In this document: positions 1 to 47,673 of the stretch, in pieces | Position numbering within the stretch: position 1 is the stretch's first letter | Layout: each line of letters starts with the position of its first letter | Assembly (NCBI GenBank): GCA_021371895.1 | Contig: JAJFVI010000142.1 | Location: 1 to 47,673 of the forward strand | Source: Eubacteriales bacterium | Lineage (GTDB): Bacteria > Bacillota > Clostridia > Christensenellales > Aristaeellaceae | Reading direction: 5' to 3' | Length of the DNA: 47,673 nucleotides | Notes under the pieces: generated by a model | Database searches by the model: none | Told to the model about the DNA's origin: nothing | The model's input: only the letters and a program-made list of their open reading frames with translations | Translations under genes and position numbers: made by a program

Positions 1-81
1 TATATTGACTTCTACAATCACGAGCGTATCCAAACGAAAACGCACCTGACCTCGTTCGAAAAACGAAGTCAGGCTGCGTAA
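1..81 (+). CDS. 3' end of a DDE (rve integrase-core, IS3-like) transposase, truncated by the window edge
   Basis: Frame +1 from base 1 reads YIDFYNHERIQTKTHLTSFEKRSQAA, then TAA at 79-81. The Y-x-x-Y-N-x-x-R-x-Q/H tail is typical of the C-terminus of rve-type IS transposases. The fragment is too short for the ORF track. Confidence 0.45.
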   Translation, partial: YIDFYNHERIQTKTHLTSFEKRSQAA

Positions 82-254
82 TCCCGCGTTATTCTATGCC
101 AGGGGGCTTCTCTTCCTGTCTGTTGCCTCTGGGGCAGTGCACTTCGGCGGGGGAGGAGCTTTATGCTGTATAAACACAATTTCAAGGGAGGCGTCGGAGG
201 GTTGAAACCCTTCGACTGTATTCGTATCGCCCGGCTTTGCTGGGCGGGCGGGGA

Positions 255-314
255 GTTTGCGGCTTTGCCGCAAACAATACCCGTAGCTCACAAAAGTGGC
301 GCAGCCACTTTTTT
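255..314 (-). terminator. Two tandem stem-loops downstream of rapZ
   Basis: GTTTGCGGC-TTT-GCCGCAAAC (255-275) is a perfect 9-bp stem. AAAAGTGGC-GCA-GCCACTTTTTT (292-314) is flanked by A and T runs, so it can act on either strand. Both lie just after the rapZ stop at 328. Confidence 0.5.
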
Positions 315-327
315 GAAAAGCGAAGCG

Positions 328-1221
328 CTACATCCGGCTGCCCGCCCAATGCGCCTGTTCGATCGCCAGATCCCGATGGGTCACGCTCACGCGCTGCCCA
401 AACGCCTGAAGCTGTTCGCACAGGGATTCCGCGATGGCGACGCTGCGGTGCGCGCCGCCTGTGCAGCCGATGGCGATCACCAGCCGGTGCTTACCCTCGC
501 TAACGTAATTGGGTAGAAGGAAGGCAAGCATATCCATGCACTTGGTTAAAAACGTCTGCGTCACCGGGTGCCCCAGCACGTACGCTTTCACATCCTCGTC
601 CAGCCCCGTTTGACATCCCAGTTCCGGAATATAGAAGGGGTTAGGCAAAAAACGCACGTCAAACACCAGATCGCCGTCCCGCGGAATGCCGCGCTTAAAG
701 CCGAAGCTTAGCAGCTCTACGCGCAGGATCGGCTCGTCCCCCGCCTGCATTACGATGGCGCGCAGTTTGGCTTGCAGGGCGCTGGGCTTGAGCTCGCTGG
801 TGTCCACCACGTGGTTGGCCGTCTCCCGAAGCGGCTGCAGGCGGTTGCGCTCGGACGCGATCGCCTCTTCCAGGCTCATGCCCTCGCTGGCCAGCGGATG
901 GTCGCGGCGCGTCTCCTTATAGCGGTTGACAAGCATGGTATCGTGCGCTTCGATAAAGAGCGTGTCGATTGTAAAACCTACGCTGCGCGCCTCGTCGATC
1001 ATCTTGACGACCGCCTTGGCGTCGAAAAACTCACCGGAGCGGATATCCACGGCGATGGCGACCAGGGGACGGCTGATGTTGGAGGCCTTGCACGCTTCCA
1101 TAAAACGCACCAGCATCATCGGCGGCAGGTTGTCCACGCACAGCGCGCCCAGATCCTCCAACGTGCGGATGGCGACGGTTTTGCCCGCGCCGCTTAGCCC
1201 CGTGACGATTAAAAACTGCAT
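328..1221 (-). CDS. rapZ: RNase adapter / nucleotide-binding protein RapZ (YvcJ family)
   Basis: 297 aa. The N-terminus MQFLIVTGLSGAGKT contains a Walker A motif and the length is typical for the family. AAGGAGG lies upstream (reverse complement of 1228-1234). Confidence 0.92.
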   Translation of the reverse strand: MQFLIVTGLSGAGKTVAIRTLEDLGALCVDNLPPMMLVRFMEACKASNISRPLVAIAVDIRSGEFFDAKAVVKMIDEARSVGFTIDTLFIEAHDTMLVNRYKETRRDHPLASEGMSLEEAIASERNRLQPLRETANHVVDTSELKPSALQAKLRAIVMQAGDEPILRVELLSFGFKRGIPRDGDLVFDVRFLPNPFYIPELGCQTGLDEDVKAYVLGHPVTQTFLTKCMDMLAFLLPNYVSEGKHRLVIAIGCTGGAHRSVAIAESLCEQLQAFGQRVSVTHRDLAIEQAHWAGSRM

Positions 1222-1275
1222 AAGACAACCCTCCTTAACCTGATCTCTGTTCGAAGGTGACCGGCGATAAACGAC

Positions 1276-2250
1276 CTACGCGTCCTGCGCGGGCGGGTCC
1301 ACCCCTGCGATGTGGACTTCCGGTTCCAACAGCACGCCCGTCTGCTGCAGCACCACACGCTGTACTTCGCGCATCAGCACGAGATAATCCGCCGCGGTAC
1401 CGTCTTCGTCGTTGATGAGGAATCCCGCGTGCTTGGTGCTTACGCTCGCTCCGCCCACGCGCAATCCCTTGAGGCCGCACTGATCGATCAGCGCCCCGGC
1501 GAACTGCCCCGGCGGACGCTTGAAGGTACTTCCGCAGCAGGGAAGCGTGATAGGCTGCTTTTCTCGCCGACGTGCGTTAAACTCCCGCATGGTGACACGG
1601 ATGGTATCTTCGTCGCCCGGCGGAAGCGCGAAGGTTGCCGATACGACCAATTCCCTCTCGGCATCCGGGGCGCTCAGGCGGCAGCGGCGATAGCCGAAAT
1701 CCATCTCCGCGCGGGTGTAATGCCGTATCTCCCCGGCGAGCGTGGCGCAGGTGACGCCCTCGATGATGTTTTGAAGCTCGCCGCCGTATGCGCCGGCGTT
1801 CATCAGCACACCGCCGCCTACCGTGCCGGGAATACCCGCCGCGAACTCCAGCCCGCACAGCGCCGCGTCCGCCGCGACGCCGCTTAGCCGTGTCAGCGGC
1901 GTGCCTGCCTGCGCCGTAATGGCAAACCGACCGTCCGGCAGGGGAACCGGCGAGGTGATCTCCGCAAAACCGTCACCGAAATGAAGTGTCAGTCCCGGCC
2001 AGCCCCCATCCCGCACCAACAGGTTGGAGCCGCCGCCCAGTATGTTTACGGTTACCCCCAACCGTTGGGCAATGCGCAAAATCTCCAATAATTGATCGGC
2101 GGAGGTGATTTCGCACAGCATTTCCGCCGGGCCACCGATGCCAAGGGTAGTGTAACGGCTCATGGGCACGTCTTCCGCAAGCTCTTTTCTTTTCGTAAGG
2201 GGGCGAAGCGCCTCCGTTAACTCCGCGCGAACGGTTTCCTCCATGGGCAT
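1276..2250 (-). CDS. murB: UDP-N-acetylenolpyruvoylglucosamine reductase MurB
   Basis: The ORF 1276..2394 contains MSRYTTLGIGGPAE, GGGSNLL and an FAD-binding MurB-like body. I prefer the internal ATG at 2250 (MPMEETV...), which is preceded by GGGGGAGGGA. The 5' extension looks non-coding. Confidence 0.88.
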   Translation of the reverse strand: MPMEETVRAELTEALRPLTKRKELAEDVPMSRYTTLGIGGPAEMLCEITSADQLLEILRIAQRLGVTVNILGGGSNLLVRDGGWPGLTLHFGDGFAEITSPVPLPDGRFAITAQAGTPLTRLSGVAADAALCGLEFAAGIPGTVGGGVLMNAGAYGGELQNIIEGVTCATLAGEIRHYTRAEMDFGYRRCRLSAPDAERELVVSATFALPPGDEDTIRVTMREFNARRREKQPITLPCCGSTFKRPPGQFAGALIDQCGLKGLRVGGASVSTKHAGFLINDEDGTAADYLVLMREVQRVVLQQTGVLLEPEVHIAGVDPPAQDA

Positions 2251-2359
2251 TCCCTCCCCCTGCGCTGATTTAGGTTTATTGTAGCGCACTTGGCAGCGGC
2301 TGTCAAAGGATTCGCCCGTCGCATCCTGTGTTTTACAACCCGACCATACTTCAAAATGC

Positions 2360-2403
2360 AAAAAACCAGCCGCGCGACGGTTGAAACCGTACATGCGGCG
2401 GGC
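2360..2403 (-). terminator. Possible terminator after purB
   Basis: On the minus strand an imperfect GC-rich hairpin (CCGCCGC...GCGCGGCTGG) is followed by TTTTTT, seen as an A run at 2360-2365 on the plus strand. The stem has an internal loop. Confidence 0.35.
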
Positions 2404-2473
2404 GTTTATAACAGCAGGCTGTGCCTGCCGCTGGGAGGTAGGGAGAGCTTTGGGAAATGGTACCGGCAGGGGG

Positions 2474-3910
2474 TTACACGTTGACCTCTGCCTTTACGCC
2501 CAGCTCGCTTTGATGAGCGTTCAGCAACGGGTCGATCAGCTGGGAGATAAACGCCGTCACCTGCTCGACGCTCCGGCCGATGAAGCGCTTCGGCTCCAGT
2601 ATGGCCTCGATTTCCGCCTGGGTGATGTAAAAATCCGGGTCCGCGGCGATGCGCTCTACCAGATCGTTTGCGCCGCCCTCTTCCTTGACTACGCTTGCGG
2701 CCGCCTGGCTGTGTACGCGCAGTTTTTCGTGCAGCGCCTGCCGGTCTCCGCCCTTTTTGACGGCATCCATCAGAATATTTTCGGTGGCCATAAAGGGCAG
2801 CTCGCCCATCACGCGCGTACGGATCACCTTGGGGTAGACCACCAGCCCGTCGCATACGTTGAGCATCAGGTTGAGGATGGCGTCGGTGGCGAGGAACGCC
2901 TCGCTTACGGCGATGCGGCGGTTGGCGCTGTCGTCCAGCGTGCGCTCAAACCACTGCGTGCCCGCGGTGACGGCGGTGTTGAGCGTATCCACCATGACGT
3001 AGCGGCTCAGCGCGCTGATGCGCTCGCTGCGCATGGGATTGCGCTTGTAGGGCATGGCGGAGGAGCCGATCTGGTTGGTTTCAAAAGGTTCCTCCATCTC
3101 CTTGAAACTTTGCAGAAGCCGGAGGTCGTAACTAAACTTGCTGGCGCTCTGCGCGATGCCGGAAAGCGCCGACACCACCTGATAATCCATCTTGCGGCTG
3201 TACGTCTGGCCGCTGACGGGCACCACGCGGGTGACGCCCAGATCCGCGGCGATATCCCGCTCAATCTGGTCGATCTTTTGTCCGTCGCCGCCCAGCAGTT
3301 CCACAAAGCTCGCCTGCGTGCCGGTCGTCCCCTTGCTGCCCAGCAGCGCAAGCGTGGACAGGCGGTGCTCGACTTCCTCGTAATCCATCAAAAGCTCGTT
3401 CATCCACAGAGTCGCTCGCTTACCCACGGTGGTCAGCTGCGCGGGCTGCAAATGGGTATAGGCCAGCGTGGGCAGGTCGCGGTATTGGAGGGCGAAGTCC
3501 CTTAGCTCGTTCATGACGTTCAGAAGCTTGCGCCGCACAAGCGTAAGGCCTTCCTTCATCACCAGCACATCAGTATTGTCCCCCACGTAGCAGCTAGTCG
3601 CCCCAAGGTGGATGATGCCTTTCGCCGTGGGGCATTGCACGCCGTAGGCGTACACGTGGCTCATTACATCGTGGCGCACCTCGCGCTCCCGTGCCTCGGC
3701 GATGTCGTAATTGATGTCGTCCCGGTGCGCCTCCATTTCGGCAATCTGCCCGTCGGTAATGGGCAGACCCTGCTTCTGCTCGGCTTTCGCCAGGCTGATC
3801 CACAGCCGCCGCCAGGTGCGGAATTTATTATCCTCGGAAAAGATATACTGCATGGCTTCGCTTGCGTAGCGCGTGGAGAAGGGGCTGACATAGCTGGAAT
3901 GCTCGGACAT
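2474..3910 (-). CDS. purB: Adenylosuccinate lyase PurB
   Basis: MSEHSSYVSPFSTRYASEAMQYIFSEDNKFRTWRRLWISLAKAEQ is the typical PurB N-terminus. The fumarate-lyase signature region GSSAMPYKRNP is present. The ATG at 3910 is preceded by AAGGAGG. Confidence 0.93.
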   Translation of the reverse strand: MSEHSSYVSPFSTRYASEAMQYIFSEDNKFRTWRRLWISLAKAEQKQGLPITDGQIAEMEAHRDDINYDIAEAREREVRHDVMSHVYAYGVQCPTAKGIIHLGATSCYVGDNTDVLVMKEGLTLVRRKLLNVMNELRDFALQYRDLPTLAYTHLQPAQLTTVGKRATLWMNELLMDYEEVEHRLSTLALLGSKGTTGTQASFVELLGGDGQKIDQIERDIAADLGVTRVVPVSGQTYSRKMDYQVVSALSGIAQSASKFSYDLRLLQSFKEMEEPFETNQIGSSAMPYKRNPMRSERISALSRYVMVDTLNTAVTAGTQWFERTLDDSANRRIAVSEAFLATDAILNLMLNVCDGLVVYPKVIRTRVMGELPFMATENILMDAVKKGGDRQALHEKLRVHSQAAASVVKEEGGANDLVERIAADPDFYITQAEIEAILEPKRFIGRSVEQVTAFISQLIDPLLNAHQSELGVKAEVNV

Positions 3911-3973
3911 GGTCGACCTCCTTAACGTTGGCAAAAGCCGATAGCAAACGGGAACTTTGCGTTTGGGTTTCCT

Positions 3974-6900
3974 TTAGCGGAGCACGTGTGGTTTAAAGTA
4001 TAGTACCCCGCCCTCGAAAACAGGCTGGAATGTATTCCCTTCGACGTTCTTGTAAAGATTCCTGCCGCTGCGCTCGATGTGCCCCATCTTGCCCAGCACC
4101 CGGCCGTCCGGCGATGTGACGCCCTCCACGGCCAGCACGCTGCCGTTGGGGTTGTAACGTAAATCCATGGTCGGCTGCCCGTCCGGCCCCACGTACTGCG
4201 TGGCGATCTGCCCGCGGCGCGCAAGATCGCTTAACGTCTTTTCCCCGCATACGAAGCGGCCCTCGCCGTGGCTGACCGGCACGGTGTAGATTTCACCCGG
4301 CTTGCACAGCATGAACCAAGGGCTTAAGTTGCTTGCGATACGTGTGCGCACCAGCATGCTCTGGTGGCGGCCGATGGTGTTAAACGTAAGCGTGGGACAG
4401 TCTTCGTCGGTATCCACGATCTTGCCGAAGGGCACCAACCCCAGCTTAACCAGCGCCTGAAACCCGTTGCATATGCCCAGTATCAGGCCGTCGCGGTCGT
4501 TAAGCAGCGCCTCGGTGGCATCCTTTACGGCGGGATTGCGGAAAAACGCGGTGATGAATTTGCCGCTGCCGTCCGGCTCGTCCCCGCCGGAGAAGCCGCC
4601 GGGCAACACCAGCATCTGCGCGTTGGCAATCTCCCTTTGCGCCATTTCCACGCTGCGGGCAACGGCCTGTGGGGTAAGGTTGTTAATCAGAAGGATGCGC
4701 GGCTCCGCTCCGGCGCGTTCCAGCGCGCGGGCCGTATCCGTTTCGCAGTTGGTGCCGGGAAAGGCGGGGATGACCGCCACGGGTCGAGCGGTGCGCAGGG
4801 CCGGGGTAGGCCAGCTTTCGACGGTCGTCGTAATAGCCGGAATGGGGGTTGCGTCCTCCTGCCCAGCCGGGGCGCGGTAGGGGAATACCTTGTCCAGCTT
4901 GCCTTCGTACGCGTCTGTCAGCGCCGCGAGCGCATAGGTTTTGTCTTGATAGTGTAGCTCGTAGGCGGCAGCGGTGCGACCCAGGGCTTCGCTCGAGGCG
5001 GTCAGCACCGCGTCCTGCGCGCCATCCGCCAGCTCCACAATCACGCCGCCGATCTCCTGTGCGAACAGGCCGCGCGGAAACGAAGCTTCCACCGCTGCGC
5101 CGATGCCGTTGCCCAGCGCCATTTTAAACAGCCCTTCCGCCACACCGCCCAGGCCGACCGCCCAGGCGGATACGACCTTCTTTTCACGGATGAGGCGGTG
5201 GAGCAGATCGAGATTCTTCGCAAAGCTTTCCGCGTCAAACGGATCGGCGTACAGATAGCGCAGTTCGTGCCCCGGTGCCTTGAACTCGGGAGAAATTATG
5301 TCCTCCGTATCGCCGGGGGCGATGGCGAAACTGACCAGCGTAGGCGGCACGTGCAGGCTTTCAAAGGTGCCGCTCATGCTATCCTTGCCGCCGATGGCCG
5401 CGATGCCGAAGTTGAGCTGCGCGTCCAGCGCGCCCAGCAGCGCCGCCAGCGGCTGCCCCCAGCTTGCGGGGTCGCCGGTCATCCGCCGGAAGTATTCCTG
5501 AAACGTCAGGTACGCCTTGCGAAAGTCAAACCCGCTCGCCGTAAGCCGGCACAGGCTTTCCGCCACGCTCAGGTACGCGCCCTCGTACGGGCTTTGTTCC
5601 ATCAGCTGCGGGTGAAAGCCGTAGGCCATGCCGCTGCACGTGCGGGTTTCGCCGTGCAATACGGGCAGCTTCGCCGCCATCGCCTGCGCGGGGGTCAGCT
5701 GCCGTTTCCCGCCGAAAGGCATGAGCACCGTGCCCGCGCCGATGGTGGAGTCAAACCGCTCCGCAAGCCCCTTTTTGGAGCAGATGTTTAAGTCCGTTCC
5801 CATGTTTTGCAGTTTTTCGCCGAAGGTCGCCCCCGCGAAGGGCACCGGCGCGATACCGTCGTCCCCCACGAAAGCGCGGGCGTGCTTTTTAGCGCCGTTG
5901 GAATTGAGGAAATCGCGGCGCAGATCGACGATTACGTTCCCCTTCCAACGCATCACCAGCCGCGGCTCCTCCGTGACCTGTGCCACCGCCGTCGCTTCCA
6001 AATTTTCTTCGTTCGCCAATGTAATAAACGCGTCCGCGTCCTCCGGGGCTACGACGACCGCCATGCGCTCCTGACTCTCGGAAATCGCCAGTTCCGTACC
6101 GTCTAACCCCTCGTACTTGCGAGGCACGCTGTCCAAGTCGATGGTCAGCCCGTCGGCCAGTTCACCAATGGCTACACTCACGCCGCCTGCGCCAAAATCG
6201 TTGCAGCGTTTGATAAGGCGTGTCGTCCGTGCATCCCTGAACAGCCGCTGCAATTTGCGCTCCACTACGGGGTTGCCTTTTTGCACCTCCGCGCCGCAGC
6301 TTTCCAGGCTGGACAGCTTATGGCTCTTGCTGGAGCCGGTCGCCCCGCCGCAGCCGTCACGTCCGGTGCGGCCGCCCACCAATATCACCCTGTCGCCCGG
6401 CATAGGTGTCTCCCGGCGCACATTGGCAAGCGGCGCCGCGCCTACCACCGCGCCGATTTCCATGCGTTTGGCGGCGTAGCCGGGGTGGTAGAGCTCATCT
6501 ACCACCCCGGTGGCAAGCCCGATCTGGTTACCGTAGGCGCTGTAGCCCGCTGCTGCGGTGGTAACCAGCTTGCGTTGGGGCAGTTTGCCCGGCATCGTTT
6601 CGGCGACCGGGGTCAGTGGGTTCGCCGCACCGGTAACGCGCATGGCCTGGTATACGTAGGTGCGCCCGGAAAGAGGATCACGGATCGCGCCGCCGATGCA
6701 GGTGGCCGCGCCGCCGAAAGGCTCAATTTCGGTGGGATGGTTGTGGGTTTCATTTTTAAACATGAGCAGCCACGGCTCGGTTACGCCGTCGTGATCCGCG
6801 TCGATCTTAACGGAGCAGGCGTTGATCTCCTCGCTTACGTCCAAGTTGGGCAGTTTGCCCCGCGCGTAAAGCGCCCTGGCGCCGATGGTGGCAACGTCCA

Positions 6901-7699
6901 TGAGCGTTATGGGTTTCTGCTCCCGCCCCAGTTCCCTGCGCAGCGCCAGATAGCGTGCGAAGGCTTTCTCCACGGCTGGCTTCTTGCATTGCATATCGTC
7001 CAGCTCCGTTAAAAACGTAGTGTGCCGGCAATGATCGCTCCAATAGGTGTCAATCATGCGCAGTTCCGTAAGCGTCGGGTCGCGGTGTTCCGAGCGGAAA
7101 TAATCCCGGCAGAAGGCCAGATCGTCCGCGTCCATGGCGAGGCCATAGCGCGTGACGAACGCGGGCAGGGTGCCGTCCGCAAGCGCGGTAAAGCCCGCGA
7201 GGGTTTCCACGGCGTCGGGCGTCGGGTATGTCTGGCGCAGGGTCGTTTTTTCGGCCAGGTCGGCTTCGCGGCTTTCTACTGGGTTGATGACGTATTTTTT
7301 GATGCGATCAATCTCTTCCTGTGTGGGTGCGCCCATGAGCAAATATATGCGCGCGGTGCGCACCGCCGGGCGTTCGCCACGGCTGACAAGCTGCACGCAC
7401 TCCTCGCAGGAGGCCGCTCGCACGTCGAATTGGCCGGGCAGGTATTCCACCGCGAATATCGCCGCCGCGTCGATTTGCGGCAGTGTATAGGAAAACGTGT
7501 CCAGCTGCGGCTCGTAAAACACAACAGGCAGGCATTGCCTGAACAGTTCGTTGCTTACATCTTCAATGTCGTAGCGGTTTAGCAGGCGCACGCCCGTCAC
7601 GCTTTTAATAAGCAAAATATGGCGGATTTCGTGCAGATGCGCCTGTGCTTCTACGGCGTAAGGGGGCATTTTTTCGGTGTAGACGCGATATACGGACAT
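3974..7699 (-). CDS. purL: Phosphoribosylformylglycinamidine (FGAM) synthase, single-chain large form
   Basis: 1241 aa. The protein has AIR-synthase-like repeats (for example HNHPTEIEPFGGAATCIGG) and a C-terminal glutamine amidotransferase with the LGICNGFQAL nucleophile elbow. Confidence 0.93.
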   Translation of the reverse strand: MSVYRVYTEKMPPYAVEAQAHLHEIRHILLIKSVTGVRLLNRYDIEDVSNELFRQCLPVVFYEPQLDTFSYTLPQIDAAAIFAVEYLPGQFDVRAASCEECVQLVSRGERPAVRTARIYLLMGAPTQEEIDRIKKYVINPVESREADLAEKTTLRQTYPTPDAVETLAGFTALADGTLPAFVTRYGLAMDADDLAFCRDYFRSEHRDPTLTELRMIDTYWSDHCRHTTFLTELDDMQCKKPAVEKAFARYLALRRELGREQKPITLMDVATIGARALYARGKLPNLDVSEEINACSVKIDADHDGVTEPWLLMFKNETHNHPTEIEPFGGAATCIGGAIRDPLSGRTYVYQAMRVTGAANPLTPVAETMPGKLPQRKLVTTAAAGYSAYGNQIGLATGVVDELYHPGYAAKRMEIGAVVGAAPLANVRRETPMPGDRVILVGGRTGRDGCGGATGSSKSHKLSSLESCGAEVQKGNPVVERKLQRLFRDARTTRLIKRCNDFGAGGVSVAIGELADGLTIDLDSVPRKYEGLDGTELAISESQERMAVVVAPEDADAFITLANEENLEATAVAQVTEEPRLVMRWKGNVIVDLRRDFLNSNGAKKHARAFVGDDGIAPVPFAGATFGEKLQNMGTDLNICSKKGLAERFDSTIGAGTVLMPFGGKRQLTPAQAMAAKLPVLHGETRTCSGMAYGFHPQLMEQSPYEGAYLSVAESLCRLTASGFDFRKAYLTFQEYFRRMTGDPASWGQPLAALLGALDAQLNFGIAAIGGKDSMSGTFESLHVPPTLVSFAIAPGDTEDIISPEFKAPGHELRYLYADPFDAESFAKNLDLLHRLIREKKVVSAWAVGLGGVAEGLFKMALGNGIGAAVEASFPRGLFAQEIGGVIVELADGAQDAVLTASSEALGRTAAAYELHYQDKTYALAALTDAYEGKLDKVFPYRAPAGQEDATPIPAITTTVESWPTPALRTARPVAVIPAFPGTNCETDTARALERAGAEPRILLINNLTPQAVARSVEMAQREIANAQMLVLPGGFSGGDEPDGSGKFITAFFRNPAVKDATEALLNDRDGLILGICNGFQALVKLGLVPFGKIVDTDEDCPTLTFNTIGRHQSMLVRTRIASNLSPWFMLCKPGEIYTVPVSHGEGRFVCGEKTLSDLARRGQIATQYVGPDGQPTMDLRYNPNGSVLAVEGVTSPDGRVLGKMGHIERSGRNLYKNVEGNTFQPVFEGGVLYFKPHVLR

Positions 7700-7820
7700 A
7701 TTACCTCCTGAATGCTAAAAGCATAGGAATTGCGGCGGTTGTGCTCACGGCGACGTAGGGGACGGGGGACATGCGTGTGACCCTGTTTAGGGCTATGCCT
7801 GCGGGTATAGGCAGGGGCTT

Positions 7821-7975
7821 TCCGCTCGCCCCTGCACCCTTCGGGGTCGCCTTCCTACACGGCGAGCCGCGCGTGAGGCCGCACGCGGAGTACAGGATAG
7901 TCGTCCGGCGATACTGCGCGCAATGAGGTGGCTTGCGTGCTGGCAATCTCGCGCAGTATCGCCGACCGACAAGCC
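7821..7975. repeat. Intergenic repeat module X, copy A (inverted relative to copy B at 11793-11945)
   Basis: The reverse complement aligns with 11793-11945. Shared flanks are GGCTTGTCGGTCGG, GGACGACTATCCTGTACT and GCCGTGTAGRAAGGCGACCCCGAAGGGTGCAGG. It contains a perfect 14-bp stem (7907-7920 pairing with 7950-7963). The ORF track shows the shared peptide CRKATPKGAGAS in ORFs 7701..8021(-) and 11597..12277(+). Confidence 0.7.
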
Positions 7976-8040
7976 ACTCTGACAGTTTAATCTTCGCGTG
8001 GGGTACTACCGTACCCCACACTTGTTAAACCGCCCGCCTT

Positions 8041-8127
8041 CGGGTCGCTCACGGCTACGCCGTTGTGCCCACAGAGCACGCGCTTCCCTCCGGCGCATCC
8101 TCTATGTGGCCTCACGCGCGGTTCGCC
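8041..8127. repeat. Intergenic repeat module Y, copy A, plus a 20-bp inverted repeat partner
   Basis: 8041-8091 (CGGGTCGCTCACGGCTACGCCGTTGTGCCCACAGAGCACGCGCTTCCCTCC) matches 12013-12063 at 46 of 51 positions and matches 15338-15388 in reverse orientation. 8108-8127 (GGCCTCACGCGCGGTTCGCC) is the inverted repeat of 7861-7880 at 19 of 20 positions. Confidence 0.7.
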
Positions 8128-8264
8128 TGCGGGTTATCAGGCGATGAGGGAGAAAAACGAAGTCTGGCGGGGGAATTTACTCGCCTGCTATACGTCAGGC
8201 GGTGGGGGAGAGATTACGGGAGAAAAATGCGGGAAATTTTTAAGAATGTTGGCTTGGGGTATAA

Positions 8265-9542
8265 TCACGGCAATTGCAGCGCTTTGATGCCGATGTCGTG
8301 GCGCATTTGTATTCCTTCGAAGGTGATGTTCTCCGTCGCCTTATATGCCTGTGTGATTGCATGGGGCAATATATCGCCGACCGCTGTTACGCCCAGCACC
8401 CGGCCTCCGGCGGTGATCGGTTCGCCCTCGCGGTTGAGGCGCGTACCGGCGTGGAACACGCTCACCCCGGGTAACGCCTCGGCCTGCGCGAGGCCGGAGA
8501 TGACCATGCCCGTGCGGTACGCCGTGGGATACCCACCGGAGGCCAGTACCACACAGCAGCTTGCGCCAGGAAAAAAGCGCACGTCCGCGTCCTTGAGCGT
8601 CCCCGCGGTAACGTGCTGCATGATGGAAAACAGATCGCTTTCCAGCAGTGGCAGCACCGCCTGTGCTTCGGGGTCGCCGAAACGGCAGTTGTACTCAATC
8701 ACCTTGGGGCCGTTATCAGTGAGCATGAGGCCGAAGTACAGGCAGCCGGAAAAAGGATTGCCCTCCGTGCGCAGCGCCGCGAGCGTGGGCAGAAAGATAG
8801 TGCGCATACAGATTTCGGCGACTTCGGATGTGTAGTACGGGTTGGGGGCGATCACGCCCATGCCGCCGGTGTTCAGCCCATTGTCCCCGTCCAGCGCGCG
8901 TTTATGATCCATGCTGGAAACCATCGGGCGGATGTCCGTACCATCGGTAAAGGCGAGCACGCTCACCTCGGGGCCTTGCAAAAACTCCTCCACTACGATG
9001 CGGCTTCCCGCCGTGCCGAAGCGGCCGCGCTCCATCATATCGCGCACGGCTTCCTCAGCCTCGTCGCGGTTCTGGCAGATCACCACGCCCTTCCCCAGCG
9101 CCAGCCCATCGGCTTTCACCACCATGGGGCAGGGCGCGATGCGGATGTAGCGCAGTGCCAGCGCCAGATCCGAGAAAATCTCACAGGAGGCGGTGGGAAT
9201 ACCGTACTTGCGCATCAACTTTTTGGCGTAGATTTTGCTGCCCTCAATACGCGCGGCATTCTGACGCGGCCCGAAGGAGGGGATGCCCCTTTCCGCGAGC
9301 AGATCGCAAAGCCCCAGGCAAAGGGGATCGTCCGGGCCGACAACCACGTAATCCATGGTGTTTTGCTTGGCCCAGTCGGCGATGGCGGTTACGTCCGTCG
9401 TCGCGATGGGCACGCACTCGGCGTCCCGTGCGATGCCGCCGTTGCCCGGCGCGCAGCAGAGACGGTCGATCACGGGGCTTTCCAGCAGTTTGCGGATGAT
9501 GGCATGCTCACGACCGCCGCCGCCCACCACGAGAACCTTCAT
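8265..9542 (-). CDS. purD: Phosphoribosylamine--glycine ligase PurD
   Basis: 425 aa. It starts MKVLVVGGGGREHAI and has an ATP-grasp body. Position and length are typical of PurD. Confidence 0.93.
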   Translation of the reverse strand: MKVLVVGGGGREHAIIRKLLESPVIDRLCCAPGNGGIARDAECVPIATTDVTAIADWAKQNTMDYVVVGPDDPLCLGLCDLLAERGIPSFGPRQNAARIEGSKIYAKKLMRKYGIPTASCEIFSDLALALRYIRIAPCPMVVKADGLALGKGVVICQNRDEAEEAVRDMMERGRFGTAGSRIVVEEFLQGPEVSVLAFTDGTDIRPMVSSMDHKRALDGDNGLNTGGMGVIAPNPYYTSEVAEICMRTIFLPTLAALRTEGNPFSGCLYFGLMLTDNGPKVIEYNCRFGDPEAQAVLPLLESDLFSIMQHVTAGTLKDADVRFFPGASCCVVLASGGYPTAYRTGMVISGLAQAEALPGVSVFHAGTRLNREGEPITAGGRVLGVTAVGDILPHAITQAYKATENITFEGIQMRHDIGIKALQLP

Positions 9543-9560
9543 GGCGACAACTCCCTTCGC

Positions 9561-10739
9561 TTAATGGTGGAACAGCCGTAGCCCCGTAAACGCCATAGTG
9601 ACGCCGTAACGGTCGCACGCGTCGATGACCTCCGGGTCGCGCTTGCTCCCGCCGGGCTCGGCGATATAGGCGACGCCGCTTTGCACCGCGCGATCGATGT
9701 TGTCGCTGAAGGGGAAGAACGCGTCGCTGCCGAGGCTTACGCCGGTTAGCTGCTTTAGCCATGCCTTCTTCTCCGCAGCGGTCAGTTCTTCGGGTCGGTG
9801 GCTGAAAAGCGTTTGCCAGCGGCCGTCGCTGAGCACGGTTTCCTCCGCCTCGTTGCTGATGAAGCGATCGATGGCGTTATCCCGGTCGGGATTTTTAATG
9901 CCGGGGAGGAACGGGAGCGCCAGCGTTTTTTTGTGCTGCCGCAGCCACCAGTTATCGGCCTTGTCTCCCGCCAGCCGCGTGCAGTGGATGCGGCTCTGCT
10001 GCCCGGCCCCGATGCCGATGCATTGCCCGTCCTTAACGTAGCACACGGAGTTGGATTGCGTGTATTTCAGCGCGATCATCGCCACCGCCAGATCGTGTTT
10101 GGCAAAATCGGGCAGGACGTTGTTTTGGGTGACCACGTTGGCAAAAAAGCCGTCGTCGATCACCAGATCGTTACGGTTCTGCTCGAAGGTGATGCCGAAA
10201 ACCTCCTTGCGTTCCAGCTTGGGCGGCTCGTATGCCGGGTCGATGCGCACAATGTTGTAGTTGCCCTGCCGCTTGGCTTTCAGGATGGCGAGCGCCTCCG
10301 GCGTATAATCCGGGGCGATGATGCCGTCGCTCACTTCGGGCTTGATCAGCAGGGCGGTTGGCACGTCGCAGGGGTCGGAGAGGCTGATCCAGTCCCCGAA
10401 GCTGCTCATGCGATCGGCGCCACGTGCACGGGCATAGGCGCAAGCCAGCGGTGAAAGCGCCGCTTCGGCAGGCACGAAGTAGATTTGCCGGAGTGTGTCG
10501 GAAAGCGGCAGGCCCAGCGCCGCGCCGGCGGGGCTGACGTGCTTAAACGATGCCGCCGCCGCAAGCCCGGTGGCGCGCTTTAATTCCCGCACTAGCTGCC
10601 AGCCGTTGAGCGCGTCCAGAAAGTTGATATAGCCCGGCTTGCCGTTAAGCACGGTCAGCGGCAGAGCGCCGGTCTGCGCGAAAATCCGCGCGGGCTTCTG
10701 GTTGGGGTTGCAGCCGTATTTCAGTTCCAGTTCTTCCAT
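9561..10739 (-). CDS. purH: AICAR formyltransferase (PurH AICARFT domain only, no MGS-like IMP cyclohydrolase domain)
   Basis: 392 aa starting MEELELKYGCNPNQ, which is the start of the AICARFT domain. The C-terminal ...GGSKRDPEVIDACDRYGVTMAFTGLRLFHH is PurH-like. It lacks the roughly 200-aa N-terminal domain of bifunctional PurH. Confidence 0.88.
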   Translation of the reverse strand: MEELELKYGCNPNQKPARIFAQTGALPLTVLNGKPGYINFLDALNGWQLVRELKRATGLAAAASFKHVSPAGAALGLPLSDTLRQIYFVPAEAALSPLACAYARARGADRMSSFGDWISLSDPCDVPTALLIKPEVSDGIIAPDYTPEALAILKAKRQGNYNIVRIDPAYEPPKLERKEVFGITFEQNRNDLVIDDGFFANVVTQNNVLPDFAKHDLAVAMIALKYTQSNSVCYVKDGQCIGIGAGQQSRIHCTRLAGDKADNWWLRQHKKTLALPFLPGIKNPDRDNAIDRFISNEAEETVLSDGRWQTLFSHRPEELTAAEKKAWLKQLTGVSLGSDAFFPFSDNIDRAVQSGVAYIAEPGGSKRDPEVIDACDRYGVTMAFTGLRLFHH

Positions 10740-10754
10740 GATGCCGGTGCCTCC

Positions 10755-11474
10755 TTAGTTTCGCTGGTTGAGAATGCGGGTCACGGTATATCCCGAGATC
10801 AGCTCCACGGTTCGTACGAACAGGCTCACCTTGTTTTGCATATCCAGCGCGTTCCAAAGCCCCGTGGCGAATGCGTCGATATCCGCGCAATCCACCGTTA
10901 CGCGTATGGGCTCTCCCGCAAAGCTGGGCAGGGGATTGCCGTCGCTCGCGTAGGTGTGAATCAAATGCCCCTCGCCTGCACGGGGCTCGGGATACTCGAA
11001 AAAGAAGCGCTGAGCGCTGTCCGCCATACCGCCGTCGCTTTTGAGAATGGAAAGGCGGTAGCTCATGCGGCCGTCGCCCGCCGTAAGGAGCCCCGATATA
11101 CGCGGGGTGTAGTTGGGCGCGTCCGGCTCGAAGGTGCGCGTTCGCAGCGCGTCCTCAAAACTCCGACCCGACAGCAGAAATTCCGCGACGGTATCGGTCT
11201 GATCACCGTTGGTGACGATGGTCACGTTCCCGCCCAGCGTGCGCACCGGTGTGTAGATGATGAGGCTGGGATCGGTCATCAGGGAAGGATCATGCGCCTC
11301 GGTGATGATGCCGTCCTCCGTGGGGGTAAAAACGCGGTTGCGGCTGTTTTCGCTGCGCCCCATAATGAAATACGCAATCACCGCGCTCATGCCGTCGGCG
11401 CTGCGCCCCAGCAGTATTCCGCGTCCCGGATAACGATTGTGCGCGAGCAGATCGTTTACATCCATCAGTTTCAT
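10755..11474 (-). CDS. IMP cyclohydrolase, PurO-like (archaeal-type) family
   Basis: 239 aa. NRYPGRGILLGRS...AYFIMGRSENSRNR resembles the IMP_cyclohyd (PurO) family. It sits directly upstream of the truncated purH, which fits a split final step. Confidence 0.75.
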   Translation of the reverse strand: MKLMDVNDLLAHNRYPGRGILLGRSADGMSAVIAYFIMGRSENSRNRVFTPTEDGIITEAHDPSLMTDPSLIIYTPVRTLGGNVTIVTNGDQTDTVAEFLLSGRSFEDALRTRTFEPDAPNYTPRISGLLTAGDGRMSYRLSILKSDGGMADSAQRFFFEYPEPRAGEGHLIHTYASDGNPLPSFAGEPIRVTVDCADIDAFATGLWNALDMQNKVSLFVRTVELISGYTVTRILNQRN

Positions 11475-11622
11475 GTTGCCGTTCCTCCCTTGCGGTATTT
11501 GCCATAGGAACGTTTTCCTCCGGCTCCGTTTATCATATCACGTTTGGCGTACCGTGGCAGAGGAGCAGCAATGTTTGTTACGAATGAGGTACGAACGTGC
11601 GCCCGTCCTTACCCTATCCGCC

Positions 11623-11762
11623 TTATCTCTCGGTCGCCATTCAACCAGCAAGGTTCCCGTCCCGTTCTATCAACTTTATCTCTCTGTCGCCATTCAACCG
11701 GCAAGGTTCCCGTCTCGCCCCGTCCGTCTATTTTCCCATCGCCTTGAAACCAGCAGGCGGGA
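11623..11762. repeat. Tandem direct repeat, 53-nt period (two good copies and one degenerate copy)
   Basis: TTATCTCTCGGTCGCCATTCAACCAGCAAGGTTCCCGTCCCG (11623-11664) and TTATCTCTCTGTCGCCATTCAACCGGCAAGGTTCCCGTCTCG (11676-11717) match at 39 of 42 positions. A weaker third copy lies around 11729-11762. Confidence 0.75.
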
Positions 11763-11792
11763 AGCGTGATGGGGTCGCTAGCAGGATGGACA

Positions 11793-11945
11793 GGCTTGTC
11801 GGTCGGACGTACCGCGTGTACACACGCCCGAAGGGCGGGTGGGCAGTTGCGGTACGAACGGACGACTATCCTGTACTCAAAGAGCGATCCCTCACGCTCA
11901 GCCCGCCGTGTAGAAAGGCGACCCCGAAGGGTGCAGGCGCGAGCG
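11793..11945. repeat. Intergenic repeat module X, copy B
   Basis: See copy A. The stem here is CGTACCGC (11808-11815) pairing with GCGGTACG (11849-11856). The stem sequence differs from copy A but sits at the same position between conserved flanks. Confidence 0.7.
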
Positions 11946-12012
11946 CAAGTTCCAGTCGCTCAGTCGCCGCGGACAGCGCTGCCGCTGGCCCGCTCGCTTC
12001 GCTCCTCACCTG

Positions 12013-12100
12013 CGGGTCGCTCACAGCTGCGCCGTGGTGCCCACAGGGCACACGCTTCCCTCCTGTGCCCTTTGGTGCGCTCCGCAGGGCGCATCCCCCG
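12013..12100. repeat. Intergenic repeat module Y, copy B
   Basis: CGGGTCGCTCACAGCTGCGCCGTGGTGCCCACAGGGCACACGCTTCCCTCC, followed by GGCGCATCC, which is also present after copy A. Confidence 0.7.
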
Positions 12101-12107
12101 CTCCCCT

Positions 12108-12713
12108 TTATTTCGCCGCGGCGAGCAAACCCGCCGCTTGCCGCTCGACTTCGAGCGGCAACAGCACCCACTCCGCTTCCTCCATCACACTCTTTTGCAG
12201 CATTTCGGGCGTGTCGCCTTCCAGCACCGCGACCGCCTTTTGTGCCAGAATGCGACCACCGTCCGGAATTTCGTTGACCAGATGCACGGTCGCGCCCGTC
12301 AGCTTCACACCTCGCGCGAGCGCAGCCCTATGCACCCGAAGCCCGTAGTACCCCTCCCCGCAAAAGGCTGGAATCAGGCTGGGATGGACATTCAGGATGC
12401 GGTCACGATAGGCGGCAATTACGTTGGGCGCGAGGATGAGCAGGAACCCCGCCAACACGATCAGCCGAATGTTCCGTTCCCGCAGGATGGCCAGCAGCCT
12501 TTCACCGTAGGCTTCGGGTGTTTCGCCCCCGTGCTTTTCCACCACAATGGCCGTTGCCCCATGCTCCCGTGCCCGCGTCAGCGCGTAAACGTCCGGTTTG
12601 TTGCTCACCACCAGCGCGATGCGCCCGCTGTGCAATAACCCGCTTTGCTGCGCGTCCAGCAAAGCCTGCAGGTTGGTGCCCCCACCGCTTACCAGCACGG
12701 CGATGTTCAGCAC
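12108..12713 (-). CDS. purN: Phosphoribosylglycinamide formyltransferase PurN
   Basis: 201 aa. [21 protein letters not shown] and NVHPSLIP are canonical PurN motifs. Confidence 0.92.
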
Positions 12714-13747
12714 AGCGTTACGCCCTCCCTGCCCGGCGTCACTTCGCCCAGCACGTAGGCGTCCACGCCACTGGCCCTTAGCACGCTTAGGGCCGTATCC
12801 GCCTGTGCGGCGGGCACCACGGCGGTCATGCCCACACCCATGTTGAAGGTGTTAAACATGTCTCGTTCGGGGATACTGCCCGCGCGGGCGATGAGGCCGA
12901 AAATCGGCGGCGTACGCACAGCGGTGCGCTCAAGCCTTACCCCGAAGCCCTCTCCGAGCGAGCGGGGAATGTTTTCGTAAAAGCCGCCGCCTGTAATGTG
13001 CGAAAGCGAACGTACGTCCACCTTCTCCATCAGCGCGAGTACAGGTTTCACGTAGATGCGCGTGGGTGTGAGCAGCGTTTCGCCGACTGTTGCGTCGCCA
13101 AGTTCCGGCGGTTTCGCGTCCAGTCCGCCCGCCTCCGCGCCCAGCGCCTTGCGCACCAAGGAGAAACCGTTGGAATGCACACCGGAGGAGGGCAGGGCGA
13201 TGACCACGTCGCCCGCGCGCATGGCGGATTTATCAAGGATTTTTTCTTTTTCTACCGCGCCCACGGCGAACCCCGCCAGGTCGTACTCATCTTCGGGGTA
13301 AAAGCCCGGCATTTCGGCGGTTTCGCCGCCTACCAGCGCACAGCCTGCCTGCACGCAGCCCTCCGCAACACCGGCGACGAGGGAGGCGATCTTCTCCGGC
13401 ACGTTTTTACCGCAGGCGATGTAATCCAAAAAGATAAGCGGTTTCGCGCCGCAGCAGATCACATCGTTGACGCACATGGCCACACAGTCGATGCCGACGG
13501 TGTCGTGCTTATCCAGCAGCATGGCGATACGCAGCTTGGTGCCTACGCCGTCGGTGCCCGCGACCAGCACGGGATGCCGGTAGCCCGTCATATCCAGCTC
13601 AAACAGCCCGCCGAAGCCGCCCACATCCCCCAGCACGCCGGGAACCATGGTGCGGGCGATATGCTTTCTCATCAACTCTACAGCCCGGTATCCGGCGGTT
13701 ATATCCACGCCGGCAGCCTTGTAGCTTTCACTTTCGCTCCGGGTCAC
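12707..13747 (-). CDS. purM: Phosphoribosylformylglycinamidine cyclo-ligase (AIR synthetase) PurM
   Basis: 346 aa. [17 protein letters not shown] and the AIRS N- and C-terminal domain pattern are present. Confidence 0.93.
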
Positions 13748-15192
13748 AGGGCGACCTCCTTTTCAGCCTCGGGCTGGGACATGAAGATTTCAAACTTGTT
13801 TTTCGCGGCTTCCTGGGGCGGCGCTACGGGATAGACGCCCGTGAAGCAGCCCTTGCAAAAGCCGCAGGTGCTGTGGTCGGCAAGCTTATCCAAACATTCT
13901 ACCGGCAGGTAGCCCAAGCTGTCCGCGCCGATCAACTCCCGGATTTCCTCCACGCTGTGGTTGGCGGCAATCAGGTTATCGGTGGAATCGATATCCGTGC
14001 CGAAATAGCAAGGGTGGCGGAACGGCGGCGAGCTGAGCCGCATGTGTACCTCTCTGGCGCCCGCCTCCCGCAGCAGGCTTACGATGCGCGCGCTGGTTGT
14101 GCCGCGCACGATGGAATCGTCGATCAGCACCACGCGCTTATCCTTTACCGTCGCGCCTATCACGTTGAGCTTGATGCGCACGGCGTTCTGTCGCGCCGTC
14201 TGCCCCGGCTGGATAAACGTGCGACCCACATAACGGTTTTTAATAAAGCCCACTCCGTAGGGAATGCCGCTTTGCCGGGCGTAGCCGATGGCCGCGTCGA
14301 TGCCGCTGTCCGGAACGCCGATCACCACATCCGCCTGCACGGGATGCTCCAGCGCCAGAAACGAACCCGCGCGAAGCCGGGCGGTGTGTACGGCGCTGCC
14401 GTCGATTACGCTGTCCGGACGGGCGAAATAGATAAACTCAAACACACACAGGGTGCTGTCGCATTTCTCATTGAGGGTCAAGGTTCGCACGCCGTCGTTG
14501 TCCGCCACCACCACTTCGCCGGGGTGTACGTCGCGGACGAACGTCGCGCCGATGGCGTCCAGCGCGCAGCTCTCGCTGGCGAATACCGTGCCTCCATTGG
14601 GGAGCGATCCCATGCACAGCGGCCGAAACCCGTGTGGGTCGCGCGCGGCGATCAGCTTTTGCGGGCTTACGAGCACCAGCGAATATGCGCCCTTGATGCG
14701 CCGCATCGTGCCCAACACCGCCTGCTCAATGCTGGTGGCCTTCAGGCGCTCCTGAGTAACGGTATAGGCGATCACCTCGCTGTCGCTGGTGGTGTGGAAA
14801 ATGGCCCCGTTCAATTCCAACTTCTCGCGCAGTTCCCCTGCGTTGACCAGATTACCGTTATGGCACAGCGCCATGCCGCCCTTTAAGTGGTTGACCAGCA
14901 GGGGCTGGGCGTTATCCCGGTTGCGGACGCCGGTGGTGCCATAGCGGCAATGCCCCACGGCGATGGAGCCTTCAGGAAGCTTTTCCAGCACCTCGCGGGT
15001 GAACACATCGCCCACCAGCCCAACATCCTTATAGCAGGAGATGATGCCTTTGCTGTTGACGGCCACGCCGCAGCTTTCCTGCCCGCGGTGCTGCAAAGCG
15101 TAAAGTGCGTGGTAGGCCGGGCCTACAACGCCCGTCTGTCCGTCGGGGAGGAACACGCCGAATACGCCGCATTCCTCATGTAAACTGCTCAT
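13744..15192 (-). CDS. purF: Amidophosphoribosyltransferase PurF
   Basis: 482 aa. It has the N-terminal ...[10 protein letters not shown] Ntn nucleophile context, the PRTase motif [13 protein letters not shown], and C-terminal Cys residues consistent with an Fe-S type enzyme. Confidence 0.93.
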
Positions 15193-15337
15193 AAAGGGTT
15201 TCCTTTCAGGGAACTTCGGGTAAAACGAAAGCTGGTTGGCGATCTAGCGATTATCCCTTACCTGTTACTTAGCTTTATTATGCGAAAATAGCCGCATCAA
15301 TCTTAACCAATACCCCAGGGGATGGTTGGGAGGCGAC

Positions 15338-15388
15338 GAAGGGAAGCGTGCGTCCTGTGGACGCACGCCGAAGGCGAAAGCGACCCGG
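15338..15388. repeat. Intergenic repeat module Y, copy C (reverse orientation)
   Basis: GAAGGGAAGCG-TGCGTCCTGTGGACGCA-...-GCGACCCGG is the reverse complement of the module Y pattern CGGGTCGC...GTGCCCACAGRGCAC...CGCTTCCC. The hairpin lies at 15349-15365. Confidence 0.55.
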
Positions 15389-15478
15389 AGTCGGAGAGCG
15401 AAGCGAACCGGCAAACGACAGTGAAGCTGGTGACGACTGAGCTCTCGGATGTTCTCAATCCCCTTCCCACATCGAGCG

Positions 15479-16189
15479 TTATTCGCCCAATAATCTCTTT
15501 AAAATCTCATGGTACGCGTCCTCCACGCCACCCAAATCGCGGCGGAAACGATCTTTATCCAGCTTTTCGTGGGTGGTCGCATCCCAGAAACGGCAGGTGT
15601 CGGGGCTGATCTCGTCCGCAAGCACGATGGTTCCGTCCGCCAGGCGGCCAAACTCCAGCTTGAAATCGATCAGCTCAATGTTCAGGTCTTTGAAATAATC
15701 CATCAGCACCTGATTGACCTTCAAAGCGTAATTGCTGATGGTTTCCATTTCTTTGTCGGTCGCCCAGCCCATGGCGGCGATGTGGTACTGGTTCACCATG
15801 GGGTCGCCCAGCGCATCGTCCTTATAGCAAAACTCAAGTACGGTTTTAGCCATGGGCGTGCCTTCCGGAAGCCCCAGACGCTTGGAAAGGCTGCCCGCGG
15901 CCACATTGCGCACAATAACTTCCAAAGGCACGATCTGCACCTTTTTCACCAGCGTTTCCCGCGGGGAAAGCTCCTGCACAAGGTGTGTGGGTACGCCGTT
16001 TTGTTCCAGCAGCCGCATCAGGTGGTTGGTGACGCGGTTGTTGATGACGCCCTTGCCTTCAATGGTGCCTTTTTTGAGGCCGTTGAAGGCGGTTGCGTCG
16101 TCCTTGTAATCCACCAGCACGAGGGTCGGATCGTCGGTCGCATAGACTTTTTTGGCCTTGCCTTCGTAGAGCTGTTCACGCTTTTCCAT
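15479..16189 (-). CDS. purC: SAICAR synthetase PurC
   Basis: [21 protein letters not shown] is the classic PurC N-terminus. The ATG at 16189 is preceded by AGGAGG. The ORF-track start at 16219 adds 10 aa and is less likely. Confidence 0.92.
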
Positions 16190-16243
16190 GGGGTTGCCTC
16201 CTGTTTTTACGTTTTTCAATATGGAAAGCTCGCTGCGGCTTGG

Positions 16244-16729
16244 CTATTCCACAACGAGCTTACGGTCTTTCTCCAGCGTTTTCAGACGTGTTTCTTCCCG
16301 CGCGATCAGCAGCTTCGCCGCGAGATCCGCATCCGAAACGGCGATGATCTGCGCGGCCAGAATCGCCGCGTTGGCCGCGCCGTCGATGGCGACGGTGGCT
16401 ACGGGAATGCCCGCGGGCATCTGCACGGTGGACAGCAAAGCGTCCAACCCATCCAGCGTGGAGGATTTCACCGGGATGCCGATGACGGGGAGCACTGTGC
16501 GTGCCGCCAGCGCACCCGCAAGGTGTGCCGCCTTACCCGCCGCGGCGATGAGTACGCCAAAGCCGTTGCCCGCAGCCTGTGTGGCAAAAGCGGCCGCTTC
16601 GTCAGGCGTGCGATGTGCGCTGAAAATGTGCGCTTCAAAGGGGATACCGAATGCCTTGAGGTGGTCAAAACAGGGTTTAAGGACGGACAAATCACTATCG
16701 CTTCCCATGATAACGGCGACCTTTTTCAC
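16244..16729 (-). CDS. purE: 5-(carboxyamino)imidazole ribonucleotide mutase PurE
   Basis: 161 aa. KVAVIMGSDSD and SAHRTPD motifs are present. It uses a GTG start at 16729 with AAAGGAG upstream. Confidence 0.92.
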   Translation of the reverse strand: MKKVAVIMGSDSDLSVLKPCFDHLKAFGIPFEAHIFSAHRTPDEAAAFATQAAGNGFGVLIAAAGKAAHLAGALAARTVLPVIGIPVKSSTLDGLDALLSTVQMPAGIPVATVAIDGAANAAILAAQIIAVSDADLAAKLLIAREETRLKTLEKDRKLVVE

Positions 16730-16889
16730 GTCTTGGCGGCTCCTTTCAGGTTCTGGTGGCGTTAACCGCTGTTCGGGTCATTCGTTCGGGTTTATTGCGA
16801 AACAGGATAGCCTTGATCGTATCGGAAAAAGCTGAATAACTAGCTGAATAAAAGCATTACACCGTTTACCCGGTATCCGAGCCCTCCTG

Positions 16890-16918
16890 ATTATATCGGA
16901 TGCGTTGGAGGATGTCAA
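16890..16918 (-). promoter_or_regulatory. Consensus sigma-A promoter of the pur operon
   Basis: The minus strand reads TTGACA (16918-16913), then a 17-nt spacer, then TATAAT (16895-16890). Both hexamers are perfect. The promoter lies about 160 nt upstream of the purE GTG. Confidence 0.7.
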
Positions 16919-16922
16919 TCGA

Positions 16923-16935
16923 ATAACCGAACATT
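16923..16935. promoter_or_regulatory. PurBox-like site (candidate PurR operator)
   Basis: ATAACCGAACATT matches the Bacillus PurBox consensus AWWWCCGAACWWT at 13 of 13 positions and lies just upstream of the -35. No convincing inverted partner box was found. Extra CCCGAAC cores occur in the leader at about 16766-16795. Confidence 0.4.
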
Positions 16936-16987
16936 AGCAAACGAATATTTGTTTTTGTATGGTATATTCTGTACGGGCCTTCCCAAC

Positions 16988-17030
16988 AAAACGCCGCCAC
17001 GAAACGGTGGGCGTTTCGCGGCGGCGTTTT
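16988..17030. terminator. Bidirectional rho-independent terminator (ends the nitroreductase gene and insulates the pur promoter)
   Basis: AAAACGCCGCCACGAAACG-GTGGG-CGTTTCGCGGCGGCGTTTT forms a 19-bp stem with one mismatch and a 5-nt loop. A and T runs flank it on both sides. Confidence 0.75.
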
Positions 17031-17036
17031 GATTTT

Positions 17037-17798
17037 CTATTCGCATTCAAGGGGTTGCGGGCTTTCTTCTGCCTCGGGCAGGAATGCTTGCAGGTAAGTC
17101 CCGACGGAGCGGTTCATCTCCGATGCGAAGTCGGAATGGTATTTGCGTTTGCAGAATGCCTGCATCCATTCCCGGTAAGGCTTCGCTGTATCCCCAGCCA
17201 GCATGCGTGCCGTTGCGTCCCCGTCCCGGCGGCAATAACGGTTTTCCTGCACGATACCGGCAAGCGGAGCGCGTTCCGGTTTGGGGCGGTTCAGCTGTTG
17301 CGCCGTCGGGTAGCCGAACACCAGCATTGCCGCCGGGAACACCTGCGGCGGCAGGCCGAGCAGCGAGCGGTGCTCCTCGCAGTTTTCCATGATGTCGCCG
17401 ATGTAGCAGGAACCCACGCCCATGCTCCACGCCGCCGTTACGGCGTTCTGCGCGGCGATCATCGCGTCCGAAACGGCAAGCATCAGGTCGCCGGGGCCCG
17501 GTGCGCGGGGCGAGCAGCCGCAGGCGGCGTAAGCGTCGTACCATTTGAGGGTGTCGGCGCAAAAAATCAACACCAGCGGCGCTTCGGCGATGAAGGGCTG
17601 GTGGTCGCAGGTTTCGGAGAGCCTTGTTTTCAGCGCCGGGTCGGTAATAGTCAGTACGGTGTACAGCTGTTGGTTTCCGGCGGTAGGCGCGTTCGAAGCG
17701 GCCAGCAGGATGTTCATTTTAACATCCTCCGGGATCGGATCGCGGGTATACGCGCGTACCGATTTGCGGGTGTACAGGCTTTCCAGCACGGTGTTCAT
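17037..17798 (-). CDS. Nitroreductase family protein
   Basis: MNTVLESLYTRKSVRAYT...NAPTAGNQQ is the typical nitroreductase N-terminus. The ATG at 17798 has a GAGGA-like RBS and a promoter upstream. The ORF-track start at 17933 would run across that promoter. Confidence 0.8.
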   Translation of the reverse strand: MNTVLESLYTRKSVRAYTRDPIPEDVKMNILLAASNAPTAGNQQLYTVLTITDPALKTRLSETCDHQPFIAEAPLVLIFCADTLKWYDAYAACGCSPRAPGPGDLMLAVSDAMIAAQNAVTAAWSMGVGSCYIGDIMENCEEHRSLLGLPPQVFPAAMLVFGYPTAQQLNRPKPERAPLAGIVQENRYCRRDGDATARMLAGDTAKPYREWMQAFCKRKYHSDFASEMNRSVGTYLQAFLPEAEESPQPLECE

Positions 17799-17853
17799 GG
17801 CATTTCCTCTTTTCTCGTCCCGCGGGTGCGGGCCTCCGGCGATGGGTAAGCCG

Positions 17854-17882
17854 ATTATACCAAAGCGGCTCGACCCCGTCAA
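17854..17882 (-). promoter_or_regulatory. Promoter of the nitroreductase gene
   Basis: The minus strand reads TTGACG (17882-17877), N17, then TGgTATAAT (extended -10, TATAAT at 17859-17854). Confidence 0.6.
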
Positions 17883-17989
17883 ACCCGCGGTTCCCGCATG
17901 GGTCATTCCCATAGGACAAAGAAGGGTTTTCATTCTCCGGCGTGGAAAGAAATACCGATTATGTATACAGGATCGTTCGGAGGCCGCAT

Positions 17990-19447
17990 ATGCAGGACGT
18001 CATTCTTATCCTGGATCAGGATGAAGCGCTGGCAGGCTTAATCGCGCGTACGCTTCGCAGCCAGCAGATCTATTGTGAGCTGGCGCCTTTTACCCTTACG
18101 CTCGCACAGGCACGGCAACGGGGCGCCAAAGGTCTGATTACAGCCGTTCGGCACGACCAGGCTGTGCATCTGGACGGCTTTGACTTTTCCCTGCTGGACG
18201 CCGAATTTCCCACACTCGTGCTGGGCGGCATGGTGCCTGCGCTTTGTGAACATTTCGGCGGCACAATATTGCAGATGGAAAGCGGAAACGAAAAAGTGAC
18301 GCTGGGCCTGGGCGATCAGCCGCTGTTTACGGGTATCAGCCGAGGCGAGCGCATGCTGCATAACCTCAGGGATCTGAGCCTGCCGGAATCGCTTTCCTGC
18401 CTGGCGACGGCCACGGAGCGCTGCATTGGCTTTACGAAGGCGGGCACAAGGCTGTATGCCGTGCAGTACCCCATAGAACGCAACGATCCGGACGCGGTGC
18501 AGCTTTTGCACAATTTCGCCTGCCTCGTATGCGGCGTGGAACCTTACTGGAGCGAGGAATTCATCATTCAGCAGGCGGTGGAGCGCCTGCGTGCCGCGGC
18601 GGGGGACGGGCGTGTGCTGTGCGCCGTTTCCGGCGGTGTGGACAGCGCTGTTTCCGCCAAACTCGCTCATATGGCCGTCGGCGACCGGGTGACCTGCGTG
18701 TTTGTGGATACGGGATTATTCCGACAAAACGAGCCAAAGCAAGTCATGGACAGCTTTCTGGAGACTTTGGGGCTTACGGTTGCCTACGTGGGTGCGCAGG
18801 ATAACTTTTTAAAGGCGCTGGAAGGCGTGCGCGCGGAAAAAGATAAGGAACGTGTTGCCTCGGAACTGCTGCGGCAGGTATTTTACAAACAGATGGGGTA
18901 TCATCCGGGTATCCGCACCATGGTGCTGGGCACCAATTATAACGATACGCTCTACGGCGCCTTTACGCCGCAGCCACCGCTCAACGTTATGGGTGAAACG
19001 ACCCCGACGATCTCCGAGCCGGTGCGCGGGCTGTTTAAAGATGAAATTCGCCGCATTGCCAAAACCCTCGCGCTTCCCAACGCCATTGTCGAGCGGCAGC
19101 CTTTTCCCGCCAGCGGCCTTGCGCTGCGCATCCTGGGGGAGGTAACCCCCGCTCTGCTGACGATCCTGCGTCAGGCGGACGCGTTTTTCGCGGAGGAAAT
19201 TCACGCCGGCGGGCATGAGCGCAAACTGTGGCAGTATTTTGCTTCTATGAGCGATAATCCCGACGATCGCGCGGGGTACGTCGTGGTGCTGCGCGCCTCG
19301 CAGGTCAGCGGCGGCGAAGCGTGCGCCTCCCGCCTGCCGTTTGATCTGCTGGAACGCGTGACCGAGCGCATCCTAACGGAGCTTACGGAGGTTCGGCGTG
19401 TGGTGTATGACCTGACCCCTAGCCAGCATTACGCGATGATGGAGTAA
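17990..19447 (+). CDS. GMP synthase-like protein (intact ATP pyrophosphatase domain, degenerate glutaminase domain)
   Basis: The SGGVDS P-loop is present (CAVSGGVDSAVSAKL) and the C-terminus is GuaA-like (RVVYDLTPSQHYAMME). In the N-terminal domain, LVLGGMVPAL replaces the GICxGMQ nucleophile elbow and YAVQYPIE replaces FHPE. The ATG at 17990 is preceded by GGAGG at 17979-17983. Confidence 0.75.
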   Translation: MQDVILILDQDEALAGLIARTLRSQQIYCELAPFTLTLAQARQRGAKGLITAVRHDQAVHLDGFDFSLLDAEFPTLVLGGMVPALCEHFGGTILQMESGNEKVTLGLGDQPLFTGISRGERMLHNLRDLSLPESLSCLATATERCIGFTKAGTRLYAVQYPIERNDPDAVQLLHNFACLVCGVEPYWSEEFIIQQAVERLRAAAGDGRVLCAVSGGVDSAVSAKLAHMAVGDRVTCVFVDTGLFRQNEPKQVMDSFLETLGLTVAYVGAQDNFLKALEGVRAEKDKERVASELLRQVFYKQMGYHPGIRTMVLGTNYNDTLYGAFTPQPPLNVMGETTPTISEPVRGLFKDEIRRIAKTLALPNAIVERQPFPASGLALRILGEVTPALLTILRQADAFFAEEIHAGGHERKLWQYFASMSDNPDDRAGYVVVLRASQVSGGEACASRLPFDLLERVTERILTELTEVRRVVYDLTPSQHYAMME

Positions 19448-19499
19448 ACGCGTATCCGCCGTCTTTACGCGGCGGCGAATCCCCTTCCCGCCATTACGC

Positions 19500-19529
19500 G
19501 CCGCGTGCCGTGTGTCCGCGGCTTTTTTT
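19500..19529 (+). terminator. Rho-independent terminator after the guaA-like gene
   Basis: GCCGCG-11 nt loop-CGCGGC is followed by TTTTTTT (19523-19529). Confidence 0.6.
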
Positions 19530-19570
19530 GTGCGCATGCGTTTCGGAAACAGCGGCAAAAATTCCGGCGC

Positions 19571-19599
19571 TTTTCAAATCCTGTCTTTTTTGCTATACT
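19571..19599 (+). promoter_or_regulatory. Candidate dapF promoter
   Basis: TTTTCA, N17, then TGcTATACT (extended -10, TATACT at 19594-19599). It lies 26 nt upstream of the dapF ATG. Confidence 0.45.
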
Positions 19600-19624
19600 G
19601 TCGCATAGGAAAGCAGGTGAAGTG

Positions 19625-20473
19625 ATGCTCCATTTTACTAAAATGCATGGTATCGGCAACGATTATGTATATATCAACGCTTTTAGTGAAGCCCTTCCCG
19701 ACGATCTGCCTTCCTTGGCTGTGCGGATGAGCCGGCGGCGCTTCGGCTGCGGCAGCGACGGGCTGATCCTCATTATGCCAAGCGACAAGGCCGATTTTAG
19801 GATGCAGATGTATAACAGCGACGGCTCCGAAGGCGAGATGTGCGGCAACGGCATCCGCTGCGTAGCCGCCTACTGCCATGACCGGGGGCTGACCGACCGC
19901 ACCGGGATCACCGTGGAAACCGGCGCGGGCATCAAAACCCTTTCACTCACATTGGACGAAAAAGGCCGTACGCAAAGCGTGCGTGTGGATATGGGCGCAC
20001 CCGAAACCGACGGGTTAAAAATCCCCAGTATATTCGTGGGCGACCCGGTGGTGATGCAGCCGCTGACGGCGCTGGGGGAAACCTGGCCGGCAACGCTGGT
20101 GAGCATGGGCAACCCCCATGCCGTGCTGTTCGTGCCCGATCCCGCCGTAGCGCCGGTAACGACCGTCGGCCCGGTGCTGGAATGCCACCCTGCCTTTCCC
20201 CGCAAGTGCAACGTCGAGTTTGCGCGCGTACAGGACAGGACACATATCCAGATGCGTGTGTGGGAGCGCGGCTCGGGCGAAACCCTTGCCTGCGGCACCG
20301 GCGCTTGCGCCGTGACGGTCGCCTGCATCCTCAACGGCCTGGTCGACCGCAAGGCGGAGGTCAGCCTGCCGGGGGGCAAGCTGATTGTGGAGTGGAACGA
20401 AAAAGACGGGCATGTGTATATGTCCGGCCCTGCGGCCTTCGTGTACGACGGCGTGTGGCTGGGGGACGATTGA
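19625..20473 (+). CDS. dapF: Diaminopimelate epimerase DapF
   Basis: MLHFTKMHGIGNDYVYINAF is the canonical DapF start. Both active-site Cys contexts are present (GNGIRC and LACGTGA). The ORF-track start at 19505 lies upstream of the terminator and promoter. Confidence 0.9.
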   Translation: MLHFTKMHGIGNDYVYINAFSEALPDDLPSLAVRMSRRRFGCGSDGLILIMPSDKADFRMQMYNSDGSEGEMCGNGIRCVAAYCHDRGLTDRTGITVETGAGIKTLSLTLDEKGRTQSVRVDMGAPETDGLKIPSIFVGDPVVMQPLTALGETWPATLVSMGNPHAVLFVPDPAVAPVTTVGPVLECHPAFPRKCNVEFARVQDRTHIQMRVWERGSGETLACGTGACAVTVACILNGLVDRKAEVSLPGGKLIVEWNEKDGHVYMSGPAAFVYDGVWLGDD

Positions 20474-20547
20474 ACTGCCCGAGGCGTGTTCTTCCCCCGT
20501 GTGGATAATGCACCGCCGGTAGGCGGTTCAATAAGGAGGCCGACCCC

Positions 20548-21759
20548 TTGCACGTCAACCCGAATTTTGAAAAACTGCCGGGCAGTTACCTTTTTGCGGA
20601 GATTGCCCGCCGTGTGAAAACCTATGCCGCCGCGCATCCCGACGCCAATCTGATCAAGCTGGGCATCGGGGACGTCACCCGCCCGCTCGCGCCCGCCGTG
20701 GTGGAAGCCATGCAAAAGGCCGCGGCGGAGATGCTCAGTGCTGAAACCTTCCGCGGTTACGGCCCGGATTACGGGTACGAATTTCTGATAGACGCCATCC
20801 GTGAGCAGGATTATGCCTCTCGGGGCATCACCCTCACGCAGGATGAGGTGTTTATTTCCGACGGCGCGAAAACCGATACTTCCGCGATTCAGGAACTGTT
20901 TTCCCAGGACGCGTATATCGCCGTGACCGACCCGGTTTACCCCGTATATGTGGACAGCAACGCCATCGCCGGCCGCCTGGGCGATTTTGTAGACGGCCGC
21001 TGGACAAACCTTACCTACCTGCCGTGCAACGCGGAAAACGGCTTTGTGCCGTCGCCGCCCAGCGAGCCGGTGGACGTAATTTACCTGTGTTACCCCAACA
21101 ACCCCACCGGCACCACGCTGAGCGTAGAGCAATTAAAACCCTTTGTGGAGTACGCCCGCAAGCATAACGCGCTGATTATTTACGACGCGGCCTACAAGGC
21201 ATTTATCACCTCCGGTACGCCCCATAGCATCTACGAGGTGGAGGGCGCGCGCGAGGTGGCCATCGAATGCTGCTCTTTTTCCAAAACCGCTGGCTTTACC
21301 GGCGTGCGTTGCGCCTACACCGTCATCCCCCATGAGGTCAAAGGGTTTTCCGCCGCGGAGACGCCTGTGGAGCTCAACGCCCTGTGGAAGCGCCGCATGG
21401 GCACCAAGTTTAACGGCGTCAGCTATCCCGTGCAGCGTGCGGCGGCGGCGGTGTACAGCACCGAAGGGCAAAGGCAGTGCGCCGAAACCGTCGCCTATTA
21501 CCTGCGCAACGCGGCGCTCATCCGCGAAGGGCTTGCGGCGGCGGGCTACAGCGTGTTCGGTGGAGTGGATGCGCCCTATGTGTGGCTCAAGACTCCCGTG
21601 GATAGCTGGAGCTTCTTTGATATCTTGCTTGATAAGGCGCATGTGGTCGGCACGCCGGGCGCGGGCTTCGGCCCCAGCGGCGAAGGCTATTTCCGTCTTA
21701 CCGCGTTTAATACCCGCGAAAAAACGGAAGAGGCGCTGGAACGCATCCGTCGGCTGTAA
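20548..21759 (+). CDS. dapL: LL-diaminopimelate aminotransferase DapL
   Basis: 403 aa. It starts VNPNFEKLPGSYLFAEIARRV...IKLGIGDVT, and the PLP Lys context is SFSKTAGFTG. It uses a TTG start preceded by AAGGAGG at 20533-20539. Confidence 0.88.
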   Translation: MHVNPNFEKLPGSYLFAEIARRVKTYAAAHPDANLIKLGIGDVTRPLAPAVVEAMQKAAAEMLSAETFRGYGPDYGYEFLIDAIREQDYASRGITLTQDEVFISDGAKTDTSAIQELFSQDAYIAVTDPVYPVYVDSNAIAGRLGDFVDGRWTNLTYLPCNAENGFVPSPPSEPVDVIYLCYPNNPTGTTLSVEQLKPFVEYARKHNALIIYDAAYKAFITSGTPHSIYEVEGAREVAIECCSFSKTAGFTGVRCAYTVIPHEVKGFSAAETPVELNALWKRRMGTKFNGVSYPVQRAAAAVYSTEGQRQCAETVAYYLRNAALIREGLAAAGYSVFGGVDAPYVWLKTPVDSWSFFDILLDKAHVVGTPGAGFGPSGEGYFRLTAFNTREKTEEALERIRRL

Positions 21760-21843
21760 TGGAATCAAACAATCGGGAGCTGCGCCTTTGAACCGGATGT
21801 GCGTCCAGGGCGGTAACTGTAATGGCACACGGCGGCGGGCGGA

Positions 21844-21873
21844 GGCGGGCGGCTTCCGCCCGCGCGCGTTTTT
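21844..21873 (+). terminator. Possible terminator after dapL
   Basis: GGCGGGCGG-CTT-CCGCCCGC is followed by GCGCG and TTTTT. The T run is offset by 5 nt, so the call is only moderate. Confidence 0.4.
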
Positions 21874-22016
21874 CCGGGCAGGCCGCGCCGCGGCCTTCGT
21901 TTGATCGGGGTTTCGCCGCCCCGCCGTGTGGCGATCTTTGGGTGGTAAAAAGGAAAACCCTTCAATAAAGGCGAATAAAACCAGTTAGGATTTCTTTGGG
22001 GAAGGGAGCAATCGAC

Positions 22017-24164
22017 ATGCGGTCTGTCCACGCGCGTATTGGCGTGCGCCGCGATACTGCGGCGCTGTTTACGGTCGCTTCCCGCCCCGCGCGCGTCCAG
22101 CGGGGCAAGCGCCTCGCGCTGGCCTGTATGCTTGTATTGCTCTGTGCTTTGCTTTCCGGCTGCGCCGCGCTGGAGGTGCTCAGCACTCCGGCGCCCGCCG
22201 CCGATACGGTGTCCGCTGGCCCCAACCTGGGGCTGCTTGCTCTGCCGACCTACGAAAACGCCGAAGCCGAAAACCCTTCGGAAACCTCTTCCGGTTCTGG
22301 TTACGCCAACGTCGATCTCTGGCTGGACGCGACCCAGAACATGGGCGGCATCAGCACGGTGAAAAGCAGCATGTATCCCCATTCCGGGCGCAAATACCGC
22401 GAAGGCGGCTTCCAGTACCATTACGGCAATACCGTGGGCTGGTATGAAAGCCTGCTGCGGGATTTTCTGGCCGCCGCGGGCGAAACGCACGTGCGTACTC
22501 TGCGCTACGGCAATGAAACCCTGTCCGACGCGTTTCTGGCCGCAGCCGGCCTGACCGGGACGGACGGGCAGGTCACCGCGTCCGTGTGGCGGGATTTGCA
22601 CACCAGCCAGGTCGATACGAACGCTTCGTTCTTTTCCGGGCTGGCCGGCGAGGATATGGCCTCCAGCTTTTACGCGCTGGGTTCCGCCGCGTGGGTCAAC
22701 CGCCTTTCCGCGCTGGCGTCTTCCGATTTGGAAAATCCCACGCTGACGGACGCGATGAGCGCTGCGCTGGATCAACAGATCGCGGGCATCGCGCAGAAAG
22801 ACGACAGTTTTATTTTGCAGCAGGGGCGTGACGGAGAACAATGCGCCCTGCTCAGCGCGCTTGCCAATATCGATACGGATAAGCTCAGCGTGATTACCGT
22901 AGACCCCGCTTCCCTGCGTAAAACCAGCGGCGCGGACGCGCAGGGGCAGCCCATTGCCTATTACGGGCAGGTGCTGCAGGCGTTGGGCGTGTTCGATAAG
23001 GGGCTCTGCGTGGGTATGCTTGATTTTCAGCTGGATTATCTGGGGCAGCTGTCCACCATTTCCACGGCCACGCTCAGCGAGCCGCTCATCTGGGGGCATA
23101 TTATCCTGAACGAGAAAAAGCTGCTGGGCGTGATGCCGCGGCGGATGCTCACGCTGGTCATCGGGACGCGCGCGCGCGTGGACGCCTTTATCCAGAGCCT
23201 TACGCAATTGATCGACGCCGACGTTACGCTCAAGGGCTTGCGCGGAACCCAGGACGAAGAGCTTTCCTACGCCGCTGGCGGGCAGACCGTCGCTTCGCAG
23301 CCTTTCGGCTTTGCGTGGAACGCTACGGTCATCGCGCGGCCGAGCATGGGGTATTATTCCCAGCATACCGAGGGCGTCGTGCTGACCGCCGAAACCACAG
23401 GCGCCTCGGCGGCGGGCGCGACCGTCGCGACCGGCGAAAACGACGTGGCGCTGGTCAGTCTGACGCCCAACACGGAAGGTAAACAGCCCGACCGAACGCT
23501 AAACATAAGCTTCCCACTGCTTTCCGGCGAGGACGGCGCGTCGCTGGACGTGAGCCGTTTAGGCAAAGCGGGGTTGGAAACGCTGGATACGATACTTTTG
23601 TCCCAAACGCAGGAAAACACCTCCGAAAATCTGGCCGCCGCCGAAGCGAACGGGCAGGAAACCGTCGCCTACCGCGATATGCTTTATCTGTTCAGCCGCG
23701 GTACGGAAAGCGACGCCTTTTCGATCACCTCCATTACCGTGCAAAACGGCATGCTGGTCTGCACCGTCGCGGTTAACGGCGAAGCGCTCAAATCCGGCTA
23801 TTATCGGCTGCGTCTCACGGCGGACGCGACCGGCGAGCAGGTGGCTTGGGAAAGCGTGCCCTGGATCGACGGAGAGCAAAGCGTGTCCGCATCGGTCACC
23901 GACGCGGACGTGTACGCGTGGGAAACCTTCACCGCCGCCATAACGCAGTTCGACCGCGATTCCAAGGGCCTGCCCAAGATGTTCCGTAACGCATGGGGGC
24001 CGTATACCACCGATCTTTACCATGGTCTCGCCGTGCCGGCTTGCCCGCCTGTGTACAAGTCCATCCATCTTGCGGAGCTGGCAGCTCAATTCCGCGGCGC
24101 GGCCGCCGCGGACGAAAGCGCTCTGATCCGCTGCGTGTTTGAAGTTTTCGTCGCCTATCCCTAA
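22017..24164 (+). CDS. Large predicted lipoprotein of unknown function (first gene of the four-gene cluster)
   Basis: The ATG at 22017 follows GGGAAGGGAG. The N-terminus ...KRLALACMLVLLCALLSGC carries a lipobox, with the Cys codon at 22161-22163. I recognise no family. VDLWLDATQNMGG vaguely resembles a vWA MIDAS strand. Confidence 0.65.
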   Translation: MRSVHARIGVRRDTAALFTVASRPARVQRGKRLALACMLVLLCALLSGCAALEVLSTPAPAADTVSAGPNLGLLALPTYENAEAENPSETSSGSGYANVDLWLDATQNMGGISTVKSSMYPHSGRKYREGGFQYHYGNTVGWYESLLRDFLAAAGETHVRTLRYGNETLSDAFLAAAGLTGTDGQVTASVWRDLHTSQVDTNASFFSGLAGEDMASSFYALGSAAWVNRLSALASSDLENPTLTDAMSAALDQQIAGIAQKDDSFILQQGRDGEQCALLSALANIDTDKLSVITVDPASLRKTSGADAQGQPIAYYGQVLQALGVFDKGLCVGMLDFQLDYLGQLSTISTATLSEPLIWGHIILNEKKLLGVMPRRMLTLVIGTRARVDAFIQSLTQLIDADVTLKGLRGTQDEELSYAAGGQTVASQPFGFAWNATVIARPSMGYYSQHTEGVVLTAETTGASAAGATVATGENDVALVSLTPNTEGKQPDRTLNISFPLLSGEDGASLDVSRLGKAGLETLDTILLSQTQENTSENLAAAEANGQETVAYRDMLYLFSRGTESDAFSITSITVQNGMLVCTVAVNGEALKSGYYRLRLTADATGEQVAWESVPWIDGEQSVSASVTDADVYAWETFTAAITQFDRDSKGLPKMFRNAWGPYTTDLYHGLAVPACPPVYKSIHLAELAAQFRGAAAADESALIRCVFEVFVAYP

Positions 24165-24214
24165 GCGCGGCGCACGTGCAACCGTCGCCGCCTCGCCAGA
24201 AAGGACGTCCGTCC

Positions 24215-24841
24215 ATGCCCAGAACCGTACATACGACAGTCCAATACCACAACCGCACGAAAGTGCTGCTGTGTTATGCGATCGCCTGGGGGTTGGCGCT
24301 GGCGCTGCCCTGGCTGGGGCTTACATTCCTTTACCCCTATAAGCTGGCGGGCACCGCGCCGGATCTGGCCGCGACGCTTGCGCAGCTGCCGTTTGCCCTG
24401 CCACAGCCCATGCAAAAAACGCTCGTTGCCACCGCGTTTTCCGCCGGTATGCAGACTGACGCTTTGCAGTTGGCACTCGCTGCGCGCGACTTGGTATGGC
24501 AGTACGTTGTTTTTGCGTTTACGGCACTTGCGTGGGTGCTAAGCCTGCTGTGGCAGTTGTTATGGCGTTTCCGCTTCGTGCGCCCCCGGCAGGCCGCGCG
24601 CACGGCCCTGCGTGCGGTGCGCGCCTACCGCTGGTCGATGCTGGGCATCTGGGCGCTCAACCTGCTTTTGGCGCTTTGTGTATACCTCGTCGGCGTAAGT
24701 CGGATCGCGGATCGCACAATGTGGGATTATCTTTTGTATTTTGGCGGATTCGTACTCCAGCCGCTGGCAGCCATGCTTTGCTTCCGGCTGGCCGCGCCGC
24801 CGGCGCTGAGCGGTAAACACGCGTTTTTCCGCCGATTGTAA
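24215..24841 (+). CDS. Predicted 4-TM membrane protein of unknown function
   Basis: There are four hydrophobic segments: VLLCYAIAWGLALALPWLGL, YVVFAFTALAWVLSLLWQLLW, MLGIWALNLLLALCVYLVGV and YFGGFVLQPLAAMLCFRLA. The start is uncertain (ATG at 24215 or the upstream ORF-track start at 24176). Confidence 0.55.
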   Translation: MPRTVHTTVQYHNRTKVLLCYAIAWGLALALPWLGLTFLYPYKLAGTAPDLAATLAQLPFALPQPMQKTLVATAFSAGMQTDALQLALAARDLVWQYVVFAFTALAWVLSLLWQLLWRFRFVRPRQAARTALRAVRAYRWSMLGIWALNLLLALCVYLVGVSRIADRTMWDYLLYFGGFVLQPLAAMLCFRLAAPPALSGKHAFFRRL

Positions 24842-24898
24842 GCTTTACGGCGCACACCGGCGATTCACCTGGGCTTCGCCCATGACTTGGGAGGCGCT

Positions 24899-27001
24899 AT
24901 GTCCAATTACCTCATCGCCGTAGGCGGCACCGGCAACAAGATACTGGAGGCGCTCGTATATGCCTGTGCGGCCGATGCGTTGTATACGCTGGACGCGCAG
25001 GGCCGCCGCACGCCCCTGCCGGAAGTCCGCGCCCTGATCGTGGATGTGGACGCTGCCTGCGGCAACACCACCCGCGCCAAACAGGCCGCCGAGCATTACG
25101 AACGGGTGCGTTCCGCCTTTGAAACCGCGGGAGTCAGCCGCCGCGGCTTTCACACGGCGCTTACGGTGGAACGCTGGAACATGAACCTCGCCAAACGCTC
25201 CGCCTCCATCGCCGGCATGACGCTTAACCACCGGCGTGATCGGCTGCTGGCCGAAAGCCTCTTTTCCCGCACCGAGGCGGAACTGGAATACAGCGAGGGC
25301 TTCCGCGGCCATCCCGATTTGGGCGTGCTGTTTTTTGCCGATCTGCTCAACCATCTGGGTGAGCGTGCCGCGCAGGGGCAGCCCGACGAAATGGTCGATC
25401 TGCTGGATCAGATCCAGCGGGATCTGGATGCGCTGGAAACGGTCAAGGTCATGCTGGTCGGTTCCATTTTCGGGGGCACCGGCGCCAGCGGCATCCCCAG
25501 CATCTCCCGCTACCTGCGCCAATGTTTCAGCAAGTACGCCGATCACTTCGTGCTTTCGTCGGTGATGATGCTGCCCTATTACGACGTGCCGCCCGCCACC
25601 GTGGACGAGACGTTGGAGATTGTGGTGAAATCCTCGCAATTTTTGGATAAAGCGCGCACCGCGCTGCAATACTACGGCATGGAGGGGATGATCCGCTCCG
25701 GCGAGGACGACCCCGACGGCCTGTATGACGCGCTGTATCTGCTGGGGCTGCCCCGCGATGCTTTTGTGACCACGCGCGTCTACTCCACCGGTTCCCAGAC
25801 GCAGGAAAACGACGCTCACCTGCTGGAATGGCTGGCTGTGCGCTGCGCTTCCATCTTCTTTCGCACCGGGTTTCGCGGCGCGGACGCGCATAACATCGAC
25901 TGCTATTATTACCAGTGGCACTCCCACGACGTATCCTGGGCATGTTTTGACGAGGAAGGCGCCTTGTACCATAACACCTTCGGCGGGCTCATCAAGGCGT
26001 CGGCGCTGTTTTTCTGCGAATGCTATCCCACGCTGCGCGCCTGCGTGCGCCGGGACGAGCGCCGGCTTTCCCGTACGGTCAATTACTGGACGACGTATTT
26101 TTACGACGCGCGCAAGCTGGGCGCAGGGAAACGCGCAGAGCTGGAAAAGCTGATCGATTCGCTTTACCGGCTGATGGCCTTCTACACCAACTGGATGTGG
26201 CAGGTGCTGCGAACGCTGCCCCCCACACTGCGGCCGGAGCGGGAGATTGAGTTGAAAACGCACGAGCTGCAGGCGGTGTACCGAAAGCTTGTGGATACGC
26301 AGGCGGAAAGCCTGGGCCGGGAAAGTGCGCCGGCTTCCGCCACAGGGGAGGACGATGGCACACAGGACGAATATAAACGCCTGAAAGCCAAGCTGGACGA
26401 GCTGATCCCCGCCGTGGGCGGACACGCGTTTTTAAACGCGCTGCAAGCAGAGCGTGAGTTTCGCGCGCAGCGCATGGAAGCCCAGCGGCAAGCATTAAAG
26501 GAGCAAAACGGCAGCATCGCGCGCTGGGAAGGGGAAGATCAGCACCTGATCGACCCCAAGGCACTTAGGCAGGAGAAAAGCCGCCGCGATACCATGCTGC
26601 GCGCGCTGGCCGGTATGGAGGATCGCGCCGCGCTGGTGGAAGCGGATATTGTGCGGGCCGTGGAAAAACATGTGGCGGACGTCACCCCCGCTCTGCGGGA
26701 CGACGAACCTTCTCCCAATAACCTGTTTTCGCCCACCGGGCTGAACGCGATGCACGATCTGCTGGCGCTCTACGGCGCCGAGGCGGAGGAGCGCGACCCC
26801 AAGGCCATGGAGGCGCTTCGCCGCGCCCTGTGGGACGGCTTAAACCGTATCGTCACCCAACGCGTGCCCGACTGTGTCACCGCGGCGCAGGCCGTGGCGG
26901 GGTTGGGCGGCGGCACGCGTGTGGGCGAAGGCCCGCAGGCGGCCTTCGCGAGCTTTACCGCGGCGCTGCTTGCCGCCGTGATGGAGGAGGAAAACGTATG
27001 A
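24899..27001 (+). CDS. Tubulin/FtsZ-superfamily-like GTPase with a long coiled-coil C-terminal region (candidate, Tubulin_2-like)
   Basis: The ATG at 24899 follows GGGAGG. A T1-like loop YLIAVGGTGNKILEAL is encoded near 24917-24940. The T4 signature-like GSIFGGTGASG has GGTGASG at 25472-25492. The C-terminal 250 aa or so are rich in E, R, Q, A and L in a heptad-like pattern. The assignment rests on motifs only. Confidence 0.55.
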   Translation: MSNYLIAVGGTGNKILEALVYACAADALYTLDAQGRRTPLPEVRALIVDVDAACGNTTRAKQAAEHYERVRSAFETAGVSRRGFHTALTVERWNMNLAKRSASIAGMTLNHRRDRLLAESLFSRTEAELEYSEGFRGHPDLGVLFFADLLNHLGERAAQGQPDEMVDLLDQIQRDLDALETVKVMLVGSIFGGTGASGIPSISRYLRQCFSKYADHFVLSSVMMLPYYDVPPATVDETLEIVVKSSQFLDKARTALQYYGMEGMIRSGEDDPDGLYDALYLLGLPRDAFVTTRVYSTGSQTQENDAHLLEWLAVRCASIFFRTGFRGADAHNIDCYYYQWHSHDVSWACFDEEGALYHNTFGGLIKASALFFCECYPTLRACVRRDERRLSRTVNYWTTYFYDARKLGAGKRAELEKLIDSLYRLMAFYTNWMWQVLRTLPPTLRPEREIELKTHELQAVYRKLVDTQAESLGRESAPASATGEDDGTQDEYKRLKAKLDELIPAVGGHAFLNALQAEREFRAQRMEAQRQALKEQNGSIARWEGEDQHLIDPKALRQEKSRRDTMLRALAGMEDRAALVEADIVRAVEKHVADVTPALRDDEPSPNNLFSPTGLNAMHDLLALYGAEAEERDPKAMEALRRALWDGLNRIVTQRVPDCVTAAQAVAGLGGGTRVGEGPQAAFASFTAALLAAVMEEENV

Positions 27002-30000
27002 AGCGCAGGCAGGAGGATCCGCGCGTGGCGCAACCGGCCCGGAAAGAAACCTACCTGACGCTGCTGCCCGATATGGACGAGGGCTTTCATACCGGTTACC
27101 AGACCCGCGCGGGCGTGGTGAGCGACGGTAATCAGCGTCCCCACGAGTGGCTGGAAAGCTTCGCGCGCAACATGCGAACCGCCGGGGAGGACGTCGGCTA
27201 CTCCATTCCGGACGTGCTTGCGGGCGAGGCGCAGCTGCGCCGCCTGATGCGCATGCCCCACGAGGCGGCGATGCGCCATCAGGAAATGGTGGACTGGCGC
27301 GGAGCGCTGGCGGTGCTGCTGCTTTGGGACGGATGGGTGAAGGACGATACCTGGCCCCAGCTCAGCTGCGAGGATATGCTTTCAGGGGAGGGCGGCGCGT
27401 TTCTCCACAGCGTGCGCGCGGCGCTGCCCGCAAACCGAAAAGCCTTTGGGATACGGCTGTTTTTCCTGTCCACGGAACGCGATGGTGTGCCCGAGCGCAA
27501 GGCGCTGGGTATGCTTTCGCCTGTCGTGGCGCTCGCGCCTGCCGCCAACCCCGGCGATCTATCGGGGCTGCTGCCCAAGTGCGTGCATTGGTATAACCGT
27601 GACCGCAAGCGCTTTGAGGATCCCTGCGCCTTTTTAGATGAGGCCGATCGCGCGCGGCTGCTGCAGTACCTTCGCTACCTGCAGGCGCTCAACGAGCGTA
27701 CCGATCTGCAAAGCCCGCTGTACGCAACGGACGCGTCCCTCAGCGGGCTGATCGACCGGTTTATCCGCGATCTGCAAACGCCGCGCACTTCCTGGCGGGA
27801 ACGGTTGGAGGCGGGTGACCCGCACGCGCAGACGGAACTCTACATCCGCGCGTTGGCGGTGTACGGCCTTATGGAGATCAGCGGCCTTACGGGACTCACC
27901 CGGCGGGATATTCCCCTGTCCATCGCGGAGCTCAACTGCAACGTGCTTTTACGCTGGCTGGTTTCCGAGGGCGTCGCCCCGCCGGAGGAATTTGCCGGCA
28001 TCACCGTGACCACCTACGCGTTTGACGGCCTGCCGTTTGCCATCGCCTCCCCGCGTTACCTGCTGGAACCGGTCAACCGGCCGGAAGAGACGGCCACGCT
28101 GCAGCGGCTGTGGGCGGAGATTTCGCTTCCGCTGCAATATAACGGGGAGTGGAACCGCGCCGTGGCCAAGCGCTTTGTGGAGTTGGCCAACCACCTTACC
28201 GGCTTTTCCGGCACCGACAGCCGCGCCAGCCGCCGCGTGATCGAATTGATGCGGCAATGGAGCGCGAAGCTTGCCAATTTCCGCGAATCGGGCGACCGGG
28301 TGCTTTCGCTGAAGCTGCCGCTTTCGGATATGCCCTCCACACTGTCCGGCTTGACGCGGGAGATGGTGGGCATTGACGATACGGAGGCGCTGGCGGGCGC
28401 GTTTTCGGATTGTCTGCTGCTGTGCGCAGGCGACCCGCCCTTTGGCGACGTGGTGCTCAACGAACACTGCGCGGTGCGCGGCGCGGAAAAGTTATACGCC
28501 ATTCCGCCGGTGGCCCCGGCGCTTGCGCTGTGGCTGTCGCGCGCGGCCGAGGAAAGCCAGGATGATCTGCTGCGCCCCCGCCTGCCCGCCGAAGCGTTTG
28601 ATTTTGAGCTGATTCAGGATGCCCATGGGCGTAAGATTCGCGCCCGGATGCACCTTACGCGCAAACAACGTGCGCAGGACGCAACCTTTCAAAACCGCAT
28701 TGAACTGACCAGCGATTATACGTTGGGTACGGAATTTGCCCGGGGGACTGCGGTACCGGTGGCGACCGGGGATTTGCCCACGGTGCGCTGCTGGCCCGCC
28801 GCGCGTCTGGCGCGGGGGCAATGGACAGCCTACTATGTGCTCGCCCAGCGGCCGGACGCGGTGGATGTGCTGGTGCCCGGCGAGGACGGCATGGTACAGG
28901 GTGAGCCGCGCTGCGTTGCGGACGGCGAGGGGGAGCCCCCCGCCGAGCACCGCTGGCAGACCGCACGCACCCGCACCTGGCCGATGTACGTGGCGCTGGC
29001 CCGCGGTAAGCTGAGCCTTGGCGTGTTGCCCAACGACGAACCCGTTTTGCAGCTCAAGCGTGAGGCCCCTGCCGCCGTCGCCATCGATTTCGGCTCCAAC
29101 GCCACCACCGTGATGCTCCGGCAGGGGGAACAGATACGCCCGGCCTCGTTGCCGCCCGAGATGCTTAAAACTTTGCTGAAAGGACGTGTGCAGGACGACT
29201 TGCGCCTGCCTGACGAGCTGCTGCCTGCCCTCTGCTACATGGACGAACGCCGCCCCTCCACCTTTATCAGCGTGATGGACATGTTCAGCGATGACGAGCA
29301 GAAATGGAACGTCCCGCTGCTGGACGGGCACATCTATTACGCGCCCGATCTGGCCGCGCTGCTCAAAAAGAACCCCAACGTCCTCTACTACGATCTCAAA
29401 TGGGGTGAGGAACCCTATGTGGTGCGGTGCCTTCGGCTCTTTCTGAAACAAACTATGCTGCAGGCTTCGCTGGCGGCGCGGCTGGTCGGCTCGCCGACGC
29501 TCAGCTGGCGTATTTCCATGCCCAACGCCATGCCGCTTTACCGGCAGGAAGCTTATCTGGAAATGGTGCGCTCGCTAAGCAAGGAAGTCGCCGCCGATAC
29601 GGGCATGCAGCTGACCGGGGATATGCCGGCAGTACTCTTCGCCCATGAAAACCAGGCGGACGGCCTTTATTTCCGCTACCGTAACGAGGTCAATGCGCGC
29701 AACGGCTATGTGAACATGGACGTGGGCGGCGGTACGACCGACCTGAGCGTGTGGCTGGGCGGCGCGTCGCGGGCTTCCATTGAGGCGTCGCTGCTGCTGG
29801 GTTGCCGGCAGATTCTCTTCGATTCGCTTTCCTCACGCCGCCGTGCCGAGTTCGAGGCGGATTTTGCCAATGCGGACGCGGGTTTGTACCGTCTGGTGCA
29901 GGAGATGGTGCGCGCTTTCGCGGCCGGCCGCAATTCGCTGCGTGCCCGCCAGAAAAACGTATTCCTGCTGGATGCGTTTTTTGCCCGCCATAGCGAAAGC

Positions 30001-30648
30001 ATCGCCGAAACCATGGCCGCCATCCGCGGCGAAGGCCGGGTGAGCCTGCTGGAAAGTCTGCTGCTCTTGAACTTCGGCTTCCTCTTCCGCCTTTGCGGAG
30101 AATTGCTGGATCGCTGTGATTACAGCGAAGAAACCCGCGCCCAGCTTTGCCCGCGTATGGAGATCTGCGTGGCGGGCAACGGCGGCCAGTTTTTAAAGAT
30201 CTTTGACCGCGATACGCGCACCAAGCTGTTCCGCCTGGCGCTTTCCGCCCTTAACCCCGATCACCCCGTGCGGGAGCTGATATTGCTGCAAAGTCGGCAT
30301 CCCAAGCAGGAGGTCGCCCGCGGGTTGCTGGCGGATATTACGCGTCTGGCCAGCAGCGTGCAGGGCGGCGAGGCCGTGGGCCCCGCGCAAACGCTGGCGG
30401 TGCCTTCGGAGAAGCGCCGCGCACTGCTCAAGGAATACTTACAGGATTTTTATTCCGCCTTCCCTCAGGCGGGGGAAAAGCTGCTGGGCAGAGCTTTTGA
30501 GCGGGATGTGAACCCGCAGGTCGTGCGGTTGAAGGCCGCCGCCGAGATTGAGCTGGAAACGGTGCTGGACAACGAAATGGACGACGGGGACGAATTCGGC
30601 GGGTACGTGCGCGCCTTCGCCGCCATGAAGCGTCTGTGGGAAATCTGA
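26998..30648 (+). CDS. 1216-aa protein with C-terminal actin/Hsp70-fold (ASKHA) ATPase motifs
   Basis: The ATG at 26998 overlaps the upstream stop as ATGA. Phosphate-1-like AAVAIDFGSN is at 29071-29100. Phosphate-2-like DVGGGTTD is at 29719-29742. Adenosine-like VAGNGGQ is at 30169-30189. I recognise no motif in the N-terminal 690 aa or so. Confidence 0.6.
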   Translation: MKRRQEDPRVAQPARKETYLTLLPDMDEGFHTGYQTRAGVVSDGNQRPHEWLESFARNMRTAGEDVGYSIPDVLAGEAQLRRLMRMPHEAAMRHQEMVDWRGALAVLLLWDGWVKDDTWPQLSCEDMLSGEGGAFLHSVRAALPANRKAFGIRLFFLSTERDGVPERKALGMLSPVVALAPAANPGDLSGLLPKCVHWYNRDRKRFEDPCAFLDEADRARLLQYLRYLQALNERTDLQSPLYATDASLSGLIDRFIRDLQTPRTSWRERLEAGDPHAQTELYIRALAVYGLMEISGLTGLTRRDIPLSIAELNCNVLLRWLVSEGVAPPEEFAGITVTTYAFDGLPFAIASPRYLLEPVNRPEETATLQRLWAEISLPLQYNGEWNRAVAKRFVELANHLTGFSGTDSRASRRVIELMRQWSAKLANFRESGDRVLSLKLPLSDMPSTLSGLTREMVGIDDTEALAGAFSDCLLLCAGDPPFGDVVLNEHCAVRGAEKLYAIPPVAPALALWLSRAAEESQDDLLRPRLPAEAFDFELIQDAHGRKIRARMHLTRKQRAQDATFQNRIELTSDYTLGTEFARGTAVPVATGDLPTVRCWPAARLARGQWTAYYVLAQRPDAVDVLVPGEDGMVQGEPRCVADGEGEPPAEHRWQTARTRTWPMYVALARGKLSLGVLPNDEPVLQLKREAPAAVAIDFGSNATTVMLRQGEQIRPASLPPEMLKTLLKGRVQDDLRLPDELLPALCYMDERRPSTFISVMDMFSDDEQKWNVPLLDGHIYYAPDLAALLKKNPNVLYYDLKWGEEPYVVRCLRLFLKQTMLQASLAARLVGSPTLSWRISMPNAMPLYRQEAYLEMVRSLSKEVAADTGMQLTGDMPAVLFAHENQADGLYFRYRNEVNARNGYVNMDVGGGTTDLSVWLGGASRASIEASLLLGCRQILFDSLSSRRRAEFEADFANADAGLYRLVQEMVRAFAAGRNSLRARQKNVFLLDAFFARHSESIAETMAAIRGEGRVSLLESLLLLNFGFLFRLCGELLDRCDYSEETRAQLCPRMEICVAGNGGQFLKIFDRDTRTKLFRLALSALNPDHPVRELILLQSRHPKQEVARGLLADITRLASSVQGGEAVGPAQTLAVPSEKRRALLKEYLQDFYSAFPQAGEKLLGRAFERDVNPQVVRLKAAAEIELETVLDNEMDDGDEFGGYVRAFAAMKRLWEI

Positions 30649-30695
30649 TGTCGCATTTTTAAAGCGTACGTGAAGAGCGCTGACTTCTAAAGCGC

Positions 30696-30743
30696 AAAAA
30701 ACACCCGTGCCGAAGGTGAGCAGCATCCGGCACGGGCGTTTTG
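30696..30743. terminator. Bidirectional terminator between convergent genes
   Basis: AAAAAA, then CCCGTGCCG, a 15-nt loop, CGGCACGGG, then CGTTTT. It lies between the stop at 30648 (+) and the stop at 30759 (-). Confidence 0.65.
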
Positions 30744-30758
30744 CATTGATATGCCGCG

Positions 30759-32765
30759 TTAGGGCTTATAGTAATGGATGATCTTCACACATCGGTCGTT
30801 ATTGAGCAAATATTGCAATATCCACACCTTGCCGTCCGTTGTTTTGCAGGAATATTGCACGGTACGGGTATCGTCGTCGTTTTGCAGCACCACGCCGGAG
30901 TTGAGATCGTTGTAATAGAGGTTGCGGCTGCCGTCCTGGTTGGGAAGCATCCCCATATCCTTATAAGCGGCCACGATGTCGCTTTCGCTGTCACCCAGCC
31001 CCACGCCGCGCGGCGACGCGGCAATCTTATCGTTCATCTCGATGCGCACCATCTGCCATTTGTTCTCGTTAAGGATAAACACGGCATACCCCCAAGCATA
31101 CTCCAGGTGCTGCGCCTCGTCCGCCAGGGTCAGGTATTGTGTGGTAACAGCCGATTTGGGCTGTCCGAACTGCGCCTTGAAATCTTCTACGGAGGTGCTG
31201 TTGAGCTTGAAGCCGTCGAAGGTGTCCGCGTCGCTGTAGATCGCCTGCAGATACGGCTTGGCCTTGAATTTGTAGGTGACTTCCAGCGTGCTGGATTGTT
31301 TGCCATAGCCGTTTACGGCGATCGCCCGCAGGGTGACGCCGCCGCTGGGCAGTTGGATAGGCGTTCCATCGTACACGGGGCTCAGTTCCGGGTCGGGGGT
31401 GGATCCGTCGATGGTGTAATAAAAGGTCTGCTGATCTTCCTTGGCGAGTTGCTCCTTGGTCTTTTTACTGCGCTGCTCCCTGGTTTGGGTATTGGCGCCC
31501 GCGCGTAAACCGACTGTGTGGAGGCTAGTATAGGTGTTGGGTGCGAGGTTGCATTTGGGGGCGGGGGGCGAGGGGTAATAAACGGTGTAGGACATACTCA
31601 TCTCGTCGCTCACCAGGTCGTCCGCCACGCATACGGCGCGCAGGACGAAAGTGCCTTCGGGGATCGTGACGGTGTTGTTCTCCACCAGTTGTCCGCCCTT
31701 CGGCAGCACCGCGGCGCTATCCAGCGTATAGTAAATCTCGTACCCCTGCGGTGAGGTAACGGTGATGCGCTGTTCCAACTCGTAGCGGCCCGCGAGGTGA
31801 TCGGTGTCCACCTGGGGCGTATTGGGGATAAAATCCTTGCGCTGCTGGCGGAAGCTGTCTTTATCGGTGCTCTGGTAAGCCAGCAGCATCATATCGGCGG
31901 CTTCCGGGTCGCGCCCGGTATCCAGGTAGAGGGTGATAAGCGCCGTATACGCTTCGGTGCGCGAAGGGTTGACCGTTTTGATCAGCGATTGGTAAACCGC
32001 TTCCGCTTCGTTATCCATGCTGTTAAGTTCGTAAGCGGTACTCAATTGCATCAGGCCGTCGTAGTTCTCGGGATCCAGAATATCGGCGATGCGGAAAGCT
32101 ATAATGGAATCGTCCATATCGCCTTCATCCAAATACTCCTGCCCGACCACCCAGTAGGACTGCGCGGGCGCGTCGTCCAGCGATTTAAGCGCTTCCTTAC
32201 GCGCTGTTTCCCTTGCGGAGTCGGCGCTGGAGGCCAGCGTAAGCAGCGCCTCGTTGGTGGCGAGCACACGCTTGCGCGCGGTCATGCGCTGTCCGGCGTC
32301 GGAGGTGTTCAGGTAAACCAGGTAGCCTATGCCCGCGAGCATGGCGAGGCCTACGCAGATTACGCCGATCATCATCCAGTTTACGGGATGCTGGGACACG
32401 CCCTTGGCTTTGCCGCGGCGGGAAACCACCGGCCGCGTGCGGCTGCTGCCGTGCACCGGTACGCCCCGGCGGGTGTTGGGGCGGCTGGCAAAGGTTTCCA
32501 GCACGGGCCCGGAAGCCTTTGGCGGCTTGCGGTGCACGCCGCGCTCCTGTTCCACGGGGAAGGGTGAGTTTTCAAAATCCCCATACTCGGGTATTTCGCT
32601 GCGCGCCTCGTCCGGCAGGGAAGTAGGAGCAGCGCTATGGCGGCCCTGCCTGAGGGCGCGCACGCCCGTATCCCGCGGCTCGTCGCTGCGGCTTACCATT
32701 GCGCCGCAAATGTGGCAAATAATCTCGTCCTCCTCAAGATAGTTGCCACAGCGTTTACAGATCAT
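30759..32765 (-). CDS. Zinc-ribbon / single-TM / TPR protein with C-terminal chitobiase-hexosaminidase-C-like (Fn3-associated) domains
   Basis: The ATG at 32765 (MICKRCGNYLEEDEIICHICGAMV, a CxxC...CxxC zinc ribbon) follows GGGAGGAA. The TM segment is WMMIGVICVGLAMLAGIGYLVYL. Downstream are TPR-like repeats and two YYT(L/I)DGS...LRA(V/I) modules. The ORF-track start at 32909 would overlap the upstream gene. Confidence 0.7.
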   Translation of the reverse strand: MICKRCGNYLEEDEIICHICGAMVSRSDEPRDTGVRALRQGRHSAAPTSLPDEARSEIPEYGDFENSPFPVEQERGVHRKPPKASGPVLETFASRPNTRRGVPVHGSSRTRPVVSRRGKAKGVSQHPVNWMMIGVICVGLAMLAGIGYLVYLNTSDAGQRMTARKRVLATNEALLTLASSADSARETARKEALKSLDDAPAQSYWVVGQEYLDEGDMDDSIIAFRIADILDPENYDGLMQLSTAYELNSMDNEAEAVYQSLIKTVNPSRTEAYTALITLYLDTGRDPEAADMMLLAYQSTDKDSFRQQRKDFIPNTPQVDTDHLAGRYELEQRITVTSPQGYEIYYTLDSAAVLPKGGQLVENNTVTIPEGTFVLRAVCVADDLVSDEMSMSYTVYYPSPPAPKCNLAPNTYTSLHTVGLRAGANTQTREQRSKKTKEQLAKEDQQTFYYTIDGSTPDPELSPVYDGTPIQLPSGGVTLRAIAVNGYGKQSSTLEVTYKFKAKPYLQAIYSDADTFDGFKLNSTSVEDFKAQFGQPKSAVTTQYLTLADEAQHLEYAWGYAVFILNENKWQMVRIEMNDKIAASPRGVGLGDSESDIVAAYKDMGMLPNQDGSRNLYYNDLNSGVVLQNDDDTRTVQYSCKTTDGKVWILQYLLNNDRCVKIIHYYKP

Positions 32766-32809
32766 GAAACGGTTTCCTCCCTTCCCGAAATTGCGATGCC
32801 GCCTGTTGG

Positions 32810-33496
32810 TTACGGCGTCACCTGTGGGGTCGGGGACTGGTTGTTGACCGCGTGGTCGTTGATCACCAGCTGAAATTCCTGCCCCAGAAAAGCCGCGGCT
32901 TTTTCGCACATCACGATGCGCGGCATGTAGATACTCAGGTAATCCAACACGCTGCTGGAACTGTCCATGGTCAGGGATTGCCGTATGAGGCGGGTTTTCC
33001 GATCGACAATCACAGTGTTTTGCTGTATGGAGAAATTGACGCGGTCGTGCACGTCGCCGGGGTCGGGCCGACCGTTGCGCACACGGCTTTTGTGTGCGTC
33101 GCTCTTATCGCCGATGACCAGCGCCGCGCTTACGGCGCTGCTTACGATGCCGCTCTGCTCCTCATGGTTGCCTACGGCGGTGATGATCTCCACGGTATCC
33201 ACGATGCTCATGCCCGCCTCCTTAAGGATGGGAAAGAGCATTACGGCGCCGTTGGGGCCGTGATCGTGGCGGTTGATGCTGTTGCCCACGTCGTGTACCC
33301 AGCCGGCGATGGCCGCCAGCTCGATTTCCCGCTCACTGTACCCTAAAGCTTTGAGGATGTAGCTCGCCGTGCGGCTGACGTAACTCAGGTGTCTGGGCCC
33401 GTGGTCGGTGTACCCCAGCGCTTCCAGGTAATGGTTGCCCGCTTTGACCAGCGCACGGATACTCTCGTTTCTCTTGATCTCATCCAGTGTGATCAT
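32810..33496 (-). CDS. HD-domain phosphohydrolase
   Basis: 228 aa. The H...HD motif is present (GPRHLSY...GWVHDVGNSINRHDHG). Confidence 0.8.
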   Translation of the reverse strand: MITLDEIKRNESIRALVKAGNHYLEALGYTDHGPRHLSYVSRTASYILKALGYSEREIELAAIAGWVHDVGNSINRHDHGPNGAVMLFPILKEAGMSIVDTVEIITAVGNHEEQSGIVSSAVSAALVIGDKSDAHKSRVRNGRPDPGDVHDRVNFSIQQNTVIVDRKTRLIRQSLTMDSSSSVLDYLSIYMPRIVMCEKAAAFLGQEFQLVINDHAVNNQSPTPQVTP

Positions 33497-33545
33497 ACTA
33501 CCTCCTCAGGGCCTATGGGTCGGCAGAGCCGGATGCCCGGATCAA

Positions 33546-34370
33546 TCAGCGTTTTTGCAGCCGCTTGACGGCCGCATAGGTGGGATCGCCGGTAAAATCG
33601 CGTATGGGCGCTTCACCACCCAGACGTTCGATGGCGCTGCGGATCTCGATAAAGTCGATATAGTGAATTTTAGGATCCTCGGCGGCATTGAGTAGCGGCT
33701 CCAGCGCGCGGTCGTCGTCCAGCTTGCCCAGGTAGCCCGCGTACAGCGCGCGCTTGTCCACATTCGTTTGAAACTGTTTCAGCGCGAAGGTGACCACGTC
33801 CTTGTCGTCGGGGAAATCGGCCAGCACGTCCAGCAGCGCCTCCTTGCCAGCCTCGTCCGCCGCCGTAAACGCGACCTTGGCGGGTTTCTGGACTTCCGCG
33901 CCCATGCTGCGAAGACTGTCCAGCGTGTTATCCAACAGTTCCTCGGCCTCGTCGCGCTCTACCTGCCAGCGCAGGTAGTCTACCATCGGGGCGCGGCTCT
34001 CCCATTGCCTGAGCAGATCCACTGCGTGCATCCGCGCGCCGATCGGCGCGTCCCTGTCCCGAAGCAGTGCCAGCACGGGTGTCTGCTGCGCAAGCTCCTC
34101 CAACCGGGTCAGCAGCGGGTCGGGCACGGGTACTTCGGCGCTTGCGTAGTCCGTAAGCAGCGCGACCAATGCCGCGGCGTCGGTATAACGGTCGAAATAC
34201 GCGCCCGGCGCGATACCGCCAAGCCACGGGGCGGGCTTCTGAAGCCAGACCATGTAGTAGCTGGCGGCGGCTTCTTCCAGCGCCTCCGGGCGCTTGTACT
34301 TCCCGCGGTTCTTCTCGATCCAAGTGTTGAGGTCGTCGCTGAAGCGTTCGTCAAAGTCAATCCGTTCCAT
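33546..34370 (-). CDS. Hypothetical protein (helical repeat-like)
   Basis: 274-aa ORF in an operon context, overlapping the upstream TPR gene by 14 nt. I recognise no family. Confidence 0.55.
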   Translation of the reverse strand: MERIDFDERFSDDLNTWIEKNRGKYKRPEALEEAAASYYMVWLQKPAPWLGGIAPGAYFDRYTDAAALVALLTDYASAEVPVPDPLLTRLEELAQQTPVLALLRDRDAPIGARMHAVDLLRQWESRAPMVDYLRWQVERDEAEELLDNTLDSLRSMGAEVQKPAKVAFTAADEAGKEALLDVLADFPDDKDVVTFALKQFQTNVDKRALYAGYLGKLDDDRALEPLLNAAEDPKIHYIDFIEIRSAIERLGGEAPIRDFTGDPTYAAVKRLQKR

Positions 34371-36108
34371 GGGGATGTCCTCCTTTGGTCGGTTTTAGCT
34401 GGGCGGGTTTCCTGTCGGGCAGGGGCATCAGCTCACACAGGTCCCGAAACGCCGTGCGTACCCGCCGCCGCTCATCCGCGGTGTAGCGTAAAAGCTCCTG
34501 CAGGCGGGCGCTGTCGGGAAGGCCATACGTTAACAGATAATGCTGCTCCAGCGCCGCGCGCATAACGGCGTTCGTATCGCGTACGAACTTCCCGCGCTGG
34601 CGTGGCGTGACCATGTTGAGCATACGCAAGGCGTGGGTCATCAGCCGCGTGTCACCGGTCGTTCTTTCCAGGTCGACCATACGTCGCACCAGCATGATAC
34701 GCGACAGGTTGGAATCGCGCCGGCTGAGCACGGAAGGGTTGATTTCGGCAATGCGGCCACCATGCCAGACGACGAAAGGCGGTTTGGCACCCAGGTTCAT
34801 CAGCGCCGCGGCGGCGAAGCGCTTTATCCGGTCATCGGGGGTGGGCTGCACCAGCGCTTCCCGAAACAGCCTTTCGGCAAACGCGGGAGGCAGTTGTTCG
34901 GCCAACAGCGGGATGAGGCGGCCCAGTTGATGGCTGCCGTCCCCCAACTCGTAGAGGAACAGGTTATACAGGGATTCGTCCTCCTGCAGCTCCTGGCAGA
35001 ACACATCGGTGCCCTTGCTGATCGCCTTGGCCAACTGGGCGAGGCAATCGTTGCTTTCGGCGGGCGAAAGCAGGGGGTAAAATGGCAGAGCTTTGGCGGC
35101 GTAACTCACCTGCCAGGGCTTTAATTCCAGCCCGTTCCACTGTTCAATGGTGCGGCTGGTGCAACGGGCGGGCACGTCGGTGGGATCCAGCGCGCGGCAG
35201 TGGTGCAACAGCGACTCGGCATCGCTGATCCGCCCCAGTTTGAGCATCACCACGCCGGTGTTAAAAACGGTGGGGAGCCGATCAGGGCTGAGCTTGAGCG
35301 CATGTCGCAGCACGCTGAGCGCCAGCTCCGGAAACCCGAGGCTTACGGCGGAGTAGCAAAACAGCTGCTCGTCCTGCGTGGTTTTACAGCACAGCGCCGC
35401 GCTAAGCAGGGCGGACGCGCCTTTGGCGCGGTTGCCCCACTGGCACCAGGCTCCGGCCAGCGTGCAACGTGCCCGCAGGCTGCGGGGGTTGCGTCGGCAT
35501 GCGCGCTGCGCGCTGCGCACGGCCCCCTTAAGGTCTCCCAGTTCCTGTAAAAGCAGGGAACGCAGAGAATCGTACCGCTCGTCCGCCCAGCGTGCGGGCC
35601 GGGCACGGGTCAGCGCGCGGGCTGCGCGCGCCAGATTCCCTCCTGACAGCCGGTTGCTGGCGATGTTCAACTGTGTTTCGTAGCGCGCCTGCAGACGCAT
35701 GCGCTTGTTTTCGGCGGCCTCCAGCTCGTCCAGATCCTCGTCGTACTCGGCGATTCCACCCGCCTGTTTCACGCCCAGCAGATAACGGGAAAACGCATCC
35801 AGCGCCTCCTGTTCGCGCCCCAGTGCCAGCATGTTGCGGCCGATAAGACCGTAGCAGGCGTAGTGTCTGGAGTTAAGCGTAAGCGCGCCGAAAGCGGCGC
35901 GGTTGCTGGCCTCGTAGCATTCCATCTCCTGTAGGGCGCGGGCGTAGGCGACGCGCAGGTCGCTGTCCGCCGGGGAAAGCGTCACCGCGTGCCGCAGCAG
36001 CGCCGCCGCGCGACGGTGGTTGCCCTGCCGGCGATGGCGGTCGGCGCGCCCCATCCAGTAGGCGCTGGAACGCTGGAGCTTGACGATTTCTCCGGATTTC
36101 AGACTCAT
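34357..36108 (-). CDS. TPR repeat protein
   Basis: 583 aa with multiple A/L/Y-rich 34-aa-like repeats (for example RAAALLRHAVTLSPADSDLRVAYARALQEMECYEASNR). Confidence 0.7.
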   Translation of the reverse strand: MSLKSGEIVKLQRSSAYWMGRADRHRRQGNHRRAAALLRHAVTLSPADSDLRVAYARALQEMECYEASNRAAFGALTLNSRHYACYGLIGRNMLALGREQEALDAFSRYLLGVKQAGGIAEYDEDLDELEAAENKRMRLQARYETQLNIASNRLSGGNLARAARALTRARPARWADERYDSLRSLLLQELGDLKGAVRSAQRACRRNPRSLRARCTLAGAWCQWGNRAKGASALLSAALCCKTTQDEQLFCYSAVSLGFPELALSVLRHALKLSPDRLPTVFNTGVVMLKLGRISDAESLLHHCRALDPTDVPARCTSRTIEQWNGLELKPWQVSYAAKALPFYPLLSPAESNDCLAQLAKAISKGTDVFCQELQEDESLYNLFLYELGDGSHQLGRLIPLLAEQLPPAFAERLFREALVQPTPDDRIKRFAAAALMNLGAKPPFVVWHGGRIAEINPSVLSRRDSNLSRIMLVRRMVDLERTTGDTRLMTHALRMLNMVTPRQRGKFVRDTNAVMRAALEQHYLLTYGLPDSARLQELLRYTADERRRVRTAFRDLCELMPLPDRKPAQLKPTKGGHPHGTD

Positions 36109-36148
36109 TTTATACTCCTTGGCGGCGTTTGCGAGTGTGAACGGCGTG

Positions 36149-37027
36149 CTAGTGGATACGGTTCAGCAACTGGAGCAGGTCGTGTGTGGTAAAGGTGTAT
36201 TTTTGATTGCAGAAATGGCATATCAATTCCGCGCCGTCCACCTCGTCGGCGATGATGCTCTTTAACTCAACCTCGCCAAGCGAGATCAGCGCGCGTTCCA
36301 TGCGCCGGCGGGAGCAGCCACAGCGGTAGCTTAAGGGAACGTCCTGTAACGCCACGGGATTAAGCCCCGAAAACCACTGATGCATCAGCGCTTCCACAGT
36401 GCTATAACGCAACTCGGAAGCAATTTCCCCAAAGATGGGGGAGCGTAGCTCCAGAGGATCGATTACCCCGTCGGGGCAATCCGGCAGGGGCTGCAGCAAC
36501 ACCCCGCCCGCCGAAGTAACTTCCGCATCAGAGGCGATCACGCCCAAGCTGACCAGTGACGGGCTTTGCTCGCTTTGCACGTAGTAATAGGCCAGATCGG
36601 CGGCAATCTCACCGGATTGCAGCTCCGTCTGCCCGATGTAGGGCGATTTCAGGCGCAAATCCTTGACCACGCTCATGCGTCCGTGCCGACCCACCGCGCG
36701 CCCCACGTCCAGCATACCGTCGCGCAGGGGAAGCCGCACGTTTGGGTTGGTCACCAACCCGCGCACGGTCTCGCCGTCGCCGACGCAGAGGATTTTGCCA
36801 AGCGGGCCGTCGCCGTCGATGGTGAAGGTAACGGAAGCGCCCGGTTCCTTAAGTGTGGCGGCCAGCATAAGCGTGCCCGTGAGCGCCCGCCCAAGCGCCG
36901 CCGCAGCTACGGCGGTCGCTCCGTGCAGGCGTTGCGCCTCCCCGACCGTCTGGGTGGAGCGGATGATCAGCCCGCGCACTGCGCCGTCGGCCAAGGTGAA
37001 ATGCAATACCGAATCCTGATTCTCCAT
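36149..37027 (-). CDS. hslO: Redox-regulated chaperone Hsp33
   Basis: 292 aa. The C-terminal zinc centre is CGCS...CHFCNQKYTF. The N-terminal body is Hsp33-like. Confidence 0.9.
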   Translation of the reverse strand: MENQDSVLHFTLADGAVRGLIIRSTQTVGEAQRLHGATAVAAAALGRALTGTLMLAATLKEPGASVTFTIDGDGPLGKILCVGDGETVRGLVTNPNVRLPLRDGMLDVGRAVGRHGRMSVVKDLRLKSPYIGQTELQSGEIAADLAYYYVQSEQSPSLVSLGVIASDAEVTSAGGVLLQPLPDCPDGVIDPLELRSPIFGEIASELRYSTVEALMHQWFSGLNPVALQDVPLSYRCGCSRRRMERALISLGEVELKSIIADEVDGAELICHFCNQKYTFTTHDLLQLLNRIH

Positions 37028-37094
37028 GGATGCTCCTTATGCTGTAAAATGTAGCGAGGCGCACCTGCCGCGCTCCGGGGCGGATGGCGCTGCG

Positions 37095-37859
37095 TTACGG
37101 CGTATCCGGAGCCGCCTGGGGCTTGCACGCGGCGAAGTGCCAACGCTGCGCGGTCGGCTTGGGCGGGATGAAAGTCGCGTTCCCAAAAACGCGGATAGCC
37201 GTAAATCCCGCCTGCGCAAGCAGGGCTGTCAGCGCTTCCTGACTATAGGCATACTGTATCTGCCGTTCGCTGATGCGTTGGTAGTTTTCCCCCTGGGTAT
37301 GGGTGAAAACGGACAGATCCATGTACACGCTTTCGTTCTCGGGATGGTAGGTGTTCTTCCACAGATAGGCGATCTCGGCCGTTTCGTCCCCGATGAAACG
37401 ATTGCCCAGGATATTTTTCAGCTTGTAGGGCGTGCTTACGTCGAAGGCCAGCACCCCGCCGGGGTCCAGCGCCGTCCACGCGGCCAGAAAGAATGCCAGC
37501 ACGTCGTCGGCTGAGGGCAGGTAGTTGACCCCGTCACAGGTACACAGCACCCCATCCATCCGGCGGTGCAGGCGCAGCGCGCGCATATCCTGCCTGACAA
37601 AAGGGATCATCGTGCCCGCCCTGCGGGACTTCTGGCTGGCTTCAAACAGCATTTCTTCGGACAGGTCTACGCCGGTCATCTGGTAGCCCATACCGGCGAG
37701 GGGAATGGTGAGTCCTCCTGTGCCGCACGCGCACTCGCACACCTTGCCGGTGCGCAGCCCGTACAACGAAAGAAGCGACTGATAATAAGCCGCCCACGCC
37801 GGATAGTCCACATCGACCATCAGCCGGTCGTAGACGGATGCGAAGGCCGTATACATCAA
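37095..37859 (-). CDS. Class I SAM-dependent methyltransferase
   Basis: 254 aa. Motif I is VCECACGTGGLTIPLA, followed by GVDLSEEML. Confidence 0.8.
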   Translation of the reverse strand: MMYTAFASVYDRLMVDVDYPAWAAYYQSLLSLYGLRTGKVCECACGTGGLTIPLAGMGYQMTGVDLSEEMLFEASQKSRRAGTMIPFVRQDMRALRLHRRMDGVLCTCDGVNYLPSADDVLAFFLAAWTALDPGGVLAFDVSTPYKLKNILGNRFIGDETAEIAYLWKNTYHPENESVYMDLSVFTHTQGENYQRISERQIQYAYSQEALTALLAQAGFTAIRVFGNATFIPPKPTAQRWHFAACKPQAAPDTP

Positions 37860-37922
37860 AGCGTCACCTCAATCCAGCTTGCGTGTGTCCCCGCCGCCCG
37901 TGCTTCCACGGGCGTGGCCCTG

Positions 37923-38915
37923 TCACGGTTGCGGATTGCTGCCGTCCTGTCCGTCTTCTTCGTCCTCATCAGTTTCCACATAGAGGCCTCGGTTGAGTTG
38001 CGCGCCTTCGATTTTTACGTTGATGTACTTATCAAACACGGCGTTTGTGTAGCTGGCAGCCACGAACCGGCTGAGAGAAAAACCCAAAAGCACGTAGTAG
38101 AGGATGCAGATCATCAGCGCCCATTGGAAATACGGCGTCAGATAGCTGACTACCGCAGCGATCAGCACAGGCACGATGGAAAGCAACTTCAGCCCCACCG
38201 TGATCGGCAAACGACCGATGGTTAAAAGGAGGCTGTTGCGCAGCACGTCGCGGTAGCGGAGGTGGTAGGTAACGATCAGCGGGTAGGTGTACATCAGGCT
38301 CATCAGCCACACAATGCCCAGCAGAAGCGTCAGCACCTGCGGAATGATATAGAGCGTATTGCTTTGCGCCATCTGCCCGTAAAACGACCAACATACGTAC
38401 ACGATCACCGGCACAAATCCCGTGATGACGCTGGTGATGAGCCCCTGCTTCCAGTTTTCCTTTACGGCGTCCTTATAATCACCCCACAGAAAGGCGTGCT
38501 CGTCGCGTGCCCAGTTGCGGGTTACCAGGCTGATGCCTGCCGTAAACGGACCCGTAATGGCAAGCGCCGGGATTAAGAATAGCAGCCCCTGGAATGCTAT
38601 TGACTTTATGGCGTCCACGTACAGCGCCTGTTGCGTGGCAAACTCCGCAGCCGCCAGCGTACCCGCGTCCAACTGAGCCTGCATGTCGGCCAGATTGACC
38701 GTGGCCGAGTAGAACATAAGCACATGGAAGCCGATCACCAGCAGCGCCGGAAGCCAGCTTAGCATATACAACAAATTTAACCGCATCAACCCACTGAAGC
38801 GCGTGCGCAGCGTCTCCCAGAAAAGCTGGGTGCGGGTTCCGGGCAGATCCTCGTGGGTGTAATCCCCCTTACCGCTCTTTCCGTAGAAGTAACCATTCAT
38901 GAATTTTCCAAACAT
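37923..38915 (-). CDS. DUF624 (YesL-like) multi-pass membrane protein
   Basis: 330 aa. The N-terminus (FWETLRTRFSGLMRLNLLYMLSWLPALLVIG) and several TM segments resemble the YesL/DUF624 family. It has an acidic C-terminal tail. Confidence 0.65.
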   Translation of the reverse strand: MFGKFMNGYFYGKSGKGDYTHEDLPGTRTQLFWETLRTRFSGLMRLNLLYMLSWLPALLVIGFHVLMFYSATVNLADMQAQLDAGTLAAAEFATQQALYVDAIKSIAFQGLLFLIPALAITGPFTAGISLVTRNWARDEHAFLWGDYKDAVKENWKQGLITSVITGFVPVIVYVCWSFYGQMAQSNTLYIIPQVLTLLLGIVWLMSLMYTYPLIVTYHLRYRDVLRNSLLLTIGRLPITVGLKLLSIVPVLIAAVVSYLTPYFQWALMICILYYVLLGFSLSRFVAASYTNAVFDKYINVKIEGAQLNRGLYVETDEDEEDGQDGSNPQP

Positions 38916-38967
38916 AAACCGTACCTCCCCTGTGTGCCGCGCGCATGACGCTAACGACCGTTAAAAT

Positions 38968-38996
38968 ATTATACCATGTTTTTGTTCAATCCACAA
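38968..38996 (-). promoter_or_regulatory. Candidate promoter of the DUF624 gene
   Basis: The minus strand reads TTGTGG, N17, then TGgTATAAT (TATAAT at 38973-38968). It lies about 50 nt upstream of the ATG at 38915. Confidence 0.45.
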
Positions 38997-39087
38997 CCAG
39001 CGCAAGTCCAGCATTTTCAACGTTCTTTGAACTTTTTCCACCCGTAAATTATGCTAAAGTTGCGCCCATTAGTAACAGGTTAGTATC

Positions 39088-39243
39088 TTAGTTTACGGCA
39101 GCTTCCGCGTCCTGCGCAGCCTGTTTCATGGCGCTTCGCACCTCGTCGGGCGATACGCCGGGGGCAACGCACACGGTTACCGTAACCTTCCCGGAATCCG
39201 TAAAACTTAACATGGTCATGTCGGGTTTTTCTTCATCAACCAT
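39088..39243 (-). CDS. Small hypothetical phage ORF (51 aa, not in the ORF track)
   Basis: My hand translation reads MVDEEKPDMTMLSFTDSGKVTVTVCVAPGVSPDEVRSAMKQAAQDAEAAVN. The ATG at 39243 overlaps the upstream stop (ATGGTTGA) and is preceded by GGAGGA. Confidence 0.35.
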   Translation of the reverse strand: MVDEEKPDMTMLSFTDSGKVTVTVCVAPGVSPDEVRSAMKQAAQDAEAAVN

Positions 39244-39577
39244 TGCCTTCATCCTCCGTGCCGTCCGTCGTAGGGGGGAAAATCAGCGGAGAAATAACGC
39301 CGTTCCAAACGGCGCATACTCCGGCGCTGATTGCCGTGCCCAGCAAGCTAATCAATGCGCTTCCGAAAGCATCCCCGGAAAGCGCCCATAGCGCCGGGAA
39401 CGACGTGGTAAAAATACCCGTGGCCGATTGCCAGAACGTTTTCATCGTGCGCACCCATACGTCACGGGTGCGAATTCTCGCCCAGATTTCAGCAAACGTC
39501 TTTCCGGTGGAAGCAATCGCCGCTCTGATCTTGGCAGGCACAAAGGCCGTGTACATTTTCAGCAAAAACTGTTTCAT
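39236..39577 (-). CDS. Putative holin / phage membrane protein
   Basis: 113 aa with hydrophobic segments (GIFTTSFPALWAL and ALISLLGTAISAGVCAVW). It sits in the lysis cassette, and its start is ATGA-coupled to the upstream gene. Confidence 0.45.
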   Translation of the reverse strand: MKQFLLKMYTAFVPAKIRAAIASTGKTFAEIWARIRTRDVWVRTMKTFWQSATGIFTTSFPALWALSGDAFGSALISLLGTAISAGVCAVWNGVISPLIFPPTTDGTEDEGNG

Positions 39578-39888
39578 TCCGTTTCTCCTTTCGCCGTCCT
39601 GCGGCCGGAAGTAAGATCGTCCAGTCGCTTGTGCGCTTGTTTGGTGCTTTGCTCACAGGCAATAAGTCGTTCGCGCGTTTCTTTGGATTCGTTGCTCATT
39701 ACACCCATGCTGGTTTTAATTTCGCTTACATCGGTGCGTATAAAATCCAATTTGACTGACACCATGGTCATATCCGCGCCTTCTTTTTGAGCATCTGTTC
39801 GGTCGTTCCGGCGCTTGGTTGCCAATCCGAAATAAAGCGCGACCGCTACCGACAAGGTACCAAGCAGTACAGATATTTCAATTGTCAT
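39574..39888 (-). CDS. Phage membrane protein (N-terminal TM plus coiled coil), possible lysis accessory or holin-like
   Basis: MTIEISVLLGTLSVAVALYFGLATKRR is followed by a charged helical region. I use the ATG at 39888 because the longer ORF-track version (to 40218) would overlap the endolysin gene. Confidence 0.45.
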   Translation of the reverse strand: MTIEISVLLGTLSVAVALYFGLATKRRNDRTDAQKEGADMTMVSVKLDFIRTDVSEIKTSMGVMSNESKETRERLIACEQSTKQAHKRLDDLTSGRRTAKGETE

Positions 39889-39913
39889 AGCATCCCGTCC
39901 AGTCCTTGTCTTT

Positions 39914-40714
39914 TTACATCTGAATGAAGTTCTTCTGGCACCATCTGGCCGAACCAAGCCAGTACACCTTGTAATAGTTGCCCTTTTCCCCAAGCACCTG
40001 CACGCGCGTGCCGTTGGGAATGCTGTATTTCCAAATGGCGGTTTTTTCGGGTTTTTCCCGCGCCTTGACGGGGTTGCCGTCGGGCGTAACCACCACGCCG
40101 TAGGTTTGCGTAACGGGGGTTGTGGCAACGGTTGCGCTTGCAACACCTTCGGTTTGTTCCGCATCGCCAATAGCGGCGGTTTCACCAAGTACCGTTGCGC
40201 CCCCGGTATAGTTCGCATCGCCCATGAGCGCCGCCTTTTGCGCAGCAGTCAGCCCGCAATCAATCCATTCAGACCATCCAACCATGTTCCATCCACCGTT
40301 GGGCACCGCCGTGCGGCCGTTGAACTTTGTGGAAATTGTAACGCCACCAACAGACGCGGAACTGTTAAACGTTTGGCCGTTGCCCATGTAAATGCCAATG
40401 TGATCCGCGTTTCCGTATCCGTCCCCGGCGTATTTCGCAGGTTCGCCGCTGGAAAGCACAATGAACATCATGAATCCGGCAGGTACTTCGCGTACCTTTA
40501 GAAGCTCGCACAGCCGTTCCGGCGTACCGCGCCAAAGGCATTTGCGATAGTGGGCATTGCTTCCCGCAAGGTTGCATACGCTTGCGGATATGCCGCACCG
40601 GATCAGCGCTTGTTCCACCGCCGCTTGGCAATCCATCTGCGCGTATGTAATCCCTTCGGTCAACAGCTGTTTACAGGCCGCAATCAGCGCGGCATTGGTA
40701 ATCGTAGTTGCCAT
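39914..40714 (-). CDS. Endolysin: NlpC/P60 (C40) peptidase with a C-terminal SH3b-like domain
   Basis: The Cys context is YAQMDCQAAV and the His context is NADHIGIYMGNG. The C-terminal KAREKPEKTAIWKYSIPNGTRVQVLGEKGNYYKVYW is SH3b-like. Confidence 0.85.
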   Translation of the reverse strand: MATTITNAALIAACKQLLTEGITYAQMDCQAAVEQALIRCGISASVCNLAGSNAHYRKCLWRGTPERLCELLKVREVPAGFMMFIVLSSGEPAKYAGDGYGNADHIGIYMGNGQTFNSSASVGGVTISTKFNGRTAVPNGGWNMVGWSEWIDCGLTAAQKAALMGDANYTGGATVLGETAAIGDAEQTEGVASATVATTPVTQTYGVVVTPDGNPVKAREKPEKTAIWKYSIPNGTRVQVLGEKGNYYKVYWLGSARWCQKNFIQM

Positions 40715-40834
40715 GGGTTCTTTCTCCCCCTTCGCGTGTCAAGCAAAAAAGAAGCCTGTCAAAACGCATATAACGTTCATATAAGGCTTCTTTCTTGTCC
40801 TTTGATATTTCGGTCGTATCGAAAAACGCCCCCG

Positions 40835-40963
40835 TTATTCGCCAGCCAACGCGCCGCAATCAAGGTCGGTCAAAACTTCCCTCACCTGCTCTTTGATCAA
40901 CGCGGGTACGTCGGCAAACATCTTCTTACCTTTGATGATCAGTGTTGCGTAGATAATCGCCAT
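40835..40963 (-). CDS. Small CD1375/XkdX-like phage protein, copy 2
   Basis: MAIIYATLIIKGKKMFADVPALIKEQVREVL... starts at the ATG at 40963, preceded by GAGGTGA. It is paralogous to the adjacent 35-aa ORF. Confidence 0.55.
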   Translation of the reverse strand: MAIIYATLIIKGKKMFADVPALIKEQVREVLTDLDCGALAGE

Positions 40964-41003
40964 TTCTTTCACCTCATTTCGATAAAAAGTATAAAACCAC
41001 AGG

Positions 41004-41111
41004 TTAAGCGTCCAGTCCCAAAAGCGTTTCAACATCGGCTTTCAGCGTGGCGGGCACGTCCTCCAAGGTTTTCAAGCCTTTGCGGATCAGTTCGGCGTAT
41101 ATTTTCGCCAT
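41004..41111 (-). CDS. Small CD1375/XkdX-like phage protein, copy 1 (35 aa, not in the ORF track)
   Basis: My hand translation reads MAKIYAELIRKGLKTLEDVPATLKADVETLLGLDA. It shows the same IYAxLIxKGxK...DVPxxxK pattern as copy 2. Confidence 0.55.
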   Translation of the reverse strand: MAKIYAELIRKGLKTLEDVPATLKADVETLLGLDA

Positions 41112-41128
41112 GGTTTTTCACTCCTTCC

Positions 41129-41383
41129 TTACGGGGTTACCAGCAGTTCGTATACGTCGCACAGGGCAAGCTGGGTGTCGGTAAGTTGGGTTTCCAGTTG
41201 GGCGATATACTCATTCTTATCGTACTGCTTCAGGTCGTATTCGTACTCGGTACGGGGTTCCCCGTTTTCTCCCGCGTCACCAATAACAACGGGTACAACA
41301 TTTTCCGCGACCCATACGCTCGCTTCGTCCATCACCCGTGCTTCAGGCTGTACCGTGCTTCTGACTTTACCATGATCAGTCAT
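41129..41383 (-). CDS. Hypothetical phage protein (XkdW-like position)
   Basis: 84-aa ORF lying 4 nt downstream of the RT gene. It is acidic and ends in ...QLETQLTDTQLALCDVYELL. Confidence 0.5.
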   Translation of the reverse strand: MTDHGKVRSTVQPEARVMDEASVWVAENVVPVVIGDAGENGEPRTEYEYDLKQYDKNEYIAQLETQLTDTQLALCDVYELLVTP

Positions 41384-41386
41384 CTG

Positions 41387-42493
41387 TTATGCCACCTTTC
41401 TTTTCTTGATGTGGGTCATATAGTAATGAGCGCAATGCTTAGTCAGGGGCGTAATATATTTCTGTTGCAGCCGATAACTGTTACAGTGCGCCAACCACCC
41501 ATAATAGGAATTAACCGAACACCATTGAGAATAATTCATTTCTTCGCCGCGATCCGCTTTCAACTGAATCAGGCTCAATTTTGCTTTCATCTGCTTGCAG
41601 GTAGATTTTCTTAGCAGAGTGAAATTTAAATATATCCGATAGCCGACAAAATCAATACCCCGCACGAAGGTAGGAAACACTTGCCAGTTGGGTTTGATCG
41701 TCAGCTTTAATTTCTCTTGAAAATAGGTATCAATCTTTTTCTTCAGCAGGTGAAGGGCTTCTTTGTTGCTTCCCAAAATGACTACATCGTCCATGTATCG
41801 GAAATAGTATTTTACTTTGCATGTTTCTTTCATCCAGTGGTCAAAAGCGGAAAGGTAGAAGTTGCCGCCATATTGCGAATGGTAATTCCCTATCGGCAAG
41901 CCTTTGTGTTCGTTTGCTTCGGCTCGCAATCGCAACAAATCGTCTGGTTCTGCGGTATCAACGCTGTCAATAATTTCGTCCAGTGCCGCAAGCAGTTCTG
42001 CGTCTTTAAAAACCCTACGGTATTTCTGCTTTAGCACCCCGTGGTCTATGGATTGGTAAAAGTGCCGCACATCAAATTTCAGGCAATACTGTGTTCCCGG
42101 CACATCACTTTTAATGGCTTGCTTCACGTCCCGTAACGCTATGTGTATCCCTCTGCCCGGTATTGCGGAATAGGTTTTGGGGATCAGATTTTTCATTAAA
42201 ATAGGTTCAATCACCTGCAATATTGCCCATTGCGCGATTCGGTCAGGAAAGTAAGGCAGCTTGTATATTTTGCGAATTTTCCCGCCTTCGCGTTTTAGGA
42301 AAGTTTCGTAATTCGATGTTTTGAAAGTATGCTTCACAAGCATTTCCTGAAGCATCATCAGATAGTATTCCAAGTTTTGGTCAACGTCCAACACTTCTTG
42401 ATACCACCCTTTGCCTTTACGCGCGTGCAGGTGGGCAAGTTTCAAATTTTCCATGGCGCATACCTGATTCCACAGATTTCCGTATCTTTTCAC
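41387..42493 (-). CDS. DGR-type reverse transcriptase
   Basis: The RT motifs are present, including YFRYMDDVVILG (YMDD). The DGR-diagnostic motif GLPIGNYHSQ (I/LGxxxSQ) is also present. The likely start is the GTG at 42493 (VKRYGNLW...), preceded by AAAGGTG. The ORF track extends to a TTG at 42532. Confidence 0.9.
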   Translation of the reverse strand: MKRYGNLWNQVCAMENLKLAHLHARKGKGWYQEVLDVDQNLEYYLMMLQEMLVKHTFKTSNYETFLKREGGKIRKIYKLPYFPDRIAQWAILQVIEPILMKNLIPKTYSAIPGRGIHIALRDVKQAIKSDVPGTQYCLKFDVRHFYQSIDHGVLKQKYRRVFKDAELLAALDEIIDSVDTAEPDDLLRLRAEANEHKGLPIGNYHSQYGGNFYLSAFDHWMKETCKVKYYFRYMDDVVILGSNKEALHLLKKKIDTYFQEKLKLTIKPNWQVFPTFVRGIDFVGYRIYLNFTLLRKSTCKQMKAKLSLIQLKADRGEEMNYSQWCSVNSYYGWLAHCNSYRLQQKYITPLTKHCAHYYMTHIKKRKVA

Positions 42494-42668
42494 GTTTGCA
42501 CCTTTCGTGTATGCAGATTGCCGAACCTTCAACCTACCGATGGTTTACCAGCACGGCTTCTGAAACATTTTTCTGTTTTGCCAAGGGGCAGGGTAAACCG
42601 GATAGGCTATATTGAAGCCCCCTCTGGTTTGCGCCAAAGGGGGCGTTCAACCATTTTTGCATTGATCA

Positions 42669-42775
42669 AGCCGCCTGCTGATATTCCGATTGCGATTCGC
42701 TGACGTATTATTCACATTCAGATAGAACTCACTCGCATTACTGCCATTATTCCAATTACTGCCTAGTTTACAAAC
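42669..42775 (-). repeat. DGR template repeat (TR)
   Basis: 107 nt that align without gaps to 42867-42973 at an offset of 198. The coding-strand TR translates to VCKLGSNWNNGSNASEFYLNVNNTSANRNRNISRR and is rich in AAY Asn codons. Confidence 0.9.
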
Positions 42776-42838
42776 TAAAATAATGTTTTTTATGCGAATG
42801 GTTATCAGTTGGGCATATCCGGTTTACCCATGGTCAAA

Positions 42839-44623
42839 CTATGCAGCCATGGAAGGTACATACACCAGCCGCCCGCCGACAGCCCGAGAGCGAGTCGCCG
42901 ACGCAGTAGCCACAGTCAGAAAGAACCCACCCGCATCACCGCCACTATGCCAACCACCGCCCAGCGAACAAACCCGCCAACCAGCGGTTGCGACATCCTG
43001 CCAGAAGTAATCGCCCACGGGTACAGAACTGTTGCCTGTGGTTCCGGACGGGATAAACAGCCAGTCGTATTCTTCGTTGTAAGCGAACGCGGAAATGTAT
43101 CCGTTCGCCTGCGCAATACTGATCCCGGCGTTCTTGTAGGGGGTAGCTTCGGAATCATCCGCGAAGGTGTTATCCGCAATAAACACTTCGCCAACAGCGT
43201 TTTTCACGTTGATCCCGTCCACCCATTTCCAGATGTTGCCGAAGAAGTTTTCTTCACCGCGATAGCTGATCACGTTGAAGCCGTTTCCGTTTGTCACCGA
43301 ACCGGAAGCGTTGCCAAGGTTAGAGGTCGCGCCGCTTATTTCTGTCATGGCGGTACTTCCATCGTCGGTTTTGGTGGTTACCCCGTTGCCTAACCCGGTT
43401 TGCATGTTCATCGCGCCATATTCGATCGTGTACAACAGTTCGGACAGCGCGACAGTCTGCACAAGTTGCTGTTGCCAACCGGAACCGCGATTGTTCGCCA
43501 GTTTCCGCGTCTTAGCACGGGTCAGGTCGTTAACCAGTCCGCTTGCGGGCTTCGCGCCGCCAATGGAGCTTAGCTTGTCACCCGTGGTTACGGTAAAGTC
43601 AGCGGTCACCGTATCGTTCAGAATGTAGGCAGCAGCGGAAACATCGTAGATACTGCCTTCGTATGCGGAAAGGTAGATCACGTTGTTTTCAACGCCGTTG
43701 TATTTGAACGCGGGGTGCAGCTTAAACCCTGCTTTGGGGGTCATGCTGATGTAATACCGCGCCTTGCGCAGATGGTAACCCTTGCCGTTGCCTTGCGCAA
43801 TCTTTTCCGTAACCAGCGGCACGACCCGATAATAGCATTTCGGTTGTTCCACCATCACCTGCACGCTGGTACCAATAGGGTACGTGGTTCCCCCAATGGT
43901 AATGGCGCTGATCAACGCGCCGCTTTCGGTGTATCCGGCATCCCCGTAATAAGCGAGCACTTTACCAGCGTCCGTAACAATGCAACGCCTGCGCCCGCCA
44001 AAACAGCCAATCGTGTCAAAACTCGCGCCGGATGTTTTTCCAATCGCTCCGGCTAATCTCGTGAAGGTTTTATTGGTGTAATCGACCTCAACGCCGTATA
44101 CGTCGTTTTCCGTATACCCAACGTATCCTTTCAATTTTGCGATCTCTGCCGTTAAAGTGTTTACATCGCCGATGGACGCGTATCCGGCAGGGTCTACCGT
44201 CAGCGTCACCTGCGAAGCGCTTCCCACCGTCACAAGGAACTTGAAGTACGCGCCGCTTACCGTAACGCCGTTAGAAGGCGGCATATAACCCGCTGTCAAG
44301 GCGCGGGCAACCGCATAGAGGATTTCCCCTTCGTCCGGATCAGTCGCGTATAGGCCAATGGTCTGTATTTGGTATCCGGTGCTCAAAGCGCTGTTGTCAA
44401 TCGCGCCTTCCACCAGTACCGATGTGCTGTTGGATATGGTTTTCTTCGTAATCGGGGCGCTTTGCTTGATGTTGGTAAGCGCCGTGAGCGCGGCAATCTG
44501 CCCTTCCGTGTAAACCGTGCTGGATAGCTTAATCGCGGTAAAATTGCAAAAACCAGACCCCAGCATCAGTTTTGCCATCAGGGCGTGGCCTTTGTTGGTA
44601 ATCACAAACGTACTGAATTCCAT
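42839..44623 (-). CDS. Tail fibre / receptor-binding protein, DGR target with a C-terminal Mtd-like (C-type-lectin-fold) variable domain
   Basis: It sits after the baseplate genes and carries the VR in its last 45 codons or so. I prefer the ATG at 44623 (MEFSTFVITNKG) over the ORF-track TTG at 44653. Confidence 0.85.
   Translation of the reverse strand: MEFSTFVITNKGHALMAKLMLGSGFCNFTAIKLSSTVYTEGQIAALTALTNIKQSAPITKKTISNSTSVLVEGAIDNSALSTGYQIQTIGLYATDPDEGEILYAVARALTAGYMPPSNGVTVSGAYFKFLVTVGSASQVTLTVDPAGYASIGDVNTLTAEIAKLKGYVGYTENDVYGVEVDYTNKTFTRLAGAIGKTSGASFDTIGCFGGRRRCIVTDAGKVLAYYGDAGYTESGALISAITIGGTTYPIGTSVQVMVEQPKCYYRVVPLVTEKIAQGNGKGYHLRKARYYISMTPKAGFKLHPAFKYNGVENNVIYLSAYEGSIYDVSAAAYILNDTVTADFTVTTGDKLSSIGGAKPASGLVNDLTRAKTRKLANNRGSGWQQQLVQTVALSELLYTIEYGAMNMQTGLGNGVTTKTDDGSTAMTEISGATSNLGNASGSVTNGNGFNVISYRGEENFFGNIWKWVDGINVKNAVGEVFIADNTFADDSEATPYKNAGISIAQANGYISAFAYNEEYDWLFIPSGTTGNSSVPVGDYFWQDVATAGWRVCSLGGGWHSGGDAGGFFLTVATASATRSRAVGGRLVYVPSMAA
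42867..42973 (-). repeat. DGR variable repeat (VR) in the 3' end of the tail-fibre gene
   Basis: It differs from the TR at 28 of 107 positions, every one at a TR coding-strand adenine (28 of 34 TR adenines changed). All 73 non-adenine positions are identical. It encodes VCSLGGGWHSGGDAGGFFLTVATASATRSRAVGGR. Confidence 0.9.
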
Positions 44624-44645
44624 GTTCCCATCATCCTTTCTATTC

Positions 44646-45341
44646 TTACCCAATCATGGCGGTACCGCATATGCCATTTGCAACCAGCATGTTACCGTTT
44701 ATGTTGACGGTTTCGGCTATATCGTTTGTCAGAAACAGCATTTCGGTTTGTTCCATGCCTGCCGCAAGGTATTCTGGCACATTTGCGGCGCATTCCCCGG
44801 TCAGGTCGTTGGTCAGGAAAAGCGTGTTGGTTTCAGTAATGCCCCCACCGTATCGCATCTGCCCGGCAGTTAGTCCTTCCAGCTTGTTTTGTGAAATGAT
44901 TCTTAGGTTGCAAGGCATAATTGCTTTCAACAGGTAAGCCAGATCGTCCACCTGCCCGCGCTGTTCAAGGCGGGTCGTAATGGTGATTTCGTACTCGGTT
45001 GTTGAAACCTCAACTTCAATATTCTCATTTCCCTGTATGGAAACGATCTTATTGCGTAAGGTTTTCAACGTATAGGGGGTAACGTCGTTCCACCGGGCGA
45101 ATAGCCGGGTGCGCCGCAAGGCTAACGTATCGTCGGCAAAGGGCAGGACACCCACAATTTTTTCAAACCGTGCGATTCCGTCTGCGTCCGCGCTGTCAAT
45201 AAACAGGTTGTCAAGTAGCCGCCCGCATTCATCGGATAGCGTTTGAAATTCCGGTTCTTCGGCCTGAATCAACCGCACAAGCTCTTTGTATTCCTGCATG
45301 ATCGGGGGCAGGTAACCGATCATATCCACGTTATGCGCCAT
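44646..45341 (-). CDS. Phage tail/baseplate protein, XkdU/YmfQ-like (DUF2313-like)
   Basis: 231 aa. The N-terminus ...YLPPIMQEYKELVRLIQAEEPEFQ... and its position after baseplate J fit this family. Confidence 0.7.
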   Translation of the reverse strand: MAHNVDMIGYLPPIMQEYKELVRLIQAEEPEFQTLSDECGRLLDNLFIDSADADGIARFEKIVGVLPFADDTLALRRTRLFARWNDVTPYTLKTLRNKIVSIQGNENIEVEVSTTEYEITITTRLEQRGQVDDLAYLLKAIMPCNLRIISQNKLEGLTAGQMRYGGGITETNTLFLTNDLTGECAANVPEYLAAGMEQTEMLFLTNDIAETVNINGNMLVANGICGTAMIG

Positions 45342-46401
45342 TGCTGATCCCTCCGAACACCGGGATTTGGTTATTGGTCACGGTCAGGTTGCCTACTGTA
45401 CCGTTTATGGCTGTGCCCGTCACATCCACAATACCCGTTACCGCCAACAGCCTTGTTTCAATTTGCGCCACACGCACAATCACGTTGGCGTTGTTCGCCC
45501 ACGTTCTGCGCAATTCCAGCAGGTAGGTTTCAATCACCTGATCCATCGTGTTTTGCAGGTTCGCCCACCCGTACCCGGTATCAAATTCAACGGTCAGCGT
45601 AATATTGATTGCCATTTCCTCGGCGGTATCCACGGTCACCGTATGTCCAATGGGCGCGATCCCAAGCCCCGTGCCTTGGGGCGCAGGGTCAACCGCGTCC
45701 TGAACGGAAGCGATCAAGGCTCCGCTCGCTTGGTCATAGTCTGAATTGAGTATGGTCAGCTTTACGGTTCCCGCCCCGTTCCAGATCGGGGTTACTTTGG
45801 TTGCGCCAACGCCCTCAATCGCATTGGTTTTATCCAGATAATCCTGTCGGTTGCCCCCATAAGGCCGATCGCTGAAGGTTGCAAAATAGCGGGTTCGTAA
45901 GTCCTCGGTCGCTTCCTCGTCCTCACCGGGGATCAATACTTCTGTAAGCGCCGCGCTTTCCAAACCGTCCACATAATCAATGGGCACCAGCGTTCCAAGG
46001 TAATGCCCTCCGGCAACGCCCGTCGTTTCGCATTGCACCTTGTAAAGCCCCGCTTCCGCGTCAATGGCTTCTGTCACCACGTAATTCAGGGTTTCAAGGT
46101 TAAAGCGTTTCCCTGCCACCATAGCGTTCACGGGCAGGAATGTGCCTTTTAATATGGCATACGTCGCAGGGTAGGGGGTAACCCCGCGTTCTTTGCAGCG
46201 CCGTATCAGGTATTCCCGGTCATTTGTATCGGCAAACGCCTGATTCATCAGTTCGTTCAGCACCACATACATCAGTTCCAATTCCAACGCGGCAGGGGCT
46301 AATGCGTCCCAAATAATGGAACCTTCGCGCTTGTCCAAATCGTCCGGCACACGATCCAGCATTCGCTGCATAATCTGGTCAAATACGTTTTCTTCATACA
46401 T
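45331..46401 (-). CDS. Baseplate J-like protein (XkdT-like)
   Basis: 356 aa. The N-terminus FDQIMQRMLDRVPDDLDKREGSIIWDALAPAA is typical of Baseplate_J proteins. Confidence 0.82.
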   Translation of the reverse strand: MYEENVFDQIMQRMLDRVPDDLDKREGSIIWDALAPAALELELMYVVLNELMNQAFADTNDREYLIRRCKERGVTPYPATYAILKGTFLPVNAMVAGKRFNLETLNYVVTEAIDAEAGLYKVQCETTGVAGGHYLGTLVPIDYVDGLESAALTEVLIPGEDEEATEDLRTRYFATFSDRPYGGNRQDYLDKTNAIEGVGATKVTPIWNGAGTVKLTILNSDYDQASGALIASVQDAVDPAPQGTGLGIAPIGHTVTVDTAEEMAINITLTVEFDTGYGWANLQNTMDQVIETYLLELRRTWANNANVIVRVAQIETRLLAVTGIVDVTGTAINGTVGNLTVTNNQIPVFGGISNGA

Positions 46402-46808
46402 CAGATCACCACCACCTTTTCAAAGTCTACATCGCCGTAAATCGTATGTACGGTAAAAGTACACTGCACTTTGCCCTGTTCCACCGCAAAACTAAAATTG
46501 TCAACGCTGTCAATTCGGCTGTCCCACGTCAGCGCTTCCGCAATTCTCCGTTTCAGTTCCGGCAGCACGTAGGTAATGGGTTCGCCGATCAGTTCAAGCA
46601 ATTCCACCCCGTAATTACGAGAGTAAACCGGATATTCGTAGCGTTCTGTGGTCAGGATTTTGTGTATTGCCTGCACCATGCTGTCTTTCCCGTCCACCTG
46701 TCCGCGAATCCGGCCTTTTTCAATATCCAGATAGTACGTTTTGCTTGGATAAATACCAATTTCGTACGTGGTATTCAGAAAATTGTTTTCATCAATCGGC
46801 AACATCAA
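46401..46808 (-). CDS. Baseplate protein, XkdS-like (DUF2634-like)
   Basis: 135 aa. The call rests on position, size and the motif ...MVQAIHKILTTERYEYPVYSRNYGVEL. Its stop overlaps the start of the next gene. Confidence 0.6.
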   Translation of the reverse strand: MMLPIDENNFLNTTYEIGIYPSKTYYLDIEKGRIRGQVDGKDSMVQAIHKILTTERYEYPVYSRNYGVELLELIGEPITYVLPELKRRIAEALTWDSRIDSVDNFSFAVEQGKVQCTFTVHTIYGDVDFEKVVVI

Positions 46809-47254
46809 ACCACCCTATCTATCACAACGTATTGTTGCCCGCCGTTCATACGAATCAGCAGCACGTATTCGCCCGCCTGTAAGGCGTTATGCACGGTCAT
46901 GCTTTTTCGGCCTTCAATTGGGTGCGCGTGCCCCAAACTTTTTAATTCGGTTTCAAACTCCAAAATAGCGTGCGGGTGCGGGGGGTCACCGCCAACCTCG
47001 GTGTTTAAGGGTAAAACCTTATGTTTGTGACTGCCCAACGCAGTTTCAGTAGACCAACCCACTGTTACATCCACATTAAATTCGGTCACATTGCGGGTCA
47101 GGATCAGCATTGGCGCAGTCAGCACTAATTTTTGTTCGATGGTGATTTCAAGCGGGCTGGCGCTTGTTACCAATCCGAAAATCAGGTCAACAGGCTTGGA
47201 GGATGCTACGGCTTCCAGCGCGGCTTTCTTCATGCTTTCCACAATGTCAGGCAA
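46805..47254 (-). CDS. Baseplate protein, XkdR-like (DUF2577-like)
   Basis: 149 aa. The call rests on position between the XkdQ-like and XkdS-like genes, with overlapping start and stop codons. Confidence 0.55.
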   Translation of the reverse strand: MPDIVESMKKAALEAVASSKPVDLIFGLVTSASPLEITIEQKLVLTAPMLILTRNVTEFNVDVTVGWSTETALGSHKHKVLPLNTEVGGDPPHPHAILEFETELKSLGHAHPIEGRKSMTVHNALQAGEYVLLIRMNGGQQYVVIDRVV

Positions 47255-47673
47255 TGAATTCGCCCCCTCGCAACGTCAAATCCATCGTATGTTCGTTATC
47301 CTTGAAGCGATGGGTGCATTTTTCAACCAACATGTAGTTGCTCAATTTCACGTCCCCAAGGTCAAGTTGCACCACGATGGTGCTTCCTGCCCGTACCCGC
47401 ATGTCGCCAAGGCAATCCCGCAAACGCAAGTTTTTAGTCTTGGTGTTATAAAGTTTGAGCAGCGTGTCGGCCTTTAATTTGGCATTTTCGGAAGTAGTCA
47501 GCTTTTCAAAGTAGGCCAGCGTGCCCCACTTTGCCATGGTTGCTTTATCCTGCGATACATATACGTGGCGCACGCCATCTTCTTCATCGTCATAAATCAG
47601 CTTGACTCGGTTATAGGTCTGTTCGTCGATGGTGCTGACATAGGTAAAATTCTCGCCCGTTTCAGCGTCAATC
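47247..47673 (-). CDS. XkdQ/YqbQ-like baseplate hub protein, C-terminal part (5' end outside the window)
   Basis: The reading frame stays open from 47573 to the window edge (...IDAETGENFTYVSTIDEQTYNRVKLIYDDEEDGVRHVYVS...). The ORF-track Met at 47573 is an internal GTG Val. Confidence 0.6.
   Translation of the reverse strand, partial: IDAETGENFTYVSTIDEQTYNRVKLIYDDEEDGVRHVYVSQDKATMAKWGTLAYFEKLTTSENAKLKADTLLKLYNTKTKNLRLRDCLGDMRVRAGSTIVVQLDLGDVKLSNYMLVEKCTHRFKDNEHTMDLTLRGGEFIA

Follow-up and report, generated by a model that had tools for sequence, protein, structure and literature searches.

What is the function of four tightly spaced genes that encode a lipoprotein, a small membrane protein, a tubulin/FtsZ-like GTPase, and a giant protein with an actin/Hsp70-type fold, and do they act as a unit? 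The genes lie in a 47,673-nucleotide contig from an Eubacteriales bacterium (JAJFVI010000142.1), which was analyzed whole and is called the window here. They occupy positions 22017-30648 as four ORFs in one orientation on the + strand: g1 (22017..24164, 715 aa), g2 (24215..24841, 208 aa), g3 (24899..27001, 700 aa), and g4 (26998..30648, 1216 aa). Gaps of 50 nt and 57 nt separate g1 from g2 and g2 from g3, respectively, and g3 and g4 share an ATGA start/stop overlap (26998..27001, + strand), suggestive of translational coupling and also present at this junction in relatives. Shine-Dalgarno-like purine runs are found 5' of g1, g3, and g4. The cluster is bracketed by two terminator-like hairpins. 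The upstream one follows dapL at 21835..21873 (+ strand) and has a 12-bp GC-rich stem with 10 GC pairs followed by GCGCGTTTTT; the downstream one, at about 30697..30745, is bidirectional, with an A run, CACCCGTGCCG...CGGCACGGGCG, and a T run, and was caught in part on the - strand by a hairpin scan. The coordinates, spacing, and terminators in a preliminary description made from the DNA letters were all recovered. Its account of the flanks was right for dapL upstream but not for an adjoining hslO operon: the immediate convergent neighbor encodes a 716-aa Zn-ribbon/TPR protein, and hslO (Hsp33) lies about 5.5 kb from the cluster at 36149-37027. The GC content of the cluster is that of its surroundings, and no mobile genes adjoin it in the window.

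The gene order g1-g2-g3-g4 was kept in all 46 related Clostridia (Candidatus Limiplasma-type) loci from genomes with enough upstream DNA to be counted. About 50 Clostridia species carry the module on the chromosome in a syntenic position, and both synteny and flanks are stable as g4 identity falls from 87% to 41%. The dapF-dapL genes and an HD protein flank it in all close relatives; in 33 more distant Clostridia loci, a GT4 glycosyltransferase gene is found directly upstream, a neighbor missing in the window's subclade. In one close relative (L005), g3 and g4 are 83-87% identical to those of the window, compared to 83-89% for dapF and dapL, indicating similarly slow evolution. In these respects, the cluster looks like a housekeeping locus in the clade of the window.

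A profile search with g4 recovered 1052 related protein clusters, and distant loci were sampled from Bacteroidales, cyanobacterial plasmids, metagenomes, and integrase-flanked elements. A g3-like gene was directly upstream of, or fused to, 45 of 47 distant g4-like genes. In 22 fusion proteins, 1635-1771 aa long, hhalign identified the N-terminal region as a homologue of g3 (99.5%, E 5.6e-23), and further g3-g4 fusions occur at P0340, L080, and L084. Taken together, the ATGA overlap in the window, the adjacency of the two genes in almost every relative, and their fusion in several lineages mark g3 and g4 as an obligate pair. Genes for g1-like and small TM proteins accompany the pair across phyla (38/54 loci and 25/32 loci), and in most distant loci the set includes both a small multi-TM gene and a g1-like gene whose product has a MIDAS-like motif; a two-gene version with only g3-like and g4-like genes was found at L058. 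In 25 of 32 distant loci, the gene immediately preceding the tubulin-like one is a positional analogue of g2 that encodes 134-271 aa with 3-5 TM segments, with no sequence homology to g2 detectable by hhalign (E 0.09). All four gene positions recur across phyla, in which the wider family is patchily distributed. The synteny expected in the preliminary description is thus borne out, and both the four-gene and the g3-g4 linkage are far beyond chance (46/46 related and 45/47 distant loci, respectively). The four genes very probably form a single conserved membrane module centered on g3 and g4.

The g3 protein is a member of the FtsZl1 family, as Pfam Tubulin_2 (PF13809) matches residues 6-228 with a score of 31 bits (threshold 27), and its homologues are annotated as 'tubulin-like doman-containing protein'. 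Sequence alignment places a T1-type glycine loop, AVGGTGNK, at residues 7-14 (24917..24940, + strand), with A7, G9, G10, T11, and G12 invariant in 36 sequences that include Bacteroidales. The T4-type tubulin signature GSIFGGTGASGIP at residues 188-200 (25460..25498, + strand) is invariant in the same sequences from G188 to P200 except for I190, and Pfam Tubulin (PF00091) matches this stretch as well. The nucleotide-binding loops have been lost in many relatives. No FtsZ_C domain was found in g3 with Pfam. The tubulin/FtsZ assignment and two glycine loops of the preliminary description therefore stand, while its coiled-coil tail rests on the composition of the charged helical tail (35% E/K/R/Q in residues 445-600) and a weak SMC-like match. 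To our knowledge, no FtsZl1 protein has ever been demonstrated to polymerize.

The cytoplasmic g4 protein matches no Pfam family, including HSP70 and any FtsA-specific family, but its AlphaFold model (pLDDT 88) confirmed a predicted Hsp70-type nucleotide-binding domain (NBD) in the C-terminal part. When searched against the PDB with Foldseek, the model gave 455 matches at E<=1e-3, and the 50 of these listed were all Hsp70-family NBDs, among them Hsc70, Hsp72, mortalin, DnaK, and Ssb1 (probability 1.0, E 2.5e-7, TM about 0.5 on the target). The three ASKHA motifs that had been described earlier are all present. The phosphate-1 motif AIDFGSNATTV (residues 695-705, 29080..29112, + strand), the phosphate-2 motif MDVGGGTTDLS (residues 907-917, 29716..29748, + strand), and the adenosine motif VAGNGGQ (residues 1058-1064, 30169..30189, + strand) have, respectively, the D and G, the D-x-G-G..D, and both G residues invariant in the close and distant family. 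The phosphate-2 motif aligns with FDLGGGTFDVS of Hsc70 and DIGAGTMDIS of FtsA, and the catalytic set is complete: its columns D/K/E/D/G are invariant in a 34-sequence alignment of 21% mean identity and align to Hsc70. The NBD of Hsc70 was also matched by hhalign with E 9.4e-5 (using a hand-typed Hsc70 sequence), and the best match of the g4 profile among PDB sequences, below significance, was the FtsA phosphate-2 loop. The domain covers about residues 692-1216 (29071..30645, + strand), and at ~525 aa is ~43% of the protein rather than the C-terminal third first proposed. As in Hsp70/DnaK, the NBD fold, the three motifs, and the conserved Lys and Glu columns are present. Unlike those chaperones, g4 stops where its NBD stops, with no substrate-binding domain or lid, and the window encodes neither a DnaJ nor a GrpE partner. 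The remaining ~690 aa form a large, family-specific N-terminal extension of helical, alpha/beta, and beta-rich parts.

The other two products place the module at the membrane. The lipobox noted earlier in g1, LLSGC (residues 45-49, 22149..22163, + strand), lies at the end of a hydrophobic h-region (residues 30-48), and the lipobox cysteine C49 is unchanged across 62 homologues. The AlphaFold model (pLDDT 85) comprises an N-terminal alpha/beta domain followed by beta-sandwich domains, and Foldseek, Pfam, and PDB searches gave no significant match. The motif VDLWLDATQNMGG (residues 99-111, 22311..22349, + strand) combines a beta strand with D-x-T-x-N, and D100, D104, G110, and G111 are invariant in the 62-homologue family. 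This is a degenerate version of the MIDAS-like motif of the wider g1 family, D-x-T-x-S-M-x-G, in which D..S is invariant and V-T-D follows further on. Comparison of the g1 family with the beta1-MIDAS region of a Pfam-VWA protein gave an hhalign E of 8.5e-4 at 24% probability. In 20 distant loci, a 1-TM protein encoded upstream of the module is homologous to g1 (hhalign 98.8%, E 1.1e-16). Judged by sequence, g1 is probably a divergent, degenerate vWA-like (MIDAS-like) extracytoplasmic lipoprotein, the vWA assignment itself being weak. Hydropathy analysis of g2 revealed four hydrophobic segments, in keeping with the 4-TM protein described earlier, and it is conserved as 47 ORFs in Clostridia loci. 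The lipoprotein g1 is on the external side of the membrane, and the small g2 protein is polytopic within it.

The preliminary description knew of no operon pairing a tubulin-superfamily GTPase with an actin/Hsp70-superfamily ATPase, a claim that did not hold, as ftsA-ftsZ is such a pairing. There too, the two genes are side by side and their products cooperate at the membrane, and the name 'cell division ATPase FtsA' is given to a relative of g4 in one source. The order is reversed here, however, with the tubulin-like gene first; the modeled g4 structure is nearest the Hsp70 NBD (AlphaFold/Foldseek), and its N-terminal region is absent from FtsA. A further precedent is the Magnetospirillum FtsZl1 neighborhood amb2957-2961, which ends in a 1626-aa COG0443 DnaK/HSP70 protein (Makarova & Koonin 2010; PMC2875224, supplementary file 5). 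FtsZl1 was predicted there to be the center of a membrane-remodeling or vesicle biogenesis system with vWA, OmpA, and GTPase partners, in genomes that generally retain conventional FtsZ as well (PMC2875224). Like those operons, the present one has a Tubulin_2 member by the Pfam threshold with GGTG / GGTGxSG loops, an N-terminal GTPase domain followed by a charged helical tail, membrane-associated partners, and, just upstream, a large and possibly vWA-like protein that is secreted or membrane-anchored. It differs in the length of g3 (700 or ~525 aa versus ~1000-1150 aa), in having no Pfam-recognizable vWA, OmpA, protein kinase, or P-loop GTPase in the window, in the small 4-TM protein as a fixed member, and in the giant Hsp70-NBD protein as an invariant partner, never discussed as a component in PMC2875224.

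Tubulin and HSP70 are likewise components of predicted GTPase-centric conflict systems (Kaur, Burroughs, Iyer, Aravind 2020; PMC7159879). These DO-GTPase/GAP1 systems resemble the module in joining tubulin-superfamily, vWA, and HSP70-superfamily proteins with TM components near the membrane, in their predicted NTP-dependent switches and trypsin-like peptidase accessories, and, in firmicute versions, in a tubulin fused to a coiled coil (PMC7159879). The defining DO-GTPase and GAP1 genes are, however, missing from the window; the tubulin and HSP70+GrpE themes, non-overlapping neighborhoods in that study, are an obligate pair here; and the HSP70 part is an NBD only, at the end of a 1200-aa protein without GrpE/DnaJ. 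No PADLOC model, those for Zorya included, matches any of g1-g4, and the four-part module was not described in the literature searched, in which its parts are foreshadowed by comparative-genomics papers. By these searches, it corresponds to no characterized system, as the preliminary description had supposed. Pairing the two superfamilies has precedents; this particular set of four components, with its tight conservation and its breadth, is new.

Of the two functions guessed at earlier, membrane remodeling and an NTPase-based conflict system, which are also those considered in the literature on FtsZl1 systems, both fit the contexts found. As a housekeeping machine, the module would serve FtsZl1-based membrane remodeling or envelope biogenesis (vesicles, local wall or glycan assembly, cell shape) and would belong to the core traits of this Clostridia lineage, with g4 tethering or regulating g3 by analogy with FtsA and FtsZ. 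The stable synteny and flanks, the dap-like substitution rates of g3 and g4, and the lack of a GC anomaly, adjoining mobile genes, or a PADLOC match all favor this, as do the recurrent glycan-gene neighbors (GT4 in the 33 loci, and Bac_transf and NTP_transferase preceding the fused gene of L057) and the Makarova & Koonin prediction (PMC2875224). However, the GT4 neighbor is missing in the window's subclade, many relatives have lost the nucleotide-binding loops, which is unusual in an essential cytoskeletal NTPase, and the wider family is patchy, with varying accessory genes for ZorB-like proteins and trypsin-like proteases. The module is found on cyanobacterial plasmids, and one copy of it is AWQ21_RS15655-RS15640 of Picosynechococcus sp. 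PCC 7003; one locus adjoins a tail-fiber gene and a DNA methyltransferase gene, and IMG/VR contigs carry integrases on both sides together with ZorB-like (E 6e-14, 5e-11) and trypsin-like genes. Since no match was found in 50,697 sequenced phage genomes, these 'viral' contigs may belong to integrative elements and not to phages. Near other loci are MotA_ExbB/OmpA, SNase, and FtsK genes (L060) or a classical vWA-FtsZl1 pair (L061). Some relatives (L105, L060) have ZorB-like/MotB-OmpA and weak ZorA-like/MotA_ExbB genes beside the module, which suggests a common logic of envelope sensing with Zorya, although the window and close relatives have no ZorA or ZorB genes. With these contexts weighed, we consider the housekeeping role possible but the less likely of the two.

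Both NTPase folds also serve in plasmid and prophage partition, the tubulin fold as TubZ and the actin fold as ParM. TubZ/RepX is mentioned in PMC2875224. The module could likewise have served to segregate or maintain mobile DNA before it became fixed in the chromosome. This would account for the plasmid and integrative-element copies, yet we find it highly implausible: no TubR/ParR-like DNA-binding adaptor is among the conserved partners, one of which is a polytopic membrane protein and the other an extracytoplasmic lipoprotein or 1-TM protein; g4 is nearest the Hsp70 NBD, not ParM; and the module is chromosomal and syntenic across the Clostridia species and was not found in the phage genomes. 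It is also improbable, if somewhat less so, that g4 is a dedicated chaperone or assembly factor for g3 folding or oligomerization, with the membrane genes as unrelated neighbors. The Hsp70-type NBD, the two-gene version of L058, and a gene annotated 'prefoldin domain-containing' after g4 in Picosynechococcus could be so explained, but g4 has neither a substrate-binding domain nor a DnaJ/GrpE partner, g1-like and small TM genes accompany the pair across phyla, and g1 homology reaches distant loci.

The best explanation of the whole is a membrane-spanning two-NTPase machine built around the FtsZl1 (Tubulin_2) GTPase, to which we assign a probability of about one half. Because plasmids, integrase-flanked islands, and sites beside phage tail genes all host the wider family, in some cases together with a ZorB-like stator and a trypsin-like protease, a role in envelope surveillance or conflict is the most likely one. 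That this role is of a defense type is a tentative proposal, against which counts the absence of any recognized toxic effector domain in the core module. In such a machine, g1, probably a degenerate vWA/MIDAS-type binder, would sense something extracellular, be it wall, peptide, or invader, and g2 would link it through the membrane to the inside. In the cytoplasm, g3 would assemble or switch with GTP, and g4, bound to g3 via its large N-terminal region, would spend ATP to control, anchor, or dismantle the g3 assembly, by analogy with FtsA acting on FtsZ and Hsp70 on oligomeric clients. The output would be a perturbation of the membrane or of growth. In the Limiplasma lineage, the module would have become a stably inherited, chromosomal core version of this machine.

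Open reading frames supported the four-gene plus-strand cluster recognized at 22017-30648 in the preliminary description, with small corrections. The genes, all on the + strand, encode a lipoprotein (g1, 22017-24164, 715 aa), a small membrane protein (g2, 24215-24841, 208 aa), a tubulin-like GTPase (g3, 24899-27001, 700 aa), and a giant protein with an Hsp70-type nucleotide-binding domain, or NBD (g4, 26998-30648, 1216 aa). Spacers of 50 nt and 57 nt separate g1 from g2 and g2 from g3, the start of g4 and the stop of g3 overlap as ATGA, and purine-rich, ribosome-binding-like sequences lie 5' of g1, g3, and g4. The upstream aminotransferase gene is followed at 21835-21873 by a GC-rich hairpin of 12 bp and a T run, and an A-run/hairpin/T-run structure (about 30697-30745) is found between g4 and the convergent gene. 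The GC content of the cluster, 0.62-0.66, is near that of its surroundings.

The flanking genes are ordinary. Upstream are a GMP-synthase-like gene and genes for diaminopimelate epimerase and a class I/II aminotransferase (dapF-dapL), and downstream is a convergent gene (30759-32909, - strand) for a 716-aa protein with an N-terminal Zn-ribbon-like CxxC pair, a TM segment, TPR repeats, and two CHB_HEX_C/Fn3-associated domains, followed by the gene of an HD-domain protein; both of these downstream genes are kept beside the cluster in close relatives. An hslO operon had been named as the neighbor on this side, and the Hsp33 gene (hslO) in fact lies ~5.5 kb further on. The far end of the window (39000-47673) has a lower GC content (0.46-0.54 versus ~0.6) and carries phage tail-module genes on the - strand (41387-46401), encoding Baseplate_J (45331-46401), a Mu Gp48-like protein (44646-45341), a tail-collar fiber (42839-44653), and, directly downstream of the fiber gene, a reverse transcriptase (RVT_1, 41387-42532). 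The order of tail fiber then RVT_1 is the layout of a diversity-generating retroelement; a search of 38900-44700 with a 9-nt seed found no template/variable direct repeat of at least 50 nt.

Homologues of g1, g3, and g4 were found in Clostridia metagenome-assembled genomes, many labelled Candidatus Limiplasma, where they have neighboring locus tags. The g4 alignment was then used to scan one genome per GTDB species, the E-values of these locus scans being relative to the candidate stretches only, and 50 loci of the window's clade were obtained. The order and orientation g1-g2-g3-g4 were kept in all 46 of the loci with enough upstream DNA, and the remaining four were cut by contig ends. These synteny counts exclude chance adjacency or misannotation of the four genes, and the neighborhood conservation on which the preliminary description depended was thus borne out. 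The window's flanks are common to its closest relatives (g4 at least 65% identical). In the nearest of these, L005, g3 and g4 are 83% and 87% identical to those of the window, a level similar to that of dapF (83%) and dapL (89%), while g1 (69%) and g2 (74%) are more diverged than g3 and g4. Across the window's clade, the locus has the look of a stable trait of the chromosome.

Thirty-three more distant relatives have a same-strand glycosyltransferase gene (GT4) directly upstream of g1, at 4466-5797 of locus L001 (25-nt gap), at 3288-4571 of L003, and in 31 other loci. It was considered as a fifth member of the cluster; it is absent from the whole window and is therefore not part of the core.

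The g3 protein is a member of the FtsZ-like 1 (FtsZl1) family, Pfam Tubulin_2. Its residues 6-228 score 31 bits against PF13809, for which the curated gathering cut-off is 27, the general Tubulin/FtsZ GTPase model of Pfam also picks up its second glycine loop, and most of its homologues carry a precomputed PF13809 assignment. When the four proteins were compared with Pfam, NCBIfam, and PADLOC models, this Tubulin_2 assignment was the sole significant result. An alignment of 36 sequences, which includes two Bacteroidales proteins at only 21-22% identity, showed A7, G9, G10, T11, and G12 of the T1-type loop to be invariant, along with the T4-type signature G188-S189-x-F191-G192-G193-T194-G195-A196-S197-G198, a stretch running to P200. 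The tubulin/FtsZ-type glycine loops first noticed in the sequence were thereby confirmed, and because they are invariant in 36 members, nucleotide binding by g3 has very probably been retained. Residues 445-600 are 35% E/K/R/Q and have a weak SMC-like match (E 0.05); by composition, this stretch would fit the coiled-coil region typical of FtsZl1 proteins. About half of the g3 relatives have a tail-less form of ~525 aa.

FtsZl1 is the most divergent branch of the tubulin/FtsZ superfamily. Its members have an FtsZ-like domain at the N-terminus, then an extended coiled coil and a C-terminal domain of alpha-helices. To our knowledge, sixteen years after the family was described, no FtsZl1 protein has a known function and polymerization is not established, and the literature on FtsZl1/Tubulin_2 yielded no experimental work on any member. 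The family was defined in 2010 by Makarova and Koonin (PMC2875224), and its equivalence to PF13809 is stated in PMC9871819.

The C-terminal part of g4 had been said to carry the motifs of the actin/Hsp70/sugar-kinase (ASKHA) fold, and these were present: phosphate-1 (AIDFGS, from residue 695), a conserved lysine motif (DLKWGEE, from 799), an HENQADG motif (from 883), phosphate-2 (MDVGGGTTD, from 907), and the adenosine motif (VAGNGGQ, from 1058). The D-F-G, D-x-G-G-x-T-x-D, and G-N-G-G elements are invariant in 72 close homologues, and D588, K692, E770, D794, G796, G797, D801, and G949, the catalytic Lys and Glu among them, are invariant in 34 distant homologues averaging 21% identity. An AlphaFold model of residues 18-1216, built from the 72 homologues, had a mean pLDDT of 88 and a pTM of 0.77. 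Foldseek returned 455 PDB matches to this model at E<=0.001, and among the 50 of these that were listed every one was an Hsp70-family NBD at probability 1.0, including Hsc70, Hsp72, mortalin, DnaK, and Ssb1 (best E 2.5e-7; TM about 0.5 on the target). The ASKHA/Hsp70-like NBD spans about residues 692-1216. The profile of the distant family aligned to an Hsc70 NBD sequence with an hhalign E of 9.4e-5, and the conserved E770 and D794 fell on E175 and D199 of that sequence. The predicted structure thus places g4 in the ASKHA superfamily, nearest to the Hsp70 NBD.

Pfam assigned g4 to no family, and PF00012 (HSP70) gave no match even at E<=1; faint matches to EutA and Ppx-GppA models (E 0.16-0.26) hint at an ASKHA fold and no more. 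Nothing significant was obtained with the g4-family profile against PDB sequences, FtsA appearing at E 2.3 over 23 residues. The N-terminal ~690 residues have no match in Pfam or PDB sequences and contain helical, alpha/beta, and beta-rich parts. The NBD extends to the very C-terminus of g4, which therefore has no Hsp70 substrate-binding domain, and no J-domain protein or GrpE is encoded among g1-g4 or the flanking genes. With no substrate-binding domain or lid, no PF00012 match, and no co-chaperones, g4 was rejected as an Hsp70 chaperone proper (DnaK/HscA/HscC).

The lipoprotein and four-TM protein of the preliminary description also held up, as g1 carries LLSGC at residues 45-49 as its lipobox, the cysteine being invariant in 62 homologues, and g2 has four hydrophobic segments. 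Neither protein has a Pfam match. The AlphaFold model of g1 (pLDDT 85) consists of an alpha/beta domain and then beta-sandwich domains. Searched whole against PDB and BFVD with Foldseek, it matched nothing at E<=1e-3; the best sub-threshold matches were mu-homology, Ig-like, and adhesin beta-sandwiches and the vWA protein ITIH1, the last at probability 0.1. The Pfam VWA model matched none of 62 g1-family members and 10 distant g1-like proteins, and PDB sequence profile searches with the g1 family and the wide g1-like family gave nothing significant. A Sec61 match from the g4- and g1-family profiles against PDB sequences was rejected as spurious. In the wider g1-like family, a beta strand is followed by an invariant Y-v-D-x-T-x-S-M-x-G-F, and a V-T-D-L motif with its invariant V-T-D occurs further along the protein. 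Judged from the sequences, D-x-T-x-S-M-x-G together with V-T-D is the pattern of a putative MIDAS site, and the first motif aligns with the beta1-MIDAS region of a Pfam-annotated VWA protein (hhalign E 8.5e-4, at a probability of just 24%). In the g1 of the window this motif is degenerate (D-A-T-Q-N). Published FtsZl1 operons have a gene for a 600-750-aa vWA protein immediately upstream of the FtsZl1 gene (PMC2875224). We regard g1 as probably vWA-like, a candidate assignment.

An exhaustive HMMER search of 1.84 billion representative proteins with the g4 profile gave 1052 clusters at E<=0.001, 694 of them at E<=1e-10 and 170 at E<=1e-30, and the g4-like family is found across at least Bacillota, Bacteroidota, and Cyanobacteriota. 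Gene contexts were taken from two Bacteroidales genomes, five representative-protein loci, 40 metagenome loci, seven IMG/VR contigs, and cyanobacterial plasmids, with ORFs called mechanically as the longest ORF. Adjacency was counted for the 47 g4-like genes having at least 1.3 kb of upstream sequence. By a strict count a g3-like gene was adjacent in 39, fused in 2, and lacking in 6. Three of those six (L079, L095, and L111) are in fact adjacent pairs, with an ORF overlap larger than the count tolerated, and a fourth, L057, is a g3-g4 fusion, bringing the corrected total to 45 of 47 adjacent or fused.

Fusions recurred among the proteins themselves. Proteins of 1635-1771 aa account for 22 of the 150 best representatives, and in these the first ~660 residues show homology to g3 over its whole length (hhalign of the 22-sequence profile against g3: 99.5%, E 5.6e-23, 599 columns). 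The tubulin-like half of these long relatives was seen only by that profile comparison, Pfam finding nothing in five relatives of 1.5-1.8 kaa. Further fusions are the protein P0340 and loci L080 and L084. Taken together, the fusions, the adjacency in nearly all loci, and the ATGA overlap provide strong evidence, at the level of gene organization, that g3 and g4 would act as one unit. The two form an obligate pair with intact GTP- and ATP-binding motifs.

The long fusions (P0295-P0343) have degenerate T1/T4 loops, e.g. LLSVGQAAERAL, and LGDLCDAFSGG instead of GGTGASG, and many proteins of ~1050-1130 aa in the P0265-P0345 class have no DxGGGT phosphate-2 motif. From their motifs, such relatives look like pseudo-NTPase versions of both partners that may be evolving together.

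The membrane-side partners also recurred in distant loci. In 25 of 32 loci, the gene immediately 5' of the g3-like one encodes a protein of 134-271 aa with 3-5 hydrophobic segments, and in 20 of those the small TM gene is preceded by one for a 390-585-aa protein with a single N-terminal hydrophobic segment. The 20 upstream proteins group into a single BLAST cluster, whose homology to the g1 family was shown by hhalign (98.8%, E 1.1e-16, 449 columns), and with a wide-family profile a g1-like gene was found upstream in 38 of 54 loci. When g1 and g2 were compared as single sequences with the genes upstream in the Bacteroidales loci, no similarity appeared; the homology of g1 to the distant loci was visible only by profile-profile comparison with the 20 sequences, and g2 had no detectable similarity to the distant small membrane proteins by hhalign (E 0.09). 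These proteins are positional and topological equivalents of g2. The g3-g4 pair, the outer-face lipoprotein, and the polytopic membrane protein are conserved as a set, and since its members recur in distant loci, the window cluster is the local form of a widespread four-component module. Nine distant loci (L059-L081; e.g. L059 12139-13206) have a homologous fifth gene directly after the g4-like gene, encoding about 300-720 aa with 1-2 hydrophobic segments. This gene is absent from the window, and as a candidate equivalent of the g3 tail it was rejected for having no similarity to it.

The module was found on plasmids of Picosynechococcus sp. PCC 7003, 8807, and 73109, Synechococcus sp. NIES-970, and Gloeothece verrucosa PCC 7822, the core genes being annotated as hypothetical or as 'tubulin-like doman-containing protein'. 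In PCC 7003 (locus L113) it occupies NZ_CP016476.1 230938-237611 (AWQ21_RS15655 to RS15640) and is followed by genes for 'prefoldin domain-containing' and TM2-domain proteins; in PCC 7822 (L114) it occupies NC_014503.1 39251-44646 (CYAN7822_RS34005 to RS34015). On the IMG/VR contig L105, the module lies between two tyrosine integrase genes (713-1939 and 14822-15898), and the core is followed by five tightly packed genes (8935-13808) encoding two weakly ZorA/MotA-like proteins, two ZorB/MotB-OmpA-like proteins (E 6e-14 and 5e-11), and a trypsin-like protease related to that of the PADLOC RT-Protease_XI model. On contig L102 it is beside a DNA methyltransferase gene and a tail-fiber gene, in L060 it neighbors MotA_ExbB/OmpA, SNase, FtsK, and AAA_12 genes, and in Bacteroidales loci it is followed by genes for a coiled-coil protein and a trypsin-like peptidase. 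Locus L061 has the module abutting a classical vWA-FtsZl1 pair: at 11818-19813, after the g1-g4-like genes, come those for a 692-aa protein, a 726-aa Pfam-VWA protein, and a classical Tubulin_2 protein of >1195 aa, an order that places two different FtsZl1-type modules in tandem. Envelope-glycan genes adjoin the module in two contexts, GT4 upstream and L057 (5362-7682), where the fused g3-g4 gene comes after Bac_transf and NTP_transferase genes; this recurrent link is absent from the window.

The preliminary description held that no operon pairs the tubulin and actin/Hsp70 superfamilies. That claim does not stand, as ftsA-ftsZ is such an operon. In the FtsA-FtsZ divisome, the GTPase has an FtsZ_C domain and a conserved C-terminal peptide and the ATPase an FtsA-specific 1C subdomain (SHS2_FTSA); Pfam found no FtsZ_C or FtsA-family match in g3 or g4. 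A Magnetospirillum FtsZl1 neighborhood likewise pairs both superfamilies (supplementary file 5 of PMC2875224), as do systems of Kaur et al. 2020 (PMC7159879), in which the tubulin and HSP70 themes are described as separate. The latter have one or two genes for TRAFAC-clade DO-GTPases, a GAP1 protein (GAP1-N, -M, -C), and an FNIII-repeat or GASH component. The defining DO-GTPase is absent from the window cluster, no P-loop GTPase domain being found in g1-g4 or the neighbors bounded by the two terminators. The literature on FtsZl1, Tubulin_2, and tubulin-like proteins with defense or Hsp70 contained no description of the four-component module, of its fusions, or of how it is distributed, and no named system for it.

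We consider envelope surveillance or conflict to be the single most likely function, with a probability of about 0.4; it is favored by the mobile and accessory settings in which the wider family occurs and by predictions already published for related systems. The g1 lipoprotein would bind an extracellular or wall-associated ligand, and g2 may anchor the complex or pass the signal on. At the inner face, g3 would assemble or switch with GTP, and g4, docking on g3 through its large N-terminal region, could use ATP to tether, remodel, or disassemble it, much as FtsA acts on FtsZ or Hsp70 on oligomeric clients, g4 belonging to neither family. Against this stand the glycan-gene contexts, the degenerate loops in many relatives, the failure of a tblastn search with a g4-like protein to match any of 50,697 phage genomes, and the PADLOC results. 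PADLOC-DB v2.0.0 gave 0 families at E<=1 for g1-g4, so that the search for a known defense system turned up no model for the core proteins, and on L105 it matched only accessory genes (ZorB-like and protease) and none of the four core proteins.

A serious rival, which we consider somewhat less probable, is a housekeeping role of the cluster in membrane remodeling or at the envelope in this lineage, in keeping with the stable chromosomal locus of the window's clade. Plasmid partition is less likely, because the module has no DNA-binding adaptor and its conserved partners are extracytoplasmic or membrane proteins. Also less likely is a pure-chaperone role of g4, which shares with Hsp70 chaperones the NBD but not the substrate-binding domain and co-chaperones. 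More broadly, we tentatively propose that the cluster in the window is the core form of a large and undescribed family of envelope systems with four components: a vWA-like protein on the outer face, a small polytopic membrane protein, a tubulin-like GTPase, and a giant Hsp70-NBD ATPase. Such systems would be either a novel type of anti-phage/anti-invader defense or a new prokaryotic cytoskeletal machine. Under this tentative proposal the tubulin-fold and Hsp70-fold NTPases would be one obligate, sometimes fused unit, and defense would proceed via an assembly process at the membrane that nucleotides drive.

Whichever function applies, the FtsZl1 proteins gain a fixed partner, a giant Hsp70-fold ATPase that is fused to them in some lineages, along with a four-gene core that is now defined and a wide distribution. 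The range extends to plasmids of cultured cyanobacteria, relatives of a standard genetic model strain, and the cyanobacteria carrying L113 and L114 are practical hosts for genetics. The fixed partner, the core, and the tractable hosts therefore make the function of FtsZl1 tubulins directly testable. If the module is a defense system, its mechanism would be built from cytoskeleton-type and chaperone-type NTPases, not nucleases. If it is a cell-biological machine, it would be a second, independent pairing of a tubulin fold with an actin/Hsp70 fold at the bacterial membrane, beside FtsZ-FtsA. In either case, an orphan branch of the tubulin superfamily acquires a fixed partner and organisms in which to study it.

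Follow-up and report, generated by a model that had tools for sequence, protein, structure and literature searches.

Within the tubulin superfamily, the FtsZl1 proteins, which correspond to the Pfam family Tubulin_2, are the branch that has diverged most. The family was published in 2010 by Makarova and Koonin, who described inserts between the T1 and T4 loops, a coiled coil, a C-terminal domain made of helices and the lack of an identifiable T6-H7 (PMC2875224); for FtsZl1 proteins, as for the subfamily considered here, any function is a predicted one (PMC2875224; PMC9871819). Tubulin and vWA components also occur together in the DO-GTPase/GAP1-N2 systems of Kaur, Burroughs, Iyer and Aravind (2020; PMC7159879). 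In the Firmicutes examples, tubulin domains are fused to C-terminal coiled coils and accompanied by vWA proteins, one of them extracellular, and Hsp70-only proteins belong to a sister theme that does not overlap with the tubulin theme (PMC7159879). For these systems, the predicted mode of action is through NTP-dependent assemblies close to the membrane (PMC7159879).

In the window, by which we mean the whole 47,673-nt stretch of Eubacteriales bacterium DNA that was analysed (GCA_021371895.1, JAJFVI010000142.1:1-47673), four genes follow one another in the order A-B-C-D and encode a lipoprotein, a four-TM protein, a tubulin-like protein and an Hsp70-NBD-like ATPase (Table 1). The gene C subfamily resembles FtsZl1 in its GSIxGGTGxG variant of T4, its T1-T4 inserts, the lack of an identifiable T6-H7/T7 and of an FtsZ- or tubulin-type C-terminal domain, and an adjoining gene for a small membrane protein, with OmpA-family genes in some operons; an adjoining gene for a vWA(-like) protein is a putative further parallel. 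It differs in size (500-700 aa against 850-1400 aa), in that the coiled coil is optional, in the lipoprotein nature of its vWA-like partner, whose MIDAS motif is degenerate, and in its obligate 1100-1250-aa Hsp70-NBD-like partner, a protein absent from the listed regular neighbours of FtsZl1. With the systems of Kaur et al. the cassette shares a tubulin-like protein with a coiled coil, a vWA-like extracytoplasmic protein and an Hsp70-like component, but here the tubulin-like and Hsp70-like genes are always paired and the cassette looks vertically inherited.

Table 1. Genes of the cassette and their features, with positions in the window
Feature	Position	Strand	Remark
Strong intrinsic-terminator-like hairpin	21835..21863	+	12 pairs (10 G-C) and a T-run
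Gene A, lipoprotein, 715-722 aa	21996..24164	+	lipobox LLSGC, aa 52-56
Gene B, small polytopic membrane protein	24176..24841	+	about 4 TM helices; hydropathy scan
Gene C, tubulin/FtsZ-superfamily protein, FtsZl1-related subfamily	24899..27001	+	700 aa; profile, alignment and model evidence
T1 loop GGTGNK, aa 9-14	24923..24940	+	conserved; aligns with E. coli FtsZ GVGGGGGN
T2-like segment VDVDAACGN, aa 48-56	25040..25066	+	aligns with FtsZ AVNTDA
T3-like loop GFRGHPDLG, aa 134-142	25298..25324	+	pattern matches FtsZ GLGAGANPEVG
T4 signature GSIFGGTGASGIP, aa 188-200	25460..25498	+	invariant; local PF00091 match
T5-like MLPYY (aa 224-228), S6 YLLGLP (280-285), invariant YSTGSQxQENDAH (295-307)	25568..25819	+	
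Lineage-specific helical insert, aa 447-607	26237..26719	+	loosely coiled-coil-like
Conserved alpha-helical C-terminal domain, aa 608-700	26720..26998	+	93 aa
Gene D, 1216 aa, predicted ATPase	26998..30648	+	C-terminal part Hsp70-NBD-like (ASKHA)
ASKHA motifs of gene D	29083..30189	+	nearly invariant

Superfamily placement and nucleotide-binding loops of the gene C protein

The open reading frame of gene C spans positions 24,887-27,001 of the plus strand, and its likely start is the ATG at 24,899, with a GGAGG ribosome-binding site 5 nt upstream and a product of 700 aa. A 526-aa ORF antisense to gene C (24,845-26,425) was discarded as a high-GC shadow ORF. The original prediction, made from the sequence alone, had taken gene C for a divergent tubulin/FtsZ protein, possibly Tubulin_2/FtsZl-like, and profile searches agree with it: Tubulin_2 (PF13809) matches the protein with 31.0 bits (cutoff 27, E = 2.1e-7) over profile positions 3-208 of 356 and recurs in 34 of 43 distant relatives (best 1.3e-13). 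PF00091 is found in 12 of the 43; in gene C itself this profile stays below its cutoff (25.1 bits against 33) and is confined to the surroundings of T4 (aa 167-212). When the broad-family profile was compared by hhalign with the canonical FtsZl1 protein Npun_AF098, the two aligned with 95.6% probability (E = 1.3e-8) over 250 columns reaching from T1 to S6, gene C residues 1-314 being placed on Npun_AF098 residues 8-286. Against E. coli FtsZ the hhalign matches were local only, to S1-T1-S2 with the close-family profile and to T4 with the broad one. Npun_AF098 covers Tubulin_2 positions 1-355 with 385.5 bits, so that with 31 bits the gene C protein falls short of the strong full-length match by which FtsZl1 is strictly recognized. 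Judged by these alignments, its subfamily is a remote sister of FtsZl1 rather than a typical member.

The AlphaFold model of the protein (pLDDT 80, pTM 0.78) points in the same direction, since its top 50 Foldseek neighbours in the PDB are all alpha-, beta-, gamma- or Asgard tubulins, with probabilities of 0.5-1.0 (at least 0.96 in 47 of the 50), E-values of only 3.5e-3 to 2e-2 and target-normalized TM-scores of 0.2-0.3. In the viral fold library BFVD nothing was significant, the best match being a phage tubulin at E = 0.06, and NCBIfam and PADLOC scans of genes A-D gave no match. The modest Foldseek E-values, together with PDB sequence searches in which neither the protein nor its family profile retrieved a tubulin or FtsZ chain (coiled-coil noise only), could be taken to mean that the glycine loops arose by coincidence in some other Rossmann-type or P-loop NTPase. 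We regard this explanation as effectively refuted: Tubulin_2 exceeds its Pfam cutoff and recurs across the relatives, the hhalign match to canonical FtsZl1 is extended, the structural neighbours are uniformly tubulins, no Walker A motif is present, and five loops with matching patterns stand in the right order. Structure prediction and profile searches thus revealed neither a different NTPase fold nor a lack of superfamily matches.

Family-wide conservation falls exactly on the residues of loops T1, T3, T4 and T5. T1, enclosed in YLIAVGGTGNKILEAL (aa 4-19), directly follows the modelled strand E2-8, where the original prediction had placed it after S1; in 43 diverse relatives G9 and G12 never vary, and G10 is retained in at least 90%. 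The T2-like segment is invariant in the close family, with D51 retained in 90% or more of the wide family, and in the T3-like loop G134 and G142 are invariant family-wide and G137 is conserved to at least 90%. T4 had been recognized as the tubulin signature with one glycine fewer, and indeed the variant SIFGGTGASG (aa 189-198; core GSIFGGTGASG, aa 188-198) emerges after strand E182-189, has its canonical FtsZl1 counterpart, GSISGGTGSG, in the same place, and keeps residues G192-A196 to at least 90% family-wide. The T1 and T4 loops are invariant among 25-26 aligned homologues, and G9, G12 and G192-A196 remain 90-100% conserved in the 43-sequence alignment, whose members share 18-38% identity. 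Two stretches, residues 229-252 and 290-301, combine high sequence conservation with a modelled pLDDT below 50. The spacing from T1 to T4, foreseen as about 190 aa, measures 183 aa (G10 to G193) against 86-88 aa in E. coli FtsZ; the extra length suspected there is real, but in the AlphaFold model it is distributed over at least three inserts instead of one. The alignments show that the gene C protein retains loops T1 to T5 of the tubulin superfamily and, together with the model, identify it as a very divergent member of the tubulin/FtsZ superfamily, cytoplasmic and predicted to bind NTP.

Helical domains in place of T7 and the activation domain

Past residue 325 the model of the gene C protein consists of helices and a single strand of 4 residues, and it shows no beta-rich C-terminal GTPase-activating domain. 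Nor was a canonical T7 motif (NxDxxD/E) found in the protein, in line with the original prediction, which could not recognize one: an N332-x-D334 motif follows an H7-like helix in the close clade only, and the wide-family alignment holds no acidic residue conserved family-wide after G283. By alignment and model, the gene C protein thus lacks the canonical T7 and the beta-rich activation domain and carries helical domains instead, and any polymerization would have to proceed without them.

These features bear on the idea that gene C specifies a conventional cytomotive filament of the FtsZ, TubZ or PhuZ kind, serving division or DNA segregation, in which GTP-dependent protofilaments would grow head to tail and hydrolysis would be activated across the longitudinal interface. 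The conserved nucleotide-binding loops, the NxD at residues 332-334 of the close clade and an acidic C-terminal tail reminiscent of the partner-binding tails of FtsZ and tubulin all speak for such a filament. We nevertheless consider it improbable, since the model has no beta-rich C-terminal domain, the T7-type acidic residue is not conserved family-wide, the gene is chromosomal with membrane and Hsp70-like proteins as obligate partners, and neither a ParB/TubR-like DNA-binding gene nor dcw genes, and hence no division or partition context, were found nearby. TubZ and PhuZ are likewise divergent bacterial members of the superfamily that use C-terminal tails for polymer or partner contacts, but unlike gene C they have retained both the T7 loop and the C-terminal domain, and they occur in partition or phage contexts.

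The last 250 residues or so had been described as a coiled-coil tail, E/R/Q/A/L-rich and heptad-like. The composition holds (residues 447-600 contain 15% A, 12% E, 10% R, 10% L, 7% D and 6% Q), as do the long helices, which are confidently modelled at residues 449-475, 485-506, 508-544 and 553-589; a crude test of 3.5-residue periodicity gave weak values except around residues 554-616, and therefore heptad-like is true only loosely. The tail is also divided in two: a dispensable insert of about 160 aa, which protein forms of about 530 aa and 13 of 39 related loci lack, precedes the conserved 93-aa helical domain, at whose end stand an amphipathic helix and the acidic AVMEEENV tail.

The operon and the Hsp70-like partner

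Genes A to D form an operon. The terminator-like hairpin separates the cassette from the upstream dapF and aminotransferase genes, no terminators were seen within A-D, and the gene order is held in all Christensenellales loci with a long enough contig (L001-L060, in a few of which genes beyond the contig end went undetected). The flanks of the Christensenellales cassette contain dapF/dapL or a GT4 glycosyltransferase gene and have the same GC content as the cassette.

Gene A is conserved in all Christensenellales loci, and its product carries a degenerate vWA-like motif, VDLWLDATQNMGG (aa 106-118), in which D-A-T-Q-N occupies the place expected for the MIDAS DxSxS, and a second motif, LSVITVD (aa 297-303). 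Lipoproteins encoded upstream in the distant loci align with it by hhalign (95.4% probability, E = 1.9e-8) and bear DxSxS-like motifs such as DATLSM and DVSGSM. A Pfam VWA scan of 19 gene A homologues gave one weak, non-significant match (E = 0.055), a PDB profile search and hhalign against E. coli YegL gave no vWA match, and a database search with the A+X profile returned only close homologues; all homologues are annotated as hypothetical. We call gene A a vWA-like lipoprotein, its vWA identity being putative. Gene B, whose predicted TM helices span residues 30-52, 106-129, 156-174 and 185-203, is conserved in position and sequence in L001-L060 and has no detectable homology to the small membrane proteins of the distant loci.

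The ATG of gene D, with GGAGGAGG upstream, and the stop codon of gene C share nucleotides (ATGA), and 29 of 39 loci retain this 4-nt overlap. Pfam gave no family above its cutoff for gene D. The AlphaFold model (pLDDT 89.7) found 529 PDB matches by Foldseek at E <= 1e-3, the top 50 of which are all Hsp70 NBDs (best E-value 4.9e-9, TM-score about 0.5), and the ASKHA motifs are in place: phosphate-1 IDFGSNATT (aa 696-704), HENQADG (883-889), phosphate-2 MDVGGGTTDLS (907-917) and adenosine VAGNGGQ (1058-1064). Motifs and model together show gene D to encode a predicted giant ATPase with an Hsp70-NBD fold and intact ASKHA motifs. When gene D was compared with E. coli FtsA by hhalign, the phosphate-2 motif alone aligned (FtsA DIGGGTMD).

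The pair recalls FtsZ and FtsA: the genes for a tubulin-fold NTPase and for an ATPase of the actin/Hsp70 fold (ASKHA) adjoin each other, the former protein ends in a tail that is conserved, and membrane attachment of the complex, which we propose for A-D, is a further parallel. The gene order, however, is reversed, gene D is three times the size of FtsA and structurally closest to the Hsp70 NBD, gene C is without the T7 loop and C-terminal domain, and the division-gene context is absent; the resemblance is a functional analogy only. That the tail of gene C might dock to the downstream protein, as first suggested, finds its one point of agreement in the conserved stop/start overlap. No indel of gene D co-varies with the helical insert of gene C, as docking of the insert there would predict, the gene D proteins differing by only about 30 aa on average.

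Distribution and possible function of the cassette

The gene C subfamily is large, with 1,727 clusters at 50% identity and 444 GTDB species, and has so far received no separate description. Its distribution over phyla is patchy and sequence identity tracks taxonomy; Christensenella and Catabacter have a type with 30% identity. In 14 of 15 distant loci inspected, the ORF immediately downstream of the tubulin-like gene is D-like and 1059-1267 aa long; in the fifteenth, tblastn placed a D-like match downstream of that gene. These loci belong to Acidobacteriota, Cyanobacteria, Bacteroidota, Chlorobiaceae and Selenomonadaceae. The pair is also plasmid-borne, on a mobilizable 47.5-kb plasmid of Gloeothece PCC 7822 and on further plasmids of cyanobacteria. 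The tubulin-like/Hsp70-like pair is therefore conserved over several phyla.

For the cassette as a whole we favour, at slightly better than even odds (about 0.55), a tubulin-like protein engaged in an envelope-coupled assembly that is driven by two NTPases. The four proteins would constitute a single membrane-anchored machine, in which A and B would couple an event at the cell envelope to nucleotide-dependent self-assembly of C at the inner face of the membrane; the lipobox of A, its homology to distant lipoproteins with DxSxS-like motifs, the TM helices of B and the ZorAB-like genes of Acidobacteriota are what we count for this coupling. Assembly of C may proceed through non-canonical contacts, aided by the helical insert where it is present. 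The Hsp70/actin-fold ATPase D could then bind C, plausibly via the conserved C-terminal domain or the acidic tail, by analogy with FtsA on the FtsZ tail, and would remodel, cap or disassemble the assembly; a physical contact between the two proteins is one that we infer only from gene order and translational coupling. In Christensenellales the cassette would act not as a mobile accessory but as part of the vertically inherited housekeeping equipment, its most likely task being the remodelling of membrane or envelope that has been proposed for FtsZl1, and here the dapF/dapL or GT4 flanks, the matching GC content, the agreement of identity with taxonomy and the zero PADLOC matches are counted in its favour.

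The main rival, which we consider possible but rather unlikely, makes the cassette a conflict system, anti-phage or other. By analogy with the systems of Kaur et al. (2020) and with Zorya, an envelope sensor (the vWA-like lipoprotein and the membrane protein, or a ZorAB-like stator elsewhere) would detect invasion and trigger NTP-dependent assembly of C and D as a threshold-setting or effector complex. The Acidobacteriota operons contain MotA/ZorA-like (E = 4e-6) and OmpA/ZorB-like (E = 2e-15) genes that match the PADLOC ZorA and ZorB models, the operon ending in a MotA/ExbB-like domain with a long coiled coil and then a MotB/OmpA-like protein. These genes speak for a conflict system, as do the presence of the same module on cyanobacterial plasmids, the patchy distribution, the two paralogous cassettes found in some MAGs (L037 and L051) and the assignment by Kaur et al. 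of tubulin with coiled coil and vWA, and separately of Hsp70, to predicted conflict systems. The cassette in the window, in contrast, has no ZorAB-like genes, and its proteins match neither ZorC-G nor any other PADLOC model; the distant homologues of A-D were equally blank in PADLOC apart from the ZorAB-like genes. Moreover, a nuclease, protease, TIR or pore-forming effector was sought in the window cassette and none is present, the DO-GTPase, GAP1 and FNIII components that define the Kaur systems were not found (A-D and the flanking genes have no P-loop GTPase or FNIII match in Pfam), and tblastn detected no homologue of gene C in 50,697 phage genomes. Being syntenic, apparently universal, flanked by housekeeping genes and matched in GC content, the Christensenellales cassette is unlike a defence island. 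The ZorAB-adjacent and plasmid-borne relatives are compatible with a defence role, too.

Envelope-coupled assembly driven by two NTPases, our preferred reading for the cassette, leads to a broader and more tentative proposal, namely that C and D might be the core of an undescribed two-NTPase machine across phyla, either a new membrane-remodelling cytoskeleton or a Zorya-like defence class. The link to the envelope would be provided by a vWA-like lipoprotein and a small membrane protein, and in some phyla by a ZorAB-like proton-driven stator, and the tubulin-fold protein would assemble without the canonical T7 mechanism. The four-gene core is compact and conserved, and the gene C subfamily is therefore a tractable entry point, through which one can ask if assembly is still possible for a tubulin fold that has neither T7 loop nor C-terminal domain, and how an obligate Hsp70/actin-fold partner affects a tubulin-like protein. 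The contrast between the ZorAB-like link seen in some phyla and the housekeeping-like inheritance seen in a gut-associated order of Clostridia bears on the way in which parts are exchanged between cytoskeletal and defence systems. For annotation, the four hypothetical genes A-D can be named as one system. A DnaK-like gene of 1626 aa also lies in one FtsZl1 locus, that of a Magnetospirillum.

Protein C and the tubulin superfamily

Protein C, the tubulin-like 700-residue product at 24899-27001, is encoded by an ORF spanning 24887-27001 on the forward strand and its most plausible start codon, judging from the sequence, is ATG 24899, with GGAGG located 5 nt before it. The original prediction had read C as a divergent member of the tubulin/FtsZ superfamily, and this reading is right: the Pfam Tubulin_2 model (PF13809) matches residues 6-228 with 31.0 bits (gathering score 27, E = 2e-7), the best 50 PDB fold matches to the AlphaFold model (pLDDT 80, pTM 0.78) are all tubulins at modest E-values (3.5e-3 to 2e-2), and a broad-family profile of C aligns across 250 columns, T1 through S6, with the canonical FtsZl1 protein of Nostoc punctiforme, Npun_AF098 (95.6% probability, E = 1.3e-8). 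The model has the strand-loop-helix order of the N-terminal tubulin/FtsZ domain, and PF00091 scored 25 bits on the T4 region, under its cutoff. Searching 1.84 billion cluster representatives with a C-family profile revealed 1,727 relatives (E <= 1e-3), mostly 480-600 aa long and spanning profile positions 1 to ~440; among 43 relatives sampled, 34 match Tubulin_2 and 12 match PF00091.

The predicted T1 and T4 glycine loops were confirmed and are conserved across the family, and five loops match up in the correct order when C is compared with E. coli FtsZ and with one canonical FtsZl1 protein (Table). The glycine loops show no variation in 25 homologues (47-74% identity), and in an alignment of 43 sequences sharing 18-38% identity, invariance or near-invariance is limited to G9, G10, G12, E17, D51, G134, G137, G142, G192-A196, P226 and a few aromatics. 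The loops are not glycine runs that arose by chance; the reading of them as coincidental is effectively refuted. A 526-aa ORF antisense to C (24845-26425, reverse strand) is the type of shadow ORF expected at 62-65% GC.

Features of the cassette and of protein C (T1 to T5 rows: alignment of C beside E. coli FtsZ and canonical FtsZl1; insert rows: AlphaFold model)
Feature	Position	Strand	Description
Terminator, strong	21835-21863		closes upstream dapF/aminotransferase genes
A	21996-24164	+	lipoprotein, lipobox LLSGC
B	24176-24841	+	membrane protein, about four TM helices
D	26998-30648	+	1216-aa protein
T1-like loop	C aa 9-14	+	glycine loop GGTGNK
T4-like loop	C aa 188-200	+	glycine loop GSIFGGTGASGIP
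T1			C GGTGNK vs GGGGGN
T2			C VDVDA vs VNTDA
T3			C GFRGHPDLG vs GLGAGANPEVG
T4			C GSIFGGTGASG vs GMGGGTGTG
T5			C MLPYY vs TKPFN
C insert 1	aa 25-41		beta-hairpin
C insert 2	between S3 and T3		~40 residues, short low-confidence helices
C insert 3	H3 region		longer
S6	C aa 280-285		YLLGLP, then invariant YSTGSQxQENDAH

Tubulin_2 is the Pfam model of the 'FtsZ-like' FtsZl1 family (PMC9871819), whose members lack an identifiable T6-H7, carry an extended coiled coil and a helical C-terminal domain, and are encoded in operons that contain vWA, GTPase, kinase and OmpA genes (PMC2875224, Makarova and Koonin). Npun_AF098 scores 385.5 bits across the entire Tubulin_2 profile. By sequence the match of C to this family is remote, yet the alignment to Npun_AF098 reaches 95.6% probability, and we therefore place C within the tubulin superfamily in a sister subfamily of FtsZl1 and do not count it as a typical FtsZl1 protein. 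The kind to which C belongs has been recognised since 2010 and is modelled in Pfam, and some C homologues are already labelled 'tubulin-like' in NCBI; the C subfamily as a distinct unit was not found in the literature searched. The proteins of this apparently undescribed unit are short (500-700 aa) and score marginally against Tubulin_2; their genes always come with one for a giant Hsp70-NBD-like ATPase, follow genes for a vWA-like lipoprotein and a small membrane protein, and are present in 444 GTDB species.

Inserts, the T7 region and the C-terminal parts

The T1 and T4 glycine loops of C lie 183 aa apart, compared to ~86-88 aa in E. coli FtsZ. The added length that had been predicted is thus real, but it is distributed over at least three inserts in the AlphaFold model and is not one insertion. 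Beyond the invariant motif that follows S6, C is helical through residue 446, and a beta-rich C-terminal domain is absent from the model. The 43-sequence alignment holds no family-wide conserved acidic residue past S6, and N332-x-D334, despite its T7-like look, is limited to the close clade. The T7 loop, which the original prediction had failed to recognise, is therefore truly absent, as published for FtsZl1. Since C has neither this loop nor the C-terminal domain, it is unlikely to form cytomotive filaments in the conventional manner of FtsZ or TubZ.

Only residues 229-252 (25583-25654) and 290-301 (25766-25801) have pLDDT <50, and the sequences that they contain, EIVVKSSxFLDKARTAL and YSTGSQ, are among the family's most conserved stretches, a combination suggesting that these are candidate loops that become ordered only upon nucleotide, ligand or partner binding. 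In the tail, predicted to be a coiled coil, residues 447-607 do form long helices rich in Ala, Glu, Arg and Leu, but their heptad periodicity is weak and they are dispensable: they are missing from the ~530-aa forms, even from close relatives at 76% identity, which argues that this insert is evolutionarily labile. A separate helical domain follows (residues 608-700), kept in both length classes, whose final elements are an amphipathic helix and the acidic tail AVMEEExx. Two Limiplasma genomes (L010 and L058), with N-terminal domains 76-77% identical to C, lack the insert and more distant relatives carry it; it was apparently lost or gained more than once.

The cassette and partner protein D

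A, B, C and D are co-directional and lie 3' of the terminator; A and B are the extracytoplasmic and membrane proteins of the operon. C is translationally coupled to the Hsp70/actin-fold ATPase D, whose start codon overlaps the C stop codon (ATGA), an overlap present in 29 of 39 related loci. D has no significant Pfam, NCBIfam or PADLOC model, and its homologues are all annotated 'hypothetical'. Residues 480-1216, modelled confidently (pLDDT 89.7, pTM 0.90), match 529 PDB chains at E <= 1e-3 (best 4.9e-9, target-normalised TM-score ~0.5), the top 50 of which are all Hsp70, Hsc70 or DnaK nucleotide-binding domains (NBDs); a beta-rich region and a 480-aa N-terminal part precede the NBD. Because its ASKHA motifs (IDFGSNATT, HENQADG, MDVGGGTTDLS, VAGNGGQ) are nearly invariant, D is likely an active ATPase.

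The A-B-C-D order is kept in every recovered Christensenellales locus on a long enough contig, a few contigs ending before at least one gene. Hosts include Candidatus Limiplasma and Egerieenecus, with C identities of 49-88%. The cassette matches its surroundings in GC and is flanked by dapF/dapL or by a GT4-family glycosyltransferase gene directly upstream of A (~38 loci; for example L002 5747-7234 and L004 5370-6701, on the same strand as A). The GT4 gene is found in most Christensenellales loci, with dapF and an aminotransferase gene instead in the clade of the window, and may hint at a link with envelope glycopolymer synthesis. One MAG, JAZKYW01 (Candidatus Limiplasma sp.), carries two paralogous cassettes (L037 and L051, 58% and 49% identical to C), and Spyradocola, Catabacter and Christensenella (L061-L065) have a third type, at 30% identity; the cassette thus appears to have been duplicated or exchanged within the order.

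The convergent neighbour (30759-32909, reverse strand) encodes 716 aa that start with a zinc-ribbon-like part and also include CHB_HEX_C_1 and Fn3_assoc domains and a TM segment; since its position is conserved in the Limiplasma clade (67-77% identity) and not in other clades, it is probably no part of the system. From 38000 to 47673, GC drops from ~0.62 to ~0.50, and a gene at 42839-44653 (reverse strand) matches a phage tail-collar fibre N-terminal domain (E = 4e-7); the right end of the window thus resembles a prophage or another kind of foreign insertion that has nothing to do with the cassette.

Distant relatives and a proposed role

The C-D pair is conserved across phyla. Relatives of C at 27-34% identity in Acidobacteriota, Cyanobacteria, Bacteroidota, Chlorobiaceae, Selenomonadaceae and a second Christensenellales type have a D-like ORF (1059-1267 aa) directly 3' in 14 of 15 loci inspected, and the fifteenth has a downstream D-like match by tblastn. 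In most cases, genes for a small protein with 3-4 TM helices and for a lipoprotein come before the tubulin-like gene. This lipoprotein family shares homology with A (hhalign probability 95.4%, E = 1.9e-8). In place of the DATQN of A, its members carry DxSxS-like motifs (DATLSM, DVSGSM), which hints at a vWA domain, but comparisons with Pfam, the PDB and E. coli YegL did not confirm one.

Acidobacteriota operons extend beyond the tubulin-like and Hsp70-like genes (L066 13969-16470; L072, L073, L077, L078 and L079). The next gene encodes 600-780 aa with a MotA/ExbB-like domain and a coiled coil, matching PADLOC ZorA (4e-6), and the one after it a ~230-aa OmpA/MotB-like protein matching ZorB (2e-15), which suggests that a Zorya-like stator is here coupled to partners that are not Zorya components. 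Relatives of C lie on three Picosynechococcus plasmids, and the same module is found on the mobilizable 47.5-kb plasmid NC_014503.1 of Gloeothece verrucosa PCC 7822 (L085 8502-16785), with a small membrane protein, a 511-aa 'tubulin-like domain-containing protein', a D-like 1118-aa hypothetical protein with a weak FtsA match and two coiled-coil-rich hypothetical proteins.

Such plasmid-borne and ZorAB-linked relatives are what a conflict or defence system, the main rival reading, draws on, together with the report of Kaur et al. (PMC7159879) that tubulin, coiled-coil and vWA proteins and, separately, Hsp70 proteins occur in predicted DO-GTPase/GAP1 conflict systems. The cassette studied here, however, has no DO-GTPase, GAP1 or FNIII component, no recognisable effector and no PADLOC matches, and does not lie in a defence island. 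The reading that we prefer is a housekeeping function, namely the remodelling of membrane or envelope first put forward for FtsZl1 (PMC2875224), because the Christensenellales cassette is syntenic, housekeeping-flanked, GC-matched and apparently universal in the lineage.

The four proteins would form one membrane-anchored machine, in which A and B (elsewhere, ZorAB-like stators) would sense an envelope-side event. This event would control nucleotide-dependent, non-canonical self-assembly at the membrane of C, a predicted nucleotide-binding protein with a tubulin fold that lacks the canonical activation apparatus. Much as FtsA attaches to the FtsZ tail, D would bind to C, plausibly through the conserved C-terminal domain or tail of C, and would remodel or disassemble the assembly.

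The FtsZl1 neighbourhood table published in 2010 (PMC2875224, supplementary file 5) includes one locus, Magnetospirillum magneticum amb2959-amb2961, in which a 1626-aa 'DnaK (HSP70)' gene comes after two vWA genes, possibly an earlier sighting of the link between tubulin-like, vWA and giant Hsp70-like proteins.

Follow-up and report, generated by a model that had tools for sequence, protein, structure and literature searches.

In the bacterial divisome, FtsZ, a GTPase of the tubulin fold, and FtsA, an ATPase of the ASKHA fold, are encoded by neighboring genes and work at the membrane, and the C-terminal peptide of FtsZ binds FtsA. Makarova and Koonin (2010; PMC2875224) predicted operons centered on FtsZl1 (Pfam Tubulin_2), a protein of ∼900–1100 aa whose described partners are vWA proteins, P-loop GTPases, kinases and OmpA proteins. 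An actin- or Hsp70-fold partner of FtsZl1 is absent from the main text of that paper; its supplement contains large genes beside FtsZl1, namely amb2961 (1626 aa, COG0443 DnaK), Cagg_1315 (1083 aa) and BACCAC_02058 (1152 aa). Kaur, Burroughs, Iyer and Aravind (2020; PMC7159879) described GTPase-centric conflict systems (DO-GTPase/GAP1-N2) that include tubulin or HSP70 modules and are recognized by a GAP1 protein, an FNIII-repeat protein and either one or two DO-GTPase genes of the TRAFAC class. Some versions of these systems use Hsp70-fold proteins that lack a peptide-binding domain (PMC7159879).

The window analyzed here, a 47,673-nt stretch of DNA from an Eubacteriales bacterium, carries a cassette of four genes in the order A (lipoprotein), B (4-TM protein), C (tubulin-like GTPase) and D, a giant protein with a predicted ASKHA domain (Table 1). 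We class this cassette as a variant of the predicted FtsZl1-centered systems. The initial annotation had considered only the C–D pair.

Table 1. Features of the four-gene cassette, with positions numbered along the window.
Feature	D residues	Nucleotides	Strand	Basis or detail
Intrinsic-terminator-like hairpin, then T-run		21835..21873	+	12 pairs, 10 G-C
Gene A, 715-aa predicted lipoprotein, lipobox LLSGC		22017..24164	+	translation, alignment
Gene B, ∼208–221-aa membrane protein, four hydrophobic segments		24176..24841	+	translation
Gene C, 700-aa predicted FtsZl1/Tubulin_2-type tubulin-like GTPase		24899..27001	+	Pfam PF13809
C T1 loop GGTGNK		24923-24940	+	invariant in 23 aligned sequences
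C T4 loop GGTGASG		25472-25492	+	invariant in 23 aligned sequences
C/D junction		26983..27001	+	Shine–Dalgarno GGAGGAG 26983-26989; ATGA start/stop overlap 26998-27001
Gene D	1216-aa protein	26998..30648	+	stop codon included
Strongly conserved, predicted disordered N-terminal peptide	1–68	26998..27201	+	pLDDT ∼40
α/β and helical region	69–530	27202..28587	+	AF2 pLDDT mostly 85–96
All-β region	535–680	28600..29037	+	DSSP strands
Predicted ASKHA ATPase domain, nearest Hsp70 nucleotide-binding domain (NBD)	688–1112	29059..30333	+	AF2 model, Foldseek, conservation
Phosphate-1 AAVAIDFGSN	692–701	29071-29100	+	D translation
Phosphate-2 DVGGGTTD	908–915	29719-29742	+	D translation
Adenosine motif VAGNGGQ	1058–1064	30169-30189	+	D translation
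Mainly helical C-terminal region	1113–1216	30334..30645	+	DSSP

The terminator-like hairpin ends the dapF–dapL unit, and the cassette is therefore its own transcription unit. With intergenic gaps of 11, 57 and −4 nt (A/B, B/C and C/D), the A–B–C–D order kept in 46/46 related Clostridia loci and a recurrent overlap at the C/D junction, the four genes form one operon. They are also inherited together: the distance matrices of A–D are correlated with one another (r = 0.78–0.92), and in a Mantel test of C and D none of 999 permutations reached the observed value. At the junction, the sequence bears out the proposal that the D start codon (ATG, 26998–27000) overlaps the C stop codon (TGA, 26999–27001), and the same 4-nt overlap (ATGA, or GTGA in a few cases) is found in ∼35 of 48 related loci, the remainder having gaps of 20–30 nt. 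The mechanical D reading frame reaches further 5′, to GTG 26830; we place the start at ATG 26998 because the Shine–Dalgarno sequence and the N-termini of homologues favor it. Translational coupling of C and D with a fixed stoichiometry is plausible, but it is inferred from the overlap and from natural fusions of the two genes rather than demonstrated.

The three ASKHA motifs that the initial annotation had recognized in D lie exactly where it had put them in the translation, with DxG at residues 697–699, DxGGGTxD at 908–915 and GxGG at 1060–1063, in ASKHA order. The motif residues are conserved among homologues, a condition that the annotation had set for its ASKHA reading. D697, G699, K801, E884, D908, G910, G911 and D915 are invariant in 79/79 sequences of the window clade, and G1060 and G1062 are present in 78/79, with a single gap. 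In the distant group III, D697, G699, T703, K801, D908, G910 and D915 are kept in 26/26 sequences and E884 in 25/26. K801 is a candidate catalytic Lys. E884, the putative connect-1 Glu, sits at the start of a helix that follows lobe-I strand 5 in the D model, and it is this position, not a superposition, that suggests equivalence to DnaK E171.

An AF2 model of residues 560–1216 (pLDDT 90.4, pTM 0.91) has, by DSSP, a duplicated β-β-β-α-β-α-β-α core in both lobes, in agreement with the two-lobe fold expected from the motifs. A Foldseek search of the PDB with this model gives 554 hits at E ≤ 1e-3, the best with E = 3.7e-9 and a probability of 1.0, and the top 50 matches are all Hsp70/Hsc70 NBDs, with a target-normalized TM of ∼0.5. 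Given conservation in both the clade and group III and a region that models as an ASKHA fold, the motifs are not chance occurrences, and D ends in a genuine Hsp70/actin-type (ASKHA) ATPase domain; ATP hydrolysis itself is inferred. As in the Hsp70/DnaK NBD, the phosphate-1 motif, the putative connect-1 Glu, the phosphate-2 motif and adenosine motif follow one another in that order. Unlike it, the D domain spans ∼425 aa rather than 380 aa, contains insertions and shares only ∼13–14% identity, and it is followed by only ∼100 mainly helical residues, without a C-terminal substrate-binding domain.

At the level of family models D is isolated: none matches it in Pfam (E ≤ 0.01), NCBIfam or PADLOC, and phmmer finds no sequence match in the PDB. 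A D profile reaches only E = 1.9–2.7, with weak FtsA/Ppx hits at phosphate-2. We rejected assignment of D to the MreB/ParM/FtsA-type actin-like families (no Pfam match, with FtsA only at E = 1.9 over 23 residues) and to the Hsp70/DnaK family proper (no match to PF00012 at E ≤ 0.01, no substrate-binding domain and no J-domain or GrpE partner). One distant D relative matches MreB_Mbl at E = 0.033.

The first ∼690 residues of D, in which no motif had been recognized initially, indeed have no match in Pfam, the PDB or BFVD; for residues 69–530, the best Foldseek hits are only E = 0.03 in the PDB and E = 0.18 in BFVD. Weak Ig-like matches are the sole PDB hits for the N-terminal model. Placing them on the all-β region, which is probably a sandwich, is an inference because the query position of the hits is not given. 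Residues Y19 to W51 are near-invariant, and the N-terminal peptide is possibly a docking segment. Most of the fused relatives and of the split two-gene relatives leave the first ∼90 D profile positions without a match, their matches mostly beginning at positions ∼54–98.

Gene C matches Tubulin_2 (E = 2.1e-7; 31 bits, gathering cut-off 27), and most of its homologues carry a precomputed PF13809 match; the NCBI name of homologues is ‘tubulin-like doman-containing protein’. Besides the T1 and T4 loops, C comprises a helical domain, a coiled coil of ∼200 aa and a C-terminal tail that is conserved even where the coiled coil is missing. A C profile retrieves no FtsZ or tubulin chain from the PDB, only coiled-coil proteins aligned at residues 470–640, because C is highly divergent. 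C is a Tubulin_2-type protein by this Pfam match and its invariant T1 and T4 loops; a tubulin/FtsZ fold, GTP binding and assembly are inferred. The start of gene B is ambiguous (GTG 24176 or ATG 24215), its position is kept in 46/46 loci, and a ∼156-aa counterpart is present in 36 distant loci. Gene A encodes an extracytoplasmic α/β region with the conserved motif VDLWLDA(T/S)QxMGG and a weakly Ig-like stretch near residues 481–590 (a weak PECAM Ig domain match, E = 0.006), and has no match in Pfam. Its homologues in distant cassettes are lipoproteins of ∼450 aa (hhalign probability 98%, E = 1.4e-13), and they share with it DA(T/S)xSM and VTDLFQ motifs resembling a MIDAS site. No vWA domain was detected in A or its distant counterparts by Pfam VWA or PDB searches, and hhalign against five vWA domains (approximate sequences) gave a probability of only 2.7%.

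The pairing of a giant ASKHA protein with a tubulin-like gene had been called unusual. This does not hold: although unannotated, D relatives form 1088 clusters at 50% identity in an exhaustive profile search. They do keep the tubulin-like partner, as had been anticipated, in 46/46 related genomes and in 51/52 distant metagenome loci with enough upstream DNA, where it lies directly 5′ of D (49 loci) or is fused to it (2 loci). Relatives of ∼1700 aa are natural C::D fusions (hhalign probability 99.6%, E = 7e-24), and synteny links one fused locus to a split one. A-like genes occur in 34/39 distant metagenome loci and B-like genes in 26/39.

Like the FtsZl1 operons of PMC2875224, the cassette combines a Tubulin_2/FtsZl1-type protein that has a coiled-coil C-terminus with an extracytoplasmic or membrane-associated protein encoded just 5′ and small membrane proteins in the operon, and some distant cassettes include OmpA/MotB-like genes. 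It differs in that C homologues are 500–700 aa in length, A is not detectably a vWA protein and the constant partner is an ASKHA giant. Firmicutes tubulin-domain proteins with C-terminal coiled coils also accompany extracellular or membrane proteins in the systems of Kaur et al. (PMC7159879), a further likeness; there, however, tubulin and HSP70 are alternative themes, whereas here the tubulin-like protein and the giant Hsp70-fold protein always occur together. We rejected a DO-GTPase/GAP1 system because A–D and the flanking genes have no P-loop GTPase, GAP1 or FNIII match in Pfam or NCBIfam. The conserved C-terminal tail of C recalls the FtsZ C-terminal peptide, but the resemblance of C–D to FtsZ–FtsA is an analogy only: there is no sequence-level relationship (FtsA and FtsZ being missed by the D and C profiles, respectively, beyond the weak FtsA hit noted above), the two genes stand in the opposite order, D is three times as large as FtsA and membrane attachment would go through a separate 4-TM protein.

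The interpretation that we favor, tentatively and at somewhat less than even confidence, is that C and D are an NTPase complex tethered through B to A and active in envelope remodeling. D would be a cytoplasmic, catalytically competent Hsp70-fold ATPase with a large N-terminal region of unknown fold, pairing obligately and probably 1:1 with the FtsZl1-type GTPase C. In a membrane-spanning unit of four proteins the two would make up the cytoplasmic half, anchored by B, and lipoprotein A the extracytoplasmic half. C may undergo GTP-dependent self-assembly at the membrane and be nucleated, capped or remodeled by ATP-driven lobe closure in D, much as FtsA tethers and organizes FtsZ or an Hsp70-type clamp remodels a client; the C/D assembly state would be coupled via B to A on the outer face. 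In the Clostridia lineage the output would most likely be local remodeling or organization of the cell envelope and not cell division itself. There is no direct evidence for C–D binding, polymerization of C or the activity of either enzyme, and the physical complex, its stoichiometry, the direction of signaling and the physiological role are likewise inferred; for the last, our best reading is either envelope remodeling or envelope surveillance/defense. With slightly greater reserve, we suggest that C and D constitute an unrecognized, ancient and widespread obligate two-NTPase module, a second, non-divisome partnership of tubulin and actin folds in bacteria, wired via a small membrane protein to an extracytoplasmic lipoprotein, and that the N-terminal 530 residues of D would be a new fold. 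The four-gene cassette is widespread, unannotated and functionally unstudied, and if these ideas are correct the C–D module would be a new class of transmembrane cytomotive/signaling machine for envelope remodeling or surveillance.

Alternatively, and in our judgment rather less likely, the cassette could be a conflict or anti-phage system in which A and B sense envelope perturbation or phage attachment and trigger NTP-dependent C/D assembly that contains the invader, arrests the cell or recruits separately encoded effectors. Kaur et al. (PMC7159879) place tubulin plus coiled-coil and Hsp70-like proteins in GTPase-centered conflict systems of Firmicutes and Actinobacteria. In a likeness to the anti-phage system Zorya, the genes that follow D in some distant cassettes encode a MotA-like protein with a long coiled coil (PADLOC ZorA, E = 2.9e-7), an OmpA protein resembling ZorB (E = 1.5e-15) and a nuclease of the SNase type (PADLOC C3a212, E = 1.5e-30), and some carry an extra bona fide Hsp70 (PF00012, E = 1.2e-84); distant cassettes also lie on plasmids of the cyanobacteria Gloeothece and Picosynechococcus, in only some strains. 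Plasmid location and such neighbors point to a conflict rather than a housekeeping role. In L004, a syntenic relative, A and B are gone and no more than a truncated remnant is left, so that genome can do without the cassette. The ZorA, ZorB and SNase matches fall only on extra downstream genes of one locus (L061), and PADLOC gives zero matches for A, C and D of another (L059). Against a conflict role, neither the window cassette nor any of the 46 related Clostridia loci has such genes, A–D match no Zorya model, PADLOC-DB 2.0 has zero matches to seven window proteins (all four cassette proteins included), no effector, DO-GTPase, GAP1 or nuclease was found in the window cassette, and no homologue was found in a phage collection. 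A–D diverge in step, with no shuffling among them, and C and D show good conservation, unlike fast-evolving sensors. The surroundings are those of housekeeping and envelope genes: MurB, the pur operon, dapF and dapL lie upstream in the window, the pur operon is also near in a relative with 48% D identity (L001), and two gene families alternate directly 5′ of A across 41–87% D identity. A GT4 glycosyltransferase is directly 5′ of the cassette in at least 24 loci, Bac_transf, NTP_transferase and epimerase genes are upstream in loci L056 and L058, and no mobile-element genes were found adjoining the window cassette. Proximity to envelope genes is only suggestive.

It is improbable, in turn, that D acts not as a structural partner but as a chaperone or disassembly factor of the Hsp70 type, dedicated to C or to the cytoplasmic loops of B. 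It would grip these through its N-terminal and β-sandwich regions, and ATP would power their folding, loading or recycling, catalytically rather than at fixed stoichiometry. Its nearest structures are Hsp70 NBDs and not actin, MreB or ParM, β-rich and helical regions flank the NBD (their likeness to the substrate-binding β and α subdomains of Hsp70 being inferred), and the additional Hsp70 of some distant cassettes could be read in the same way. However, D lacks a Pfam HSP70 match, its domain order is the reverse of that in Hsp70, no DnaJ or GrpE family was found among A, B and C, and both the C::D fusions and the overlap of start and stop codons favor a stable, equimolar association over catalytic turnover. 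A D that is an inactive pseudo-ATPase scaffold with relic motifs is hardly tenable for the window clade and group III, where the nucleotide-contacting positions tested are invariant or nearly so, as expected from selection on catalysis. Its support comes from the split two-gene and fused Clostridial relatives, where other residues often stand in place of E884, T913 and D915. Degeneration in these relatives affects the tubulin G-motifs as well as parts of the ASKHA site, so not every version of the module depends on NTP turnover.

The gene for D, the 1216-residue protein with an ASKHA (Hsp70/actin ATPase) fold, is one of four in an operon. A hairpin resembling a strong terminator (21835–21863) lies 3' of the LL-diaminopimelate aminotransferase gene, and downstream of it follow four genes on the same strand, separated by gaps of 11, 57 and −4 nt, that encode a lipoprotein (A), a small polytopic protein (B), a tubulin-like GTPase (C) and D. 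The D start codon (26998–27000), preceded at 9–15 nt by the Shine–Dalgarno sequence GGAGGAG, and the TGA of the preceding ORF (26999–27001) have the four bases ATGA in common, as the initial annotation had read them. Translation places the three ASKHA motifs exactly on the nucleotide ranges originally assigned to them.

Features of the A-B-C-D cassette, of the D protein and of fused relatives
Feature	Position	Strand	Description	Basis
Gene A	22017–24164	+	715 aa, lipobox LLSGC	
Gene B	24176–24841	+	four hydrophobic segments	
Gene C	best start ATG 24899	+	700 aa, tubulin-like	
Gene D	ATG 26998–27000, ORF ends 30648	+	1216 aa	translation
Phosphate-1 motif	D aa 692–701	+	AAVAIDFGSN	translation
Phosphate-2 motif	D aa 908–915	+	DVGGGTTD	translation
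Adenosine motif	D aa 1058–1064	+	VAGNGGQ	translation
N-terminal segment	D aa 1–68		predicted disordered yet nearly invariant	model and conservation
N-terminal region	D aa 69–530		confidently modelled alpha/beta and helical region	model
Beta region	D aa 535–680		all-beta	model
C::D fusions	L058:4210–9438; also L125, L131, L060		proteins P0231–P0277	

The two-lobe ASKHA fold anticipated for the C-terminal region of D is borne out by structure prediction. Residues 560–1216, modelled with AlphaFold2 from a 48-sequence alignment, gave a mean pLDDT of 90.4 and a pTM of 0.91, with two lobes that each have the order beta-beta-beta-alpha-beta-alpha-beta-alpha. A Foldseek comparison of this model with the PDB yielded 554 matches at E ≤ 1e-3. 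Every one of the top 50 is a nucleotide-binding domain of Hsp70, Hsc70 or DnaK; the highest-ranking has E = 3.7e-9, a probability of 1.0, a target-normalised TM of ∼0.5 and 13–14% identity. D has no match in Pfam, NCBIfam or the PADLOC anti-phage defence models, nor among PDB sequences searched with phmmer, and a 37-sequence profile found only sub-threshold matches in the PDB, to FtsA and exopolyphosphatase at phosphate-2. The motif residues are conserved among homologues, as had been expected: D697, G699, K801, E884, D908, G910, G911 and D915 are invariant in all 79 sequences of the clade to which D belongs, G1060 and G1062 are kept in 78 (the remaining one is gapped), and the nucleotide-site positions are also conserved in a distant subgroup (26 representatives). 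K801 and E884 probably correspond to the catalytic Lys and the connect-1 Glu of Hsp70, an assignment that rests on position only. The C-terminal part of D is predicted to be an Hsp70-fold ASKHA domain, a conclusion for which the structural model is decisive and with which conservation agrees.

The N-terminal half of D, in which no motif had been recognised, also has no significant structural match in the PDB or BFVD. The model of residues 1–700 has a pLDDT of 84, and Foldseek found nothing significant for this half in the PDB (best E = 0.03, weak Ig-like matches) or among the predicted viral structures of BFVD (best E = 0.18). Given a confident prediction without a structural match, the region may represent a new fold. 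The N-terminal peptide, conserved but disordered, looks like a docking segment.

The partner C matches Pfam Tubulin_2 (PF13809, E = 2.1e-7; 31 bits against a gathering score of 27), which places it in the Tubulin_2/FtsZl1 branch (Makarova and Koonin, 2010; PMC2875224), and its G-loops are of the tubulin type and intact. The match to Tubulin (PF00091) is below threshold, and a C profile searched against the PDB did not find FtsZ or tubulin, matching only coiled-coil proteins. The C-terminal tail of C is conserved even where the coiled coil has been deleted, and by analogy this retained tail resembles the peptide by which FtsZ binds FtsA. Lipoprotein A has MIDAS-like motifs, but a vWA domain itself was not demonstrated: neither Pfam searches with 23 and 31 members nor profile searches of the PDB gave a vWA match, and hhalign against five vWA domains reached a probability of only 2.7%. 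For A we retain only a motif-level resemblance to vWA proteins.

Scanning one genome per GTDB species for relatives yielded 50 loci, all in Clostridia MAGs labelled Candidatus Limiplasma, Christensenellaceae, Clostridiales or Oscillospiraceae. The order A-B-C-D is present in all 46 loci with sufficient upstream DNA. In ∼35 of 48 loci the start codon of D and the stop codon of C overlap by 4 nt, and in the others 20–30 nt separate the two genes. The pairwise distances of each of the four proteins closely track those of the others (r = 0.78–0.92), and in a Mantel test of C against D none of 999 permutations attained the observed value. These correlations indicate that the cassette genes are inherited as a unit; A and B share the operon of C and D and are co-inherited with them.

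A word-indexed search found 78 relatives of D, all labelled 'hypothetical'. When 1.84 billion representatives were searched exhaustively with a profile, the family grew to 1088 clusters at E ≤ 1e-3, of which 715 remain at E ≤ 1e-10 and 186 at E ≤ 1e-30. Other Clostridia carry a split two-gene form without A or B, in which a 619–640-residue C-like gene overlaps the start of a D-like gene of ∼1040–1110 residues. In a fused form of ∼1550–1770 residues, hhalign aligns the first ∼650 residues to C over its whole length (probability 99.6%, E = 6.9e-24), and the fused locus L058 is syntenic with the split locus L056. The ∼1700-residue relatives have no Pfam match; the hhalign result rules out that they are anything other than C::D fusions. 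The pairing of C with D recurs in other genomes, as split neighbours and as fusions. The T1/T4 glycine motifs are degenerate in the fusions (e.g. LGETAERA versus GGTGNK), and across split and fused forms the tubulin G-motifs, and likewise parts of the ASKHA site, are often degenerate.

Two single loci are of separate note. One (L004:10001–12698; ENA ERZ21862218 contig_24) keeps the dapF–dapL synteny but has lost A and B; in their place a single 788-residue ORF begins with a C-like part (35% identity) and continues into a piece of D (residues 48–290). This decay implies that the genome can do without the system. The other (L005:488–3613, P0078) encodes a 1041-residue relative with 24% identity to D on a 70% GC contig, where the product of the preceding gene ends in a coiled-coil-like tail and threonyl-tRNA synthetase follows (the contig is short).

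The cassette extends to a distant subgroup of D, group III. In GCA_004196315.1 (45% GC) it comprises a 456-residue lipoprotein (FLDATTSMEG), a 154-residue membrane protein, a 486-residue Tubulin_2 protein and a 1304-residue D-like protein, and hhalign shows gene A of the window to be homologous to the lipoproteins of group III (98%, E = 1.4e-13). Scanning metagenomes with the group III alignment returned 80 loci, and in 52 of them the DNA upstream of D extends for 1700 nt or more; a separate C-like gene lies directly upstream in 49 of these, is fused in 2 and is absent in 1. By plain BLAST clustering, A-like genes occur in 34 and B-like genes in 26 of the 39 metagenome loci with enough upstream DNA. 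A tubulin-like partner, on which the initial annotation had staked its proposal, accompanies D in 46/46 Clostridia and 51/52 metagenome loci.

Plasmids of Gloeothece verrucosa PCC 7822 (L141, NC_014503.1) and Picosynechococcus sp. PCC 8807 (L142, NZ_CP016489.1) also carry the cassette. On both, the annotation of the D-like gene reads 'hypothetical protein'; that of the C-like gene is a 'tubulin-like doman-containing protein' in Gloeothece and a 'hypothetical protein' in Picosynechococcus. D-like genes, considered here without their neighbours, are present on plasmids of PCC 73109, PCC 7003 and Synechococcus NIES-970. No homologue was detected by tblastn in 50,697 phage records, and a phage origin was rejected on this basis. 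Some distant cassettes have additional genes 3' of D (L061:4659–8143; L095:3774–5336). One set, in L061, encodes a MotA-like long coiled-coil protein (PADLOC ZorA, E = 2.9e-7), an OmpA protein of ZorB type (E = 1.5e-15) and an SNase nuclease; in eight loci a gene for a true Hsp70 (PF00012, E = 1.2e-84) is present instead, and in 17 a 347-residue family of unknown function follows D.

FtsZl1 operons, with their vWA proteins, GTPases, kinases and OmpA-like proteins, are predicted to function in membrane remodelling, and the text describing them makes no mention of an actin- or Hsp70-fold partner (Makarova and Koonin, 2010; PMC2875224). The supplementary tables of that work list large FtsZl1 neighbours, amb2961 (COG0443, 1626 aa), Cagg_1315 and BACCAC_02058, that could be relatives of D. 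Our literature search found no description of the C–D pair. The architecture had been called unusual; with 1088 clusters the cassette is far from rare, although no description of it exists. We regard it as a further, distinct form of the predicted but never characterised FtsZl1-centred systems, defined by unannotated giant Hsp70-fold ATPases beside, or fused to, a tubulin-like GTPase.

To our knowledge, FtsZ–FtsA is the sole well understood partnership of a tubulin-fold and an actin-fold protein in bacteria, and it offers the closest working analogy to what C and D may do. We infer that C and D would form a stable, roughly equimolar cytoplasmic complex, held at the membrane through B and coupled to the external A, in which ATP-driven lobe closure of D would control the GTP-dependent assembly of C. 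For the cassette in this Clostridia lineage we tentatively favor local envelope or membrane remodelling, a role we put at a little under an even chance, because inheritance is vertical, the flanks are housekeeping (in the window, MurB, the pur operon, GMP synthase, dapF and dapL) and envelope-biosynthesis genes repeatedly adjoin it; a GT4 glycosyltransferase is directly upstream in at least 24 loci of deeper branches.

The main rival, that the cassette is a conflict or defence system, seems to us less likely; three observations support it: the cassette is carried on plasmids in cyanobacteria, ZorA/ZorB-like proteins with an SNase nuclease, or a true Hsp70, are encoded downstream in some distant cassettes, and tubulin and Hsp70 modules have been placed in conflict systems (Kaur et al., 2020; PMC7159879). 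The DO-GTPase/GAP1 systems of that study share with the cassette the tubulin plus coiled-coil and Hsp70 themes, but we rejected membership because their defining genes are absent from the window cassette. It is improbable that D acts as a dedicated chaperone; D was rejected from the Hsp70 family proper, there being no PF00012 match, substrate-binding domain, J-domain or GrpE partner. We give scarcely any credence to D as an inactive scaffold, and its Hsp70-fold ATPase site is intact.

The cassette would be a second, independent tubulin-fold/actin-fold pairing beside FtsZ–FtsA. It gives the poorly understood FtsZl1 branch a constant partner with an intact enzymatic site, within a concrete four-protein architecture that spans the membrane. 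The family extends from gut Clostridia to cyanobacterial plasmids, with at least 1088 protein clusters, and despite this breadth has no Pfam, NCBIfam or PADLOC model. The cassette is experimentally accessible in cultured cyanobacteria: its relatives reside on Picosynechococcus plasmids and their close relative PCC 7002 is naturally transformable, so FtsZl1 function is directly testable.

Elsewhere in the window, ORFs of 418 and 296 residues (15509–16765 and 16959–17849, + strand) between the pur genes and the GMP synthase gene have no Pfam match at E ≤ 1e-4. A convergent gene (30759–32909, − strand) encodes a 716-residue protein with an N-terminal zinc ribbon, TPR repeats and chitobiase/Fn3-associated C-terminal domains; homologues (67–77% identity) lie downstream of the cassette in seven of the closest relatives (L006–L008, L010, L012, L016) and were not found there in more remote ones. 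The GC content falls to 0.50–0.53 at 38000–47673, against ∼0.61 elsewhere, and the − strand here carries genes for phage baseplate J, Mu Gp48 and a tail-collar fibre protein, followed by a reverse transcriptase (41387–42532). This region looks like the end of a prophage, with a probable diversity-generating retroelement adjoining the tail fibre.

Follow-up and report, generated by a model that had tools for sequence, protein, structure and literature searches.

DGRs on phage tail fibres have been catalogued by the thousands in gut viromes, and in the Bordetella paradigm Avd is essential. In the curated DGR set of Wu et al. 2018 (PMC5758913), 29% of the members were without an accessory gene, and Architecture A, which consists of TR and RT with no accessory gene, accounted for 75 of 372 DGRs; avd was not found elsewhere in the Architecture A genomes, and Avd-independent homing was proposed. 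In the Bordetella bRT-Avd-RNA complex that they solved, Handa et al. (bioRxiv 10.1101/2023.10.23.563531) described the cPRT Stop, in which a duplex of upstream and spacer RNA precedes a short stem-loop and then adenosines making A-minor contacts, and they predicted it in 207 DGRs, all of which had been chosen to contain avd. The RNA motifs RT-1 to RT-19 of Weinberg et al. 2017 adjoin RT genes, with only RT-10 tied to a DGR. Temperate Clostridia phages carry DGRs that are active in nature and have tail structure proteins as their targets (Roux 2021, PMC8144416; PMC11792537).

The window (the whole stretch of 47,673 nt that was analysed) very probably carries a DGR with the order VR-TR-RT and no avd. 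The element occupies the terminal tail-fibre/lysis region of a contractile-tailed prophage inserted into the chromosome of a Clostridia (Oscillospiraceae-like) bacterium. Over 1-38.9 kb the encoded proteins were bacterial housekeeping ones, PurL and Hsp33 among them, and the GC content dropped from ~0.61 to ~0.50 near 39 kb; together these findings place the cassette at a prophage end. PurL of the host shared only 56-62% identity with any GTDB species representative. All parts of the cassette were located on the minus strand, as follows.

41387..42493, minus strand: predicted DGR reverse transcriptase (RT), 368 aa, identified by RVT_1, phrog_1423, its relative bRT and its motifs
42507..42595, minus strand: Rfam RT-17 (RF03020) motif between TR and RT, scored by cmscan at 52.6 bits (gathering score 40.4; E 1.8e-7)
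42591..42604, minus strand: downstream strand of a long-range duplex, UAUCCGGUUUACCC, in the spacer and abutting the RT-17 hairpin UGCCCCUUGGCA
42617..42644, minus strand: stable spacer hairpin GCCCCCU...AGGGGGC, 24 nt past TR
42669..42775, minus strand: template repeat (TR), non-coding and rich in A (34 A; 11 AAT codons when read in the frame of VR)
42816..42829, minus strand: upstream strand of the duplex, GGGUAAACCGGAUA, between the target stop codon and TR
42839..44623, minus strand: target tail-fibre gene, 594 aa, ATG at 44623, identified by PF12571, phrog_5302, baseplate neighbours and predicted fold
42867..42973, minus strand: variable repeat (VR), encoding VCSLGGGWHSGGDAGGFFLTVATASATRSRAVGGR(L) near the target C-terminus, ~36 residues

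The RT gene was followed by an 84-aa ORF, an XkdX/CD1375-like ORF and an NlpC/P60-SH3 lysin.

A single direct repeat of 107 nt was returned by the repeat search (42669-42775 and 42867-42973, 74% identity, spacing 198 nt). Base-by-base comparison of the two copies gave 28 mismatches and no gaps or indels, in agreement with the gapless alignment claimed in the first-pass annotation, whose coordinates proved exact. Its hand count of 28 differences, every one at an adenine of the TR coding strand, was reproduced as well: 28 of the 34 TR adenines were changed in VR, while the non-A positions were identical throughout (73/73). On the plus strand the changes were T to C at 17 positions, T to G at 8 and T to A at 3, corresponding in the coding sense to A to G, A to C and A to T, respectively. 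The probability that 28 random mismatches would all fall on the 34 adenines is C(34,28)/C(107,28) = 3e-20. The homology of TR and VR ended abruptly on both sides, and no second VR-like copy existed in the window, where the best other match kept 36 of the 73 non-A positions.

Read in the frame of the target, TR gives VCKLGSNWNNGSNASEFYLNVNNTSANRNRNISRR and VR gives VCSLGGGWHSGGDAGGFFLTVATASATRSRAVGGR, with 20 amino-acid differences between them; this in-frame reading matches the Asn-rich template and the diversified version that had been translated before. The TR adenines were distributed over codon positions 1, 2 and 3 as 18:13:3. A TR built on AAT codons is the classic DGR design, in which 15 amino acids are possible and a stop codon never arises. 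The end of VR and the stop codon of the target are 25 nt apart; TR follows the stop codon after 63 nt, and the RT start lies 175 nt beyond TR. At their 3' ends, where DGRs have IMH and IMH*, the repeats were distinguished by a G/C-only stretch in VR, CGGCGGGCGGC, versus CAGCAGGCGGC in TR, and the same asymmetry was present in two related loci (L002 and L005). No convincing GC-rich hairpin was found 3' of VR, the whole 101-nt flank folding at -8.3 kcal/mol, and the search for a VR-flanking cruciform yielded a weak CCATGG...CCATGG stem only.

The RT gene starts with GTG, six bases past the Shine-Dalgarno sequence AAAGGUG (42499-42505), and its relatives could be aligned over residues 1-368. The protein matched Pfam RVT_1 and phrog_1423 (E 4.9e-125), and contained the catalytic YMDD (41786-41797) as well as the IGNYHSQ motif (41873-41893) that had been named earlier as DGR-specific in the adjoining RT. 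Its best solved relative was the Bordetella phage bRT (8ub7, E 2.7e-33), in which IGSLTSQ was aligned to IGNYHSQ, whereas the solved RTs of group II and retron type were matched at E 1e-11 or worse, leaving bRT ahead by 22 orders of magnitude. Among the NCBIfam models, the group II model TIGR04416 reached 92.7 bits against a cut-off of 300 (E 2e-26), Retron_St85 39.9 against 235, Drt3a 61.9 against 200 and Drt2 48.7 against 390, and Drt5 was also far below its cut-off. The Rfam scan of the window revealed RT-17 only, with neither group II intron RNA nor retron RNA. In GenBank phages, tblastn matched the RT to crAss-like phage RT genes, among others, and to phage records from Bacteroides, Faecalibacterium and Bordetella. 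Judged by its motifs, profile scores and solved relatives, the enzyme is classed as a DGR-type RT, not as a group II, retron or Drt enzyme; by these scores it does not group with group II or retron RTs, a grouping that the first-pass annotation had named as one that would refute its reading.

For the target gene, the mechanical ORF starts at TTG 44653, but the ATG at 44623 was chosen because all homologues begin with MEF. Its product matched the tail-collar fibre N-terminal domain (Pfam PF12571, E 3.9e-7) at the N-terminus and phrog_5302 'tail protein' from end to end (E 4.7e-147), and the gene came directly after DUF2577, sheath-initiator, Baseplate_J and Mu gp48-like genes, all of which bears out the tail-fibre assignment proposed in the first pass. 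A full-length AlphaFold2 model of the target, built with 59 homologues, had a mean pLDDT of 85, with the C-terminal blocks mostly at 81-94 and the majority of them above 90; it was used in place of a separate model of residues 375-604, which was discarded at pLDDT 54. The best PDB matches of the full-length model in Foldseek were the two families of DGR variable proteins with solved structures: TaqVP (5vf4) at E 1.5e-11 with probability 1.0, and Mtd (1yu0-1yu4) at E from 6.5e-4, the probability being at least 0.96 for both. Sequence identity to TaqVP and Mtd was 10-16% and the global TM score 0.2-0.5, a low value explained by the multi-domain nature of the query fibre. Searched against a library of viral structures, the model matched 'tail collar fiber proteins', some of them crAss-like tail fibres. 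The target sequence had no match in the PDB at E up to 1, and relatives were found by fold comparison only; thus the target would work like TaqVP and Mtd without being a sequence-level member of their families. The variable residues are predicted by the model to be carried on a C-type-lectin-type fold at the fibre C-terminus, the fold that the first-pass annotation had expected there.

In the spacer between TR and RT, RT-17 was matched over its full model length (1-95 of 95 positions); the motif ends 13 nt ahead of the RT start, and it was found also in L002 and L003. Within the motif, the 4-bp hairpin UGCCCCUUGGCA (42579-42590) is followed by the A-rich run AAACAGAAAAA (42567-42578). RT-17, left unassigned by Weinberg et al. 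2017, is now assigned to the spacer of the DGR in this lineage. The RNA segment 42840-42490, which reaches from the stop codon of the target to the start of RT, folded at -126.5 kcal/mol, with z = -6.95 against shuffles. In this fold GGGUAAACCGGAUA and UAUCCGGUUUACCC formed a perfect long-range duplex of 14 bp that brackets TR; none of 200 shuffles reached such a duplex. Related loci had a duplex in the same place with other sequences, such as GGGCAAACGGU, AGGCAUUUGAUA and GGUUGUUCAGGGA, and 16 distinct versions of at least 9 bp were observed. For the covariation test, 42 loci were aligned with MAFFT from sequence alone, and the eight hairpin-proximal pairs and the hairpin were scored. Paired cells made up 95.5% versus 81.4 +/- 0.9% in shuffles (0/500 reached the observed value), double-sided changes occurred in 9 of the 12 duplex and hairpin pairs, and pairing fell to 31-51% when the partner was slid by 1-3 columns as a control. 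The cPRT Stop arrangement is present here in a lineage without avd. The stable hairpin at 42617-42644 had a counterpart hairpin of different sequence at the corresponding position in L002 and L005 and was absent in some lineages. As for a BPP-1-style primer strand 5' of the spacer strand of the duplex, only 4-bp AU matches to the TR end were found by eye, and the promoter/terminator scan around the cassette gave nothing above chance.

Neither avd nor HRDC was matched by Pfam in the 49 ORFs of at least 50 aa on both strands of 39.0-47.7 kb, the visible 8.7 kb of the prophage, which continues beyond the window. The cassette ran from the target with its VR through TR to RT, with no avd, HRDC, MSL or CH1 accessory gene in it. 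The acidic 84-aa ORF after the RT was considered as CH1 and rejected, being half the size of CH1 and having a similar 82-aa ORF in the same position in L001, which has no DGR. An avd-less cassette of this kind is a known architecture and not a defect or an anomaly.

The same VR-TR-RT layout, with a TR-RT gap of 115-220 nt, was found in about 60 distinct related loci, and at least 470 IMG/VR stretches encoded relatives of the target. Among 59 target homologues, the AAT-templated positions had an entropy of ~3 bits, while the residues between them were invariant; the invariant scaffold of VR comprised G565, W568, G575, F577, R588, R590 and G593-R595. In four clusters of at least 90% identity, VR differed in nearly every one of the 15 listed members with the scaffold unchanged, and since almost every close relative has a different VR, the family must be diversifying in nature. 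Its members also decay commonly, as indicated by RT frameshifts and TR-RT losses. The closest target relative in any collection (L001, 75% identity) had no TR and RT, the homology resuming 41 nt inside the RT 3' end; L028, L070 and L073 had lost TR-RT and kept only C-terminal fragments of RT; in L002 and L003 the RT was frameshifted and split into two ORFs. The cultured Clostridium phage CS266P3 kept VR, TR and the hairpin, with RT nowhere, and 91 nt of its TR were the sole megablast match in GenBank phages. With all of its adenines masked to N, the complete TR matched nothing in the collections of genome, viral and metagenome contigs; the RT and its 84-aa neighbour had no record in exact look-ups, and no near-identical copy of the whole element existed in any collection searched.

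By analogy with BPP-1, an RNA would be transcribed from just past the target stop codon to the RT start, and TR would be enclosed by the 14-bp duplex between the TR-upstream sequence and the spacer, together with the 4-bp hairpin and the A-run in the 5' part of RT-17, in the manner of the cPRT Stop. The RT would then copy TR into cDNA, placing random nucleotides opposite adenines, and the cDNA would replace VR. Up to ~20 codons, 11 of them AAT, could be rewritten in this way on the C-type-lectin-like domain at the fibre C-terminus, which would allow ~1e18 protein variants and may change receptor specificity. The function of this copy without Avd, and the site at which priming would start, are inferred.

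An ordinary product of duplication or recombination, diverged by point mutation and lying beside an unrelated RT of group II, retron or defence type, would have to place 28 differences on one base of one copy, the chance of which was calculated above as 3e-20. The RT did give weak NCBIfam matches to group II, Drt3a and retron models, but such matches are expected of any prokaryotic RT, and here all of them were far below the curated cut-offs. With bRT so far ahead among the solved relatives, RT-17 as the only RNA family recovered by Rfam, and the same arrangement in dozens of loci, the duplication reading has next to no probability and is effectively refuted.

It is also unlikely that the locus is a fossil DGR, which diversified the fibre in the past and has now lost retrohoming, for instance through loss of a factor such as Avd. 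The visible prophage indeed has no avd; yet the cassettes are avd-less across the family, whose VR differs in nearly every close relative, and Avd-less DGRs form 29% of the curated set (Wu 2018, PMC5758913). The decayed relatives (the split RT of L002 and L003, the deleted TR-RT of L001, L028, L070 and L073, and CS266P3 without RT) are consistent with a fossil, as is the lack of a sister copy in the collections scanned that could show VR variation. In this copy, by contrast, a full-length RT ORF retains the catalytic YMDD, and the duplex of 14 bp, RT-17 and TR are all intact. Moreover, no non-A difference has accumulated between TR and VR over 73 positions, while relatives differ by 25-40%, which argues for recent homing. 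A further reading, to which we give a rather small probability, is that of a widespread Avd-less phage lineage in which mutagenic retrohoming is achieved by RT and RNA alone, with the template:primer pairing placed differently. The RT-17 spacer RNA would keep the Bordetella-type cPRT Stop with its duplex, stem-loop and A-run, meanwhile the conserved AUGCA(C) just past TR would pair with (G)UGCAU just ahead of the RT start and form a pseudoknot with the bracketing duplex; the role of Avd might be taken by the RNA or by the basic C-terminal tail of the RT. The evidence supports a canonical DGR, apparently intact, which acts on the tail fibre of a prophage and follows the known TR-RT architecture without accessory genes. 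The first-pass annotation had described an intact DGR that diversifies a receptor-binding protein: the parts are indeed all intact, while its word 'intact' follows from the parts and not from observed variation, and this copy is probably active at present, as far as its intact components indicate.

As a DGR on a phage tail fibre, the element offers nothing conceptually new. It is a compact two-component cassette (TR and RT, ~1.45 kb, no avd) from a family clearly active in nature. The first-pass annotation had left out the avd absence, the RT-17 motif and the TR-bracketing duplex; what is added to it here is that avd is absent, that RT-17 is assigned to the DGR spacer of the lineage, and that the covarying duplex around TR matches the Bordetella cPRT Stop. 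With such a compact avd-less cassette and well-defined RNA elements, the family is a reasonable candidate for testing Avd-independent cDNA priming and stopping, and also for minimal DGR-based mutagenesis tools.

Compared with the BPP-1 DGR (mtd-avd-TR-brt), the locus has the same adenine-specific transfer from TR to VR, directed at the receptor-binding domain in which a tail fibre ends, an RT that contains I/LGxxxSQ, and a TR bracketed by an upstream:spacer duplex that is followed by a short stem-loop and adenosines as in the cPRT Stop. It differs from BPP-1 in that avd is present there and none exists here in the visible prophage, and the spacer RNA is RT-17 instead of RT-10. BPP-1 has a strong GC-rich hairpin after VR, while no clear one was seen here; the target resembles Mtd in fold and not in sequence, and the RT is 40 aa longer than bRT, with a basic C-terminal tail. 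Architecture A of Wu et al. 2018 (PMC5758913) has the same core of TR and RT, placed downstream of the target and lacking avd, HRDC, MSL and CH1. Among the targets in that paper is one of Mtd type whose N-terminus bears a phage tail-collar fibre motif, the domain combination found here. The DGRs of gut Oscillospiraceae/Faecalibacterium prophages and of IMG/VR (Roux 2021, PMC8144416; PMC11792537) are likewise those of temperate Clostridia phages, although the present element stands apart from them with a nearest target protein only 75% identical and a host PurL at 56-62% to GTDB. In TaqVP (5vf4) and Mtd (1yu0), as in the target described here, VR is located at the extreme C-terminus of the protein.

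The TR-RT module has been lost by deletion, repeatedly, among relatives of the tail-fibre target gene. The locus nearest to the window by its target protein, at 75% identity (L001:6001-8137), contained a diversified-looking VR, though neither TR nor RT was present, and homology to the window restarted 41 nt inside the 3' end of the RT. In three other related loci (L028, L070 and L073) only C-terminal fragments of the RT were left. Together, the missing TR and RT of L001 and these RT fragments show repeated deletion of the module.

A different remnant was revealed in the cultured Clostridium phage CS266P3 (L095, OP172777.1), in which an unannotated homologue of the target spanned the terminal repeat:

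46742-47855 and 1-450, CS266P3: locus with the target homologue (46.5% identity)

It was followed by a TR 82-84% identical to that of the window, then by the hairpin UGCCACUUGGCA and an A-run, while no RT could be found by tblastn anywhere in the phage genome. This locus is an orphan VR-TR remnant.

In two further related loci the RT was present as two ORFs of 97 aa and 330-333 aa:

L002:5499-6790: split RT
L003:5451-6742: split RT

The split was common to both loci, which came from two independent assemblies (one from JGI and one from NCBI), and it looks like a real frameshift; the related locus L004 ended before the break point. The TR/VR pair beside the split RT still had 26 A-specific differences.

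The TR itself carried adenines at positions of invariant Gly or of mostly Gly or Ala:

TR codons AGT, GAG, AGC and AGG, window: VR residues 566, 575, 576, 593 and 594

These adenines were kept in the TRs of three lineages where the VRs of the family have G. Across the VRs of the family, residues 575, 593 and 594 were invariant Gly, and residues 566 and 576 were mostly Gly or Ala. A rare Cys was observed in one cluster member at one such position, so this adenine position is mutagenised. Thus the majority of homing events should yield a defective fibre. In another reading, the final two adenines of this set could mark an IMH/IMH* boundary at the 3' end of VR and TR.

The prophage was delimited by a fall in GC content, and the last bacterial gene before the junction encoded a DUF624 membrane protein. 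No tRNA gene existed anywhere in the window. Three large chromosomal ORFs had no Pfam match at E <= 1e-5.

~38900-39100: prophage/chromosome junction, GC from ~0.61 to ~0.50
26830-30648, plus strand: ORF of 1272 aa
21996-24164, plus strand: ORF of 722 aa
24845-26425, minus strand: ORF of 526 aa

A second RNA pairing, between a site shortly past the TR and a site shortly ahead of the RT Shine-Dalgarno, was suggested by sequence complementarity:

42658-42663 and 42509-42516, minus strand: candidate pairing strands

The nearly invariant AAUGCA(C), shortly 3' of the TR, is complementary to (G)UGCAUAC, also nearly invariant and shortly 5' of the RT Shine-Dalgarno. In the window the pairing was no longer than 5 bp, and in relatives it reached 6-9 bp, with some compensatory changes. 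Its mean extension in relatives was 1.48; shuffling the partners gave 1.10 +/- 0.14, and 13 of 2000 shuffles came up to the observed mean. If real, the pairing would form a pseudoknot with the 14-bp duplex bracketing the TR, and it might be a template:primer helix.

A strong GC-rich hairpin was also located behind the TR:

42617-42644: hairpin of 10 bp, 24 nt after the TR

Hairpins of unrelated sequence occurred at the same place in other lineages, and at the equivalent position several lineages had none. Avd is absent from the DGR of the window, whereas in Bordetella phage BPP-1, the reference DGR, stem-loops at this position bind Avd.
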